From: Octopus vulgaris
Taxonomy: Eukaryota
Length of the DNA stretch: 64,000 nt
Assembly (NCBI GenBank): GCA_951406725.2
Contig: OX597815.1
Span: 6,882,001 to 6,946,000 of the forward strand
Reading direction: 5' to 3'
Every line of letters starts with the position of its first letter. The first letter of the stretch is position 1. The notes under the pieces were generated by a model that had not been told where the DNA came from, searched no databases, and saw only the letters and a list, made by a program, of their open reading frames with translations. Below, one piece after another: positions 1 to 64,000 of the stretch. The position numbers and the translations under genes are program-made.

Positions 1-1110
1 GGAAACTGGCCCTTATGAGCCAAGCATGGCTCAAGAAGGAACAAGCAACTGTTCCTTCTAAAGGATGAAACAATAAGATGACCAGAATGAATGACCACGT
101 GCTGGTGGCACGTAAAAAGCACCATCCGAACGTGGCCAATGCCAGCGCCGCCTTGACTGGCGTCCGTGTCGGTGACACGCAAAAAGCACCAACCGATCGT
201 GGCCGTTGCCAGCCTCCCCCGTGCCGGTGGCACGTAAAAAGCACCCACTACACTCACGGAGTGGTTGGTGTTAGGAAGGGCATCCAGCTGTAGAAACATT
301 GCCAGATTAGACTGGAGCCTTGTGCAGCCTCCCGGCTTCCCAGACCCCGGTCGAACCGTCCAATCCATGCCAGCATGGAAAACGGACTTTAAACATGATG
401 ATGATGATTTTGTTATCACCAAGCTTAATTCTTACATGCTAATGTGCATTTTTTACTCCCATAGCTTTGTGTTTTGATTTATTAGATTAAAAAATGACAT
501 ACTGTCTATTAAAAATTGCATCTACGTATGTTTAATTCTTCCATTATCTCAAAAATCTGATGTGATAGACAAAATCTGATGCCAGATTTAAGATTCAGCA
601 CCCAAAAATTAGCTAAAAACCATTGATAAATAAATTGCAGTGTGGAAGGTGTTTATAAGCCATTTAAAAACATGCAAAAACCGTTAGATTCACTTCAACA
701 TTTAAATTTAATTTGTGTCTCAAAACGACGAAAATATTTTGACACAAATTAAATTTAAATGTTGAAGTGAATCTAACGGTTTTTGTGTTTTTAAATGGCT
801 TACAAACACCTTCCACGCTGCAATTGTTTTCGTTCCAGCACACGATCTCAGATCAGGTCACATGCTATGCAAGTACATCTCCATCGATAAATCTTGTGCC
901 AGAAAATGTGATGACCAGCATTATCATATCAGCTCCATTTTCACCACAGACACAGAGTTGTATATGCCACAATTTGGCATTCTTTCGATATTGGTACACA
1001 AAACAATTCACCCATACAGGACACAAAAGGGGCTTAGCTGAAAAGGTCGGTGAATGAGGTCTTCCCCTCCTCACACTTTGCAGACCAATGCCAAAGGAAT
1101 GCCCTCTATT

Positions 1111-1165
1111 ATTTAGATTTGGGGAAATTTCGAACCTGAGTTCTCATTCCTAAGGTATTTTTTTA

Positions 1166-1205
<40 letters not shown>

Positions 1206-1440
1206 ACATATGGCGTAGTGGTTAAGAGCACAGGCTACTAACCCCAAGATTCCAAGTTCGATTCCAGGCAGTGAACTGAATAATAATAGTAACATCGAAA
1301 AATACCTTAGGAATGAGAACCCAGGTTCGAAATTTCCCCAAGACACCTGAAGAAGGCTGGAGGGTATATCAGCCGAAACGTTAACAACAAAGATGAGGAC
1401 AAATATCTGTCGAGTGTAAATAATGTACATAATTCCTCAT
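1111..1440 (+). mobile_element. tRNA-headed, hammerhead-tailed SINE-like element, copy 1 (with inverted 5' arm)
   Basis: Arm 1119-1205 is the reverse complement of 1276-1341; tRNA-like head about 1210-1275; HHR core CTGAAGA-A-GGCTG..CAGCC-GAAACGTT at 1347-1382. Confidence 0.8.
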
Positions 1441-3670
1441 TATTTCATTCTCTCTTCTTTGTCCCCCACTATCTTCTTTTTTCTTCAATGTTCTGATTTG
1501 TCTCAATCATTATTCATTATTCCCATCCACGTGTGTGTGTTTACACAAACACAAGAAACACTATTTCTTTCAAACATTATATTGAAAACACAACAGTTTT
1601 TGAGTTTAAAGTTTTTTTATTAATGATTTTTCACATTGTCTTTTAAAGTTTGGCACAGTAACAGTTTTAAATGCGTTAATATTTTTCACTCTCTCATCTT
1701 CTAAATAATGTACTCATTAGTCATGTTTCTGTAGTATTTATACATACATTCACACACACATATATTTAATCATATCAAAGGGAAATAGAAATTAATAGAA
1801 ATTTTCACTTCCAGTGGCCTAGCGTGTAAAAATTTAGTCTAGAGACTATGTATTAATCATAAAATACAGTGTACATATAAACACATAAGGAATCCACTCG
1901 TGGGATTCAACATGCTAGAAACAACAGCTAGGTTCCATAACCACAAAATTAGGGATGGTAAAATGTTTTTATTTTTTCATTTCATTCCTGTTGAATTTTA
2001 TCCCTAATTTTGTGGTTATGGAACCTAGCTGTTCTTTCTAGCATGCTGAATCCCATGAGTGGATTCCTTATGTGTTTAAATGTACACTATTTTATTATAT
2101 ATATATATAAAATATGAATTAGAGATAAAACCACTATTATGCAACTCAAACATTGATAGACATAAACCAATACATAAATAACAAATAATATATATTTTTA
2201 TAAAACATATAACTAGTTTTTTTTTATAACTAGTCTATCACTGTTTGAGTTGCATAATAAAATGGTTTTGAGTTGCATAATAAAATGGTTTTATCTCTAA
2301 TTTATATATATTATATATTTATTTTGGGAAATTTGATTTAATACTAAATTGAATTTTTCCCAGTAAGTTTGGAGTTATATTCCCTAATACTATTATTATA
2401 TATATCCCATGCTAGCATGGAAAGCAGACGTTAAATGATGATGATATATGTAATCATTAGTATTTGTTTTGGTCATTAGACTACAGCCACGAGGTAAACC
2501 AAACTGATTTAAGTTTGGTATTATTTTATTGTTCACTTTTTGATGAACTACTCAGTCACAGGCTTCCACACAGTTTCCATCCACCAGATCCACTCCCAAG
2601 GCATCGGTCAGCCCAAGGTAACATGCAGTGGGACAGAACATGGAACCACGTGATTGGGAGGCTAAGTTCTCGACCACATGGCCCTCCGCTTCGGTTATGA
2701 TGACGAGGGTTCCCAGTTGATTCAATCAATGGAACAGCCTGCTCATGAAGTTAATGTGCAAGTGGCTGAGTACTCCACAGACATGTGTACCCTTAGCCTA
2801 ATTCTCAGGGAAATTCAGTGTCACACAGAATATGACAAAGTGAGCCGTTTGAGTTATAGGCACAACTCATGTTTGACTGGAGCAATGTGAAGTAAAGTGT
2901 CTTGCTCAAGAACACAGCTCTCTCGCAGGAATTGTCTACTTTGTCCATAGTGGTCATCATTGTCTTGTGGCAAGCTACTGCATTCACCCATTGCGACTGG
3001 CATTCCGTTGGTTATAACCACGAGCGTTCCAGCTAATCTGATCAATGGAACGGCCTGTCACGAAATTAATAGGCAAGTGGATGAGCACCCCACAGACACA
3101 TGTACCCTCAATGTAGTTCTGAAAGAGATTTAGTGTGACACAGAATGGGACAAGGTTGACCCTTTGAATTACTGGTACAACTCGTTTTTGCCAGCTGGGT
3201 GGAGTGGAGCAACGTGAAATGAAGTGTCTTGCTCAAGGAAACAATGCACCGCTGGGAATCGAACTCACGACCTTACAATTGTGAGCCGAATGCCCCAACC
3301 ACTATTCCATGCGGTGAAGGCACGTGGCCCCACCTGCACCAAATAAATACCACTGGCCGTACGACTGGGTTAATATTATCACAACCGAAATCCCTTGCAA
3401 TGGTTTCTAAATTTAATACATTTTCTCTCTGTGGCTCAAGTAATGTTGGAGGCCTGAACTGCTGGAGGATTAACAGATGTTACCCCACCATCTGGCCCTT
3501 GGGTGCCTCTATCACAATCCACTCTGTTGCAAACATTCTAATCTAACCTCTGGTCCCTTTCACCCTCAACAAGTCTTGGAGATATTGCACTAAACTTATA
3601 AGGCACTTCTCTCTCTCTCCATTCATTAGTCATGTGACCATGGAAATAGAAAAATAAAAAACAAAACAAT

Positions 3671-4360
3671 ATTTACATTATTTAGATTTGGGGAAATTTC
3701 GAACCTGGGTTCTCATTCCTAAGGTATTTTTTGATATTATTATCACTATTTCACCTTACTGGCACTTGTGCCGGTGGCACATGAAAAAAACATTTGAGTG
3801 AGGTCGTTGCCAGTGCCACTGGACTGGCTCCTGTGCAGGTGGCACGTAAAAAACACCATTTGAGCGTGGCTGTTGCCAGTACCACCTGACTGGCCCTCGT
3901 GCTGGTGGCACGTAAAAAGCACCCACTACACTCTCAGAGTGGTTGGCGTTAGGAAGGGCATCCAGCTGTAGAAACTCTGCCAGATCAAGATTGGAGCCTT
4001 GTGCAGCCATCTGGTTCACCAGTCCTCAGTCAAATCGTCCAACCCATGCTAGCATAGAAAGCAGATGTTAAACGATGATGATGATTATTATTATTCAGGC
4101 ATATGGCATATTGGTTAAGAGCACAGGCTACTAACCCCAAGATTCCAAGTTCAATTCTAGGCAGTGACATGAATAATAATAATAATAATAACAACATTGA
4201 AAAATACCTTAGGAATGAGAACCCAGGTTTGAAATTTCTCCAAGACACCTGATGAAGGCTGGAGGGTATATCAGCTGAAATGTTGTGTTGACAACAAACA
4301 AGATGAGGACAAATATCTGTCAAATGTAAATAATTCCTCATCTCTTAAATATAGAACTGT
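3671..4360 (+). mobile_element. tRNA/hammerhead element, copy 2 (RTE tail nested at about 3745-4085)
   Basis: Same inverted arm, head (about 4103-4170) and HHR (4244-4289, CpG-decayed) as copy 1. Confidence 0.8.
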
Positions 4361-7300
4361 ATTCTCTCAATAATGTGTATCTCACACAGTCATACATGCA
4401 ATCATATTTATTTAAAATTTCTTAAAAATTGAGTGAGTGATGCCATGATGAAAAATAAGTTCTAATGTGAAGGATTATGGTTTGTAGAAAAAAATAGACA
4501 TCATCATTCAATCTCTTCCATGCAGGCATGGGTTGGATGGTTTGACAGGACCCAATAGGTCAGAGAACTGTACCATGCTCCAGTGTCTGGTTTGACAAGT
4601 TTTCTATGGCTGGATGCCCTTTCTCACATCAGCCCCATTATAGTGTGGTGTGTGGAGTGGTTTTTTTTTTCATGCCACCCGTACTAATGAGGTTACCATG
4701 TAACTCACAGGACTGGAAAAGACCCTTCGACTGATTGGTGGTAAGGGGTTTTTGTGCCAGGTGTTGAGAGGCTGAAGCATGATCAACGGACAGGCACAGG
4801 TGTCTTGCTGTAGATGAGAGACATGCCTACCCCACATAAGGGTGAGCAGCTTGAAAGAAGACGACAAACATGGTGGTGGGACCTGGAATGTTAAGATTTA
4901 CTTCTCATTACAACACTTAGTTTAATAAATCCATTATTTTATCATTTATTTGTTTCAGTTATTAGACTGTGGCCATACTGGAGCATTGCCCTGAAGAAAT
5001 TTAGTTGAACAAATCAACCCCAGTACTTTTTAAAAAAGTCTGGCACTTATTCTATTGGTCCTCTTTGTTGAACCGCTAAGTTATAAGGATGTAAACACAC
5101 CAACACCGGTTGTCAGACAGTGGTAGGGGACAAACACAAAACACACACACAAGATGGGCTTCTTCCAGTTTCCTATTTTCTTTACTGCCCACAAGGGGCT
5201 AAACAAGGATAGAAAAAGGAATTAAGTCGATTATATCGACCCCCAGTGCATAACTGGTACTTAATTTATCGACCCCAAAAGAATTAAAGGCAAAGTCGAC
5301 CTCGGCGGAATTTGTAGAATATATAATGTAATTACAAAATAATACCTATTCCTTTACTACCCACAAGGGGCTAAACATAGAGGGGACAGACAAGGACAAA
5401 GGAATTAAGTCAATTACATCGACCCCAGTGCATAACTGGTACTTAATTTATCGACCCCGAAAGAATGAAAGGCAAAGTCAACCTCGGCGGAATTTGAACG
5501 CAGAACGTAACGACAGACGAAATATCACTAAGCATTTCACCTGGCATGCTAACGTTTCTGCCAGCTTGCCGCCGTATACAGGCTTCTTCCAGTTTCCATC
5601 AGAACCATGGGGTAGGGAAGCACACATCTTACCACACAGTCACACTAAATGCTTTTTCTTTTGCAGACACAGTTATCTTGCCATTTTGTTGAATGAGTAT
5701 CCTTCATTCATTGGACAATAAACTTGCGAAGACCTATTGAGGCAATTGAAACCAAATCAAAATCACTGACGTGGCCAATGACAGTACCACCTGATTGGCA
5801 CCTGTGCCAGTGGAATGCTAAAAGCACCATCTGAGCATGATCGTTATCAGCATCGCCTTACTGGCACATGTGCCAGTGACACGTGAAAAACAACATTCAA
5901 GCATAGTCGTTGCCAGTGCTGCCGGACTGGCTCCCGTGCAGGTGGCACGTAAAAAACACCTTTGAGCATAGTCGCTGCCAGAACCGCCTGACTGGCCCTC
6001 GTGCCAGTGATGTGTAAAAATCACCCACTACACTCTCGGAGTGGTTGGCGTTAGGAAGGGCATCCAGCTGTAGAAACTCTGCCAGATCAGATTGGAGCCT
6101 GATGCAGACATCTGGCTTGCCAGTCTTCAGTCAAATCATCCAACCTATGCCAGCATGGAAAGCGGACATTAAACGATGATGATGATATAATGTAATCTTT
6201 GCTGAAATACTCAGTTCCAGGAGCCAATGTCAAGTGATGGAGGACAAACACAAAGACACGAACACACACACACACACATATGACGGGCTTCTGCATAGTT
6301 TCCATCCATCAGATCCACTCAGAAGGCAGTTGAATACATAGAGTGTCATTTGTAGAATATATAATGTAATTACAAAATATAATTATAAAATACATAATTT
6401 AATTACAAAAATTAAAATTAGTAATCTCTTGGCACATGTCTATGTGACTAGTAACGTTTCCAAAGAAACAGAATAATGATATATATAAAGGTTTGTTATT
6501 TGAAGCACTACTTTACAGCTGGATGCTTCTCCTGTTGCCAACCCTTGCTTGTTTTTCAGTTAAGAGATTTGTTTTTGTTATTCCATTTGTTTCCAAAAGC
6601 ACAGAGTTATGAGATGATTTGTTAAGAGGGAATGTCAACATGATGTCACCGTTTTTGCTTGAGCAGTTTTATGTAAAGATGCCACCGAAAATAAACATTA
6701 ATACACGCACCATCATCATTTAAGGTCCACTTTTCATGCTTGTACGAGTCGGATGAATTTGTTGAAGCAAATTTTCAGTAACAGCAAGCCCCTTCCAGTC
6801 ACCAATCCTCACCTGTTTCTCAACAAGGTAACATTTCCCCATGACCAGACATGTTTTCATGGAAGATTGGAAATGAAAATCATCTCTTGTATAACAGTGA
6901 TAGTTACTTACAAGTGTATTGTGATAAGACAAGGAGACAAACACTTGCACCTACATACATACATACACACACGTATGTAAATATATATATATATATTTTT
7001 TTTTTTTTAAATAGGATAAAATCTTTATAAGAAATTATCAAGTAGTTAGCGTGAAAAACCTCATAAGAGAAAAAATCTGTAAATTTTTTCAACTTTGAAA
7101 ATACTTATTTATATTATATAGAGGGTACTATTATTCAATAGGTACCGCACTGCAAAAGTCCCTCCTAGCGTGCGGTACCTATGAATAATAGTACCCTCTA
7201 TATAATGGTACCCTCTATATAATGGTACCTCTATATAATAGTACCCTCTATATATGCAGGTGGCACATAAAGAGCACCATTTGAGCATGGCTGTTGCCAG

Positions 7301-7814
7301 TACTGCCTGATTGGCCCTCGTGCTGGTGGCACGTAAAAGCACCCACTACACTTAAGGAGTGGTTGGCGTTAGGAAGGGCATCCAGCTGTAGAAACACTGC
7401 CAGATCAGACTGGAGCCTGGTGCAGCCACCTGGTTTCCAATACCCCAGTTGAACTGTCCAACCCATGCCAGCATGGAAAACGAACGTTAAAGATGATGAT
7501 GATGATGATGTTTTGAATCAACCATGCATATCTCATGGCTCTGAGATTTCAATGATGTGATTGCGCATTTTTAACATGACATTGTAGGCTATGTATAAGA
7601 GGCTGGATTTGGTCCGTTTGAACATAAAACATGTGGAATATTTGGGCCCAGAGATGGCCAGTTTAAATGCTAGAGGGTTAAGTGATGGAAATGTAAATTA
7701 GAAAAATGAATGAAAGAATCTATTAAGGTCTTTGGATCAAGCAAAAGTTCTCTGGATTATTTCAGAGACGGAATGATATTTGCACCTTGTTTGAATCTCT
7801 TTAAGCAGTATTAA

Positions 7815-8039
7815 CCCTTACTGCACAGGGACCGACTAAACTTGGTTCTGTGCACGTGCACTTGAGACAGGGAACCAAGTTAAGTCGCTTCTGACAGTCA
7901 GGTACTTTCTGGAATTCTCCACATTTCAAATGACAAAGTACGCATAAATCTAATCAGCGCAATGAGGACTACTTACTTCCACAAAGCAATTTAGCTAAGA
8001 CCAGGAATCAAAGCAAACGAGGGACTCAGCTCGTAAGGG
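7815..8039. mobile_element. piggyBac-type MITE
   Basis: TTAA|CCCTTAC ... GTAAGGG termini; right TTAA is degenerate. Confidence 0.55.
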
Positions 8040-8241
8040 TCACCTCACTCCATTGATTGCTTCGAGAATATATTTAAAAAAATAAAATATAGAGAATAGT
8101 GCAACGTCTTGCAGAACCATTCCAATATTCTTGAACAGAAAAAGATAGGATTTGAAATGCTGATGCCATTCGTTTCTGTGTACCTTTCAATTATCAAAAA
8201 TGGTTTAAAATATGAGATAATCCCTAACACATGTCTGATAA

Positions 8242-8387
8242 TCACACCCAACGTAAATCCTCTTGACGCAATGTAGCTTGTAATTTTCTTGTATCTTTTG
8301 AAATTTGATGAGGTTTTCTCGCCACATTTTCTGAGCCTGTCGGTGGTAGATTCCTGCAAGCCCTTTTCGAAGTTCTTGAATGATTCC
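8242..8387 (-). CDS. CEP57: CEP57-like gene, terminal coding exon ((G)NHSRTSKRACRNLPPTGSENVARKPHQISKDTRKLQATLRQEDLRWV*)
   Basis: Acceptor ctgcttccttAG; phase-1 frame ends KDTRKLQATLRQEDLRWV-TGA, resembling the conserved CEP57-family C-terminus (LLKDM..LQ..L....L.W). This frame is not in the ORF track. Confidence 0.7.
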
Positions 8388-9205
8388 CTAAGGAAGCAGT
8401 TTTGGTTTTACACAGTGATTGGTTGGTTTCTCGTTTTTTCCTCTTTTCGTGTTTAGTTTCTTTCTTTGGCTGAAGAGAAACGAAGAAATATGAAATGGAA
8501 TTGAGAAAAAAAATGGAAATACATCATTTTTACATTGTGTGTGAGTGTATAAAATATATATATCTATAAGAAAACACAAATATTAATGAAGCGGGGGAAA
8601 TAAAAGATCTTTCAAAGACTCCCGGAATGAAATCCTTAACACATAAGAGACTTCCCCCTCTTCTCATCACTCCATCTGTTTCCCGCTTTGTCTCTCCTCC
8701 ATTGTTAAAAGTAAACAGAATAGAAAATATCAATCATATTTACTCTTTACTCTTTTACTTGTTTCAGTCATTTGACTGCGGCCATGCTGGAGCACTGCCT
8801 TTAATCGAGCAAATCGACCCCAGGACTTATTCTTTGTAAGCCCAGTACTTATTCTACCGGTCTCTTTTGCCGAACCGCTAAGTGACGGGGACGTAAACAC
8901 ACCAGCATCGGTTGTCAAGCAATGCTAGGGGGACAAACACACACATACAAACATATACACACACACACTTATATATATATATATACATATATACGACAGG
9001 CTTCTTTTGGTTTCCGTCTACCAAATCCACTCACAAGGCTTTAGTCGGCCCGAGGCTATAGCAGAAGACACTTGCCCAAGATGCCACGCAGTGGGACTGA
9101 ACCTGGAACCATGTGGTTGGTTAGCAAGCTACTTACCACACAGCCACTCCTGAACCTATATTTGTGTATAATGTTAATTTTAAATGATTCTGAGGCTTTC
9201 ATTCC

Positions 9206-9236
9206 CCTGCCTCTGTCCGTTCACATCTTTTCTCTG
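9206..9236 (-). CDS. CEP57: CEP57-like gene, candidate penultimate micro-exon (QRKDVNGQRQ-G) with non-canonical donor
   Basis: Strong polypyrimidine tract + AG at 9237-9238. Its 31 nt would bridge phase 0 to phase 1 exactly, but the donor reads CAGG|GGAATG rather than GT. Read-through gives a TAA at 9180-9182. Confidence 0.4.
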
Positions 9237-9693
9237 CTGTTAAGAAAGTAAAAAAAGAAAAAGAAAATCAATTAAGGCACAGGTGTGGCTGTGTGGTAAG
9301 TAGCCACATGGTTCTGGGTTCAGTCCCACTGCATGGCACCTTGGCAAGTGTCTTCTACTGTAGCCCCAGGCCAACCAAAGCCTTGTGAGTGGATTTGTAC
9401 GGGTGCCAGTCAAGTGGCACTGGCATCGACCACGCTTGAATGGTGCTTTTTATGTGCCATCAGCATGAGGGCCAGTCAAGTGGCACTGGCATTGACCATG
9501 TTTGAGTGGTGCTTTTTACATGCCACCAACACAGGAGCCAGTTAGGTAAAAAAGGTAAAGGTAAAAAAAGGTAAAAAGAAAAGATATCTAAGCAGCAAGG
9601 ATGCTGGGGAGGGTTGGAAATGTGTGAGTGTGTTGTGGGATGGAGGTGAAAAAAAAAAAAAATATAGAAGCAATTATTGATAGATTCCTTTAC

Positions 9694-9838
9694 CGGGTAG
9701 AGGACTTTGCGAATTTTAACCATTTGCTTTGCTTTTGTTTCCATCAGATCCACGAGGTTGTCAATCTCTGTCTCAAGATCTTTGTGTAATTGGCTCTCAC
9801 AGGTTTCGTTATAAAGCTTCGTTAAGTTCTGGTGTTTC
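9694..9838 (-). CDS. CEP57: CEP57-like exon, microtubule-binding domain (KHQNLTKLYNETCESQLHKDLETEIDNLVDLMETKAKQMVKIRKVLYP)
   Basis: AG...GTAAAG boundaries, phase 2->0; aligns by eye to Cep57_MT_bd (HQQLAKLIQE...LECELEALVGRMEAKANQITKVRK). Confidence 0.88.
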
Positions 9839-10424
9839 CTGTCAATCAAATATTTTTAAAATTCAAATTTAGTCAAAAATGACTGAAACAGGTAAAAGAA
9901 ATAAAGAATATTAATTACTATTAATTATTATGTGAAGTATATTTACCACTTAAATGTGGCTAACCACTAAGGGTGGATGCTACTGTAGCTTGTAGCCCCA
10001 GGAGAACATCTCCAGCTGGCTATTGACAGACTTTCTGTCCCCTATCGTGTGTCAATAGCCACCCTTAGTGGTTAGCCACATTTAAGTGGCAAATATACTT
10101 CACACTGTCGTGCAGCTACTGTTTATAACTCATTCAGAGATTTATTATTATTATTATTATTGCTGCTGCTGCTACTACTGCTACTACTTCAGTGAATGTG
10201 GATTTACATCATCATCATCATCATCACCATCTTCATCAAGTCAAAATTTTACACGTGGCATTGGTTTTCGGAGTAGACAGCCTTGCTCCCACCACTTAAA
10301 TTACAGGGTAGACTGAGTGCATTTTTTTCCATGCCACCACCACTAAAGAGATTGTCTCACAGAACTCAACTATCCTCTCCACACTCAGATTTTATTTGGA
10401 GTTGCCTTCACTATGGTTTACAAA

Positions 10425-11154
10425 ATTCATATCCAGGTTGATAATGTGTCAATTCACAAGGCTAATGTTATTCAAAGTTGGTACAAAGAATACAAGAGCG
10501 AAGCAGGCCACATGAAATGACTCTTTCAATCACCAGAACTCAATATAAGCAAACATTTATGGTAGATTTTGGAGCAACAAGTGGGGTGCCACTTCCTTCA
10601 GCCAGAGTCACTGAAAGAAGTAAAACAGGTTTTACTTAAAGAACAGCACAAATTCCTGTAAAAAGCATTCATAACCTTTATGAATTAATTCCTAAACACA
10701 TTAAAGCTGTGACTGACACCAAAGGTAAATCAATTCCATATCTCTATATGAAGTAAAGCAAGTTTCCCTTAAAGAACAGCACAAATTCCCGTAAAAAGCA
10801 TTCATAACCTTTATGAATTAATTCCTAAACACATTAACCCTTTCGTTACCAACCCGGCTGAAACCGGCTCTGGCTCTGTAGTACAAATGTCTTGTTTTCA
10901 CAAGTTCTGAATTAAAATCTTCCACCAAACCTTAGTCACAATTCATGGTCCTAACACTAGCTTAATGATAACTAAGTTATTTTACTAAATTCTTTGTTAT
11001 ATTTAAAGTAATTGAAAGAAACACAGAGCATCTCAAAATAAATACGGTAACGAAAGGTTTAAAGCTGTGACAGACACCAAAGGTAAATCAATTCTATATT
11101 AAATAATAAAACTTCGATTTAACGAAGTGTTTCCATTATTTTGTCCAGCCCCTG
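10425..11154 (+). mobile_element. Tc1/mariner transposase 3' remnant with TIR
   Basis: Translates IQVDNVSIHKAN..W..QSPELNISKHLW...IPKHIKAV..TKG..PY (Tc1 DD34E C-terminus, with stops); ends GTGTTTCCATTATTTTGTCCAGCCCCTG; about 105-bp internal duplication. Confidence 0.8.
10838..11058. mobile_element. piggyBac-type MITE inserted in Tc1 remnant
   Basis: TIR CCCTTTCGTTACC / GGTAACGAAAGG(T), TTAA on both sides; empty site ACACA-TTAA-AGCTGTGA visible in the duplicate copy at about 10696-10712. Confidence 0.85.
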
Positions 11155-11157
11155 GAG

Positions 11158-14148
11158 CAGTCAAACTTCTTGATCAAGTTATGAAGGTCACAGAGAAAGT
11201 CAGAGCCCAACTGATCCTTAATAGTGTAGACATGGATGTGATGCAGTTTGGCTTTGTCCCTGGAAGTGGCACCACAGATTCAATCTTTCTAGGGATACAA
11301 TTACAGAAATTCCTGGCTAAGAATAAACTGCTACACTGGGCTTTTGCTGGTTTGAAGAAAGTCTTTGACATTCAGTAATCTGGTGGGGATTGAAGAAACT
11401 AGGAGCAGATGAATGGTTTGTGCAGATGGTTCAAACCACGTACAAGGATGCGACAAGTGAGGGTTGGCAATGACTTGAGGGATGAATTCAGTATGAACAT
11501 AGGGAGTACTTCAAGGTTCTCTCCTCAGTCCCCTCTTATTCATTGGTCCTAAAAAGCCATCACAGAGGAGTTTAAAACAGACTGTCCATGGGAACGACTA
11601 TACGATGATGATGCTCTCGTTCTCATAGCTAAATCACTAAGGGAAATTGAGAAGAAACTCCAGACATGGAAACTAAAACTGGAATCGAGAGGTCTTAAGG
11701 TAAAGATGAAGGTTTTAGTAAGACCTTGGTAATTTTAGAGGAATGGCCCTGTTTGATAAACGAAAAAAGAGTAGGTATAAACTCCATACACTTATTTCTT
11801 TATTGCCCACAAAGGGCTAAACATAGAGGGGACAAACAAGGACAGACAAAGGGATTAAGTTGATTTCATCGACCCTGAAAGGATGAAAGGCAAAGTTGGC
11901 CTCGATGGAATTTGAACTCACAACGTAAAGACAGATGAAATACCTATTTCTTTACTGCCCACAAGGGGCTAAACACAGAGAAGACAAACAAGGACAGACA
12001 AACGGATTAAGTCGAGTGCGTAACTGGTACTTATTTAATCGACCACGAAAGGATGAAAGGCAAAGTCGACCTCGGCGGAATTTGAACTCAGAACGTAAAG
12101 GTGGATGAAATACCACTAAGCATTTCACCCGGCGTGCTAACGTTTACTCCGTACAATGTACTTGATGTAAGCTATGGATACACAAGAGATGTAGAACAAG
12201 CACTGGCTGATTATCTGAAAATATAAGCTTCATATGTGGTAGCAGCACTGGAGCAGTTCATACAAGCATCCAGAAATTGAGTCTCTTAAATGCCCAGATC
12301 ATTCATTAGAAGAAGTTGTTAGCTTTTGTTACTGAGATGTAATTAGCAAGGGAAGTGGTGTCTCTGGAAGTATTGTAGGCACAGTGAGAACTGATTGGAG
12401 AGAGTTCAGGGAGCTACAATCCCTACTGATAACAAAAATGAAGATCTTTCCTGTAAGAGTGAAGGGCAGACTGGGTGATGCTTGTGTCAGAACTGCAGTG
12501 CTGCATGGTGGTGAGACATGGGCCTTAAATGCAGATGGCTTGAAAGAAATGAAGTGAGCATGCTCTACAGAATGTGCAATATGAGTGTGCATGAAGGAGT
12601 TGGTAGAAAGGGCATCGGAGGAATGAAATGTGTGAAAGAAAGAAGACTGCACTGGTATGGACACACGATGTGTATGGATGAGGATAGCTGTACAAAGTGG
12701 TGGTGGTCACTAAATGTGGCTGGAACTTGCAAAAAAAGGGATGGGACAAAGTGGTTAAGGCTGACCTTAGGACTCTGAGCTTGATGGAGATGACAAAGGA
12801 CTGGTATCTCTGATGATATGAAGGGTGGCATGCATGGGCGACTGCTGGTCTTTCGTAAACAACCTTGCCCAGATTTGTGCCTTGGAGGGGAACTTTCTAG
12901 GTGCAATCCCATGGCCATTCATGACCAAAGGGGGTCTACAAATCCCTTCAGGTAGATGGCCCTGCTCAATCTGTAGAAAAGGTGTAAATAGAAACACCAT
13001 AAGATCCACCCAGTGTAAGCTTTGGACATAAAAAGTGCAGCAACACCAGAGGAAGGTTATCGGGGAAACTTTTGTACGTGGAAGGTGCACAGGTACAATA
13101 AACACTGAAAATACACAGAAAATAGACTCCATCAACTACCAGTGGGGTAAGCTAGAGGTAGTAGATAGCTTCTGTTATCTTGGTGATCAAGTTAGTAGTG
13201 GAGGTGGATGCCCCAAGAGTGCAGCTGAGGATAAGATTAGGCTGGGCAAAGTTCAGAGAGCTCCTACCTCTGCTGGCAACAAAGGTCCTCTCTCTTAGAA
13301 TGAAAGGCAGATTGTTCGATGCCTGTGTGCAAACAGCTATGCTACATGACAATGAAACATGGGCTGTGACAGCTTTGAACGTGTGTAGGCTTGAGAGAAA
13401 TGAAGCCAGTGTGCTTTGCTGGATGTGCAATGTCAGTGTGCATATTTGACAGAGTGTAAGCATCCTAAGAGAAAAGTTAGACATAAGAGGCATCAGATGT
13501 GGTGTGCAAGAGAGACGACTGTGCTAGTATGGACATGTGATGTGTATGGATGAAGACAGCTGTGTAAAGAAGTGCTGATCTCTGTGGAGGGAACCTGTGG
13601 TAGAAGTAGACCCAGGAAGACATGGGTCTTCGAACTTTGAGCCTCACAGAGGCAATGACTGGTGACCGAGACTGTTGGTGATGTGCTGTGCTTGAGAGGA
13701 CCGGTCAAGCCAAGTGCACTTGTGCTGGTGGCACATAGAGAACATTTTTTGAAAGTTTGGGCCTCATGGAGGCAAAGTGGCTGAGTTCCTTTCGAGCGTT
13801 GGGCCTCACGGAGGCAATGCCCAAGACCTTTGGCATTATGTCATGCTTGGGAGGAGGACCCATCAAGCCGAGCAGAAGTGCAGTGATGGTGAATATCAGT
13901 GTTATGCAAATCAATATCCGTGCCGGTGACATGTAAACGCACCCCAGTGTCACTCAAATGGCACATAAAAGCACCCATTACACTCTTGGAGTGGTTGGTT
14001 TTAGGAAGGGCATCCAGCCATAGAAAACCAAGCCAAATCAGACTGGAGTCTGGTGCAGCCTTTCCAGCATGCCTCTCCTGGTCAAACCATCCAACCCATG
14101 CCAGCATGGACGACGGACATTAAATGATGATGATGATGATGATGATGA
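11158..14148 (+). mobile_element. Degenerate RTE-clade LINE remnants (RT domain, C-terminus, 3' UTR with (GAT)n tail); at least two copies plus nested SINEs
   Basis: KLLDQVMKVTE..QFGFVPG.GTTD, LYDDD (YADD-like), RLGWAKFRELLPLL..CVQTAMLH..ETW motifs with stops and frameshifts. Confidence 0.85.
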
Positions 14149-14264
14149 TGGGTACAAGTGACAAGCGTGCACAGAACCCAGAACCGTGCAGTTTGTAAGC
14201 AAACTTCGTAACACACCATCAAGCACAAACACAACAAAGTTCCACAAACAATGGCATTTCCTAC

Positions 14265-14479
14265 CATGTCAATTGACAGAATTCTCTTTGGAGTTGAGCA
14301 AACAGGTCTTGGAGGTTATTACAGTTCAGCAAAGAAGAACTTGTACAGTCTGTCGAAGCGGTACCAGTAATTAGTCTTTTGTTTGCCGAAGAGTCGAGAT
14401 GCTGACATTTGCTGTGTGGTTTCGTTAAAGTGAAAACGTCCTGCATGTTAACGTCGGCGCCATCTTGATGGGTTAACGA
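14265..14479 (-). CDS. CEP57: CEP57-like exon, linker plus start of MT-binding domain (SLTHQDG...NNLQDLFAQLQREFCQLT-W)
   Basis: tctttctctttccAG acceptor, GTAGGA donor, phase 0->2, matching the next exon; NLQDLFAQLQREF resembles ELSEVLQTLQDEF of CEP57. Confidence 0.85.
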
Positions 14480-14694
14480 CTGGAAAGAGAAAGACAACGG
14501 AGTTATCCTTTATTTTTTATTTGTTGCAGTCATTAGACTGCGGCCAAGCTGGGGCACCACCTCGGAGAATGATTGGTCAAACAGATCTACCACCACCCGC
14601 AAGACTTATTGTCTATAAAAGCATGCACATACATCTCTCTCTCTCCCTCAATATATATATGTATATACACACACACACACATATATATATATTT

Positions 14695-15274
14695 CTATAT
14701 TTAAGAGATGAGGAATTATTTACATTATTTACATTTGACAGATATTTGTCTTCATCTTTGTTGTTAACACGTTTCAGCTGATGTACCCTCCAGCCTTCAG
14801 TCAGGTGTCTTGGGGAAATTTCGAACCAGGTATTGTTCACTGTTATTATTATTATTATTACTACTACTATTATTATTATTATTCGTGGCATGTAAAAAGC
14901 ACCATCCGATCGTGGCCGTTTGCCAGCCTCATCTGGCACCTATGCCGGTGGCACGTAAAAAGCACCCACTACACTCACGGAGTGGTTGGCGTTAGGAAGG
15001 GCATCCAGCCGTAGAAACATTGCCAGATAAGACTGGAGCCTGGTGCAGCCTTCTGGCTTCCCAGATCCCCGGTCGAACCGTCCAACCCATGCTAGCATGG
15101 AAAGCGGACGTTAAACGATGATGATGATGATGTCACTGCCTGGAATCAAACTCGGAATATTGGAGTTAGTAGCCTGCACTTTTAACCACTACACTGAGGG
15201 GTACATCAGTCGAAATGTTGTGTTAACAACAACCAAGATGAGGACAAATATCTGTCAAATGTAAACAATGTAAA
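14695..15274 (-). mobile_element. tRNA/hammerhead element, copy 3 (minus, RTE tail nested, inverted tail fragment at 15195-15274)
   Basis: HHR remnant at 14766-14809 (minus), head at 15132-15194 (minus). Confidence 0.75.
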
Positions 15275-16229
15275 ATAATATATATACAATGGGCTTCTTT
15301 CAGTTTCCATCCACCAAATCTACTCACAAGGCTTTAGTGGGCCTGAGGCTATTGTAGAAGACACTTGCCCAAGGTGCCACACAGTAGGACTGAACCCGGA
15401 ACTATGTGTTTGAGAAGCATGCTTCTTACCAAACAGCCCTACATGTGCCTATAATTGTGGACAGTACTGAAAAAATTTAATTAGAAAGATTAAAATTTGA
15501 AAATTAAATATAAAAGTAATTAACAAACAAATGAACTCAGCAGAAAAATTTAACCACCATCACCACCACTGCTGGCCCCACCACGACCAAAATTGTTTGA
15601 ATCATCATCATCAGCATTTAATGTCTGTTTTTCATGCTAGCACGGGTTGGACGGTTTGACCAGAGTCTGGGAAGCCAGATGGCTGCACCAGGCTCCAGTC
15701 TGATCTGGCAGTGTTTCTACAGCTGGATGCCCTTCCTAATACCAACCACTCTGTGAGTGTAGTGGGTGTTTTTTACGTGCCACCAGCAGAGGGGCCAGGG
15801 GAGGCTGGCAGCAGACATGATCGGTTGGTGCTTTTTACATGCCACCGGCACGGAAACCAGTCAAGGCGGCGCTGGCATCGGCCACGTTCAGATGGTGCAT
15901 TTTATGTGCCACCGGCACAGGGATCACAACTACAATTTTCATTTGATATTTATGTTGATGTTGATGAATAAGTTTGTATTTTGTGGGGGGAATGGAAAAA
16001 TTGGCATTTTGAGGACTGTCCCTTTAGTCTGAGAGAGAGGGAAAGAGAGAGGGAGTGAGTACAATAATCTCAGATTGAAAAGTCATCCCTAAAATATCAA
16101 ACCCCTCTCCTGGTTACATCAAACAAACTTCTCTAAGTTCGCGACCATGTTGAAACGTCCTCATTATCTTCAGCTACCATAACAGTCTCCGCATAAACTC
16201 TAACTTTGAAATAAAGTTTACTCACTTAC

Positions 16230-16304
16230 TTTTAAGGCCGTCTCTAATCTTTCCATTTGTTTTTTCTCTATTGCCAGGGCTTCTTCCAAAAGCTTAATCC
16301 GTTG
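16230..16304 (-). CDS. CEP57: CEP57-like exon, end of centrosome-localisation coiled coil (QRIKLLEEALAIEKKQMERLETALK)
   Basis: ttttctctttctctAG acceptor, GTAAGT donor, 75 nt, phase 0->0; resembles KIKHLEEKL..E..QRK..Q.GLE. Confidence 0.85.
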
Positions 16305-17089
16305 CTAGAGAAAGAGAAAAAATTTTAAACTTCATATAACAGAAAATTACCAATTTTTAAATCTCACAACGAAAGATATTCAGCAACAATACTTTGGAGT
16401 AAAGATTGTTTGCCAACATAACATGGCAGTCCTGGTTTAATTTAGCCCCAGGAGACATCATGTCCAGTTAGCTATACAACACGATCCGTGTCCCTATATT
16501 TTCGAACAAGGGAATCTAGCACCCCAACTCAGCTCAAAACAATATCTGTGTATCGCGATTTCTGTTGTATAGCCAGCTGGAGATGATGTCTCCTGGGGCT
16601 AAATGACAGCAACAATAGTCCTAAACCAGGACTGCCATGTTATGTTGGCAAACAATCTTTACTTCATAAAACAGCATAAAATTCAAGGTTGATATTTACT
16701 CTCTCATTGTTCATCATCATCATCATTTATCGTCCATTGTCCATGCTGGCATGGGTTGGACAGTTTGACCAAGGCTGGCATGCTGGAAGGCTGCACAAGA
16801 CTCCAGTCTGATTTGGCATGGTTCCTATTGCTGGATGCCTTTCCTAACGCCGACCACTCCGAGAGTGTAACAGGTGCTTTTAACGTGTCACTGGCACAGG
16901 TGCCATTTGCATGACACCGGTATCTGCCATGGCTGCAATTTTACATGGCTTGATGGGTCTTCTCAAGCATGACACAATGCCAAAGGTCTCGGCCACTGCC
17001 TCTGTGAGGCCCAAGATACAGAAAATAAGAAATGGTTGTTTGAATCAAACAATGTGCATTCTATGTAAATGTGTCTGTAAAATGCATTC

Positions 17090-17800
17090 TTGAAAGTTGA
17101 GAACATCAGAACGCCCTGAGAGAAAAGTTGGGCATAAGAAGCATCAAATGTGGTGTGCAAGAGAGACGACTGCGCTAGTATGGTCATGTTCTACATATTG
17201 ATGAAGACAGTTGTGTGAGGAAGTGCCACACCCTAACTGTGGAAGGAACCTGTGGAAGAGGTGGACCCAGGAAGACATGGGATGATGTGGTGAAGCATAA
17301 ACTTCAAACATTGGGCCTCGCAGAAGCAATGACAGGAGACTGAGACCTTTGGAGATATGCTGTGATTGAGAAGATCCGGAAACTAAAGTGAGATTGCAGC
17401 CAAGTATATCCAACCCAATTAAGTGTACCCCTGTACAATATCAGAGCTGTGGCTACTGCCTCTTCACTGGTTCCCATGCTGTAGCACATAAAAAGCACCA
17501 TCTGAACATGGTTGATGCCATGCCCACATGACTGGCTTCTGTGCTGGTGGCACATAAAAAGCACCAACCAAACGTGGCCAATGCCAATATTGGCTGACTG
17601 GCCCTGCAGTGCCAGAGGCATGTACAAAGCACCATGCAGTGCCGGAGGCATGTACAAAGCGTGGTCATTGCTAATCCCATCTAACTGGCTCCCGTACTGG
17701 TGGCACGTTAAAGTACCCACTGTAGTCTCAGAGTGGTTGGCATTAGGAAGGGCATCCAGCCATAGAAACATTACCAGGTCAGGTTGGAGCCTGGTGCAGA
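17090..17800 (+). mobile_element. RTE LINE 3' end with 3' UTR tandem repeats
   Basis: LREKLGIRSIKCGVQERRLR*YGHV..GRGGPRKTW frame followed by GGTGGCACRTAAAAAGCACC repeats. Confidence 0.8.
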
Positions 17801-17978
17801 AAGTATACAACCCTAGTGTTGATCTGCTAGAAAAAGCAGTCCAGTCTCTCTTAAACTACACCCTACCACAGTAATCCCTCACCATATCGCAATTCATCTA
17901 TCGCGGTTTATTATTTAAGCTTACGTTGATACCTTCGTGGTGTTGTTTTGCATTTATAATAAAATAAATATATACACA

Positions 17979-18318
17979 TCTTTATATATAAAAGTAAGGT
18001 TGTGTGTCTGTCTCCTACGATTTAGATTCCTAACTACTCCCACATTTTGTGGGTATTAGCGTGCGTCTACGATGAGTCTACGATTTAAAAAAAATTTACC
18101 ATCATTTTTTTCCATTTTAATGCATTTTTTCGCTATTATATAAGGGAAGTAACTCTCTAAAAATGTCTATGATGAGTCAACGATTTAAAAAAAAATTTAC
18201 CATAATTTTTTTCCCATTTTTAATGCATTTCTTTGCTATTTTTTGGCTATAACTCTCTAAAAATGCTTATATAGTTATTTCCCTTACAAACCCAAGCAAC
18301 GCCGGGCGATACTGCTAG
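17979..18318 (+). mobile_element. Non-autonomous Helitron
   Basis: A|TC start, subterminal CCC..GCAACGCCGGG hairpin, CTAG|T end, no TSD; lies 48 bp from the donor of exon 18367. Confidence 0.75.
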
Positions 18319-18366
18319 TTATTAAAATAAAAAAATATACAGTACTGAAATTAATGGAATACTTAC

Positions 18367-18614
18367 TTCAGCCACATTTTGAATAATCGACAGTTGTAAT
18401 ATTTCTCGTTCAAGTCCTGTAATTTGGTCCAGAGATAATTGATGCGTTGAGGATTGATGAAGTGTTAAAGTTTTACTGCTCTTTTGATTTTCCAGCTCTT
18501 TCTGTAGGTTTACCTTGTTTTGCTCTGCCTTCAAAGCCAATTGCCTCAGCTGTTCTAAGTTTTTCTTCAGCAAAATACACCTTGATTTAATTCTGGCTAT
18601 TGATGCTATTACAT
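18367..18614 (-). CDS. CEP57: CEP57-like exon, core of Cep57_CLD ((D)VIASIARIKSRCILLKKNLEQLRQLALKAE...LEREILQLSIIQNVAE)
   Basis: AG/GTAAGT boundaries, phase 1->0; matches CEP57 'AAENKCNLLEKQLEYMRNM...LEQEY.KLT.MQ.LAE'. Confidence 0.9.
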
Positions 18615-19385
18615 CTGGATGAAGAGAATAATTTCGAGTATATAATATATACATACTTCATTCAAAATTTTTATGTACGTTTTTCCATGTTAACATAGTT
18701 TAGACAAAAATGAGGTTTGTTTTATAGTCAGATGTCCTTCCAGTTGCTAACTGTTCCTTGTTTTCCAAGCAAGGGATCTCATATGTTAGAAGTTATTGAG
18801 GCAGCAAAACTGGCTGATGGTTCATTGATAGGCAATGGCAACAAACACAGACATACATGCTGTATAGTGAAACAGTACACCCCTCCTGGTAGAAAATGGT
18901 TGTAACCAGCTATTATAAATAGACCAGTAAAGGTCGAGAGTACGTGTCAACTGTGTTGATAGTAGTGTCTGTGTTGATATAGTAATTATCCTGTGATACT
19001 GAGTGGACATTATAACGAACCAATATTTTTGAGGATAATAACACTCCATGACTGGGGGGTCGTACAGTGCCAGATAGAACCATTCTATCGACAACTTTGG
19101 AATATAACAATATCTGTCAGAGCAAAAACCGTCATCAAAAGACAGATACACAAAGTGGCAAAAGACTGCTTTACAATAATACATATATGCACACCTGCAC
19201 AATCACACATAACCAGCTTCTTTCAGTTTTCATCTTCCAAATACACTCAAGGGTTTGATCAGCCCAGGGCCATACTAGAAGACCAAGGTGCCAGCCAGTG
19301 GGACTGAACCTAAAACCACATGGATTGGGAATTGAACATTTTAAAAACACAGCTCACGATGAATATCAACATGCTACTATTTTAC

Positions 19386-19562
19386 CTTGAGGATGAGTCC
19401 ATCTTTCAGCTGTTGTTTCATTCCTTGAACTCCTTTGTGAATGATTTTTGTGATCATCTGTCTCAGTAGAGATGGACTGTGTGGTATGAGTTACAGCTTG
19501 GCCAGGTCCAGATTCCAAAATATCAACATGCTGCTTATATGTTTTTAGGCCATTCATTAAAG
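19386..19562 (-). CDS. CEP57: Module 1, exon C1 ((A)LMNGLKTYKQHVDILESGPGQAV...NETTAERWTHPQ)
   Basis: ctttccAG / GTAAAA, phase 1->1; homologous to the CLD start 'AI.SALKNLQ.KI.RLELER.QA'. Confidence 0.85.
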
Positions 19563-19890
19563 CTGGAAAGAAATCAACAAAATATACGTTTGAATATAAT
19601 ATAACCTTTTCTACTCTAGGCACAAGGCCCAAAAGTTTGGGGGAGGGGGGGGGCAATCGATTAGATCGATCCCAGTATGCAACTGGTACTTAATTTATTG
19701 ACCCTGATGAGAGGATAAAAGGCACCATCGTGGAATTTGAACTCAGAACATAGATGTAGATATATATTTAGTCTGTTTCAATATTGTATGTATATTGTAT
19801 ATTATATAAGTTTATCCCAAAGTGTTACCAGAAGAAATGAAAATAAAACATACAGACGCCTGTCAAAGTAAATATGTAGGTTTATATTAA

Positions 19891-20116
19891 CCCATTTGTG
19901 TTGAAATTGCCTGAAAATTCACAGAAACTATTATTTTGACCTAAATAACTGGAAAAAAATTTCTATTGAAATCCGTTTGATACAGATTGCATACGTGTTA
20001 AGAACCTGTTTCATTCTTTGGTACAGATCATACACAAATCACAATTTGTATCAAGTATTTGTTTTATACCCTTACAAATTAAGGGTCAGTTTGAACAGAC
20101 AATCAGCATGAATGGG
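19891..20116. mobile_element. piggyBac-type MITE (partial second copy at about 40484-40583)
   Basis: TTAA|CCCAT ... ATGGG|TTAA. Confidence 0.75.
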
Positions 20117-20148
20117 TTAAAGTAATACAAAGATAGAGAATGGTTTAC

Positions 20149-20314
20149 CTTCTATGTTTGTTTCTGAAAAAGTGTAGACTGGTTTATCAGAAGTCTGATG
20201 ATCATCGTTGATTGAAGGCTTTGTTGTTGGAAGTTTCTTGTAAGAACCAGTGCTGATATCAAAAATCTGATCTGAGTGTGGTCTGGCATCACAACAGCTG
20301 GGAGGACTAAATAC
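20149..20314 (-). CDS. CEP57: Module 1, exon B1 (VFSPPSCCDA...STGSYKKLPTTKPSINDDHQTSDKPVYTFSETNIE)
   Basis: tctttggtacAG / GTAAAC, phase 0->1; resembles CEP57 N-terminal 'KPFLNSDLRRSPSKPTLAYPESN'. Confidence 0.85.
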
Positions 20315-20989
20315 CTGTACCAAAGAAAACAGACTCATGTAACACAACGAAAACTGCACTGGAAAAATTAGCCTTCCTTTCCTACTTGCTTGGTCACATT
20401 TCGCTGAATGAAGGGAAAGCAACACAGAGCTGTGAGGACATTCTTCTGTCCTGCAAGGTACAAGGCAACCTCACTCATGTTGGTGCCGCAGTAAAATGTA
20501 CAGAGTACAATTTCTAAAGCAGCTGACAGATTACATTGTTGAGCAGACTCTTTTAGTCTTCTTAGGGGATGACTATGTCTGTTGGGGCCATAATAAAATG
20601 CACCCAGTACACTGTATAAAAAGTCTGGTATAAAGAAGAGGTTCCAGTGTAGAATTTATGCCAAAATAAAATGTACAGAGCAAGATATATCTTTTGCACA
20701 ATTTGTACCAAGTAATTCCATAATGAAGTTGAAACAAACCTGAAAACACTTGGTCTACTACTACTATCACCACCACTGTCGCCATGACTACTAGCACTCC
20801 TAATCCTTAAATTGTCCCCATTTATGTCTAGGAGGACAACTGCTCCTAATAAGAATTTATTTGGATTGCAATGGTCTAACACAACCCAGCATGAAAAACT
20901 GTCATAAAATGATGACATGACAACTTTGTTTTTGCTTATATATATATTAGTTGGAAAAAGATTAGAGATCTATACAAATCGAATTTGTA

Positions 20990-21392
20990 TATATAAAGGA
21001 TGGAGGTGGAAATAGCACAGAAGTAAATCTAAGACATTTCAATTTAAGAAGGAATTTAATAAAAATGATTTTAAAAATTATATAAAGAAGATATTACTGG
21101 TTTCAATGAATTTCATCAGTAAAAATTTATAAAAATTTGAAGTAAAAACAGTTTATCTTCTGTCTATGGATCAAGAACATGTCTGGGGGGTCAAGAACAT
21201 CTTGATCCCCAGACAGACGATAAACTGTTTTTACTTCAAATTTTTATAAGTTTTTACTGATATTTGAAAAGATGAGATTCATCAAAACTGGTAATATCTT
21301 CTTTATATAATTTTAAAAATCATTTTTATTAAATTCCTTCTTAAATTCTTGGACTTATTTCTGTGCTATTTCCACCTCCATCCTTTATATAT
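20990..21392. repeat. Foldback element, about 185-bp arms (representative of about 10)
   Basis: Arms are mutual reverse complements. Others at 633-825, 1859-2095, 2115-2305, 7117-7203, 9931-10103, 16397-16665, 33190-33350, 38145-38346, 58995-59167, 59228-59664. Confidence 0.9.
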
Positions 21393-22584
21393 ATATGCTG
21401 TGACTGCAAAGACCAGGGCTGCTTCCTGCACAAGTCCTGCATAGCCCCATGCCCATTCAAAGTACCTTGGATTCCAGAACATCCCGCTGTGCTTGAGGAG
21501 ACCTATTGAGTCAAGTACATGAACATCGAAATAAATATCAATGGAAATAGTAGTTGTGATACCTGTGCCGGTGGCACATAAAAAGCACCATCCGAGCGTG
21601 GCCAATGCCAGCGCCACCCCGACTGGCTTCTGTGCCGGTGGCACATAAAAAGCACCATCTGAACGTGGCCGATGCCAGCGCCGCCTTGACTGGATTCCGT
21701 GCCAGTGGCACGTTAAAAGCAACCACCGATTGTGGCCGATGCCAGACTCCCCTGGCACGTAAAAAGCACCCTCTACACTCACGGAGTGGTTGGCATTAGG
21801 AAGGGCATCCAGCTGTAGAAACACTGCCAGATCAGACTGGAGCATGGTGCAGCCCCTGGCTTCCCAGACCCTGGTCGAACTGTCCAACCCATGCTTGCAT
21901 GGAAAACGGACGTTAAATGATGATGATGATGATACATATATACAGCTAGATAGATGCAACCCCATGATTCTGAGTTCAGTCCCACTGTGCAGCACCTTGG
22001 GCAAGAGTCTTCTATGCTTGCCCCAGGCCAACCAATGCCTTGTGAGTAAATTTGGCAGGCAGAAATTGCGTGGTCTGTTGCACATGTCCGTCCGTGTGTG
22101 TGTGTGGGGTACATTTTTGTCTGCCCACTCTCCCCCTCACTGCTTCACATCCGGTGTTAGTTGCTGATGTTCCCTTGACGTAGAGGTTCAGCAAAAGAGA
22201 CAAACAAAATAAGGACCAAACTTAAAAAGAAAAAGAAGTATAGGAGTTGAGTTATTCAACTAAACCCTTTGAAGTGGTGCCCCAGCATGGCCACAGTCCA
22301 ATGACTGAAACATGTAAAAGAAGGTACCTTTTATCCTTTACTTTATCACCACCATCACCATCAAAAACATCATCATCGCTTAACGCCTGCCTTCCATGCT
22401 GGCATGGGTGGGACAGTTTGACAAGAGCTGGCCAGGTAGAAGCCTGCACCAAACTTCTGTAACTGTTTCAGCAGGATATCCTTAGACTGTGCCCATGCTG
22501 GAGGACACAAACACACCAACTCTGGTTGTCAAATGGGGTGGGTGGGTGGACAATCACAGACACAAAGACACACATACAATTCAC

Positions 22585-23105
22585 ACACTGTGCTTGAGGA
22601 GACCTATTGAGTCAAGTACAACAAAAGATCAAATGGAAATTGCATTTGTGATACCTGTGCCGGTGGCACGTAAAAAGCACCATCCGAACATGGCCGATGC
22701 CAGCGCCACCTTGACTGGCTTCCATGCTTTTGGCACGTAAAAAGCACAAACCGATTGTGACCATTGCCAGCCTCGCATGGGATCTGTGTCGGTGGCACGT
22801 AAAAAGCACCATCCGAACGTGGCCGATGCCAGTGCCACCTTGACTGGCTTCCGTGCTGTTGGCACATAAAAAGCACGAAACGATCGTGACCGTTGCCAGC
22901 CTCGCATGGCATCTGTGCCGGTGGCACGTAAAAAGCACCCACTACACTCATGGAGTGGTTGGTATTAGGAAGGGCATCCAGCTGTAGAAACACTGCCAGA
23001 TCAGACTGGAGCCTGGTGCAGCCTCCTGGCTTCCCAGACCCCGGTCGAACCGTCCATCGCATGCTAGCATGGAAAGCGGACGCTAAACGATGATGATGAT
23101 GATGA
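22585..23105 (+). mobile_element. RTE-derived 3' tail element with about 60-bp tandem units (representative of >20 copies)
   Basis: GGTGGCACGTAAAAAGCACC units, GTTGGCGTTAGGAAGGGCATCCAGC, CATGCTAGCATG hairpin, (GAT)n tail. Others at about 100-408, 5720-6186, 21480-21933, 23930-24228, 24683-25075(-), 39440-40015, 53615-53898, 57365-57900, 63200-63737. Confidence 0.85.
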
Positions 23106-23367
23106 TATATATATATATATATGTAAATGATAGGTTTCATACGGATTCTGTCTACTGAATCCACTCACAAGGTTTTGGTGAGCCTGGGACTATAGAAGAC
23201 GCTTGCTCAAGGTGCTATGCAGTAGGACTGAACCCAAAACCATGTGGCTGAGAAGCAAACTTCTTACCACACAGCCACTGGTTTCCAAAATATAGATAAT
23301 TACATGGGTTCTAAAACAGAGACAATTCTTGTAGCACAAATCAATGTTAAATCAACAGAATACTTAC

Positions 23368-23420
23368 TTGATCAGCCTTCTGTTTAGTGGCAGTCTTTGA
23401 TGATCTTTTTTCTTCAGGTT
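23368..23420 (-). CDS. Linker exon A1 ((K)PEEKRSSKTATKQKADQ)
   Basis: cttttatattacAG / GTAAGT, phase 1->0, joins C2 to B1 in frame; paralogous to exons at 28588, 45012 and 51666. Confidence 0.75.
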
Positions 23421-25133
23421 CTGTAATATAAAAGTGGAGATTCAGGTGAGGTCAGGTGTGAGGGGCATGAGCTGTTGAGGTACTCTTGGGTCCTCCCAGG
23501 CAGCCTGTTGAACAGGGTCCCAGTCAGTCCCCATGTGCACAAAATACCTCCTCATCTGCCGTGATCATTTGGCATGTGGTCGACCGACACAAGCCGTCAG
23601 CCCAGCTGGTGGCTCAGTGAAGAGAACACAGTAAGCAGGGGCAAAATCAGAAAATTGACCAACATGGCCAAATGGTCTCTGAGCTGGCGTCCGTCTGAGT
23701 AGAGTCGGCGGTTGGATATGGAATCTGAAGAATGGTAACTCATAAGCCTGTGAAACATCCTTGTACCAAAGGAGTTCAGGCAGTTCCTAAGGGTCCCAGA
23801 CAGTGTCCAAGTCTCACAACTAAAGAGCAGGACAGGGATGGAGAAACAAAAATGCCAAAGGGTTAATTAAGAAACATTCTTTGCAAACCCATTTGTTAGG
23901 ATATTATACAATAAATTCTTTTGAAAGTCATCCGCACCATCCGAACGTGGCTGTTGCCAGCGCCACCCCGACTGGCCTGTGCCGGTGGCACGTAAAAAGC
24001 ACCATCCGATCGTGGTCGTTTGCCATCCTCGTCTGGCCCCCGTGCCGGTGGCACGTAAAAGCACCCACTACACTCACGGAGTGGTTGGCGTTAGGAAGGG
24101 CATCCAGCCGTAGAAACATTGCCAGATCAGACTGGAGCCTGGTGCAGCCTCCTGGCTTCCCAGACCCCAGTTGAACCATCCAACTCATGCTAGCATGGAA
24201 AGCGAGCGCTAAACGATGATGATGATGATATTATTGGGAAAACTGTTTCGGTTGAACAGCAGAGATGAGATTGAAGTTATTATTTGTCAATCATGATATA
24301 AGAGAAATTTTAAAAGATCCCAAAGAAGCAGTTTTTATGGTTTTTGTCTATGTCTGTAATGTAGCAATCATAAGAGAAACTGGCAACTCAGTTTGATGTT
24401 ATTAAATATTGTGGCAAGACTACAGCAGCCTTTGAAGGGAATAGATGGGACCACTACATATAAACAGTAGCGGTCTGATGTAGTGGGCAGTTTGTAGTTT
24501 GGTCTTTGAAGTCAAGGTACAGTTTACAGTTCAAGCTAGTCTGTTGGAAATATTGATTGTTGGTTCTTTGCGTGTCTGTTACTGCCATTGTTTCTATTTT
24601 GTATTGTTATAACACTGTTACAGTGAATTCTTTATCTATTGTCGACAATATGAACCGTACCACAATATTGGAGGCATAAGGATCATCATCATCGTTTAAT
24701 GTCCGTTTTCCATGCTAGCATGGGTTGGACGGTTCAACCGGGGTCTGGGAAGCCAGGAGGCTGCGCCAGGCCCAGTCTGATCTGGCAGTGTTTCTACAGG
24801 TGGTTGCCCTTCCTAACGCCAACCACTCTGTGAGTGTAGTGGGTGCTTTTTACATGCCAGAGGAGGCTGATAACAGCCACGATCGGTTGGTGCATTTTAC
24901 GTGCCACCGGCACAGAAGCCGGCCAAGGTGCCGCTGGCATCGACCACACATGGAAGGTGCTTTTCATGTGCCACCAACACAGGTGCCAGGGGAGGCTGGC
25001 AACGGCCATGTTCGGCTGGTGGTTTTTACGTGCCACCGATACGGAAGCCAGTCAAGGCAGCGCTGGCATCGGTCACATATAACATTAAAACACTGAAAAT
25101 AAAAAGAGTCAATTATCAACAGAAGCTACTTAC

Positions 25134-25307
25134 TATTCTGCTGAGGTGCCAAGTTTTCAAATGTCTCCTTCCCAGCCCTGTTTTTTGGGCAGTTTTTGTA
25201 AGTGTCTGCCTCAGAGAGGAGTCGTTTATTGCGACTCATTGCTAGATTAAGGTCAGATTCTAAATTCTTCATCTGCTTCTCAAAACTTCTCAAAGCAGTC
25301 ATTAAAG
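25134..25307 (-). CDS. Module 2, exon C2 ((A)LMTALRSFEKQMKNLESDLNLAMSRNKRLLSEADTYK...NLAPQQN)
   Basis: ctttccAG / GTAAGT, phase 1->1, open; clear paralog of C1. Confidence 0.82.
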
Positions 25308-25348
25308 CTGGAAAGATATCAACAAAATACAAAATATACCTGTAAAAT

Positions 25349-25822
25349 CAGTTGTTCTCAACAAGGGTCCATGTAAAAGTTTGCTGTTAAAATTTATCTG
25401 CAATAAATGGCTGATACTTCGACAAGACACAAAATATTTCAACACTTATTTTATACAATTTCTAAAGGTATTTAATTATAAAGCAGCGAGCTGGCAGAAA
25501 CGTTAGCATGCCAGGCGAAATGTGTAGCTGTATTTCATCTGACATTACGTTCTGAGTTCAAATTCCACCAAGGTCGACTTTGCCTTTCATCCTTTCAGGG
25601 TCGATAAATTAAGTACCAGTTACGCACTGGGGTCGATGTAATCGACTTAATCCGTTTGTCCTTGTTTGTCCCCTCTGTGTTTAGCCCCTTGTGGGTAGTA
25701 AAGAAATAGGTATTTAATTATGAAGATGTGATAGGATTTTTTTAAACATCCAAAAGCACTGAAAAGGAGAGTAAAACAGAGATCTAAGGGATTGACAGGT
25801 AAAAATTGGTTGAGAAACACTG
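25349..25822. mobile_element. hAT-type MITE with nested tRNA-SINE (25480-25707)
   Basis: CAGTTGTTCTCAAC ... GTTGAGAAACACTG TIRs; SINE flanked by AGGTATTTAATTAT duplication. Confidence 0.7.
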
Positions 25823-25942
25823 GTTTCTATATAATTATGATGATTAAAAATGACTAACAGGTATTTTAAGTCTCATACTGTAACAGAGACAGTGTATGTG
25901 TGTGTATATATTAATGTAATACAATGATGAAGAACTATTTAC

Positions 25943-26099
25943 CTTGCGTTTTAGGTTTAGGAAAACCGTAGACTGGTCTATCAGAAGGTTGCTGAGAATC
26001 ACTGGTCAGAGGCAGCTTCCTGTAAGAACCGGTACTTATGTCATCAAATATCTGCTCTGAATCAGGTTGAAGATCAGAACTGTCAGAGAGGTTAGCCAT
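25943..26099 (-). CDS. Module 2, exon B2 (MANLSDSSDLQPDSEQIFDDISTGSYRKLPLTSDSQQPSDRPVYGFPKPKTQ)
   Basis: tctttggtacAG / GTAAAT, phase 0->1; shares QIFD.ISTGSY.KLP...SD.PVY.F with B1. Confidence 0.82.
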
Positions 26100-26119
26100 C
26101 TGTACCAAAGAAAATGGAA

Positions 26120-26500
26120 ACAATATAGTAAAGAGTGCTTCACAAAGATTGGTCCAGAAAATTCTACAGACTCCAAAAAAAAAACTACTAAACACCTACA
26201 AATCTCAAATGAGACCCAAAATGAAGAATGGATACTAAGTCAGGCACAGAAGCTATAAAAACATCCAGACATCCTAGAACACATCCAAAGAAGGTCATAT
26301 AAGTTATAGGCAAGAGATCACTCACCAAAACGTCCCAACCTCTGAACCACAGAACTACTGTGTCCCCTCTCCCTTCCTCCAACACTCTTTTGTACCAATA
26401 CTACACTGACTACTACCTGGCTTCTGACTAATCAGGCACCGAAGACTCTCTCACCTCTCCAACTATGGAGTGTCAATACACCAAGATCCTGCACTATTCA
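26120..26500 (+). mobile_element. Old CR1/L2-group LINE fragment abutting the B-exon acceptor (also 34110-34290, 42690-42940)
   Basis: Degenerate ASQRL..ARKFF..YKS..RPK.EY.SHIW.GA..LD.IQ.R frame, in the same position next to three B exons. Confidence 0.6.
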
Positions 26501-26506
26501 TTCCAC

Positions 26507-26759
26507 ACCATATGCCCGTGGGCTTATGGCGTAGTGGTTAAGAGCGCAGGCTACTAACCCCAAGATTCTGAGTTCGATTCCAAGCAGTGACCTGAACAAC
26601 AATAATAATAATAACAACATCGAAGAATACCTTAGGAATGAGAACCCAGGTTCGAAATTTCCCCAAGACACCTGATGAAGTCTGGAGGGTATATCAGCCG
26701 AAACGTTGTGTTAACAACAAACAAGATGGGAACAAATATCCGTCAAATGTAAATAATGT
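26507..26759 (+). mobile_element. tRNA/hammerhead element, copy 4 (best preserved)
   Basis: A box TGGCGTAGTGG 26527-26537, B box GAGTTCGATTCC 26570-26581, (AAT)n spacer, HHR 26667-26712; flanked by CATTCCAC direct repeats (26499-26506, 26760-26767). Confidence 0.85.
26667..26712 (+). ncRNA. Minimal type I hammerhead ribozyme motif (Penelope-like)
   Basis: GACAC-CUGAUGA-A-GUCUG(GAGGGUAUAU)CAGCC-GAA-ACGU-U^-GUGUU: stem I GACAC/GUGUU, both core boxes, palindromic ACGU in place of stem III; stem II is GGCUG/CAGCC in copy 1. Confidence 0.75.
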
Positions 26760-27974
26760 CATTCCACCCTGTTCTTCTTTACCAGAATGTTGGTTCTCAA
26801 GGATTCCATCCGTCATCTTGGTTTAACTGTAGACATTGATGTTCAAGAGGACTGTTAACCATGTTGATGGCACCAGTATGAGAGCATCCACAGAAACACG
26901 TCTACAGTTCCTCCCTCCAACATTCACGACAATTCCATGACATGACCATATCAGCAATGAATTCCACAGTAATTCTGTAATTCACAGAACTTTGGACACT
27001 AAACTTTGTTTGCGAAGACTTGTTGAGGCAAGTGAAATCTAAATCAAATTCGACGACTGGCATCCGTGCAAGTGGAGCGCTAAGAGTAACATACGAGCGA
27101 GATCGTTACCAGAGCAACAAGCTGGCCTCCATGCCGATGGCACGTTAAACACACCATTCAAGCGTGATCGTTACCTGTGTCGCCTTACTGGCACTTGTGC
27201 TGGTGGCACGTGAAAAAACATTCAGGCGAGGTCGGTGCCAGTATAATGATTTTTAAGGTATTATTTCCTTTTCTCTCTCTTTCCATTCTCGTTTTCTTTC
27301 CCCTGTGTACTTACAATTTTCCTCTCACACTCACAGCCTCAGTTTCTTGCCACATTCTCCATTTCTCTCAAACACTTTTATTCAAACTTTTCCATTAAAA
27401 GTAATTACAAAGTCTTACTTTGAGACACATGACATCAGTGCCCTGCGAGTGAATTCACTTGATGTGGAAACTGTGTGGAAGCCTGTTAGGTGGATTGTAC
27501 CTCTAACTCAAAGGCCAAGATTGTTTACACACTGATACTGAATCTGTCTGAGGACCATGTTAAGGGGTCACATGTCTGTGGGATACACAGCCATTTAGGT
27601 AATCAGTCAATGTGTAGGTTTCCCAATTGAAGGAACAACTGGAATGACCACCAAAACTGATGTATTGTGGGGGTGGGGTCTGTCTAATCTTTTTTTATCA
27701 AACTCTACCACAGCAAACAAATGATGTGGTAGGATTTGAACTCACAAACTACTCCACTACATTATCTTCTAACTATTGGAAACTGAAAAGAATTATAAAA
27801 TGGTGTTATGTGGAGACCCTGAATGTATCAAAATGCCTGAGTGAACCTAAGCAGAGTCTGCAACTTCTTGTGTACCATCAAATTAACAGCATCCAGGCTT
27901 CAGCCCCAGCTTATCTCAATTGTCATGATATTGTCCAAGATAACACCTGTGCTGGTGGCACATAAAGAGCATCC

Positions 27975-28170
27975 TTTAAACGTTGGGCCTCACAGAGGCA
28001 AAGAAGCTGAGTTCCTCTTGAGCATTGGGCCTCACGGAGGAAAAGTAGCTGACTTGCTTTTGAGTGTTGGGCCACACGGAGGTGAGGTGGCTGAGTTCCT
28101 TTCAAGCGTTGGGCCTCACAAAGGCAAAGCAGTTGAGTTCCTTTCAAGTGTTGGGCCTCACAGAGGCAAT
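27975..28170 (+). repeat. 39-bp minisatellite, about 5 units, inside an RTE 3' UTR
   Basis: GTTGGGCCTCACRGAGGCAAAG..GCTGAGTTCCTTT units; creates the spurious 186-aa ORF. Confidence 0.85.
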
Positions 28171-28587
28171 GACCAAGACCTTTGGCATTATGTCATGCTT
28201 GAGAAGAAGACCCATCAAGCTGAGCAAAATCACGGTCATGGCAGATACCAGCGTCATGCAAATTGGCACCCGTGTCGGTGGCACGTAAACACACCCTGGT
28301 GTCACCAAAAGCACATGTGCCAGTGGCATGTAAGAGCACCCATTACACTCTCAGAGTGGTTGGCGTTAGGAAGGGCAACCAGCCATAGAAAACTATGCTA
28401 AATCAGGCTGGAGTCTGGTGAGCCTTCCACCGTGGCAGCCCGGTCAAACCGTCCAATGGACATTAAATGACGATGATGATAAATACTAATTGACTGAGTT
28501 GATTGAGAGCGGTTTGTTCCGTTCTCCAAAAGAAAACTCCGGGAAATGATTTAAGTAGAGAAATTACTAAATTAATAAAATACTTAC

Positions 28588-28634
28588 TTCAACCTGTTTA
28601 GCAGCAATCACTGATGACATCTTTTGCTGAGGTT
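28588..28634 (-). CDS. Linker exon A2 ((E)PQQKMSSVIAAKQVE)
   Basis: ttttttattgcAG / GTAAGT, phase 1->0; paralog of A1. Confidence 0.75.
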
Positions 28635-29443
28635 CTGCAATAAAAAAGGATTCCATTCTTAAAAAAATACTGGCTCTCAACGATTCATATCCAGACATTC
28701 AAGACCCATCACATTCATAGGAATCATGGAAAAAATGGGATTAAAGCAATGTTTCTGGACACAGGTTTGGTTGTGTGGTGGACAAATTTACTTTGCTATC
28801 ATGGAGTTCAAGTTCAATCCCATTGTAGGACATCTCCAGGAAATGTCTTTTACAAAATTATTTGGGAGCGTAAGGAGACATAAATACTCATTACTTTCAA
28901 GAAAAAACTGCCTTATTTAGTGAGGTAGGGAGTAAACAATGTTCTTCTAAAAACCAACCCCAATAGAAAGGCATCCATTTTGTAGACAGATGACAAAAGG
29001 AGGAGAATGTTGAAGTAATGAATTTAAATGTTGAATCATTCTTGCTGTCATCGTCCTAATCAACATTGGTTTAGATGATGATGATGATGATGATGATAAA
29101 ATGATTAGAGCAAAAATGATTTAACATTTAAATTCATTACTTCAAAAGGAGGAGGATGTTGAGCGTGGCCGTTGCCAGTACCGCCTGACTGGCCCCCATG
29201 CCAGTGGCACGTAAAAAGCACCCACTACACTCTCAGAGTGGTTGGCGTTAGGAAGGGCATCCAGCTGTGGAAACTCTGCCAGATCAGATAGGAGTTTGGT
29301 GCAGCTATTTGGTTCGCCAGCCCTCAGTGAAACCGTCCAACCCATGCCAGCATGGAAAGCAGACGTTAAACGATGATGATGATGATGATGACACACATGC
29401 ATTTATATAAATGAAAGGCAATCATCAATATATATCTTATTAC

Positions 29444-29491
29444 CTTGAGGATGGGTCAATCTTTGAACTGTTGTTTCATTCTTTGGCTTGT
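29444..29491 (-). pseudogene. Truncated extra copy of a C-type exon (…KPKNETTVQRLTHPQ), donor intact
   Basis: 3' end matches C1/C3 (TT..RLTHPQ-G|GTAATA); upstream part is replaced by repeat sequence, with an in-frame TGA and no usable acceptor. Confidence 0.7.
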
Positions 29492-31537
29492 TTCATTTTT
29501 CCCCTTTCTTTCCTTTTCTAGTTTCTGCTAAAGAGCTGTGGCCCCGCTATTTGCTTTGCTATACTTTCATTAAACCTCCTCTAATGTGTGGCATTTGATG
29601 AATGAGGGAGTTTGATGCTGCTGCCCTCATCCGTGTTTCTTGCTGCAAGGTAGGTCCACCCGGAACTCTTGACAAAAGGAGATCCAGTTTTGTTGCGAAG
29701 ATGCCTACATCTACCCCATGTAGGTCCCTCAGGCTTTGTGGAAGGATACCGAAGAGCTATAGGCCCTTGAAGCCCAAACTGTTGCAGTACCTGGGCCTGT
29801 ATCCCAATAGCAATGCTAGAATTTTTGGTATCATGCACTGGCGCCTCGTTCTACTGTTTGTGCAACTGACACTGCCAAAGTTTGGTACAAGTTCCAAGAT
29901 TTTTCCAGATGTATATTACTGCGTATCTTTCCTGCCTTTGTTCTAGGGAGTAGAGTCGTAACTTTTTCAGTCTCTCCCGGTAGCTGACATGTAGCACTGA
30001 GACAATCTTCTTCATGTAGCTTTGCTCGATTGCTTGGAGTTCATGGAAATTTTTACACTTATATCCATTTATCAGATCAAAATTACAGAGAATATTCCGT
30101 TATCCAAAGTCTCATTCGGTTATACACAAATGTATAAATCATGGTTTTTTGAATAATGAAAGCCTTATGTTATTTTCTGTGTCTATGGCAACTTGGTGTC
30201 TATTGTTTATTGTTATATGAAATGAAATCAATATATCGATTTCGTTTATATTGATTTGAATACTAGAAGAAAACTGCAAGTGTGTGTGCATATATATATA
30301 TATATATATATCAGGGGTGACTCCAGGTCGTCAGCATCACTTGGGCTCATCACAGATTTTTCAGAAGACACATGCCTGTTCATACAATTTCACATTTTTC
30401 TGCTTTATTTCTAGCTCCAAATGGCTTTTTTTTTTTTTGTATCTAGCACTATGTCTTTCTCCTTTTCTAAGTTAAGATTTAAAATAAAGCAACCTTGCAA
30501 AACACAATTGATTTTTACACACAGACGCACAGAATAACAGCAATCAAATAACAACAGCAGAGTGCACAATAAACATCAGCGATCTGACTGTCACCGACAA
30601 GAGATGCCAGTTAGTTTTTTACGCCTACCAGGCTCATTCATATTAACCTGAACTGCTGGATAAATTTTCATTCCTTTAAGATTATTGCAGAACACAAACT
30701 TTTCATAGATTGGAATTTAAATATTAATCTCTATAGAAATTTGTTTCAAGAAAGCACCAACCGATCGTGGCCGATGCCAGACTCCCCTGGCACGTAAAAG
30801 CACCCACTACACTCACGGAGTGGTTGGCGTTAGGAAGGGCATCCAGCTGTAGAAACACTGCCAGATCAGACTGGAGCCTGGTGCAGCCCCTGGCTTCCCA
30901 GACCCCGGTCGAACCGTCCAACCCGTGCTAGCGCGGAAAACGGACATTAAACAATGATGATGATGAAAACATTGAATTTGAATTACTTTTAATTTTTACG
31001 GTTATTGAAAACAACTCAGGCTGTAACTTCTGACCCCGAGTCAGGTGTGTGTGAACAATGTTGAGAGAATGTCTGCCTCGAATGATATTTTTTGACACAG
31101 GGCACCTCTAGGACGACCGCCAGATACTGAACGAAAATAAATGAACTGGAACCTGGATCAATAAAAGGAGCTCCAGTTATTGGCTGCTGTTACATACTTG
31201 AAGTGTTGGTAGAAATTATATCAGCTTGCAAATACACGTACACTTTACTAAATTTATACTCAGGCTAAGCCCGAACAGCCTGGGTGACAGTTGCCACTGA
31301 TATATATATATAAATATATATATACATACATATATAGGTCCGGCAGTCGCCATAATAGATCGGTAGCCACTACACACATTTTCTTTCTCTCCTTGTTTTT
31401 TCTGTGTCCCTTTCTGTAGAAGAGAGTAGGCTACAAACGTAAAAGATTTTTTCAATTCCTGAGCGTTATACTAATACATCTGTTTGTTTTCTACACTACC
31501 TGTCTTCATCTTTTGTTTTTTTCATGAACTCTCCCCC

Positions 31538-31568
<31 letters not shown>

Positions 31569-32340
31569 AACATTAACATCCACTTGTCCATGCTCACATT
31601 GGTCACACAGAATTTTCAGCCAAGTACCCACCCTTGTGTGCAAGCAGGGTAAGATTTCCCCACGGGGCCAGAGAGTGTTATATGGAACACTCAAAAGTAG
31701 CAACATCGCTTGTATGACAGTAATGTTCATCTGCAACTATAACATAATGTCAAGACAAGGGTACACACAGTATCATCATCTAACATGTTTTCCATGCTGG
31801 CATGGGTTGGATGCTTTGACAGAAGCTGGCAAACTGGAGAACTGCGCAAGACTCCAGTCATCTGTTTTGGCATTGATTCTACAGCTAGATGCCCTTCCTA
31901 ATGCCGACCACTTTACGGAGTGTACTGGGTGCTTTATACGTGGGACCAGCACAGATGGTTTTAATGTGACACAGCACGGATTCTTTTTACACACCTTTTG
32001 CTTAAAAAAACATCTTCTGAGTGTTGGGTCACACAGAGGCAATGACGAATGACCGAGAACCTTGCCATTATGTCATGCTTGAGAAGAAGACCCACCAAGC
32101 CAAGTAAAATCAAAGTAGCGGCAGATACTGGTGTCACACAAATGGCACCCATGAAAGTGGCACATAAAAATACTCATTACATTCTTGGAGTTGTAGGGGT
32201 TAGAAAGGGCATCCAGCCACAGAAACCATGCCAAATCAGACTGGAGTCTGGTTCAGCCTTCCAGCTTGCCAGTATGGACAACGGACATTAAATGATGATG
32301 ACACAAATGAAAGACAGTTATCAATCAATATGCTTATTAC

Positions 32341-32514
32341 CTTGAGGATGGGTCAATCCTTTGACTGTTGTATCATTTCCTGAATTGTCTTGGGAATAGT
32401 TTCCGTAAGCATCTGGCTCAGAGATGCAGTGTTTACTATGACTCATAGCTTGGCTATGATCAACTTCTTCATTTTCTAAATCTTCCTCAAAGCTTCTCAG
32501 AGCAGCTCGAAATT
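32341..32514 (-). CDS. Module 3, exon C3 ((E)FRAALRSFEEDLENEEVDHSQAMSHSKHCISEPDAY...TTVKGLTHPQ)
   Basis: T-rich tract + cAG / GTAATA, phase 1->1, open; paralog of C1/C2. Confidence 0.8.
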
Positions 32515-34019
32515 CTGAAAAAAAAAAAAGAAGTATATATATATATTCTTTTACTCTTTTACGTGTTTCAGTCATTTCACTGCGGCCATGCTGGAGCACC
32601 GCCTTCAGTCGAGCAAATCGACCCCGGGACTTATTCTTTGTAAGCCTAGTACTTATTCTATCGGTCTCTTTAGCCAAACCGCTAAGTGACGGGGACGTAA
32701 ACACACCAGCATTGGTTGTCAAGCAATGCTAGGGGGACAAACACAGACACACAAACATACATATATACGACAGGCTTCTTTCAGTTTCCATCTACCAAAT
32801 CCACTCACAAGGCATTGGTCTGTCCGGGGCTATAGCAGAAGACACTTGCCCAAGATGCCACGCAGTGGGACTGAACCCAGAACCATGTGGTTGGTTAGCA
32901 AGCTACTTACCACACAGCCACTCCTGCATCTATATATATATATAAGCATGTAAAAGGCACCATTCGAGCATGATCGTTACCAGCGTCACCTTATTGGCAC
33001 ATAAAAACACCATTTGAGCATGGTCATCTTACTGGCCCTCGTACCGGTGGCACGTAAAAGCATTCAGCTGTAGAGAATCTGCCAGATCAAGACTGGAGCC
33101 GGGTGCAGCCATCTGGTTCACCAGTCCTCAGTCAAATTGTCCAACCCATGCTAGCATGGAAAGTGGACATTAAACGATGGTGATGATGTTGCTGTGATTT
33201 AGCCCCAGGAGACATTGTCTCCAGCTGGCTATACGACATGATCTGTGTCCTTATATTTTCAAACAAGGGAATCTAGCACCACTATAAGGACATAGATCAT
33301 GTCGTACAGCCAGCTGGATACGATGTTTCCTGGGGCTAAATTACAGCAACATTCGTCCTAAACCAGGACTGCCATGTTATGTTGGCAAACAATCTTTACT
33401 CCAAAGTACTGTTGCTGAATATCTCTCGTTGTGAGATTTACAAATAGTAATTTTCTAATGATGTTGGTATGTTTATATCCATGTAACTTAGCAGTTCAGT
33501 AAAAGAGACTGACAGAATAAGTACTCATCATCATCATCATCGTTTAACGTCCGCTTTCCATGCTAGCATGGATTGGACGATTTGACTGAGGACTGGCGAA
33601 CCAGATGGCTGCACCAAGCTACAATCTTGATCTGGCAGAGTTTCTACAGCTGGATGCTCTTCCTAACGCCAACCACTCCGAGAGTGTAGTGGGTGCTTTT
33701 TACGTGTCACCGGCATGGGGCCAGTCAGGCAGTACTGGCAATGACCTCGCTCGAATATTTTACACATGCCACCAGCACAGGCGCCAGTAAGGCGATGTTG
33801 GTAATGATCACACTCGAATGGTGCCCTTTTACAAGCCACTGGCACGGAGCCAGTTGGCTGCTCTGGCAACGATTACGCTCGGATGGTGCTCTACTGAGCT
33901 TAAGAAAAAAACCAGATTCAATCAATTCATTCAACTATAAATTCTTCAAAGCATTTCCGAAGCATGGCTGCAGTTTAAAGATTGAAACAGTAGATAAAAG
34001 TTAATGGAACATGGTTTAC

Positions 34020-34089
34020 CTTGTACTTGATTTTCAAGAGAAGCGTCCAAAGGTATTTCAATGCTAGAACTACCTGAAAGACTGGACAT
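34020..34089 (-). CDS. Module 3, exon B3 (MSSLSGSSSIEIPLDASLENQVQ), possible start-codon exon
   Basis: ttttcttcgatacAG|ATG ... CAAG|GTAAAC; same boundaries and flanks as B1/B2, internally shortened. Confidence 0.7.
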
Positions 34090-34644
34090 CTGTATCGAAG
34101 AAAACAAAAAGCAGGATTATTATTTCAACATCAGAATGGCTGCATCACAAAGACTGGTTTATCTTTTCAGAGCCAGAAAATTCTTCAGTCCTCACCAAAC
34201 AATACCAACAATCTAAAAATCTCCGTTGAAACTCAAAATGAAGAGCTGCTTCCACATTTAGGATGGTGTTACGACAACCACACAGACACATTGTCATTTA
34301 ACAACTGTTTTCCAAGTTGGCACAGATAGGAGACAGTTCGATACGATCTGGCAAACCAAAGGACTGCACCAAGTTCCAATGTCTGCTTTGGCAGGGTTTC
34401 TGTGACTGAATGTCCTTCCTAGTGCCAAATACTCAACAGAGTGCACTGGGTGCTTTTTATGTGACACCAGCACAAATGAAGTCACCAAATAGCTTGCAAA
34501 ACAGGATCCCACAATTGAGGCAGGGGTGGGAGGTGGCTTTATGTTTTTAAAAAATGTTTCCTATCAACTAGAATTACATTAAAAATTCAATATGGTAGGC
34601 GGAAACTGAAAGAAGCCTGTCGTATATATGTGTGCGTGTGTGTG

Positions 34645-34701
<57 letters not shown>

Positions 34702-35617
34702 GTGTGTGTGTGTGTGTCTGTGTTTGTCCACCCCAACATTGCTTGACAACCGATGCTGGTGTGTTTACGTCCCAGCAAAAGAGACTGATAGAATAAGTAC
34801 TAGGCTTACAAAGAATAAGTCCTGGGGTCGATTTGCTCAACTAAAGGCGGTGCTCCAGCATGGCCACAGTCAAATGACTGAAACGAGTAAAACTGTATGA
34901 TCAGACATTTAAATTGCCGAACATCTTACAGAATTCGAAACTGATTTTCTTTCTTTCCTTAAATTTTAGAGAAAAGCTTCTCAGGTGGTTTTTTTTTATA
35001 TATGATTCATGTCGCAGCCAACCATATTTAAACTTTCAGCAACAGTTACCTACAATTATATTTTGTGTGAGAAAAGGACGACTTACACACTGCACTGTCT
35101 CCCTTAATACAACACCTCACTCGGATGTGCAAGTTGCATGGTGACCCCACAAGTGTTTGTGCCAGGTAGAAATAAGGTGGTGGGGGAGAGAAATGAAGGA
35201 AATTTCAAATGAAGAAAAATAGCTTTGAAAACAGCTTGAAGCGGGGGCAGGTTGAGCCATCAGTCAATCGGGCACTGCTCGAGGGCCCACACTCTACATG
35301 TTAACTCTACTAAATCAATGCTAAGGCGCCCGGTAAACAGTTGTGCCCGAGGGTTCTTAATACTCTCGGTCCTCCCCTGGCTTGAAGGATCAGGTAAAAT
35401 ACCCTTATAAATGCAAAACAAGGTGGCCAATCCGTAAAGGTATTTTACCTGATTACATAGCTATTCTTCTGCATTCAAGATTTTCTTCATTTCTAAGATA
35501 CCAACTCACTCAGTGCTTCAGGGTTTGTTTATAAAGATGTTCTAACAATCGAAAAAATATAAATACCTATTCATTGAGTTGCATTTATCAACTGTCCTAA
35601 TACACACACACACACAA

Positions 35618-36170
35618 GGCATACCTACACATACCTGCGACTTTGTTTCCTCATAACTTTTAGAAAAATAGATATTTTTTAAAATGAAATCTTCTACAGA
35701 TACCTCTCAGATGGTGTAGATTACTATAATATCGGAATTTAATGTGAAAAATACGTATGTGTACGTTGGGCACGTCTACATACATACTGAGTTACACAAA
35801 TTTTTCGAAACTTCAGTTTCATTTTCTAGATACACGTGATGTGTATCAGTTATGTATTTTTACGCGCCCAACAAACTTTTTTCTATTCATATTGAATTCC
35901 GATATAACTGTAATCTTCACCAACTAGAATATATTTAAAGAAAATTTCAGGAAGTTGAGAAAACAAAGAAACGTGGGAATTTTCTGAAATTCTTCTCTCC
36001 ACTCTCGAAAAAAAATTTTTTTTTCTCACAACAATTTCTGATATAACTGAAACAGGTATTCTTTCGGTTTGACTCGACGATACGTTTTTGTGAAAATTCA
36101 TTAAAAAATATCCATTTTTCTGAAAGTTATGAAGAAATAAAGTCGGAGACACATTAGTGGAGATATGCCT
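35618..36170. mobile_element. Non-autonomous DNA transposon with long imperfect TIRs
   Basis: AGGCATACCTACAC..CGACTTTGTTTCCTCATAACTTT versus AAAGTTATGAAGAAATAAAGTCG..GTGGAGATATGCCT. Confidence 0.65.
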
Positions 36171-36884
36171 CTATATAATATGTATTTCTTTACTACCCAC
36201 AAGGGGCTAAACACAGAGGGGACAAACAAGGACAGACAAAGGGATTAAGTCGATTACATCGACCCCAGTGCGTAACTGGTACTTAATTTATCGACCCCGA
36301 AAGGATGAAAGGCAAAGTCGACCTCGGCCTATGCCCCTATATAATATGAGCTGAGAAAGGATTGAAAAATCACTTTGGCCCCTGTTTGGCTGTGGATTTG
36401 TAATCCTTTTATATCGACATCACACGAAAATGCTCCCACTAGGCTTTGTAAAGTGGTTGCAAAAACCAAATGACACGGACAGGCACCAGTCGGCGACAGT
36501 AGTGGATGTTAATGAGAAATGATTGAAATTATGATGACCCGTCCAACCCATGCCAGCGTGGAAGACGCACATGAAATGACGACGATATCTATTTACATAC
36601 AAAAGAAGGAACATAGGAACTAAGTGCTTCAAAGTTGTTAGTATCTAAGTAAGAAAGATTTTAAATTGCAACTGATTTTTCAGAGAGAGAAAAAAAAGAA
36701 GAAAACGGCGGGAGAATTGGGGAAAAACAGAATATAAAATAATAATACGCCATATGAAGAAGCAGAAAAGGAAGATGGATGTAGTAAATGTTTCCATTGC
36801 GAATGTTGGGAATAATTTCATGATTGGAGACGATGTTTCCAAGGAGATTCCAAAACGAGCTAAGAATATAATAACAATACTTAC

Positions 36885-37160
36885 AATTAAGGTAGAATAA
36901 GGTAATTACTTATAAACTTTGTGTCCGGAATATAGGAATATCTTCATAGCGTCAAAATGTCGTATATTTGTCATTTCAATGAGAAATTTAGTCCACATTT
37001 AGTCTAAATATGTTTTGCCAACGGAGGATATTAACAACATAACAACTTCACTGAAACTTATTTACGCCTGTTGCTAAGTCGATTACCTCCCCTCTCTTTC
37101 TTCGCTTCTCACATTTACCTCCCCTGATTATTAGCATCATTTTTGGCGCCATTTCGTTTC
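36885..37160 (-). promoter_or_regulatory. Candidate promoter / first exon of the CEP57-like gene
   Basis: Unique, repeat-free stretch with a YY1-type AAATGGCGCC motif (within 37141-37156, minus). Candidate donors after 37087 (GAG|GTAATC; ATG 37152 gives MAPKMMLIIRGGKCEKRRKRGE, phase 0, compatible with B3) and after 36885 (GTAAGT). Confidence 0.35.
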
Positions 37161-40100
37161 TAGGCCCCCAACTACAGGGAAAGACGTATTTTTCTTTGTC
37201 AAAAATATGTATTTTCCAGGTCCAAAACGGAAATTCTTCTCGTACATGGAAAGTCACAGTTTAATGAAATTTTTTAAACTTCAAACGATAACCTAATCAA
37301 ACATCTTTAAATAATTGTTCCAATGGGTTTTCATTCATTTCAACGGTGTCAATAACACCAATTTGAATTGAATCTCTCACTATACAAAGTTGAAGTTGTC
37401 TGTGTATGGCAGGTTTGGTAGCCTTCAACTAACACTATCTCCTCCGAGACCCTGCGGCGCAAGTTGACCAAAATTGAGAGTATGATAGAAAAAGACTTGC
37501 TCAAATTTTAACACCAAAAATTACTTACATCAAAAAGGTGCTTTTTTCTATGAAAATCCCTATTTTTTATGATGTTTTGATTGCTGTGTCGTCATCTTTC
37601 GCTGTATTTCAACCAGAGTTCGATGACTTGAATAAAAAATTCCCAAGATAAATGTGTCTGTTCGAATAATTCCGTTGTTTACTTTCCACATTGAATGTCT
37701 ATCAGAAGAATAAAAAATATGGAATTGGATGTGTCTTGGTGACAAAACACATCACCTGCAGAACTGACGTCACAGGAACTAATGAAAATGGGTCGTTTCT
37801 CGATTATGTCTGTTATATCCTTCCATACTTAAGGTTGCTCTATGTAATACACAATAGGTTACGTGTTGCACAGCAGTGAACATGGATTTTAAGCGGGAAA
37901 GTGAAGGCTCCTTTTGTGCGGTTGAATTAATGAAATAAATATACAGTTATTTAAAATACGAAAGGTATGCAATACCTCAATATCATCATATTTGTTGTTT
38001 TTTTTCCATTCTAAACTGACTTGAACGATGTTTTAGGTGCAGAGGCCCTCTCTGTTGGCAATTCCTTTAGTCGCCCCTTGCGACACGTAGATACATGGTG
38101 TGCCTGTTGAAAAACTCGGACCCGCTTGGTATATAGGCTTTCAGAAAAACAGACGATGTTACACGAATATAAATACAAAAATACAATAAAAATAATAATA
38201 ATAACAGGACATAACAACAGGCTTCATTTCCACACACGCCAGCGGAATTCAAATCGTCCCCAGTCGAAAGACGCCTGTTGTTATGTTGTTGTTATTATTA
38301 TTATTGTATTTTTGTATTTATATTCGTGTAACATCGTCTGTTTTTCCGTCCTTGTTTTCGTACACATTCGATGCTTTTTTGCAAGGAATCTAATACTCTT
38401 AGCATAGTTTTTCCTTGGAGCTGGCCTGATTGGAGCAATCTCAAGATTAATCAGCCGAAATTGCGAGGTTCTTGACTGAGGATAAAAGGCTTTGAATGAC
38501 CTGTCCTTGTTTTTTAGTATCGTCTATCTGGATGTTTTGTTGTCCCCTTTTGTATCACCTTGTTGTCCAGATGTTTTGCGTTCTTGTCCCATTTTGTATT
38601 CTATATATATATATATATAGTGGCGTACATACACTTTGTTCTCTTATATATATATGTATATGTTTGTGTGTCTGTGTTTGTCCCCCACAACATCACCTGA
38701 CAACCGATGCTGGTGTGTTTACATCCCCATAACTTAGCGGTTTGGCAAAAGAGACCGATAGAATAAGTACTAGGGTTACAAAGAATAAGTCCTGGGGTCG
38801 ATTTGCTCGACTAAAGGCAATGCTCCAGCATGGCCACAATCAAATGACTGAAACAAATAAAAGAATATTAAACATAACTTGCCCAGGAACTCTTTGATAC
38901 CACCTCATACATGGAAGGTACACGCGTCCATGGAATACTCAACCACTTGCACGTTAATTTCATGAGCAGGCTGGTTCCTTGATCAACTGAAACCCTCACC
39001 ATTGTAACCAAGGGAATGCCAGTTTTGTTTTTAATCATCAGGTGTGGCTGTGTGGTTAGGAGTTCATTTCCCTGATGTCGTCCGCTATAGTCTCGGGTTG
39101 ATCAAAGTGGATTTGGTAGATGAAAACTGAAAGAAGCCTCTGTGTGGGTGTCTTTGAGTCTATGTTTGTCCCTACCCGACCACTTGACAACCGGTGTTGG
39201 TGGGTTTACAGCCCCCATAACTTAGAGGTTTAGCAAAAGGAACTGATAAAAAAAATACTAGGCTTAAAAAGATCATGTACTGGGGTTGATCCACTTCGTC
39301 TAACAATTCTTGTGACTGAAGCAAGCAACAGATAAAAGGGTAAAAGACCATTTAGGGTGTCAAATAGGATGGCAACAGAAATATAACTGGAGTTATTGTT
39401 CCTCAGCTGTGATATCAAATATATTTTAAGAAAGAATCGAAATCGAACCTCATCCAACGACTGGCACCCATGCCAACCTCCCTTCATTGGACACTAAACT
39501 CTGCTAGCTAAGACCTGTTGGGGCAAGTGAAATTGGAATCAAAATTGAACCAAATTCTATGACTGGCACCCGGCCGTTGCCAGTGCCTCTGGACTGACTC
39601 CTGTGCAGGTGGCAAGTAAAGAAACACTGTTTCGACCCTGTGCTTGAGATGACCTATTGAGTCAAGTACATCAACATCAAAAATCAACGGAAATTGTAGT
39701 TGTGATACCTGTGCCGGTTGCACGTAAAAAACACCATCCGAACGTGGCCGATGCCAGTGCCACCTTGACTGGCTTCTGTGCTGGTGGCACGTATAAAGCA
39801 CCAACCGATCATGGCCATTGCCAGTCTCGCCTGGCACCTATGCTGGTGGCACATAAAAAGCATCCACTACACTCATGAAGTGGTTGGCGTCCAACTATAG
39901 AAACTCTGCCAGATCAAGATTGGAGCCTGGCGCAGCCATCTGGTTCACCAGTCCTCAGTCAAAATCATCCAACCCATGCTAGAATGGAAAGCGGACGTTA
40001 AATGATGATGATGATTTTAAGAAGGAATTGAAATGAAGGTGTTTGGTGTTCAATTCCCTGTGTTTCTAACGCTGCAATTATCAAAATAATTGAGATTTCT

Positions 40101-40215
40101 TTTTCATGTTATAAAGAATTTACAAATCAAAAGTAAGAATACGTATTTATTAATTGCTGATATTACTTTCCAGAAGCACCAGTCTTTCAGCTGTTCTTTC
40201 CTTCCTTGCGTTCTT

Positions 40216-40328
40216 TCATAAACGTTCTTTGAAAGCATCTAATTCTTCATTATCAATCAAGGCTTGCCTATGTTTCGCTTTAGCATGTTTTAAATCTTCG
40301 ACAAAGTTTTTGAGAAGATCTTCAAATT
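40216..40328 (-). CDS. Upstream paralog chain, exon C4 ending at TGA ((E)FEDLLKNFVEDLKHAKAKHRQALIDNEELDAFKERL*)
   Basis: gtctgtccAG acceptor, phase 1; C-type homology continues past TGA (KNARKERTAERL) to a donor at 40166; AATAAA at 40151-40146. Confidence 0.65.
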
Positions 40329-41428
40329 CTGGACAGACATGAACAAAAGAACATTTGAAGCAAATTATGATGATTAAAAGAAACATCATTAGACATTTAC
40401 ACGTATAATATTTCGACTGCAATGGACATAAGGTGGATGGCTGGATGGATGGACAGATGTTTATATATTTATATATTTATATGATACAGATCATACACAA
40501 ATCACAATTTGTATCAAGTATTTGTGTTATACCCTTATAAATTAAGGGTCAGTTTAAACGGACGATTGGCATGAATGGGTTAAGCAAGAACCAGAGGTCA
40601 ATAACAAGTAAGAGAGATGGTATGGAAAGCAGTGACTATTGGGGTCGACTAAAAAACTCAATCTCTACTCTTTCCAATGCCGCCAGGAGTGCTACATCAT
40701 TTGTGTGATGTGGAAAATATTCCATCAATATTGCTCAAATGATGTTGGCATCAATTTTAAAATCCATCCAAGACTTGGCCCCATGCAATCTGCCCACTTC
40801 AAAAAGTTACAAACATCCACTTGATATATTGATAAATAAAACCACTAGAGTTGTTTTGTAACTCTTTTACCTGTTTCAGTCATTTGACTGTGACCATGCT
40901 GGAGCACCACATTTAGTCGAGCAAATCGACCCCCACCACTTATTCTTTGTAAGCCTAATACTTATTCTATCGGTCTCTTTTGCCATACTGCTAAGTTACG
41001 GGGACACAAACACACCAGCATCAATAGTCACATGATGTTGGGGGACAAACACAGACACACAAACATACGCACACACATATATATACATATATACGATGGG
41101 CTTCTTTCAGTTTCCGTCTACCAAATCCACTCACAAGGCTTTGGTCAGCCCGAGGCTATAGTAGAAGACACTTGCCCAAGGTGCCACACAGTGGGACTGA
41201 ACCCGGAACCATGTGGTTGGTAAACAAGCTACTTACCTCACAGCCACTCCTGTGCCTAAAGTCAGAGTAAATTCATGATTATTTTAGAATTCAAGTGAAA
41301 TATTGTATTTTAGTTTGAAATATAGTAAAGATTACATTAAAACATCTTTCAATCAAATAAACTTTCCCTTTTGGTTTTGTCATTACTAAGCTAAAACAAC
41401 AATGGGTTTGTCGCATCCTTAGTACTGA

Positions 41429-41912
41429 CATGCATAAGATCTGGTCATCAAATCTAAGTAGAGACTTCAAACTTGAAATCTTCAAAGCCACAGTCGAACC
41501 AATTCTACTATATGGCTCAGAAACCTGGACGTTATCAAAGAAGCTTGAGAGGCGGTTGGATGGAACCTACACTCGCCTCCTTATGAGAGCTCAAAATCTC
41601 TCGTGGAAGCGCCATCCAACCAAAGTACAAATATATGGGAAATTACCACCTGTATCATCTCTTGTGAAAGGTAGGAGAGTCCAGTTTGCTGGACATTGTT
41701 GTAGAGCTGAAAAAGAGGTAGTTTCTACTCTCCTCCTCTGGAAGCCATCTACTCGCAATGCCAGAGGGCGCACACTCTCCTACCCTGATGTAATCTCCAG
41801 GGATACAGGCATCCAGCAACAGGACCTCCATAATGCTATGATGGACCGTGAGGTCTGGTGTAGCATGGTAAATTCCATTGTCTTGACCACAGTCGAACAA
41901 TGATGATAATGA
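41429..41912 (+). mobile_element. 5'-truncated RTE LINE, open C-terminal frame, young
   Basis: 157-aa frame (ILLYGSETWTL..RRVQFAGHC..DREVW), (TGA)n tail, TSD TAGTACTGA at 41420-41428 and 41913-41921. Confidence 0.9.
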
Positions 41913-41942
41913 TAGTACTGAATCAGTTAAAATATATAGGTG

Positions 41943-42551
41943 TGTAACGAACTTAGCGAGTGTGAATATCTTGTCTTGTACTTTCGGGGTACAAGAAAGC
42001 AATCACTCACTAGCCGTTGCTTTAATAATCCAGAAATCTACTAGTCAGAAACAACAAGACGCAGACGTAAAATATATATATTCTACTTTATTCTCTTTCT
42101 TGGTAACAGTAACAATAAGTGTGTTATCTGATGTCCTTGGTTCTGGGCGCGCAAGGCTGAAAGTTAATCGATTGTAATATTTACAATATTCAGCCGCCAA
42201 AACCAGAACGGGTTCAAGATGGCGTCGAACAATGGAGACGATGTTGGTCTGCAACAATTTGGTTAAAGGCCTTTGGTAAGGACTGCTAGAAGTGAGTTCG
42301 AACGGAGAGAAAATATGCGTGACCGTCGCGTTCAATCGCTGCCGTCCCAAGTCGCCGCTGCTGCTGCTAGCGGTCAAACGTTCCACGACCCCCCCTGCCT
42401 CACTAACTACCACGTAGGCAAAAGGGTCGTGCTTCCGGTGGTTCGCGCATGCGCGAGAGGGCCCTTCCTTTCTCTGCCTTGGTAAAGGCACCAACACGCG
42501 CGAAATACAAATGGACGGTGCGCGAGCGCGCACCGCTATAGGGTCACTACA
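41943..42551 (-). mobile_element. Solo LTR (Gypsy-like), CpG-rich
   Basis: TGTAACGA...TCACTACA termini, 4-bp TSD GGTG, AATAAA on minus (42092-42087); empty site in the paralogous intron at about 49475. Confidence 0.85.
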
Positions 42552-42614
42552 GGTGGCTATTAAAGAAAACGTAGACAGTATATTAATGTAACACAATGTA
42601 AAAGTATGGCTTAC

Positions 42615-42666
42615 CAAGCACATTTTCTGAAAGAATGCTTTTATGGGGTGACACAGCAGGAAACTC
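42615..42666 (-). CDS. Upstream chain, exon B4 (EFPAVSPHKSILSENVL)
   Basis: Long pyrimidine tract + cAG / GTAAGC, phase 0->1; intronic flanks homologous to those of B2/B5. Confidence 0.65.
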
Positions 42667-42996
42667 CTGAAGCAAAGAAGACAGAAAAAGAAAAAATACA
42701 TTTGAGAGGAGAAACTGCATCTCAAAGATTGGCCTTCGTTACCCTAACAAAGCTTAGACATGACCCAAATTGTAGTACAGTTTCCACATCTGGAATGGTG
42801 CTGCTGTTACGAACACCAAGACATCTTACACTATATCCAAAAATGACCATATGGCTGAGTGGTGTGAGGTAATTCACCAAGGACTACAGATCTACTGCAC
42901 CTCTCACTGTCTTTTGCAATTATAACCACAAATTATTATCGTTACCACTGCCTCCACTGACATTTCTTCATAATAATGTTTACTAATCAATTTCTA

Positions 42997-43338
42997 GTGA
43001 AGGCGCATGGCTCAGTGGTTAGAGCATTGAGCTTACGATCGTGAGGTTGTGAGCTCGAATCCCGGACAGGGCTGCGTGTTGTGTTCTTGAGCAAGGCACT
43101 TTATTTCACGTTGCTCCAGTTCACTCAGCTGTAGAAATGAGTTGCGACGTCACTGGTGCCAAGTTGTATCGACCTTTGTCTTTCCCTTGGATAACACTGG
43201 TGGCGTGGATAGGGGAGGCTGGTATGCATGGGCGACTGCTGGTCTTCCATAAAAACCTTGCCCGGACTTGTGTCTAGGAGGGTAACTTTCTAGGTGCAAT
43301 CCCATGGTCATTCATGACCGAAGGGAGTCTTTACCCCT
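42997..43338 (+). mobile_element. tRNA-derived SINE (second copy at about 61790-62120)
   Basis: TGGCTCAGTGG A box, GAGCTCGAATCC B box, TSD TAATCAATTTCTA. Confidence 0.85.
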
Positions 43339-44299
43339 TAATCAATTTCTACTGTTAGAATTGGTGACCCACAACTTCAACTAAAAACTTTATCGTTACA
43401 AATATTCTGATAAAAACTCTACTGTTACAAATGTAATGTGACAGGAATTGAACCCCTGAACCACTCAACTATTTTGTCTTGTAACTGTTGAAAGCTGGAA
43501 CCAATTATAAAAAGTCAAGTGTCATATTGATCTTGAATGGATTAATGGCTAAGTCAACCTAAGCAGAGTGTAAAGATTAAAGTGAAAAACCAAATAAGAT
43601 AGAGTTACCCTTTTTGTTACCATATTTGTATCAAAATACACCGACTTTGATTTAATTACTTTAAAAGAAAACGAAGAATTTAGAAAAAAACTGTCATTGT
43701 TAATTAGCTGGTGTAAGGTGGCAAGATGGCCAAATCGTTAGCACACCAGGTAGGAGGAATTACAACCGTGTTTCATGGTCTGCTATCACAACAGCTCCTT
43801 TATAGGATCCAGACATCATCAGGAGGAACCACGTCCGGTTTCGGCCCCTACTCCTCTACCATTTTGACATGGCGGTGTCCACCCCCTTTTGGAGGTGTCT
43901 TCAGTTCTGGTGTTGGGTGCATGTCTTCTTTATTCTGTTCCCTTAACATCATTTGGTCTGTCTTTACATTCTGAGTTCAAATTCTACCAGGGTCAACTTT
44001 GCCTTTAATCTATTTCGGGGTCTATAATATAAGTACCAGTTAGGCACTGGGGTCTATGTAATTGACTTAGTCCCTCTCCCATAACATTGCTGGACTTGGG
44101 CCAATATAGGAAACCATAATTAAAATGTCGTTTGGAACGTAAATTAATGTGAAACCTTGATAGAAAGTTTTAGTTACGATCTCTTTAAAACAGTGAATAT
44201 ATTTCATAGAACCAGGGGATCTCTCAGACAGGTTGATAACAAAAGGGTTAAGCTTCAAACCACAGCCCACATGCCCCTACTGTTTCAGATAAATAAATA

Positions 44300-44906
44300 T
44301 TTATTTCTTTATTTCCCTCAAGGGGTTAAACACAGACGGGACAAACAAAGGGATTAAGTCAATTACCAGAAATGTTAGCAAACCGGTCAAAATGCTTTGT
44401 GGTATTTCGTCCAACGCTGCGTTCTGAGTTCAAATTCCGCCGAGGTCGACTTTACCTTTTATCCTTTTGGGGTCGATAAATTAAGCACCAGTGACGCACT
44501 GGGGTCGATGTAATCGACTTAATCCATTTGTCTGTACTTGTTTGTCTCCTCTATGTTTAGCCCATTGTGGGCAATAAAGAAATAGGTACTTAATTTATCA
44601 ACCCCGAAAGGATGAAAAGCTAAGTCGACCTCGGCGGAATTTGAACTCAGAACGTAACGGCAGATGAAATACCTATTTCTTTACTGCCCACAAGGGGCTA
44701 AACACAGAGGGGACAAACAAGGACAGACAAACGGATTAAGTCGATTACATCGACCCCAGTGTATAACTGGTACTAATTTAATCGAACCCAAAAGGATGAA
44801 AGGCAAAGTCGACCTCGGCGGGATTTGAACTCAGTACGTAATGGCAGACGAAATACCGCTAAGCATTTCGCCCGGCGTGCTAACGGTTCTGCCAGATCGC
44901 CGCCTT
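44300..44906. mobile_element. Cluster of oppositely oriented SINEs of the GGCGGCGAGCTGGCAGAA family
   Basis: GAGTTCAAATTCCGCCGAGGTCGACTTTGCCTTTCATCC core; also at 5175-5575, 11790-12145, 36183-36328, 56599-56836 (TSD AGGTATGATC), 60790-61255. Confidence 0.85.
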
Positions 44907-45011
44907 AATAAATAAATATTGATTGACAATTGCATCAGAGTGACTTGGTTTGTTGCATTCTTCAAAAGAGAGCTCCAGTAAATATTTTAAGTAAAGAAGG
45001 TAGTATATTAC

Positions 45012-45049
45012 CTCTTCAGGGATAGGATAAAATGCTTCTTTTTCAGCTT
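45012..45049 (-). CDS. Upstream chain, linker exon A4 ((E)AEKEAFYPIPEE)
   Basis: cttttatattacAG (same as A1) / GTAATA, phase 1->0. Confidence 0.65.
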
Positions 45050-45746
45050 CTGTAATATAAAAGCAAGTGAATTCCATTATAAAAAAATATCAACTTACTA
45101 CAATTCACATTCAAACATTCAAGATAAATCTTAACTTATGGAATAATGGGGAAACAAAATTGAAGTAATGTTTCTGGACCCTAAGAAATGAAGCTAACTT
45201 TGCAATCCATAAAGTTCCAAGTGCAACATTTAAAAGACATATATATTTGCATACATTGGGATCACCAATACTTTCTTACCTCCCCTTCTTTCTACCTCTC
45301 CTATCTTACTCTTTTTTTCCCCCCAGATTTTTTATTCTCTCTCAGTTTATTTTCTCTTATTCCTTTCTGTTGAAGAGCTTAAGCTCAAAACATAAAACAC
45401 TTTCTCACTTTCCCAAGCGTCAAACTAATACACCTGCTTGCTGTTCATTCACCTGTCTTCATCATCTTTTGTTTTCCTATAAATTCCAACTATATATATA
45501 TATATATACCTTCGAAACGTAGAGTAGATGAAACCATGGCGAATGAAGAAGGGGTTATTTGTCCTGTACTCTATTTTTTTGTTGTTTAAGAAAAATGTCC
45601 AGTTCCTTGAGTTTGTGTCCATGTTTTCGTTTCTCATTGTGTTCGACGTTTTTTTTTTGGTGTCCTGTACTCATATATGCGTGTATATATGCATGTAGAG
45701 GTAGGTACATACATATATGTATATATATATGCATATGTTTTATTTA

Positions 45747-45787
<41 letters not shown>

Positions 45788-46429
45788 CAAGGATTTGTGT
45801 CCTAGTTGCCAGATACTTGGTTGGGCCATGCTGGAGTACCACCTTTAGTCGAATAAATTGAGCCTAGGACTTATTTTTGTAAGCATAGTACTTATTTTAT
45901 TGGTTTCTTTTGCCGAATCACTAATGTTACATAGGTGTAAATGCACCAACATCAGTTTTCAAGTGACAGTAGGGGAGACAACTACACACACACATATATA
46001 TATATGTATATACATACATATACGAAGGGCTTCTTTCAGTTTCTGTCCACCAAATCTACTCACAAGGCTTTGGTCAGCCAAAGATCATAATAGAAGACAC
46101 TCGTCGAAGGTAAGATTGAACCCAGAAGCATTTGGTTGAGAAGCAAGCATCTTACCACTCGGCCACTCCTGTGTATGTATGTATATATGAATGTATGCAT
46201 GCATGTATGCATGTATGTATGTATGTATATATAGCAGCTAAGCCTGGTTTCACCTGGTCGGGTTGGATGTAGGCTGCACCAGGCTCCAATTTTGTCTGCC
46301 AATGTTTCTATAGTTGGATGCCCTTCCTAACACTAACCACTCCGAGAGTGTGGTGGGTGCTTTTTATGTGCCACCAATACAGGAGCCAGTCAGGCAGGCC
46401 TGTCATTGATCACAGAAACATGAATATGC

Positions 46430-46601
46430 TAATCACTGCTGTATTTCATTATTTGGAGAACTGCTTCTTCTTTCAAAATGCATCTGATTCATTAGCATCA
46501 GGGATCTTTCGGAACCCTGGTGTTTCAACATTGTTGTGTCTCCTCAGTCAGAGCTACCACAGACTAATGAATCTTTTAATGAATCATTAGTTAATATTCA
46601 C
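46430..46601 (-). pseudogene. Decayed C-type exon copy or alternative terminal exon
   Basis: ttatttcAG acceptor; GATGCTAATGAATCAGATGCATTT resembles C4 (GATAATGAAGAATTAGATGCTTTC); several stops (G-GT GAA TAT TAA if spliced from C5). Confidence 0.35.
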
Positions 46602-46798
46602 CTGAAATAAATCACAGAATTGGAGTTGAGAAGAACTGTGCATATTACTGCATTTTTAATTGAACTTGTGCGTGTATAAAACAGACCAAAATTAATTTAC
46701 TAATAACACTATAAGGAATCAGAGTAGTGAAACAGATAATACATCTCTGTATCACAATGTGAGTGTGTGTGTGTGTGCGTGTGTCTGCATAAAATATA

Positions 46799-46838
<40 letters not shown>

Positions 46839-48493
46839 GATATAAATTTGATATGGGCGATTCTTTCTTGTCTTGGAATTCACTGGGTGGAACTGCACAA
46901 AAAATTACACAGATGTGTAGAATGATCCAGTAGTGTTGCTGGCCTTTGTATTTTTCATAGCTCCCATGGTTAGCGAGATAATCTACTATAATAATACTCT
47001 CGTGTTTTTGAATGAGAAAGGAAGGGGTGATAGAGGAATAAGGGTGATGTCATACTTGGTAGTGAGATGATGAAAATTGTATACTGAAAAAATAAATCAA
47101 ACACCGTTTCAACTCTGTGTGAATATATGTGTATGTATGTAAAAGAGGGGTATGTAAATGTTTGTATGTGTGTGTACATGTGCACGCACAATAGAAGTGG
47201 GATCGTTCATCTTTGTTCGCTTAGTATTTGGGTTTATTTTTTGATTTAGTTGAATCTTGGTTTTTTTTTTTTTTTGGACAGTTATTTTTAGTGTTTTGAC
47301 AGAAAATAGTCATTCTAAAATTGTTTTTTAACATAAACATTCCCAAACAAGTCGAATGCTTACACAGAGCAGGTTTTACAGCCATGGCTCACCAGCCCTT
47401 TGAAACCGTCCAACCCATGCTAGCATGGAAAGCAGACGTTAAACGATGATGATGATGTGTTTCCTGAAATGTTAAATGTAAATATAATCATTGTCAAGCA
47501 CGATCGTTGATGTCACCTTGCCGGCACATGTAAAACAACATTCAAGAGTGGTCGTTGCCAGTGCCGCCAGACTGGCTCCTGTGCAGGTGGCACATAAAAA
47601 ACACCATTTGAGCATGGCCATTGCCAGTACTGCCTGACTGGCCCTCATGCCAGTGGCATCTAAAAGCACCCACAACACTCTTGGAGTGGTTGGCATTAGG
47701 AAGGGCATCCAACTGTAGAAACTTTGCCAGATCAGATTGGAGGCTGGTGCAGCCTCCTGGCTTGACAGTCCTCAGTCAAACCATCCGACCCATACCAGCA
47801 TGGAAAGCGGATGTTAAATGATGATGATGATGATGATGATTTTACCGATTCTTGCAGTTCCCATGCACAGGATGAATTTTTAAGAAGTAACCGAAAAAGT
47901 GATCTTTTGTTGCATTTTGTCCCTAATTAAGCAATTTTCAGATTAATTTGTTGTGAGAGGGGGTTTCCTTTCCATGTTATATGTTACACTGCCCCTCCCC
48001 AAAGAAGCCATTTACAATAAATGCCATTACCGTGTGGTACATATACAACTGTTTGATCCATCGCATCTGAACGCTCTTCGAAATCAGACAGGCTCTCTTC
48101 ATAATCTTTATCTCCTAAAAACAACTCTTCTTTAAATTCTGGAAGCACATCAACAGAAGAAATGTTTAGATATAAAGTTTAAAAGAAATCATTGTTAGAT
48201 ATTTAACATATAACACATTTTACAATAATGGAAATCTCTCTCTCTCTCTATTGGTTCTTTATTTTATTGACCCCGAAAAGATGAAAGGCAAATGTGACCT
48301 CAGCGGAATTTGAACTCAGAAGGTAAAGACGGATGAAATGCCGCTAAGCATTTTGTCCAGCGTATCAAAGATTCTGGCAGTTCACAGCCTTGCATCAGCC
48401 AAATTATGTCAACTCCAATATCCCTACACATTTGTTAGGGGTTTGTTGGAGAAACAGAAAGCTGATGAAGGACAGTGCTTTTAATTTACCTAT

Positions 48494-48910
48494 AGGCGCA
48501 GGAGTGGCTGTGTGGTAAGTAGCTTGCTTACGAACCACATGGTTCAGGTTCAGTCACACCGCGCGGCACGTTGGGCAAGTGTCTTCTACAATAGCCTCGG
48601 GCTGACCAAAGCCTTGTGAGTGGATTTGGTAGATGGAAACTGAAAGAAGCCCGTTGTATATATGTATATATATATATATATATGTATATATATGTATGTG
48701 TGCGTGTAAGTTTGTGTGTCTGTGTTTGTACCCCCAACATTGCTTCACAACCGATGCAGGTGTGTTTACGTCCCCATCACTTAGCAGTTCGGCAAAAGAG
48801 ACCGATGGAATAAGTACAAGGCTTACAAAGAATAAGTCCTGGGGTTGATTTGCTCGACTAAAGGTGGTGCTCCAGCATGGCCACAGTCAAATGACTGAAA
48901 CAAGTAAAAT
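48494..48910 (+). mobile_element. tRNA-derived SINE with internal (TA)/(TG) microsatellite (representative of about 14 copies)
   Basis: AGGAGTGGCTGTGTGGTAAG head, GGTAGACGGAAACTGAAAGAAGCC-type core, CAGTCAAATGACTGAAAC tail; others at 8740-9150, 32545-32927, 40860-41255, 55710-56380, 59790-60040, 62350-63088. Confidence 0.85.
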
Positions 48911-48997
48911 AGTATGCCAATAGTTCTATGTATAAACTAGCTATAAAAATGTTGCAAGCCAAACAAAAGGGAGGCAGTTATTACTACAAGGTATTAC

Positions 48998-49156
48998 CTG
49001 GTATATATCGTGTCCTATCCATTAGGCCCACAGTGGAAATGTCCCCTTCAGCTGCTAGATAAGATGAGTACCATTTAATTTGATTCACATTCCTCTTAAG
49101 TTCAGCTTCTTCTAATTCTAACTCTTCCTCAAAGCTTTTAATAGCATTTAGAAACT
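48998..49156 (-). CDS. Upstream chain, exon C5 ((E)FLNAIKSFEEELELEEAELKRNVNQIKWYSSYLAAEGDISTVGLMDRTRYIP)
   Basis: gtcttttcAG / GTAATA, phase 1->1, open; F..A..SFEE.LE.EE shared with C3. Confidence 0.75.
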
Positions 49157-49496
49157 CTGAAAAGACATCAAAGAAGCATTAATTTAGATATGAGGCCACA
49201 TTTGCCTATCTGAGACCTTGTTCCTTGTACATGTGTAGAACAGGGCTTTGCAACTGGTATGCCATAGCACGTATTCCATGGCACACTGGTGTGCCATGAG
49301 ATGATGCTAGGTGCGCCGCAGTGTAACCTGAATATAATCTTCTTCCTTGTACTTTTAGTTGTAATTTTAAAACATCTTTCAACCAAATGAACTTTCTCTT
49401 TTGTTTTTATCATTACTAAGCTAAAACAACAATGGGTTTGTCCCATCCTTAGTACTGAATCAGTTAAAATATATAAGTGGTTATCAAAGTAAATGT

Positions 49497-50070
49497 TACT
49501 ACTATGGCACTCCGTCGGTTACGACAATGAGGGTTCCAGATGATCCGATCAATGGAACAGCCTGCTTGTGACATGTGTACCCTTAATGTAGATCTCGGGG
49601 GAGATTCAGCATGACACTGTGTATGACAAGGTTGGCCCCTTTGAAATACAGGTACAACAGAAACAGGAAGAAAGAGTGAGAGAAAATTGTGACGAAAGAA
49701 TACAGCAGGGTTCACCCCCCCACTGCTGGAGCCTTGTTGTTGTTGTTGTTAAGCAACAAGATGGGTAAGGGTGATTAGGTGATGGTCTAGGGCTTAGGGG
49801 TAGGAGATGCCAGACCTTGGGAAAAAAAATACTTTGGTCGTCGTCTTGTAGTCGAGGGCTCTTCATTGACGCCTGACATCACAGGGAGGTGACCCTCGAA
49901 GTTACTGGAAATGGAGATCTTCAGGTCCAAATTCTTGAACGGCGTCAGAGCCTCGTGGAGTTTTAGGTGTTTTTGCTCAATAAACACTCACAATGCTCGG
50001 GCTGGGAATCGAAACCGCGATCCTATGACTGGGAATTTGCTGCTCTAACCACTAAGGCATTGCACCTCCA
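49497..50070 (-). mobile_element. tRNA-derived SINE carrying a nested (CAA)n-tailed retroelement end (49735-49947)
   Basis: TSD CAAAGTAAATGT (49485-49496, 50071-50082); nested piece flanked by GAGCCT. Confidence 0.8.
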
Positions 50071-50124
50071 CAAAGTAAATGTAGACGGTATATTAATGTA
50101 ACATAAAGTAAATTTATGGTTTAC

Positions 50125-50314
50125 CTTGTATCTCAAGTTGAGTAGAAATGCTCAATCGTTTATCAGAAGCTGGCAAGTCTATAGTATGAAGCTGTTGAGA
50201 AAGTTCCAAAGAAGGTGCCCGAGAAGGTTCCGAAGGAGGCGCTCGGGAAGTTCTCACAGGATGTGCTCGAGACATTCTCACAGGTGGAGGTCCGAGACAA
50301 CATAATAAACGATA
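50125..50314 (-). CDS. Upstream chain, exon B5 (YRLLCCLGPPPVRMSRAH...LPASDKRLSISTQLEIQ)
   Basis: tttatttcAG / GTAAAC, phase 0->1, open; 3' end SDK....Q resembles B1/B2; internal 24-nt tandem repeat. Confidence 0.7.
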
Positions 50315-51665
50315 CTGAAATAAACGAAAGAAAAGGAATGTGGTGATATTCTCACAAAGTATTGGTGTAATTAGAAAAATGGGTTCAAAAGCCTCTGGTT
50401 CATAAGTTTTAGAATACTTCATAGTTGTTTAATCAGAAACTTGGCTGCTTGGTCAAAATCTCAGGGTCGCTACTTCTAGTTAGTTAAAGAATGTTTGAAG
50501 AGATTACAACTACGTTTAGTCATATACAGAAAGGGTCAAAGGTCACAGAGGGATCCCAGAATTCAATAACTCCTTTTTCTTTGAAATGTGTGCAGTCATT
50601 GACTGGGGGGCAGTACGGCAAATGAGCTAGTGCATGCATCTGTGTGAGGGCATATAGACGAGTGCGGATGCACGTATCAAAATTCACTGTAAAATGAGCT
50701 CAGGTGATCAAACGAGTGTATTCTCAATCCATGATATCGAAGATCTTCCTGCAGGGTTGCAGTGTATGAAATGCCTTGAAGGTTTTTCAGAAGTGAAATG
50801 TGCCTGGCACTGTTGTCGTGGGTAATTTCTGAGATTAGCAAGAACGAAAGTGTAGCATGCTTGATGCGCGAGACAGGTAATTTCCTCCATTCATTACGTG
50901 ACCAAACAGGGGTCTGACAGAGGAAAATTATGTCTAAGCATGAGCGCAGAGCATGTGAACATCCGACGTGCATCGAGTTGGAAAAAGAGCTGAGCTGGCA
51001 CAAACGTGTTGGAAAACTAGGCAGTAGAGGCATAATAGAGTTGCATGTGTGTGTGTGCAAAAGAGCTCATGGCTGAGGTAGTATGCTAATGTAGTGATTA
51101 CAAATACAGTGTTGAATATGCCAGTGCTTAAGGCAGTGCTGGATATTTCAGCCAGTGCATGAGGTATTAAACACCTTGAAATGTGAAGGAGCAAGATTGA
51201 GGCATGTGGTGCGTTGTAGAGGAAGAACAACTTTCTCTATAGATAAGTGACCGACCTAGGGTCTTACAGGGGGAGGAAGAAAAACAAAGCCAGAAAGGTA
51301 TGGTATGGTGCAGGAATGAGATAGTGTTAACATGTATACTCTTTTACTCTTTTACTTGTTTCAGTCATTTGACTGCAACCATGTGGTTGGTTAGCAAGCT
51401 ACTTACCACACAGCCACTCCTGCGCCTATGTGTGTAACAATACAAACGTTTCCAAAATGAATGAAAAAATGGTACATGCAAAATGCAACGTGCGACAATG
51501 TGATTGAAAAAAGGTGGAAGTGCATTCTGCCTGAATGGAGGCATGAACCAATGGCTAAGTCCACCTAAATAGATTGGCATTTGAATCAGTGTGGATTGTT
51601 ATCTTCTTGAAAAGAAAGCCCTAGTAAATGGTTTCAGCAGATAAGTTACTTAAGAGAATACTTAC

Positions 51666-51709
51666 TCCCTTAGGAATACGGGGTAACATTGCCGCAATAT
51701 CTTCAGGAT
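51666..51709 (-). CDS. Upstream chain, linker exon A5 ((D)PEDIAAMLPRIPKG)
   Basis: ccttttatattgcAG / GTAAGT, phase 1->0. Confidence 0.7.
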
Positions 51710-52184
51710 CTGCAATATAAAAGGGGAGAATTCCATTCATCATCATCATCATCATTTAGCGTCTGTTGCCCATGCTGGCATGGGTTGGACGGTTTCACCG
51801 GGGCTGGCAAGCTGGAAAGCTGCACCAGACTCCAGTCTGATTTGGCATGGTTTCTACGACTGGATGCCCTTCCTAACACCAACCACTCTGAGAGCATAAT
51901 GGTTACTTTTACATGCCAGTGGCACAGGTGGCATTTGTGTGACACCAGTATCTGCCATGACTGCGGTTTTGCTCAGCTTGACAGATCTCCTTCTCAAGCA
52001 CGACATAATGCCAAAGGTCTCGGTCATTAACCCTGTGAGGCCCACTGGCTTTGCTGTATCCCTCAGTGTGCATGTATCTTCAGGCTTCTATCTTTCTCAC
52101 TAAACACATACCCAATGACCACTAAGCCAGTGAAAGTATTTTTCTGACAAACTACCAGATGTATACCGTACGGTTTATTAACTA

Positions 52185-52405
52185 CTACATTATTTACATT
52201 ATTTACAATAGACATATATGTATCCTCATCATGTTTGTTGTTACCACAATGTTTCGACTGATTTATTCTCCAGCCTTCATCAGGTGTTCTGGAAGAATTT
52301 TGAACCCAACCTCTATAATTGTCAACGGGCTTATAGTGTAATGGTTAAGAGCATGGGCTACTGACCCCAAGATTCCGACTTCAATTCCAAGCAGCACCTT
52401 GAATA
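52185..52405. mobile_element. tRNA/hammerhead element, copy 5 (inverted HHR tail, then plus-strand tRNA head)
   Basis: Minus-strand AACAC-CTGATGA-A-GGCTG..CAGTC-GAAACATT at 52243-52288; head about 52326-52400. Confidence 0.75.
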
Positions 52406-52476
<71 letters not shown>

Positions 52477-52487
52477 TAATAATTATA

Positions 52488-52892
52488 AATAGAATAGGAA
52501 GCTGGACATAGTCTTAATTGAGAAAGAAAGCAAACTATGCTGGATCATAGATATAACATACCCAGCTGACAACAAGGTATGTGATAATGAAGAAAGAAGA
52601 GTCGAGAGATACAACAGGTTAGCTTGGGAGGTAAAGCAGTTGTGGTCGATGAAAAAGGTAGCAGTAATTCAATAACTGTCGGAGCCCTGGGAACAGTGAG
52701 TAAAAATCTTGAGAGGTACCTAGAACAAATAGGGGCTGCAATAAGAGTGGAGCACTTGAAGAAAACAGCACTGATTGGAACCGCTCGAATACTCTGGAAG
52801 GTGCTCGAAAAATAAGAGGTGTTACCTTAGTTCACTGGTAATGAACAGCTGACATTGTAATACATCTCCAGCGTTAGAAGCTGTGCAAAGGC
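52488..52892 (+). mobile_element. R4/Dong-clade non-LTR retrotransposon 3' end (restriction-like endonuclease) in a (TAA)n tract
   Basis: NRKLDIVLIEKESKLCWIIDITYP...VGALG...LKKTALIGTARIL frame with one frameshift; (TAA)n on both sides. Confidence 0.8.
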
Positions 52893-53093
52893 AATAATAA
52901 TAATAACAACAACAACAACAACAATAATAATAAACAATAATAAACATTCACTAGTACAACACTAAGTACAAAACCAAATATATGGCACCCTAGGCATAAC
53001 ATCAACATGAACTTCCAACTTGTTGTCTCTTGAGGTCTCTGGGTGAGACTTGGAGCCAACTTGTACAAATGTAAAGCAAAAGTCAGTCATAGG

Positions 53094-53126
<33 letters not shown>

Positions 53127-53395
53127 TTAATAATAATAATAATAATAATAAATGCCCTGATGCAGTACCAGGCAGTGGCTCTCATGGCTTCTGATCTTAA
53201 CTGATTGGAAGTGTTATCATGTACATTGTTTTGTCTTGGTATAAAAGATGGGCTACAGCAAATATTCTGCTCATCTTAAGCTGGTAAGTTAATAGAAAGC
53301 TGGAGCTGTCAGGGCTTTCCTCTAATTCTTTAGTGATAAATGTGATATGTTGTAAACCAAATGAAAGAGAGGCACTTAGCACTACACAATATTAC

Positions 53396-53476
53396 CTAGT
53401 GCTGGAGGTGATCTCAAAATTGATTTTCTCTTCACTATATCCATTGAGGGTTTCGGGCGAGGTTCACGGCGGAGCA
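53396..53476 (-). CDS. Upstream chain, short phase-1 exon ((V)LRREPRPKPSMDIVKRKSILRSPPAL)
   Basis: tatattttaccAG / GTAATA, 81 nt, phase 1->1; flanks duplicated with the exon at 55477. Confidence 0.65.
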
Positions 53477-54261
53477 CTGGTAAAATATAAATAAAATATA
53501 ATTTTTAGATATAACTAGGTTGTTGTTTGCTGCTACACTGCAGGTAAAAATATTTGTTAAACATGCACATACACCTGCATAAATTATTAAAGTGAAGGTC
53601 ATTTTTTAAAGTCTGTATTCGAGCGAGGTCGTTGCCAGTGCCGCTGGACTGGCCCCTGTGCAGGTGGCACGTAAAAAGCACCATTTGGGCATGGCCATTG
53701 CCAGTACCACCAAACTGGCCCTCTTGCCGGTGGCACATAAAAGCACCCGCTACACTCTCGGAGTGGTTGGCGTTAGGAAGGGCATCCAACTGTAGAAACT
53801 CTGCCAGATCAGATTGGAGTCTGGTTCGCCAGTCCTCAGTCAAACCATCCAACCCATGCTAACATGGAAAGCGGACGTTAAACGATGATGATGATGATGT
53901 CTTGTCTATATGTTGAATGTCTCACAAACACACACACACAAACAATCCCATTAAAATAACAAAATGGATATTATATATTCATATGAAACGAAAAAATAAA
54001 TGCGCTCTTTTAAAGCCTAGCCAGGCTCATGGGCCCGGTTTCCCAGTTTCAATGGCGTATGTGTTCCCCAGCTGGATGGGACACCAGTCCATCGCAGCGT
54101 TACTCATTTTTGCCAGCTGAGTGGACTGGAGCAACATGAAAGGAGGTGTTTTGCTCAAGAACACAATGCATCACCCGGTCCAGGAATCGAAACCACAATC
54201 TTACGATCATGATGCTGACACCCTAACCACTAAGCCACGCGCCTCCACATATATTCATATA

Positions 54262-55390
54262 GTCACCCGTATTGAAAATCAGGGAATGACTCACGAAGTG
54301 GTCATACCCAGTAACTGGTGTAGCAGCACCATAATCAACTGCTACAAAGGTAAAGGTGACGCCTTAGATAGAAATAATTACAGAGGTATCAAATTGTTGA
54401 ATCAGGAGATGAAAGTTACAGAGAGGGTCACAGCCCAACTAATTAGGGATAGGGTTACTCTAGATGAGCTGCAGTTTGGTTTTGTGTCAGGGAGAAGCAC
54501 CACTGATGCTATATTTTTGGTAAGGTGTAGGAGAAATATACAGCCTAAGACAAACCTTTGTACTGGGATTTTGTTGACTTGGAAAAAATCATTTGACAGG
54601 GTCCCTAGATCCCTTATCTGGTGATCAATGCAGAAACTAGGGATAAATGAATGGTTGGTAAGAGCTGTAGAACCCATGTATAGGGACGCTACCAGTAAGG
54701 TGAGAGTTGGCAGCAAGTATGGCAAAGAATTCAGGGTACAAGTAGGGGTTCACCAAGGATCGGTCCTCAGCCTCCTTTTGTTCATCATAGTCCTCCAAGC
54801 AAAAACAGAGGAATTCAAGACAGGCTGCCCCTAGGAGTTTCTCTATGCTGACGATCTTGTTTTTATAGCTGAATCACTACCAGAACTAGAGAAGAAGTTC
54901 CAGGTACGGAAACAAGGTCTAGAATTAAATGGCCTAAGAGTTAACCAAAAACCAAAGTCTTAGTTAGTAGGAAGGCAGACAAATCACAAATCCCTTCAGT
55001 TAGATGGCCCTGCTTGATCTATAGAAAAGGCATAGGTAGAAACTCCATAAGATGCACCTGGTACATCCTATAAGCTATGAACATATAAGAGGTGTAGCAA
55101 TATCAGGGCAAGGTTAAGAGGGACAATAACTTTTGTATGTGGAAGGTGCACAGGTACAATAAACACTGGAAATGTAGAGAAAATAGACTCCATCAACTGT
55201 CAGTTGGGTAAGCTAGAGGTAGTAGACAGCTTCTGTTATCTGGGTGACCAAGTAAGTAGAGGAGGTGGATGCTCCAAGAGCATAGCTGCGAGAATAAGAT
55301 TAGGCTGGGCAAAGTTCAGAGAGCTCCTACCTCTGCTGGTAACAAAGGGCCTTTCCTCAGAGGGAAGGGCATATTGTATGATGCCTTTGT
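54262..55390 (+). mobile_element. Degenerate RTE LINE reverse transcriptase
   Basis: YKGKGDALDRNNYRGIKLL..QFGFV, GVHQGSVLS, LYADDL motifs with stops. Confidence 0.88.
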
Positions 55391-55476
55391 CAGGGGTTTT
55401 CTCTAATTCTCTAGTGATAAATGTGATATGTTGTAAACCAAATAAAAGAGAGGCTCTTAGCAATGCATAACATTAC

Positions 55477-55530
55477 CTGGTATACTGCCCAAAGGTCTCA
55501 TTAAATCGAATTCCGCATCATCATCATCAT
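55477..55530 (-). CDS. Upstream chain, short phase-1 exon ((D)DDDDAEFDLMRPLGSIP)
   Basis: tatattttccAG / GTAATG, 54 nt, phase 1->1; ends ATACCAG|GTAAT like C5. Confidence 0.65.
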
Positions 55531-56157
55531 CTGGAAAATATAAACAAAATATACCTTATAGATATGATTATAACGACATTTTAAAGCATATATACCTAAA
55601 CAGACATGGTGTCCTCCAAAAATGTATGCACACTTTAGAGGAATGCCAATGAGAAATGTTCCAGAAGACTATGGATGTTGATGAGCTCCACAAAGGCACA
55701 GGAGTGGAGCAGGAGTGGCTGTGTGGTAAGTAGCTTGCTTACCAACCACATGGTTCGAGGTTCAGTCCCACTGCATGGCATCTTGGGCAAGTGTCTTCTA
55801 CTATAGCCTCGGGCTGACCAAAGCCTTGTGAGTGGATTTGATAGATGGAAACTGAAAGAAGCCCGTCGAATATATGCATCATCATCATCGTTTAGCGTCT
55901 GCTTTCCATGCTGGCATGGGTTGGACGGTTCGACCGGGGTCTGGAAAGCCAGGAGGCTGCACCAGGCCCAGTCTGATCTGGCAATGTTTCTACGGCTGGA
56001 TGCCCTTCCTAACGCCAACCACTCCATGAGTGTAGTGAGTGCTTTTTACGTGCCACCAGTATGGAGGCCAGGCGAGGCTGGCAACGGCCACGATCGGATG
56101 CTGCTTTTTACGTGCCACTCGCATGGAGGCAGTCGGGGTGGCGCTAGGAAGTCGGGG

Positions 56158-56201
<44 letters not shown>

Positions 56202-57951
56202 ATGTCTATGTTTGTCCCTTCAACATCGCTTGACAACCGATGCTGGTGTGTTTGCGTCCCCATAACTTAGCGGTAGAATAAGTACTAGGCTTACAAAGAA
56301 TAAGTCCTGGGGTCAATTTGTTCGACTAAATGAGGTGCTCCAGCATGGCCGCAGTCAAATGACTGAAACAAGTAAAAGAGAGGAAGAGAAGTCAAGAAAG
56401 GATACTAAGAATGTATTGAGAAACTAGTCATGAGACAGGAATTTCGAAATCAAGCATTCATCGCATTTTATAAAGTTGTCGTTAGAAAAGTTGCATTTCA
56501 AGAAGTGGTTATTGCTTTTAATAAAAACGATCTGAGGAATTTTTCACTGGTCTGGATTTGGTTACAGTTGCTGGCAGGCTTGTAAGACAGGTATGATCAA
56601 GGCGGCAAGCTGGCAGAAACATTAGCACGCCGGGCGAAATGCTTAGCAGTATTTCGTCTGCCGTTACGTTGTGAGTTCAAATTCCGCCGAGGTCGACTTT
56701 GCCTTTCATCCTTTCGGGGTCGATTAAATAAGTACCAGTTACACACTGGGGTCGATGTAATCCGTCGACTTAATACCTATGTCTGTCCTTGTTTGTCCCC
56801 TCTATGTTTAGCCCCTTGTGAGTAATAAAGAAATAGGTATGATCCTTGTAAAACAGGTTTGATCCATTATGATCCTTCGCTGGGTGATTCTCTGCAGGTT
56901 TCTACTTTAACATCCATTACTTTGACACTCAAATCAGAGATCAATTGAGAAGTTTCCAGAATTTCTCAGTGTATGGCCAGGTTTAGTTCTACAGTGATAG
57001 TAGGGGAAGACAGGGATCAGCTGCTGAAAGGATCAATTATGTAGTTGAACCATTTCTCAGCATTCCAGAGTCCAGAATTATAATGCATATTTTTTTGGCT
57101 TGCCATTGTCAGGGAGTTAGTAGTGCATTAAATAAAAACCTGATGTTTATTGCAATCAACCCATTGTATCAAAGCAAAAAAGAAAAAAATGAGTTATTGG
57201 CTTTCATACAAAAGATGGCTGATGTGATCGTCAAGGCATCATCATTCAGTCTTAGAAAAGAGACCTGTTTCTTTGGTATATTTCATCCACACATGAAGCC
57301 GTGACAATTTTGTTACATCTAACCAGTCAACTTATGCATACCTAACTAACCTACTTATGTGTACCTTTCCTTCTTTGGACACTAAAGTCTGCTTGCGAAG
57401 ACCTGTTGAGGCAAGTGAAATCGAAATCAAATTCGATGAGTGGCATCTGTGCTAGTGGAGCGCTAAGAGCACCATCTGAGTGTGATCGTTGCCAGAGCGG
57501 CTAACTGGCAATCGTGCCAGTGGCATGTAAAACTCACCATTCAAGTGTGATCATTACCAGAGTCGCCTTACTGGCACTTGTGCTGGTGGCACGTGAAAAA
57601 AGATTTGAGTGAGGTCGTTGCCAGTGCTGCTGGACTGGCTCCTGTGCAGGTGGCACGTAAAAAACACCATTTGAGCATGGCCGTTGCCAGTACCACTTGA
57701 CCGGCCCTCGTGTTGGTGGCATGTAAAAGTAACCGCTACACTCTTGGAGTGGTTGGCATTAGAAAGGGCATCCAGCTGTAGAAACTCAGCCAAATCAAGA
57801 TTGGAGCCTGATGCAGCCATCTGGTTTGCCAGTCCCCAGTCAAATCATTCAATCCATGCCAGCATGGAAAGCGGATGTTAAACGATGATGATGATGATGA
57901 TAACCATCTATATAATTGAAATGAAGGAGAACCAATGTCTTAGTATAAAAT

Positions 57952-58447
57952 ATGTGTGCATGTGTCCATGTGTGTTTGTGTGTGAGTGTGTGTGCATGCA
58001 TATGTGTGTGAGTGTGTGCATGTGTGTGTGAGTGTGTGCGTGTGTGTGTGTGTGTGTGCGTGTGTGCATGTGCATGTGAGCACGTGTGTGTGAGTGTGTG
58101 TGCATGTGTGCATGAGTGTGTGTGTGAGTGTGTGCGTGTGTGCATGAGTGTGTGTGTGTGTGTGAGTGTGTGCATGTGCATGTGAGCACGTGTGTGTGAG
58201 TGTGTGTGCATGTGTGCACGTGTGTGAGTGTGTGTGCATGCATATGTGTGTGAGTGTGTGCATGCGTGTGTGAGTGTGTGCATGTGTGTGTGTGCGTGTG
58301 TACATGAGTGTGTGTGAGTGTGTGCATGTGTGCATGTGTGAATGTGTGTGTGTGTGTGCGTGTGTGCATGAGTGTGTGTGAGTGTGTGCATGTGTTCATG
58401 TATGTACATGTTTATGTACAAAAGTGTGTATGTAATAGTTTGTGTGG
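57952..58447. repeat. Compound (TG)n / TGCA / TGAG microsatellite
   Basis: About 500 bp of purine-pyrimidine alternation; source of the His/Thr-rich ORFs. Confidence 0.95.
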
Positions 58448-58578
58448 TCATTATGGAGTCAAAAGAATGATGGGTTTATCCTATTGTTAGTCAATGAATG
58501 AAATAAAATACAAAGATGTCTATCAAAATAAATGTAGACAGTACAATAATGAAAATATAATGGAAAAGAATGGTTTAC

Positions 58579-58648
58579 CTTCTATCCTAACTGTGGGAGT
58601 AGCACCACGCAAGTCGTCGTCTTTGAAATCAGCATAATCATAAGGGGA
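58579..58648 (-). CDS. Upstream chain, exon B6 (SPYDYADFKDDDLRGATPTVRIE)
   Basis: ctttgctccAG / ATAGAAG|GTAAAC, the same donor context as B1; phase 0->1. I could not find its upstream exons. Confidence 0.65.
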
Positions 58649-61273
58649 CTGGAGCAAAGGAAACAGAAAGACATATACACAGGGCTGGCCAGAATTCACC
58701 TGACAGTAAATCAAAATTCCATAAATACTCTCTGTAATTCTGTATCGACTTGAATGGAAAATGTGTTGTTCAAGAAGGACTTCAGTTTGGACAATTTTCA
58801 TGATGTTTCATAATCAAATGCTTATATTAAATTCATTCAGTTGTTAAACATAAATGAATTTTGGAATTAAATGGCTTTTTTGATTTACTGTCAGGTGACT
58901 TTTGACCAACCTTATATATATATATATATATATTTATGTATATATAGTACGTTTTTATATTTGTTGTGCAAGATTTTTTATGTGAAGTCGTGTGTTGAAA
59001 CAGATATTGCTATATTTCGGAATGGTCATTTTGCCAGTTTAGCCAATAAAAGATTAAGATTAATGTAAAAAATAAATAACACTGAAGCAAAATAACACCA
59101 AATATATAGAGCGTGTGTTTTTATTGGCTAAACTGGCAATATGACCATTCCGAAATATAACAATATGTATATATATTTTGCTGCGAAAGGTTTTTGATAC
59201 GGTGCCACTTTTACAATCCTGTAAATAATAAGGCATTTTTTTTATATAAGCTTAAAGCTTATGGCAATCACTGTGCAATGACTAAGGAAAATAGTCTAAT
59301 AAAGGGGCATGTAAGCCCTCGACAGAAAAAAGAAGGCTTTCCTATTTGCTTGGGAGTCGAACCCACATCTCTTTGCTAATGTGACTAAGTGTGTTACCTT
59401 TACATCAGCGAATCAGCCACCCAGCTTTTTCCTGTCAAATTTAAGAAGTGAAAGCAAATAGAAAGTTTGTTTACATATAAAAAAATAACAAATACGAACT
59501 ATTATAGTTCTTAAATTTGACAGGAAAAAGGAGGCTGATAAAGGGATGTGGGTTCAACCCCCACGCGGATAGGAAAGCCTTCTTTTTTCTGTTGAGGGGT
59601 TATATGCCCCTGTATTGGACTATTTTCCTTTGTCATTGCAAGGTGATCACCATAAGCTTTAAGCATATATAAATATACCATATATATATATGTATGTATG
59701 TATATATATATATAGGGGAGAATTCACTGGCACCCATCATTGACCCTATCACATCACCAACTCCTTCCCCTGTGCTTTCCCCACTCTCCCAGCATTGGTT
59801 GTCAAGCGATGTTGGGGGGACAAACACAGATACACAAGAATATACACACATACATACATACACACACACACATATATACGATGGGCTTCTTTCAGTTTCC
59901 GTGTACCAAATCCACTCACAAGGCTTTGGTCAGCCTGAGGCTATAGTAGAAGACACTTGCCCAAGGTGCCACGCAGTGGGACTGAACCCGGAACCATGTG
60001 GTTGGTAAGCAAGCTACTTACCACACAGCCACTCCTACACCTATGAAACTTGGAGAGTAACAACAAACAAGGTGAGGGCACCTGTCCATCCATTGTAAAT
60101 AATGAAACTTCAAGCATGAATTACTTATTGGTTGGAACCCTGGGGGAATGCCATCCCAAGCACAGGTACAAATACTATTTATATTTCACATCAAGCACAC
60201 CTCCACCCCACTTCATCACTCACTACCTTCATTCCCATCTGTTAATCTCCCCTCAGTCCTAAAACCCCTACCAAACCCATCCTTTGTTTTCCCAACCCAC
60301 TGTCCATACCCTCACTTCCTTCTTGAGGCTTTGCTCTGGTACCCCATCACTATCATCTTACCTTCTTCCTAGATACACCCACCTACCCTTATATAATGCA
60401 GGGTAGCCATGTATTTTTTGCTATAGCAAGACACCTGCACATGTCCTTCTGGCACACTTTGACCTCCCCACACCTGGCATAAAGCACCTTCCAAAATACT
60501 CACCCACCATGTGAAGGAGCTTTTTCCTTTTCTTGTCCTTTCACCTATCATGCAAGTCACTTGTCAACCTCAGTAGTTTCTGGTGGCCAGTCCTCTCTGT
60601 AAAGTGGTTGGCATTTGGAAGGAAAACCAGCTGTAGAAACCCTGACAAAGCAGACATCAGAACTTGATGCAACCCTGCAGTTCACTGGACCCTGGCAAAC
60701 CACCCATGCCATCAAGGAAAACAGACATTAATTGGTTACGATGATGATTATATATGTTTACACACACACACACACACCTTATATACTGGTATCAAATTTT
60801 GACACTAGGCTAGCAATTTTGGGGGTGAGACAAGTCAATTACATGGACCCCCTGTGCTCATCTGGTACTTATTTTATCAACCCTGAAAGACTGAAAGGCA
60901 AAGTCGACCTTGGGGGGAATTTGAACTCAGAATGTAAAGACGCACGAATTGCCCCTTAGCATTTTGCCAGGCATGCTAACGACTCTGCCAGCTCGCCGCC
61001 TTATACATACCTTATATATATATTTCTTTATTGACCACAGGGGGACTAAACATAGAGGAGACAAACAAGGACAGCCAAAGGTATTAAGTCGATTACATTG
61101 ACCCCAGTGCATAACTGGTACTTATTTAATCGACCCCGAAAGGATGAAAGACAAAGTCGACCTCGGCGGAATTTGAACTCAGAACGTAACGGCAGACGAA
61201 GTACGGCTACGCATTTCGCCTGGCGTGCTAACGTTTCTGCCAGCTCGCCGCCTTATACATACATACCTTATAT

Positions 61274-61474
61274 CAGTGGTTTTCAACCAGGGTTCCGCCA
61301 GTTCAGTCCAGGGGTTCCGCAAGAAGTTACAAAACTGCTAAAATCGGCAGTAATTTTTAATTCTCCTGTGCAGATATGTGTGCATAAGACTATTAAATTA
61401 TTGCACAGGGGTTCCTCGAGCCAGTGGAATGTTTCCTTGGGGTTCCGCTCCAGCAAAAAGTTTGAAAAGCTCTG
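61274..61474. mobile_element. hAT (Charlie-like) MITE
   Basis: CAGTGGTTTTCAAC ... TTTGAAAAGCTCTG TIRs, 8-bp TSD CCTTATAT. Confidence 0.85.
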
Positions 61475-62895
61475 CCTTATATATTATGTAGTGATAGTGT
61501 TTCAGTTTATGGGTCAAGGGAGATTACTCTCAGTGTTGATTAAAATGTTTTTTTCTGTTAGGAATATTTGATATGTTACGGAATTAGGTCCCTTTCTATC
61601 ACCAGCCACCGACTTTCCCTTCTTTCCCACACCTACAGGCCACTCTCACACCCCATAGTGTTCAAGTTTTCAAATATTTTTAATGTACTTTCAGCCAAAT
61701 CATGCATAATACCCTAAAGGATACTTTAACATAATTCATCAAAGAGAAGGCCTCTCTCCAAATGGTTTATAATATTCTTATACAGGCAAGTAAAGACGCA
61801 TGGCATAGTGGTTAGAGCGTCGAACTTACGATCGTGAGGTTGGGAGTTCGAATCCCGGTCCAGGCTGTGTGTTGTGTTCTTGAGCAAGACACTTTATTTC
61901 ACGTTGCTCCAGTTCACTCAGTTGTGGAAATGAGTTGCGACATCACTGGTGCCAAGCTGTATCGGCCCCTTTGCCTTTCCTTTGGATGACATCGGTGGCG
62001 TGTTGAGGGTGGTATGCATGGGCGACTGTTGGTCTTCCATAAACAACCTTGCCCGGACTTGTGCCTCAGAGGGTAATTTTCTAGGTGCAATCCCATGGTC
62101 ATTCGTGACCGAAGGGGGTCTCAGATATACAGGCACAAACAGAATATCTTAAATACAGTATTTTGAGACACGGAGGTTAAGTGTATATTTTTATATGAGA
62201 GAAATGAGGGAAGGCTAAATGGGGAACTACACTGAGCTGGGTGTGTAAATCAGTAGTTCTTGAACAGGGTTCATATGGTAGTCCATTTAACCCTTGGTCT
62301 ATATGACTCTTGGGGGTACATATAAGATTTTGTTAAAGCTTATACTCTCTCTTTTACTCGCTTACTTGTTTCAGTCATGTGACTGTGGCCATGCTGGAGC
62401 ACTGCCTTTAGCAAATCGACCCCAGGACTTATTCTTTGTAAGCCTAGTACTTATTCTTTCGGTCCCTTTTGCCAAACTGCTAAGTTACAGGAACGTAAAC
62501 ACACCAACATCAGTTGTCAAGCAATGTTGGGGGCACAAGCACAGACATATAAACATATACACACACATACATATATATATATATATGTATATGTAATGGC
62601 CCAGCGGTTAGGGCAGCGGACTCACGGTCGGAGGATCGAGGTTTCGATTCCCAGACCGGGCGTTGTGTGTGTTTATTGAGTGAATACACCTAAAGCTCCA
62701 CGAGGCTCCGGCAGGGTAGGGTGTGGCGATCCCTGCTGTACTCTTTCACCGCAACTTTCTCTCACTCTTTCTTCTGTTGGCCTGCTTGCTTAGCCAGTGG
62801 GGTGGGGTCATTTGAAGGCTAAAACAATGCGAAGCACATTGTGACCAGCGATGTGTAGCAACATCTGATAGCCTGGTCGGTCATGTGATCACGTG

Positions 62896-62926
<31 letters not shown>

Positions 62927-64000
62927 CGACAGGCTTCTTTCAGTTTCCGTCTACCAAATCCACTCACAAGGCATTGGTCGGCCCGAAGCTATTGTAGAAG
63001 ACACTTGCCCAAGGTGCCACACAGTGGGACTGAACCCGGAACCATGTGGTTGGTAAGCAAGCTACTTACCACACAGCCACTCCTGTGCCTTATGAGCAAT
63101 AAATTAGTTAAACTTCTTCAATGCACAAAACAGTTCAACAATTTTTTTATTAAACTCCTTATAATACCTAATTATGAAAATATATCAGGTTTCTTAATCA
63201 TTGGGCGACATGCTGTGCTTGAGTAGACCTATTGAGTCAAGTAAATCAAAATCAAATGGAAATGGTAGTTGTGGCCTGACTGACTCCCATACTGGTGGTA
63301 CGCAATAAGCACCATTCATGCATGGGTCGTTGCAAGTGCTGCTTGACTGGCTCCCATGCTGGTGGTACGCAATAAGCACCATGCATGCGTGGGGGTCATT
63401 ACCAGTGCTGCCTGACTAGCTCCCCGTGCCAGTGGCACATAAAAAGCACCATCCAAATGTGGTTGATGCCAGCCCCTCCTCCCTGCCCTGACTGGTTCCT
63501 GTGCTAGTGGCACATAAAAAGCACCACCCAAACATGGTCGATGTCAGTGCCACCACCTGACTGGCTCCCATGCTGGTGGCATATAAAAAGCACCCTTTAC
63601 ACTCTCGGAGTCTTTGGCATTAGGAAGGGCCTCAAGCTGTAGAAACTTTGCCAGATCAGATTGAGCCTGGTGCAGCCTCGTGGTTTGCCAGTCCCTAGTC
63701 AAACCATCCAACCCATGCCAGCATGATGATGATGATGGGTCCATTTGAGTAAAAAAGAAACCAAAGGGATCCAAAGGCAAGAAATGGTTGAGAACCACTG
63801 ACATAAGGATACTGGTGGGATTAGAACCTCTACAATTGTTGTTTACACTCAGTGGGCCCCATTGTAGAAGGCCTATGATCAAAACTTCCAGCTGTGATCA
63901 CCTGTCATGTGGATATTGGAAAACTGAAAATTTCACAAGGACTTGTAGTTTTATACTATGTTGTTGTAATCCTTGCAGCAAGGTTTCTGGCCAATATGAA

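Follow-up and report, generated by a model that had tools for sequence, protein, structure and literature searches.

The closest described systems are human CEP57 and CEP57L1 (PF14073 and PF06657; PDB 9I7Q, 8IBH and 4L0R), in which the block formed by exons 2 and 3 occurs once. Exon 3 of human CEP57 (residues 68-128) binds Cep63 through I69, L73, L76 and I80 and dimerises over E86-L108 (PMC13720213), and residues 68-103 bind pericentrin (PMC6389942). Deletion of this exon causes an aneuploidy syndrome, and its complex with Cep63 has recently been solved (PMC13720213). Canonical CEP57 forms a 2:2 helical bundle with Cep63. Further along, the human proteins carry a poly-K/R stretch and an HYRL..PFVAG motif, placed canonically before an oligomerisation helix. 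The CEP57 proteins of bivalves, gastropods, chitons and brachiopods, together with P0017 and P0095, are orthologues of the octopus protein; they have one module, an intact central motif and much shorter branches.

The window, a 64,000-nucleotide stretch of an Octopus vulgaris contig, contains on its minus strand a gene that resembles the human pair in having both Pfam domains in order and over their cut-offs, and in the C-terminal motif, but in which the exon-2/exon-3 block occurs three times and its best copy is detached from the remaining coiled coil (Table 1). Eight module exons with AG/GT ends and matching phases (B, 0-1; C, 1-1; A, 1-0) join in the order B3-C3-A2-B2-C2-A1-B1-C1 to exons D, E, F and G, giving 1701 nt, or 567 open codons from the ATG at 34089 to 9694, exactly as an earlier note had read them; exon H, missed there, adds 75 codons and a stop, for a CEP57 protein of 642 aa. 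B3 encodes 23/23 residues identical to the O. sinensis protein and 22/23 to that of O. bimaculoides, while the Argonauta protein and one O. bimaculoides isoform begin at B2. The upstream ATG frame of the exon at 37087..37140 is absent from the O. bimaculoides models.

Table 1. Exons and exon remnants of the CEP57-family gene and of the module-only frame upstream of it.
Feature	Position	Strand	Description	Evidence
CEP57 5' exon, 3' part	37087..37140	-	GT donor	annotation splices it to B3; N-terminus of P0005 reads here
B3	34020..34089	-	70 nt, phase 0-1; ATG right behind acceptor	
C3	32341..32514	-	174 nt, 1-1; decayed acidic copy of putative Cep63-binding exon	sequence, contigs, profile score
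Orphan C piece	29444..29480	-	3' portion of another C exon, donor included; lies behind a broken LINE-like fragment	86% over 73 nt to C3 end and donor, E 8e-19
A2	28588..28634	-	47 nt, 1-0; adapts the frame between modules	47-nt gap in two contigs
B2	25943..26099	-	157 nt, 0-1; begins with ATG	sequence, contigs
C2	25134..25307	-	174 nt, 1-1; best-kept copy of putative Cep63/pericentrin-binding helix	contigs, profile, predicted model
A1	23368..23420	-	53 nt, 1-0	53-nt gap in two contigs
B1	20149..20314	-	166 nt, 0-1; closest copy to the pre-helix segment of the family	18 bits against profile of 46 single-module proteins
C1	19386..19562	-	177 nt, 1-1; first exon of Cep57_CLD by position; second half decayed	contigs, Pfam alignment, profile
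D	18367..18614	-	Cep57_CLD positions 65-140	E 2.4e-8, 34.7 bits, over cut-off; in contig
E	16230..16304	-	completes Cep57_CLD; ~70 residues that follow in the family are absent	
F	14265..14479	-	eroded oligomerisation-helix region and start of Cep57_MT_bd	
G	9694..9838	-	Cep57_MT_bd positions 30-77	E 9.2e-6, 26.5 bits, under cut-off alone; whole ortholog over cut-off
H	8242..8469	-	last coding exon; family C-terminal motif and stop	
C4	40167..40328	-	holds stop of 311-codon frame	70% over 81 nt to C3
B4	42615..42666	-	52 nt, 0-1	
A4	45012..45049	-	38 nt, 1-0	
C5a	48031..48138	-	108 nt, 1-1	
C5b	48998..49156	-	159 nt, 1-1	77% over 90 nt to C3, E 6e-12; 100% to P0015
B5	50125..50314	-	190 nt, 0-1	
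A5	51666..51709	-	44 nt, 1-0	
C6a	53396..53476	-	81 nt, 1-1	C-type from intron flanks only
C6b	55477..55530	-	54 nt, 1-1	C-type from intron flanks only
B6	58579..58648	-	70 nt, 0-1	

Assembled contigs from two studies (runs presumed to be RNA) join C3-A2-B2-C2-A1-B1, so that upstream modules are included in transcripts. A 2607-nt contig of run X2 contains C3, B2, C2, B1, C1 and D in order, with gaps of exactly 47 and 53 nt that correspond to A2 and A1, and an 884-nt contig of run X9, from the other study, contains C3, B2, C2 and B1 with the same gaps. Both have 100-101 letters ahead of C3, which leaves room for the 70-nt B3, although B3 is not among the exons listed. The orphan C piece is skipped, the gap between C3 and B2 holding A2 only. 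In run X1, no exon contig was found among the 8 pieces listed; of 14 rows with a small share, X5 and X9 were used. None of the runs is recorded as RNA, and none bears a tissue label that would speak for or against a germline or sperm role.

Family membership, which the earlier note had proposed, is borne out by both domains. Cep57_CLD scores 57.8 bits in P0005 and 53 bits in the ortholog P0001 (cut-off 28), and Cep57_MT_bd, C-terminal to it, scores 39.7 bits in P0001 (cut-off 31.3), to which exons F and G are identical at 71/72 and 48/48 residues. Cep57_CLD positions 1-175 align with ortholog residues 283-461, starting in exon C1; positions 1-60 are exon C1 itself, and the claim that the whole module lies ahead of the centrosome-localisation domain therefore needs correcting. 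Searched by themselves against the Pfam profile, the three C exons gave no family match. In a tree of 29 rows, with octopod rows trimmed to begin at exon D, CEP57 and CEP57L1 pair up as vertebrate paralogues, and the octopod rows group on a very long branch with P0017 and P0095, their nearest rows (100/100 against the other 24 rows). The octopus gene belongs to the CEP57/CEP57L1 family and is neither CEP57 nor CEP57L1 specifically. The octopod stem measures 2.3 changes per site, in line with the earlier description of the protein as fast-evolving.

This is the only CEP57-family copy detected in the genome. The check for a canonical CEP57 elsewhere yielded no second gene or retrocopy (1 PF14073 match among 7 candidates, the best of which were scored), and genome searches with C2 and P0016 returned only this locus (2/2 and 7/13 candidates, again with the best scored). 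A second PF06657 match (E 0.78) was rejected as another CEP57, because it translates to an unrelated-looking frame.

Unlike the human proteins, octopod CEP57 lacks about 70 central residues that include the poly-K/R stretch and the HYRL..PFVAG motif, and its oligomerisation helix is eroded. A PFVxG-like (PFVAG) motif occurs in 107/115 relatives but in 0/3 octopod proteins, and no remnants of the missing central exons were found by tblastn over 194 kb.

The module copies are recognisably homologous. B1 and B2 share 57-60% amino acid identity (E 3e-10), C2 and C3 44% (E 1-6e-9), and C1 and C3 36% (E 5-7e-7), while A1 and A2 are 72% identical over 87 nt (E 9e-9). B3 is the weakest copy, with 39 nt at 74% around the acceptor and no match to B1 or B2 at the protein level. 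All 18 module exons fall in the frame-preserving length class, despite 15 different lengths. Estimates of dN/dS among the C paralogues are noisy (0.38-1.83, several near or above 1). Exon A was also considered as a shortened exon D, but the 31-nt match at the donor is gone once the splice consensus is excluded (z of 2 or less).

Judged by alignment, exon C is the first exon of the centrosome-localisation domain and the equivalent of human exon 3: it begins at the position of human residue 68, has the length of that exon, and the human chain 9I7Q_A aligns to the exon-C segment of the single-module P0017. We scored each copy against the family profile over human positions 68-84 (binding half) and 86-108 (dimer half), with 500 shuffles as the null, of which the best gave -4/+7. 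C2 scores +15/+3 (O. bimaculoides, +15/+5; Argonauta, +21/-4), C1 scores -7/-27 (-13/-18 and -6/-14, respectively) and C3 -13/-12. Only C2 is above the null, and only in the binding half; its dimer half is below the null's maximum. At 13-19 bits, C2 is also far below every single-module protein (median 70), although the relatives' scores are in-sample. The second half of C1 has decayed, with a Gly-Pro-Gly and a one-residue insertion. Thus, where canonical CEP57 has one intact Cep63/pericentrin-binding (PINC) helix that runs on into the coiled coil, octopus CEP57 has a continuous copy, C1, with a shuffle-level score and a best copy, C2, displaced from the coiled coil. Conservation between species follows the same order for these two: C2 is identical to O. 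bimaculoides at 51/58 residues versus 41/59 for C1, and to Argonauta at 31/58 versus 23/58. A low-confidence structure model (mean pLDDT 47, six sequences) places a 39-residue helix on C2, and a 22-residue helix followed by 40 residues of coil on C1.

Upstream of this gene, at 40167-58648, ten more A/B/C-type exons, unnoticed in the earlier note, form a separate 311-codon module-only frame; the locus holds six module copies, not the three that had been reported. The frame is exactly the annotated P0016 (CAI9716917, hypothetical protein), and the other frames hold 21 and 36 stops. Its ATG exon is located ∼12 kb past the window's right end, near contig position 6957937; apart from this exon, the adjoining 100 kb on the right and 30 kb on the left yielded no further modules. 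Intron flanks cluster by A/B/C class, and P0016 is 26% identical to P0001 over 180 aa (E 6e-5), yet it has no Pfam match to either Cep57 domain. By these comparisons the frame derives from CEP57 module exons without being a CEP57 family member. Simulated neutral change of 0.1 per site left it stop-free in 100/3000 runs, and 0.2 per site in 10/3000. No counterpart in other species was found among 52 candidates, and the ESM Atlas held no usable match to P0016. The frame is probably a paralogue of recent origin, composed of modules only and expressed, the expression being taken from the public annotation; that its protein competes for Cep63 is a guess. A CpG-rich segment at 42150-42550 turned out to be a high-copy repeat rather than a gene promoter, with 40/40 scored matches (of 777 candidates) at 89-94%, apart from itself.

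How does such a protein bind its partners? We favour, with some confidence, the reading that in this only detected CEP57-family gene, with its three tandem N-terminal blocks, C2 is the working putative Cep63/pericentrin-binding helix, C1 and C3 having for the most part degenerated to spacers or weak sites. The earlier note had instead described a multivalent protein, in which all three C copies would bind Cep63 or pericentrin, recruiting up to threefold partner per dimer and perhaps offsetting the lost oligomerisation and poly-K/R motifs. Human Cep57 does act through multivalent contacts (PMC11194501), and core positions 69/73/76/80 are hydrophobic in all three copies (C1, L-L-Y-V; C2, L-L-F-M, with Phe and Met at 76 and 80; C3, F-L-F-L), which are also spliced in, helical in the model and kept across species, C3 at 58/58 and 48/58 residues. 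However, that description is weakly supported because only C2 beats the shuffled null: the binding halves of C1 and C3 score no better than shuffled sequence can, position 83 is no longer hydrophobic in C3, and in this genome the dimer half of C1 is broken by its Gly-Pro-Gly. With only C2 above chance and C1 and C3 decayed, a hand-over to the displaced copy is likelier than three equal sites, and we regard the multivalent scaffold as unlikely. A little less likely still is that octopod CEP57 has lost much of its inner-pericentriolar role, so that no copy binds Cep63 well and the duplications and deletions persist as tolerated debris where the protein is mostly disordered. The long stem branch, the lost central motif, the weak score of even C2 and the annotated isoforms without microtubule-binding exons (P0005-P0009, P0012 and P0013) would fit such relaxation; against it, identity to O. 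bimaculoides is at least 88% in B1, B2, B3 and C2, near the level of the single-copy exons, B1/B2 dN/dS is 0.23, all exon lengths preserve the frame, and the binding face of octopus Cep63 is kept, its N-terminal exon retaining L, L, V and I at the four human binding positions.

We also weighed whether the upstream and CEP57 exons encode a single six-module protein. The O. sinensis model P0004 splices C5a-A4-B4 onto B3, and read-through transcripts therefore probably exist. But B4 ends in phase 1 and B3 starts in phase 0, so this splice shifts the module frame; C4 carries an in-frame stop, the stretch from C4 to B3 yielded no A-type exon, and the O. vulgaris annotation has two genes. One long gene is thus highly improbable. 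If C2 has taken over as we favour, the first duplication would have predated the Argonauta/Octopus split, and C2 would then have retained the binding face as C1 degenerated. Cep63-Cep152, bound via C2, would still be connected to centriolar microtubules via the C-terminal domain of the protein, but the linker in between, predicted to be flexible, would exceed the usual length by ∼150 residues, and the poly-K/R and oligomerisation motifs are lacking. A bolder and doubtful extension is that octopods rebuilt the centriole-to-PCM linker, trading self-assembly motifs for a growing array of Cep63-binding exons, with binding moved to the displaced copy and the neighbouring module-only gene, possibly co-transcribed with CEP57, acting as a Cep63 decoy or tuner of centriole number.

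Octopus CEP57 offers a natural experiment in which an exon was duplicated, the original decayed and motifs shown to drive Cep57 self-assembly were dropped. Such a case could help to show what the CEP57-Cep63-Cep152 scaffold cannot do without, and whether the geometry of the inner PCM depends on the length of the linker; the upstream frame, for its part, would clearly exemplify how a new gene can arise by reuse of exons from an essential centriole gene. As a counterweight, exons are commonly duplicated in tandem, the gene models were public before, and the findings are at the level of sequence. Passages of a paper on octopus sperm (PMC11753710), a cell type to which the earlier note had tentatively tied the gene, describe a centriolar rootlet channel and make no link to this CEP57 gene.

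The exon chains found here agree with the O. vulgaris public models CAI9716914-16 and CAI9716917-18, and that of the CEP57 gene with XP_036356561 (O. sinensis), XP_014778169 (O. bimaculoides) and GAB1598605 (Argonauta hians). The public names ('uncharacterized', 'cep57l1' or 'hypothetical') are silent on the repeat and on the CEP57-exon origin of the upstream gene, and we found the repeat anatomy nowhere in print. The suggestion that the repeat is lineage-specific holds up: annotations of two other Octopus species contain the three-module protein too, the Argonauta protein has two modules, and two C-like stretches occur in 1/115 other family members. This member, P0035 (605 aa), carries its extra C-like stretch (35 bits) before the domain but, unlike the octopus protein, an intact positional copy (67 bits), and hence shows no hand-over; its second stretch is likely an independent event.

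Read from the minus strand and joined by coordinates, the eight module exons of the octopus CEP57-family gene (see table) run with the single-copy exons D, E, F and G to position 9694 in 567 open codons. The exon order, AG/GT ends, phases and open frame that an earlier note had described were all reproduced. The module copies (exon blocks A/B/C, numbered 1–3) are related far above chance, except B3, which is identifiable chiefly by its position, phase and acceptor. An ATG immediately follows the acceptor in both B3 and B2, and a further ATG (MSSV...) lies in frame within exon A2, so that shorter protein starts are possible; exon A may derive from an ancestral start exon.

Exons of the octopus CEP57-family gene and of the Cep63 gene
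Feature	Position	Strand	Remark
Exon B3	34089-34020	-	joined by coordinates
Exon C3	32514-32341	-	joined by coordinates
Exon A2	28634-28588	-	joined by coordinates
Exon B2	26099-25943	-	joined by coordinates
Exon C2	25307-25134	-	joined by coordinates
Exon A1	23420-23368	-	joined by coordinates
Exon B1	20314-20149	-	joined by coordinates
Exon C1	19562-19386	-	joined by coordinates
Exon H (last coding exon)	8469-8242	-	brings protein to 642 aa
Octopus Cep63 N-terminal exon	L017 1525-1716 (G000:C24)	-	only PF17045 match over cut-off among 18 candidates

As the proposed Pfam check anticipated, exon D matches Cep57_CLD (centrosome localisation) and exon G matches Cep57_MT_bd (microtubule binding), with whole orthologues exceeding both cut-offs; the search for a canonical CEP57 elsewhere in the genome returned a single CLD match among the best candidates scored. 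Annotation of O. sinensis and O. bimaculoides includes three-module proteins of 644 and 642 aa, respectively, the modules are also present in annotated O. vulgaris models, and O. vulgaris-named proteins are identical to the window exons wherever compared. The Argonauta model (544 aa, start possibly short) has two modules. The finding is real, the gene models are already public, and the protein is a variant of a known one. Among 115 other family proteins of at least 400 aa, 114 contain a C-like stretch of at least 12 bits and only P0035 contains two; this 605-aa protein has a second, though partial, copy of the Cep63-binding segment, possibly an independent duplication in another lineage. In a 29-row tree with octopod rows trimmed to begin at exon D, the octopod stem measures 2.3 changes per site, and its neighbours, the family proteins P0017 and P0095, are both single-module; we infer that these likely come from other cephalopods.

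The earlier note placed the module ahead of the centrosome-localisation domain. It does not: Cep57_CLD positions 1–175 align to residues 283–461 of the O. sinensis orthologue, with position 1 at exon C1, so that exon C is the domain's first exon. By matching position, exon C corresponds to human CEP57 exon 3 (residues 68–128), and exon B would be the equivalent of human exon 2. According to PMC13720213, human exon 3 forms a 2:2 bundle with Cep63 via I69, L73, L76 and I80, dimerisation spans E86–L108, and deletion of the exon causes MVA2; PMC6389942 describes residues 68–103 (PINC) as also pericentrin-binding. We mapped human residue numbers onto octopus via PDB chain 9I7Q_A. On the partner side, 9I7Q_B matches the N-terminal exon of octopus Cep63 (E 0.001), which has L, L, V and I at human L25, L28, M29 and I32.

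We built a position profile from relatives with a single module and scored each C copy against it, separately for the binding and dimer halves. C2 scored +15/+3 (binding/dimer), C1 −7/−27 and C3 −13/−12, versus a maximum of −4/+7 in 500 module-region shuffles. The ranking is identical in O. bimaculoides and Argonauta, and C2 is more conserved between species than C1. Two observations count against a C2-only reading. C1 and C3 retain hydrophobic core positions, as true multivalency would have it; we consider multivalency unlikely given where these two copies score relative to the shuffles. Moreover, even C2 is weak by family standards (minimum 29/10 among 45 full-length relatives, scored in-sample), which would fit a relaxed function of octopod CEP57, a reading to which we give little credence.

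We find it more likely than not that the N-terminal exon block duplicated in the octopod stem, letting C2 keep the Cep63/pericentrin-binding face while C1 eroded, and that both module 3 and the gene upstream arose from later copies. In a small DNA tree C3 groups with C1, not C2 (support 0.93), so the third module was likely copied from an already decayed C. The octopus protein would still bridge Cep63–Cep152 and centriolar microtubules, with a longer flexible arm and reduced self-assembly. The predicted monomer, of low confidence overall (mean pLDDT 47), has helices at 16–51 (C3), 149–187 (C2) and 278–299 (C1), and a coil at 300–339 separating C1 from the helix of exon D. Octopod proteins are without ~70 residues between exons E and F, including a poly-K/R stretch and a HYRL..PFVAG motif; a PFVxG-like motif occurs in 107 of 115 relatives versus none of three octopod proteins. 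A tblastn search of 194 kb turned up no trace of the missing residues. In human Cep57, the K/R motif (257–264) promotes phase separation (PMC11194501) and region 277–334 drives oligomerisation and microtubule binding (PMC13720213). The repeat anatomy, apparent hand-over, central loss and neighbour gene's origin were not found in literature titles and abstract openings; genome-paper tables may list the gene.

Four sequencing runs from three studies were compared with the window; their RNA nature is a guess (0 of 24 recorded as RNA). An intronless 2607-nt contig of X2 carries C3 (101–274), B2 (322–478), C2, B1, C1 (872–1048) and D (1049–1296), with two gaps that, at 47 and 53 nt, would be filled exactly by A2 and A1, and an 884-nt contig of X9, from a second study, carries C3, B2, C2 and B1 with identical gaps. 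Modules upstream of B1 and B2, whose absence from transcripts would have refuted the earlier note, are thus present in these presumed transcripts from C3 onward. The 100–101 letters preceding C3 suffice for B3, which is itself absent from the listed matches. X5 joins B1-C1-D on one contig and has B2 on another; X1 gave no exon piece among its eight listed matches. No retrocopy able to mimic the spliced contigs was found among the best genome candidates scored. The O. bimaculoides isoform P0002 begins at B2. In the region of exons E to G (14265–16304 and 9694–9838, minus strand), several annotated isoforms without the microtubule-binding domain skip F and G in O. vulgaris, and stop after E or skip F in O. 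bimaculoides. The X5 and X9 contigs differ from the window by substitutions in C1 (19472–19475), C2 (25223–25225) and B2 (25980–25987), as would be expected of a different allele or of a closely related animal; close lineages thus differ in their module exons.

Ten further upstream exons, absent from the earlier note, follow the same grammar in the order B6-C6b-C6a-A5-B5-C5b-C5a-A4-B4-C4. With the splice consensus left out of the scoring, their intron flanks cluster by exon class (donor z up to 16 for C, 10 for B and 7 for A); C5b and C4 also show DNA-level matches to C3. Together with an ATG exon of 27 nt, which lies 12 kb beyond the window, the ten exons form a 311-codon frame that stops in C4; its product is identical to P0016, an O. 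vulgaris 'hypothetical protein'. Their alternative frames contain 21 and 36 stops, and 18/18 module exons of the locus fall in the frame-preserving length class. A substitutions-only neutral simulation left 524, 100, 10 and 4 of 3000 runs stop-free at 0.05, 0.1, 0.2 and 0.3 changes/site, the age of the frame being uncertain; paralogue dS, from short exons, is 0.4–1.1. P0016 has no Pfam match and is 26% identical to the orthologue over 180 aa; no second copy appeared among the genome matches scored, and no counterpart in another species among 52 candidates. One O. sinensis model joins C5a-A4-B4 to B3, which hints that transcription reads through into the CEP57 gene and would favour one six-module protein spanning both exon sets; the join is, however, out of module frame, and we regard such a protein as very improbable.

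A CpG-rich high-copy repeat in the B4–C4 intron (42150–42550; 89–94% to many genome copies) is unpaired; elsewhere several copies are paired ~2.1 kb apart, like the ends of a small LTR-type element. Introns throughout the window are packed with microsatellites and with short interspersed repeats of several abundant families. A broken LINE-like fragment (29560–30300, minus strand) lies immediately ahead of an orphan C-exon 3' end; a fourth C copy within the CEP57 gene may have been lost to it. The next gene downstream of CEP57, ~1.6–2.1 kb left of the window (L012, minus strand), has an open frame of 181 codons that, by its motif, presumably resembles a LigB-type (DODA-like) ring-opening dioxygenase.

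Follow-up and report, generated by a model that had tools for sequence, protein, structure and literature searches.

The window analysed here, a stretch of 64,000 nucleotides of the Octopus vulgaris genome, contains five copies of a composite repeat, numbered 1 to 5 in order of position, and a degraded tail fragment that was absent from the earlier list of copies (Table 1). Copy 4 shows the arrangement given to it by a previous sequence-only reading: a tRNA-like head, an AAT run, a spacer, a hammerhead ribozyme (HHR) and a tail occupy 26507-26759, and the 8-bp flanking duplication (TSD) is present on both sides. The first 13 nucleotides of this copy do not belong to the head. They form a fold-back junction at a hairpin spanning head positions -7 to +5, and the head itself begins at 26520. 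The coding part of copy 4 stops at the proximal of two alternative 3' end sites (26759). The same layout had been ascribed to all five copies. It holds for the forward copies 1, 2 and 4, whereas copies 3 and 5 are inverted composites: the layout of copy 3 is present on the minus strand, with its AAT run interrupted by another repeat, and that of copy 5 fails, since only an inverted tail arm and a forward head with its AAT run are found there and no forward HHR. The forward unit of copy 1 has a deletion after the cut site, and that of copy 2 ends with the long form of the tail and has an unrelated repeat inserted upstream, at about 3751-4085. The absence of a T4 run between head and HHR, pointed out for copy 4, is real and extends to all of that copy, but it is not special to it, copies 1 and 2 also being free of T4 between head and HHR.

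Table 1. Features of the repeat family in the 64-kb window (pLTR, pseudo-LTR, the terminal repeat of a Penelope-like element, PLE, to which the unit is assigned in the text)
Feature	Positions	Strand	Remarks
Copy 4, left TSD	26499..26506	+	8 bp
Copy 4, inverted arm	26507..26519	-	11 nt (= head +1..+11) plus 2-nt centre
Copy 4, tRNA-like head	26520..26594	+	5' part of PLE pLTR; best match tRNA-Arg(TCT)
Copy 4, A box	26527-26537	+	
Copy 4, B box	26570-26580	+	
Copy 4, (AAT/AAC)n run	26595..26619	+	in 5' UTR
Copy 4, remaining 5' UTR	26620..26637	+	
Copy 4, first 40 codons of Penelope/Poseidon ORF	26638..26759	+	ATG at 26638; HHR inside
Copy 4, minimal type I hammerhead	26667..26712	+	
Copy 4, HHR helix I	26667-26671/26708-26712	+	
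Copy 4, HHR core CUGAUGA	26672-26678	+	extra A at 26679
Copy 4, HHR helix II	26680-26699	+	mismatch at 26681
Copy 4, HHR 3' core GAAACGUU (GAAA-CG-UU)	26700-26707	+	predicted cut after 26707
Copy 4, right TSD	26760..26767	+	
Copy 1	1108..1441	+	inverted arm without HHR, then AAT run; forward pLTR begins at 1206
Copy 2	3671..4360	+	HHR-less inverted arm as in copy 1; forward pLTR 4098-4360
Copy 3	14687..15274	-	minus-strand pLTR; forward tail arm 15196-15274
Copy 5	52189..52488	.	inverted tail arm 52189-52306, forward head 52327-52405, AAT run
Degraded tail fragment	60058..60104	+	absent from earlier list of copies

Copies 1 and 2 have in common the arm-to-head junction and several private changes; their flanks are unrelated, and two linked subfamily sites differ between them. 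The HHR-less inverted-arm junction that they share has two matches in the genome, both in this window and 2.6 kb apart, and a spreading HHR-less subfamily was rejected on that count. The pair suggests that a composite unit, together with some DNA lying upstream of the head, was copied again locally; a template switch on a read-through transcript may have been involved. Other repeats were encountered in the window. A very common one, which is built internally of 66-bp tandem units and finishes in (GAT)n (3751-4085, 14884-15132, 21563-21745, 22655-22939 and others), is inserted in the microsatellite parts of copies 2 and 3. Two long inverted repeats (44496-44762 and 1883-2072) give sub-threshold matches to Rfam miRNA families and are probably pieces of fold-back transposons. 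Decayed LINE reverse-transcriptase fragments, judged from ORF translations, lie at 41361-41903 and 54121-55470.

The ribozyme of the unit fits the minimal PLE type of PMC4209133, as had been proposed. To the extent covered by the available text of that paper, it shares the extra nucleotide before G10.1, the G10.1-C11.1 pair, the 5-bp helix I, the palindromic 15.2-16.2 and the lack of a loop III, an architecture without difference. The expectation that the core would be largely kept did not hold in the window, where each of the five HHRs has a defect: copy 1 is missing the helix I 3' strand, copies 2 and 5 read GAAAUGU and GAAACAU, copy 3 carries an insertion in the core and a 3-nt deletion, and copy 4 has GUCUG (26681) where GGCUG had been reported in helix II and a minimum-energy fold that is not the hammerhead. 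A search of the window with Rfam models (E<=1) returned no hammerhead match and no tRNA match, ARAGORN found no tRNA in it, and folding z-scores of its HHR and head regions were not significant. In a 46-nt copy of the majority motif from elsewhere (L007), the minimum-energy fold consists of helices I and II (-12.0 kcal/mol).

The 35-nt HHR motif has 2155 exact matches in the genome against none for the reversed control; the repeat is thus not due to chance. A 34-mer of the tail has 2899 exact matches and a 25-mer of the head start 2052, with 0 for the controls. Five insertions in 39 evenly picked 10-kb stretches (390 kb) lead to an estimate of roughly 36,000 insertions in the 2.8-Gb genome, with a Poisson range of about 12,000-84,000. 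Family sequence was also found in sequencing runs under five organism labels, and no RNA run with it was among the indexed runs listed.

The relationship of the unit to a longer element was first met at one of the 30 closest copies, which stands head-to-head with an RT ORF 28-29% identical to that of a Neptune-type PLE. Among 20 loci selected through the ORF, the head lies 29 nt past the stop codon and in the same orientation in 10, other loci breaking off sooner or being rearranged; exact UTR-head junctions number 195 genome-wide. On the other side of the unit, the reading frame of the tail passes without a shift into that of the ORF at 6 loci, and there are 74 exact tail-ORF junctions. Along the full element, the ORF (RT, GIY-YIG) with its stop is thus followed after 29 nt by the head, the AAT run, the 5' UTR, the ATG, the HHR and the tail. 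Because the start codon lies inside what had been called the spacer, the HHR is coding sequence, and the U/A variation at N7, which is indeed present, is therefore a third-position difference between Asp and Glu in the ORF. Judged from these junctions, the whole unit, from head to tail, is the pLTR of an autonomous Penelope/Poseidon element of the same genome. The tail thus has the predicted counterpart in an autonomous Penelope pLTR, and the match extends to the entire unit, head included. Head and HHR are linked in most copies, and mobilisation by Penelope enzymes is upheld. The idea of a separate non-autonomous SINE with a borrowed tail is not, since the complete unit, with its head, is the pLTR of the autonomous element. 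As in a SINE, copies begin at a tRNA-derived head with A and B boxes, but the head is not its own and the entire unit is part of an autonomous element.

The ORF gives an RVT_1 match (E 5.6e-10), and its C-terminus is 34% identical to that of a PF01541-annotated relative (E 1e-27); the Pfam GIY-YIG profile found no match in the decayed copy. The majority reading frame is open for 843 codons. Its translations contain the CCHH residues in EN and no CX2-5CxxC finger in the RT-EN linker, and, since these are the features of the clade definition of PMC8557442, the element would belong to the Penelope/Poseidon clade of EN+ PLEs, by motif definition and not by a tree. Its closest protein relatives are 60-72% identical. 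Seven of eight metagenome loci with 35-45% identity were scanned and yielded no A/B-box pair, most of them being without a complete pLTR. Copies are 88-95% identical to their majority and the ORFs that were read are broken, from which the family looks older than an intact 781-aa Neptune family of the same genome.

The latter was reached through PF01541 and rejected as the partner of the unit: its HHR differs (U3-A8 core), as does its tail, and nothing in it matches the unit. A partner diverging at helix I was likewise discarded, with only 7 matches, all of them truncated or rearranged copies. The Neptune-type family is young (L071-L076, e.g. G000:C7:95740001-95750000), with many intact 781-aa frames; its copies are 91-98% identical, end in (TA)n and carry the U3-A8 core HHR in the 3' repeat. 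Further short repeats with minimal HHR variants (U3-A8 or C3-G8 cores), one of them in an inverted pair, occur at L057:7300-8500, L049, L061, L088, L058:1-150 and L064:1550-1680, and are probably the termini of other PLE families.

The anatomy of insertions was read in 90 regions on contig 1, for which an exact tail motif was the sole criterion and the first 92 matches listed were used; they represent 89 distinct insertions, as L149 and L150 overlap. An inverted arm lies upstream in 60 of the 89. A TSD of at least 10 bp flanks 25 of the 89, compared with 4 of 882 mismatched pairs; most are 11-13 bp long, and two or three fall in simple repeats. The 3' ends form two groups, with 77 of 150 arms ending at positions 237-249, 70 at 266-274 and none at 250-265; position 274 is the reference end, but run-on into the ORF is rare, as the 74 exact junctions indicate. 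The two sites, at about 247 and at 272-274, are some 27 nt apart, or 36 with a 9-nt duplication. These two end groups match the optional tail of PLEs, which in the anole element PAc corresponds to two internal RT start sites (PMC11167929, available part). Inverted arm, TSD and an optional tail of 30-40 bp are all as expected of an EN+ PLE. Members of at least three other repeat families adjoin the AAT run or break it up, as if they targeted (AAT)n microsatellites (L142, L143, L151, L148, L158, L162, L173, L159, L170, L227 and L197); one of them resembles the terminal part of a restriction-like-endonuclease LINE.

The 3' ends lie about 59 and 86 nt beyond the cut site and the 5' ends at the head, so that the hammerhead cut defines neither end of the element. 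This bears on a further possibility, namely that the family is a non-LTR retrozyme of the SM-alpha type, in which tandem monomers are cut by the hammerhead, circularised and reinserted. A Pol III head followed by a type I hammerhead is also the arrangement of the SINE-like repeats of Schistosoma, in the available text of PMC6765202, and the HHR core is slightly less mutated than base-matched positions: 18 mutations against 29.2 expected in 87 arms (P=0.018) and 43 against 54.9 in a larger set of 216 arms (P=0.057), both samples carrying a selection bias. The copies are nevertheless dispersed and head-to-head and do not form tandem monomers, neither element end falls at the cut, and the HHR is of the minimal PLE type and lies inside an ORF. 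We regard a retrozyme as extremely improbable. Core and cut triplet are intact in 18 of 66 arms counted, and a 3-nt deletion that removes the cut triplet is carried by about 6% of arms and about 10% of RNA reads. In PAc, according to PMC11167929, the HHR is dispensable for insertion in vitro and is active only with protein. The octopus hammerhead probably needs protein or a dimer, and would not set the ends of the element.

The 5' ends of the 89 insertions were classified by hand. The 5'-most template position is at head -7 to +4 in 40, upstream of it (-26 to -858) in 15, inside the head in 11 and in the tail in 11; in the remaining 12 it is unresolved within the AAT run, most of these being abutted or interrupted by other elements. 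With truncation at 0.24% per nt within the head and at 0.28% per nt further upstream, 1.6 ends are expected in the 11-nt window, so the 40 ends at -7 to +4 among the 55 insertions that reach the head start correspond to P of about 1e-49. About a quarter of these 40 junctions are fold-backs at the hairpin -7 to +5, and the hairpin alone could be a fold-back hot spot, which counts against reading the pile-up as a Pol III start. Without the about 11 fold-back junctions the excess persists (P about 1e-34); most head-start junctions are not fold-backs and are spread over -7 to +4, mostly 8-15 nt before the A box. Among the ORF-running arms at 29 loci with a tail-ORF junction, none reaches upstream of the head; L327 is a downstream pLTR with no continuation into the ORF. 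Only one ORF-running arm reaches +1, that of L319, which begins there and includes 344 nt of ORF sequence. The landing points of internal jumps are -6, -6, +1 and +7. Most simply, the template would be an RNA whose 5' end coincides with the start of the head and that is able to extend into the ORF.

Short copies are far more numerous than ORF-linked ones (40 against 15 of the 89), as would be the case if they were a separate non-autonomous tRNA-SINE lineage that uses Penelope enzymes, the ORF-linked copies being chimeras or its source. A linked pair of variants, A at N7 and G at unit position 226 (p=2e-18), is carried by 13 of 38 head-start copies against 2 of 28 (p=0.016), and copies 1 and 2 of the window resemble one composite unit copied locally. 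The enrichment was not replicated: 40 UTR-linked loci were fetched and compared with the head-start copies, and 7 of the 27 that could be scored have A7 (p=0.59; pooled p=0.08). Subfamily variants also occur in ORF-linked copies. Moreover, the frequent variants of the coding part that are not CpG decay are mostly synonymous, conservative or in frame (3- and 9-nt indels), a pattern that protein-coding masters would be expected to leave. Exceptions are a single replacement, Asn>Ile, and an extra nucleotide within a C run, a 1-nt insertion carried by 10 of 216 arms. Since the subfamily enrichment was not confirmed, short and long copies would share their masters, as far as this can be judged from their variants, and we consider a separate lineage improbable.

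The A and B boxes announced for the head are present at tRNA spacing and kept in the majority sequence, and the head is identical to tRNA-Arg(TCT) at 52 of 73 positions, the best of 30 tRNA loci that cover six isotypes only. On the sense strand, the 823 codons of the majority ORF contain no T4 run, against 29 on the antisense strand; a lone T4 in one majority version is in a column covered by two sequences. Codon usage of the ORF itself leads one to expect 2.9 (P=0.025), and its third-position frequencies 4.5 (P=0.005). T4 runs number 8-12 in each of five control PLE ORFs and 2-12 in every one of 12 control ORFs, some of these controls being copies of one family. Natural copies contain 22 T4 runs in 38.6 kb, or 0.57 per kb, compared with 2.5 per kb in six other PLE loci of the same genome (some of one family) and 4.6 in six foreign ones. 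The T4 test is modest and, resting on a majority sequence, suggestive. Together with the promoter boxes and the 5' ends, it suggests that Pol III may transcribe the element, possibly over its whole length. Against this stand the absence of a tRNA call in the head by ARAGORN and Rfam and, in the available part of PMC10886601 (Kojima), the view that autonomous elements must use Pol II. Furthermore, because a Pol III RNA has no cap, translation of the ORF is left unexplained. RNA-seq from one study (5,600-11,300 family reads per run) consisted mostly of parts of host transcripts, about 80% of the reads running into unlike sequence, with a coverage that is highest at the 3' end of the ORF and declines towards its 5' end. 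No piled RNA ends were seen in it, and unstranded paired-end libraries cannot show them.

Alternatively, the pLTR could be the same and its head a passenger, a piece of a tRNA-SINE that landed between stop and start codon of an element transcribed by Pol II. The pile-up of 5' ends would then be due to the small hairpin, to RNase P-type cutting at +1 or to a coinciding Pol II start. The fold-back junctions are centred on the hairpin, as this requires, and there are precedents in other PLEs, with the limitation that each source was available in part: the promoter of D. virilis Penelope is TATA-less, internal and associated with an intron (PMC2377424), and palindromes are found at the 5' ends of Adineta pLTRs that have Pol II-like motifs and no tRNA heads (PMC3846280). 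A passenger fits less well with head-start junctions that are mostly not fold-backs and are spread over -7 to +4, with A and B boxes kept in the majority and with the 0 to 29 imbalance of T4 runs between the strands. Nor was a GT-AG intron seen among the RNA joints listed, which come mostly from host transcripts. We consider a passenger head rather unlikely.

The best joint explanation, to which we assign a probability of roughly 0.68, is that the repeat is the pLTR of an autonomous PLE with a tRNA-like Pol III head, and that its solo copies come from internal RT starts. An RNA beginning at the head would carry the tail sites within its first ~275 nt. If the element's RT started internally at these sites, as it does in vitro for PAc, it would reach the 5' end of the RNA after 250-275 nt and leave a solo pLTR of SINE size, and a frequent fold-back or template jump at that end would give the inverted arm. 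Starts at the tail sites of the downstream pLTR would produce the longer, randomly truncated copies. We are less sure that this Pol III RNA would extend across the entire ORF, free of T4 as it is. Where their boxes are intact, solo copies may themselves be sources of RNA for copying in trans, copies 1 and 2 of the window being an apparent local example. In its most complete form the proposal is that a tRNA-Arg promoter was captured, that Pol III transcribes the entire ~2.8-kb unit from it, that selection keeps the unit free of T4, that its RNA is translated although uncapped, and that internal priming close to the 5' end of this RNA gives rise to SINE-sized copies; this we hold tentatively, at somewhat less than even odds.

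Octopus tRNA-SINEs named OK, OR1 and OR2 were reportedly described by Ohshima and Okada in 1994. OR1 and OR2 derive from tRNA-Arg, and all three have, like the present unit, a tRNA-derived head. The listing of OR2 as a CORE-SINE in the available part of PMC4758252 is at odds with a repeat whose body consists of PLE coding sequence. A catalogue entry as a SINE may nevertheless exist for the short form, with OR1 and OK as candidates. Several features of the element are those of PAc from Anolis (PMC11167929) and Pen2a from Adineta (PMC3846280), as far as the accessible text of both papers goes: one ORF, some 840 codons long, that combines RT with a GIY-YIG domain at the C-terminus, an ORF start in the pLTR with the HHR overlapping the coding start, an optional tail of ~30 nt with two end sites, an inverted 5' arm and a TSD. 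Unlike in these portrayals, the octopus pLTR starts with a tRNA-derived A/B-box head and head-start solo pLTRs dominate, whereas the pLTR promoter described for Pen2a is Pol II-like, with TATA and Inr. Schistosoma SM-alpha and Sj-alpha, in the text of PMC6765202 that was available, also combine a Pol III promoter with a following type I hammerhead in a short abundant repeat; those repeats are described as tandem with units defined by cleavage, whereas the octopus unit belongs to an autonomous PLE, its HHR is minimal and it ends away from the cut. The TRIMp3 elements Cassandra, Helenus and Ajax (PMC10886601, in part) have a small-RNA-derived Pol III promoter inside a terminal repeat, but they are non-autonomous LTR elements whose autonomous partners lack the promoter, which the octopus autonomous element carries itself.

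The previous sequence-only reading knew of no description of this family as ribozyme-bearing. SINE-like repeats with Pol III promoter and hammerhead are known in Schistosoma, from the same portion of PMC6765202. The papers searched contained no autonomous PLE pLTR with a tRNA head and no hammerhead in an octopus SINE. PLE insertion anatomy is known, as is a pLTR with the ORF start and the HHR inside it; what is unusual here is the tRNA-Arg-like head in the pLTR. Its two ingredients are already known separately, Pol III promoters with hammerheads in the repeats of schistosomes and Pol III promoters in terminal repeats in TRIMp3, in the parts of those reports available.

For annotation, a family that resembles a tRNA-SINE and comprises roughly 36,000 insertions would consist of PLE termini. 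SINEs have been described as partners of LINEs. If the most complete form of the proposal is true, an autonomous element would have given rise directly to a SINE-like family that relies on non-LINE enzymes. A PLE with its own tRNA-type promoter and a terminator-free ORF would also challenge the assumption, as worded in the available part of PMC10886601, that autonomous elements need Pol II, and would call for an account of how translation works on an uncapped RNA. Finally, the pile-up of 5' ends is a genomic readout of where the template has its 5' terminus, and as such bears on how solo pLTRs and inverted arms are formed.
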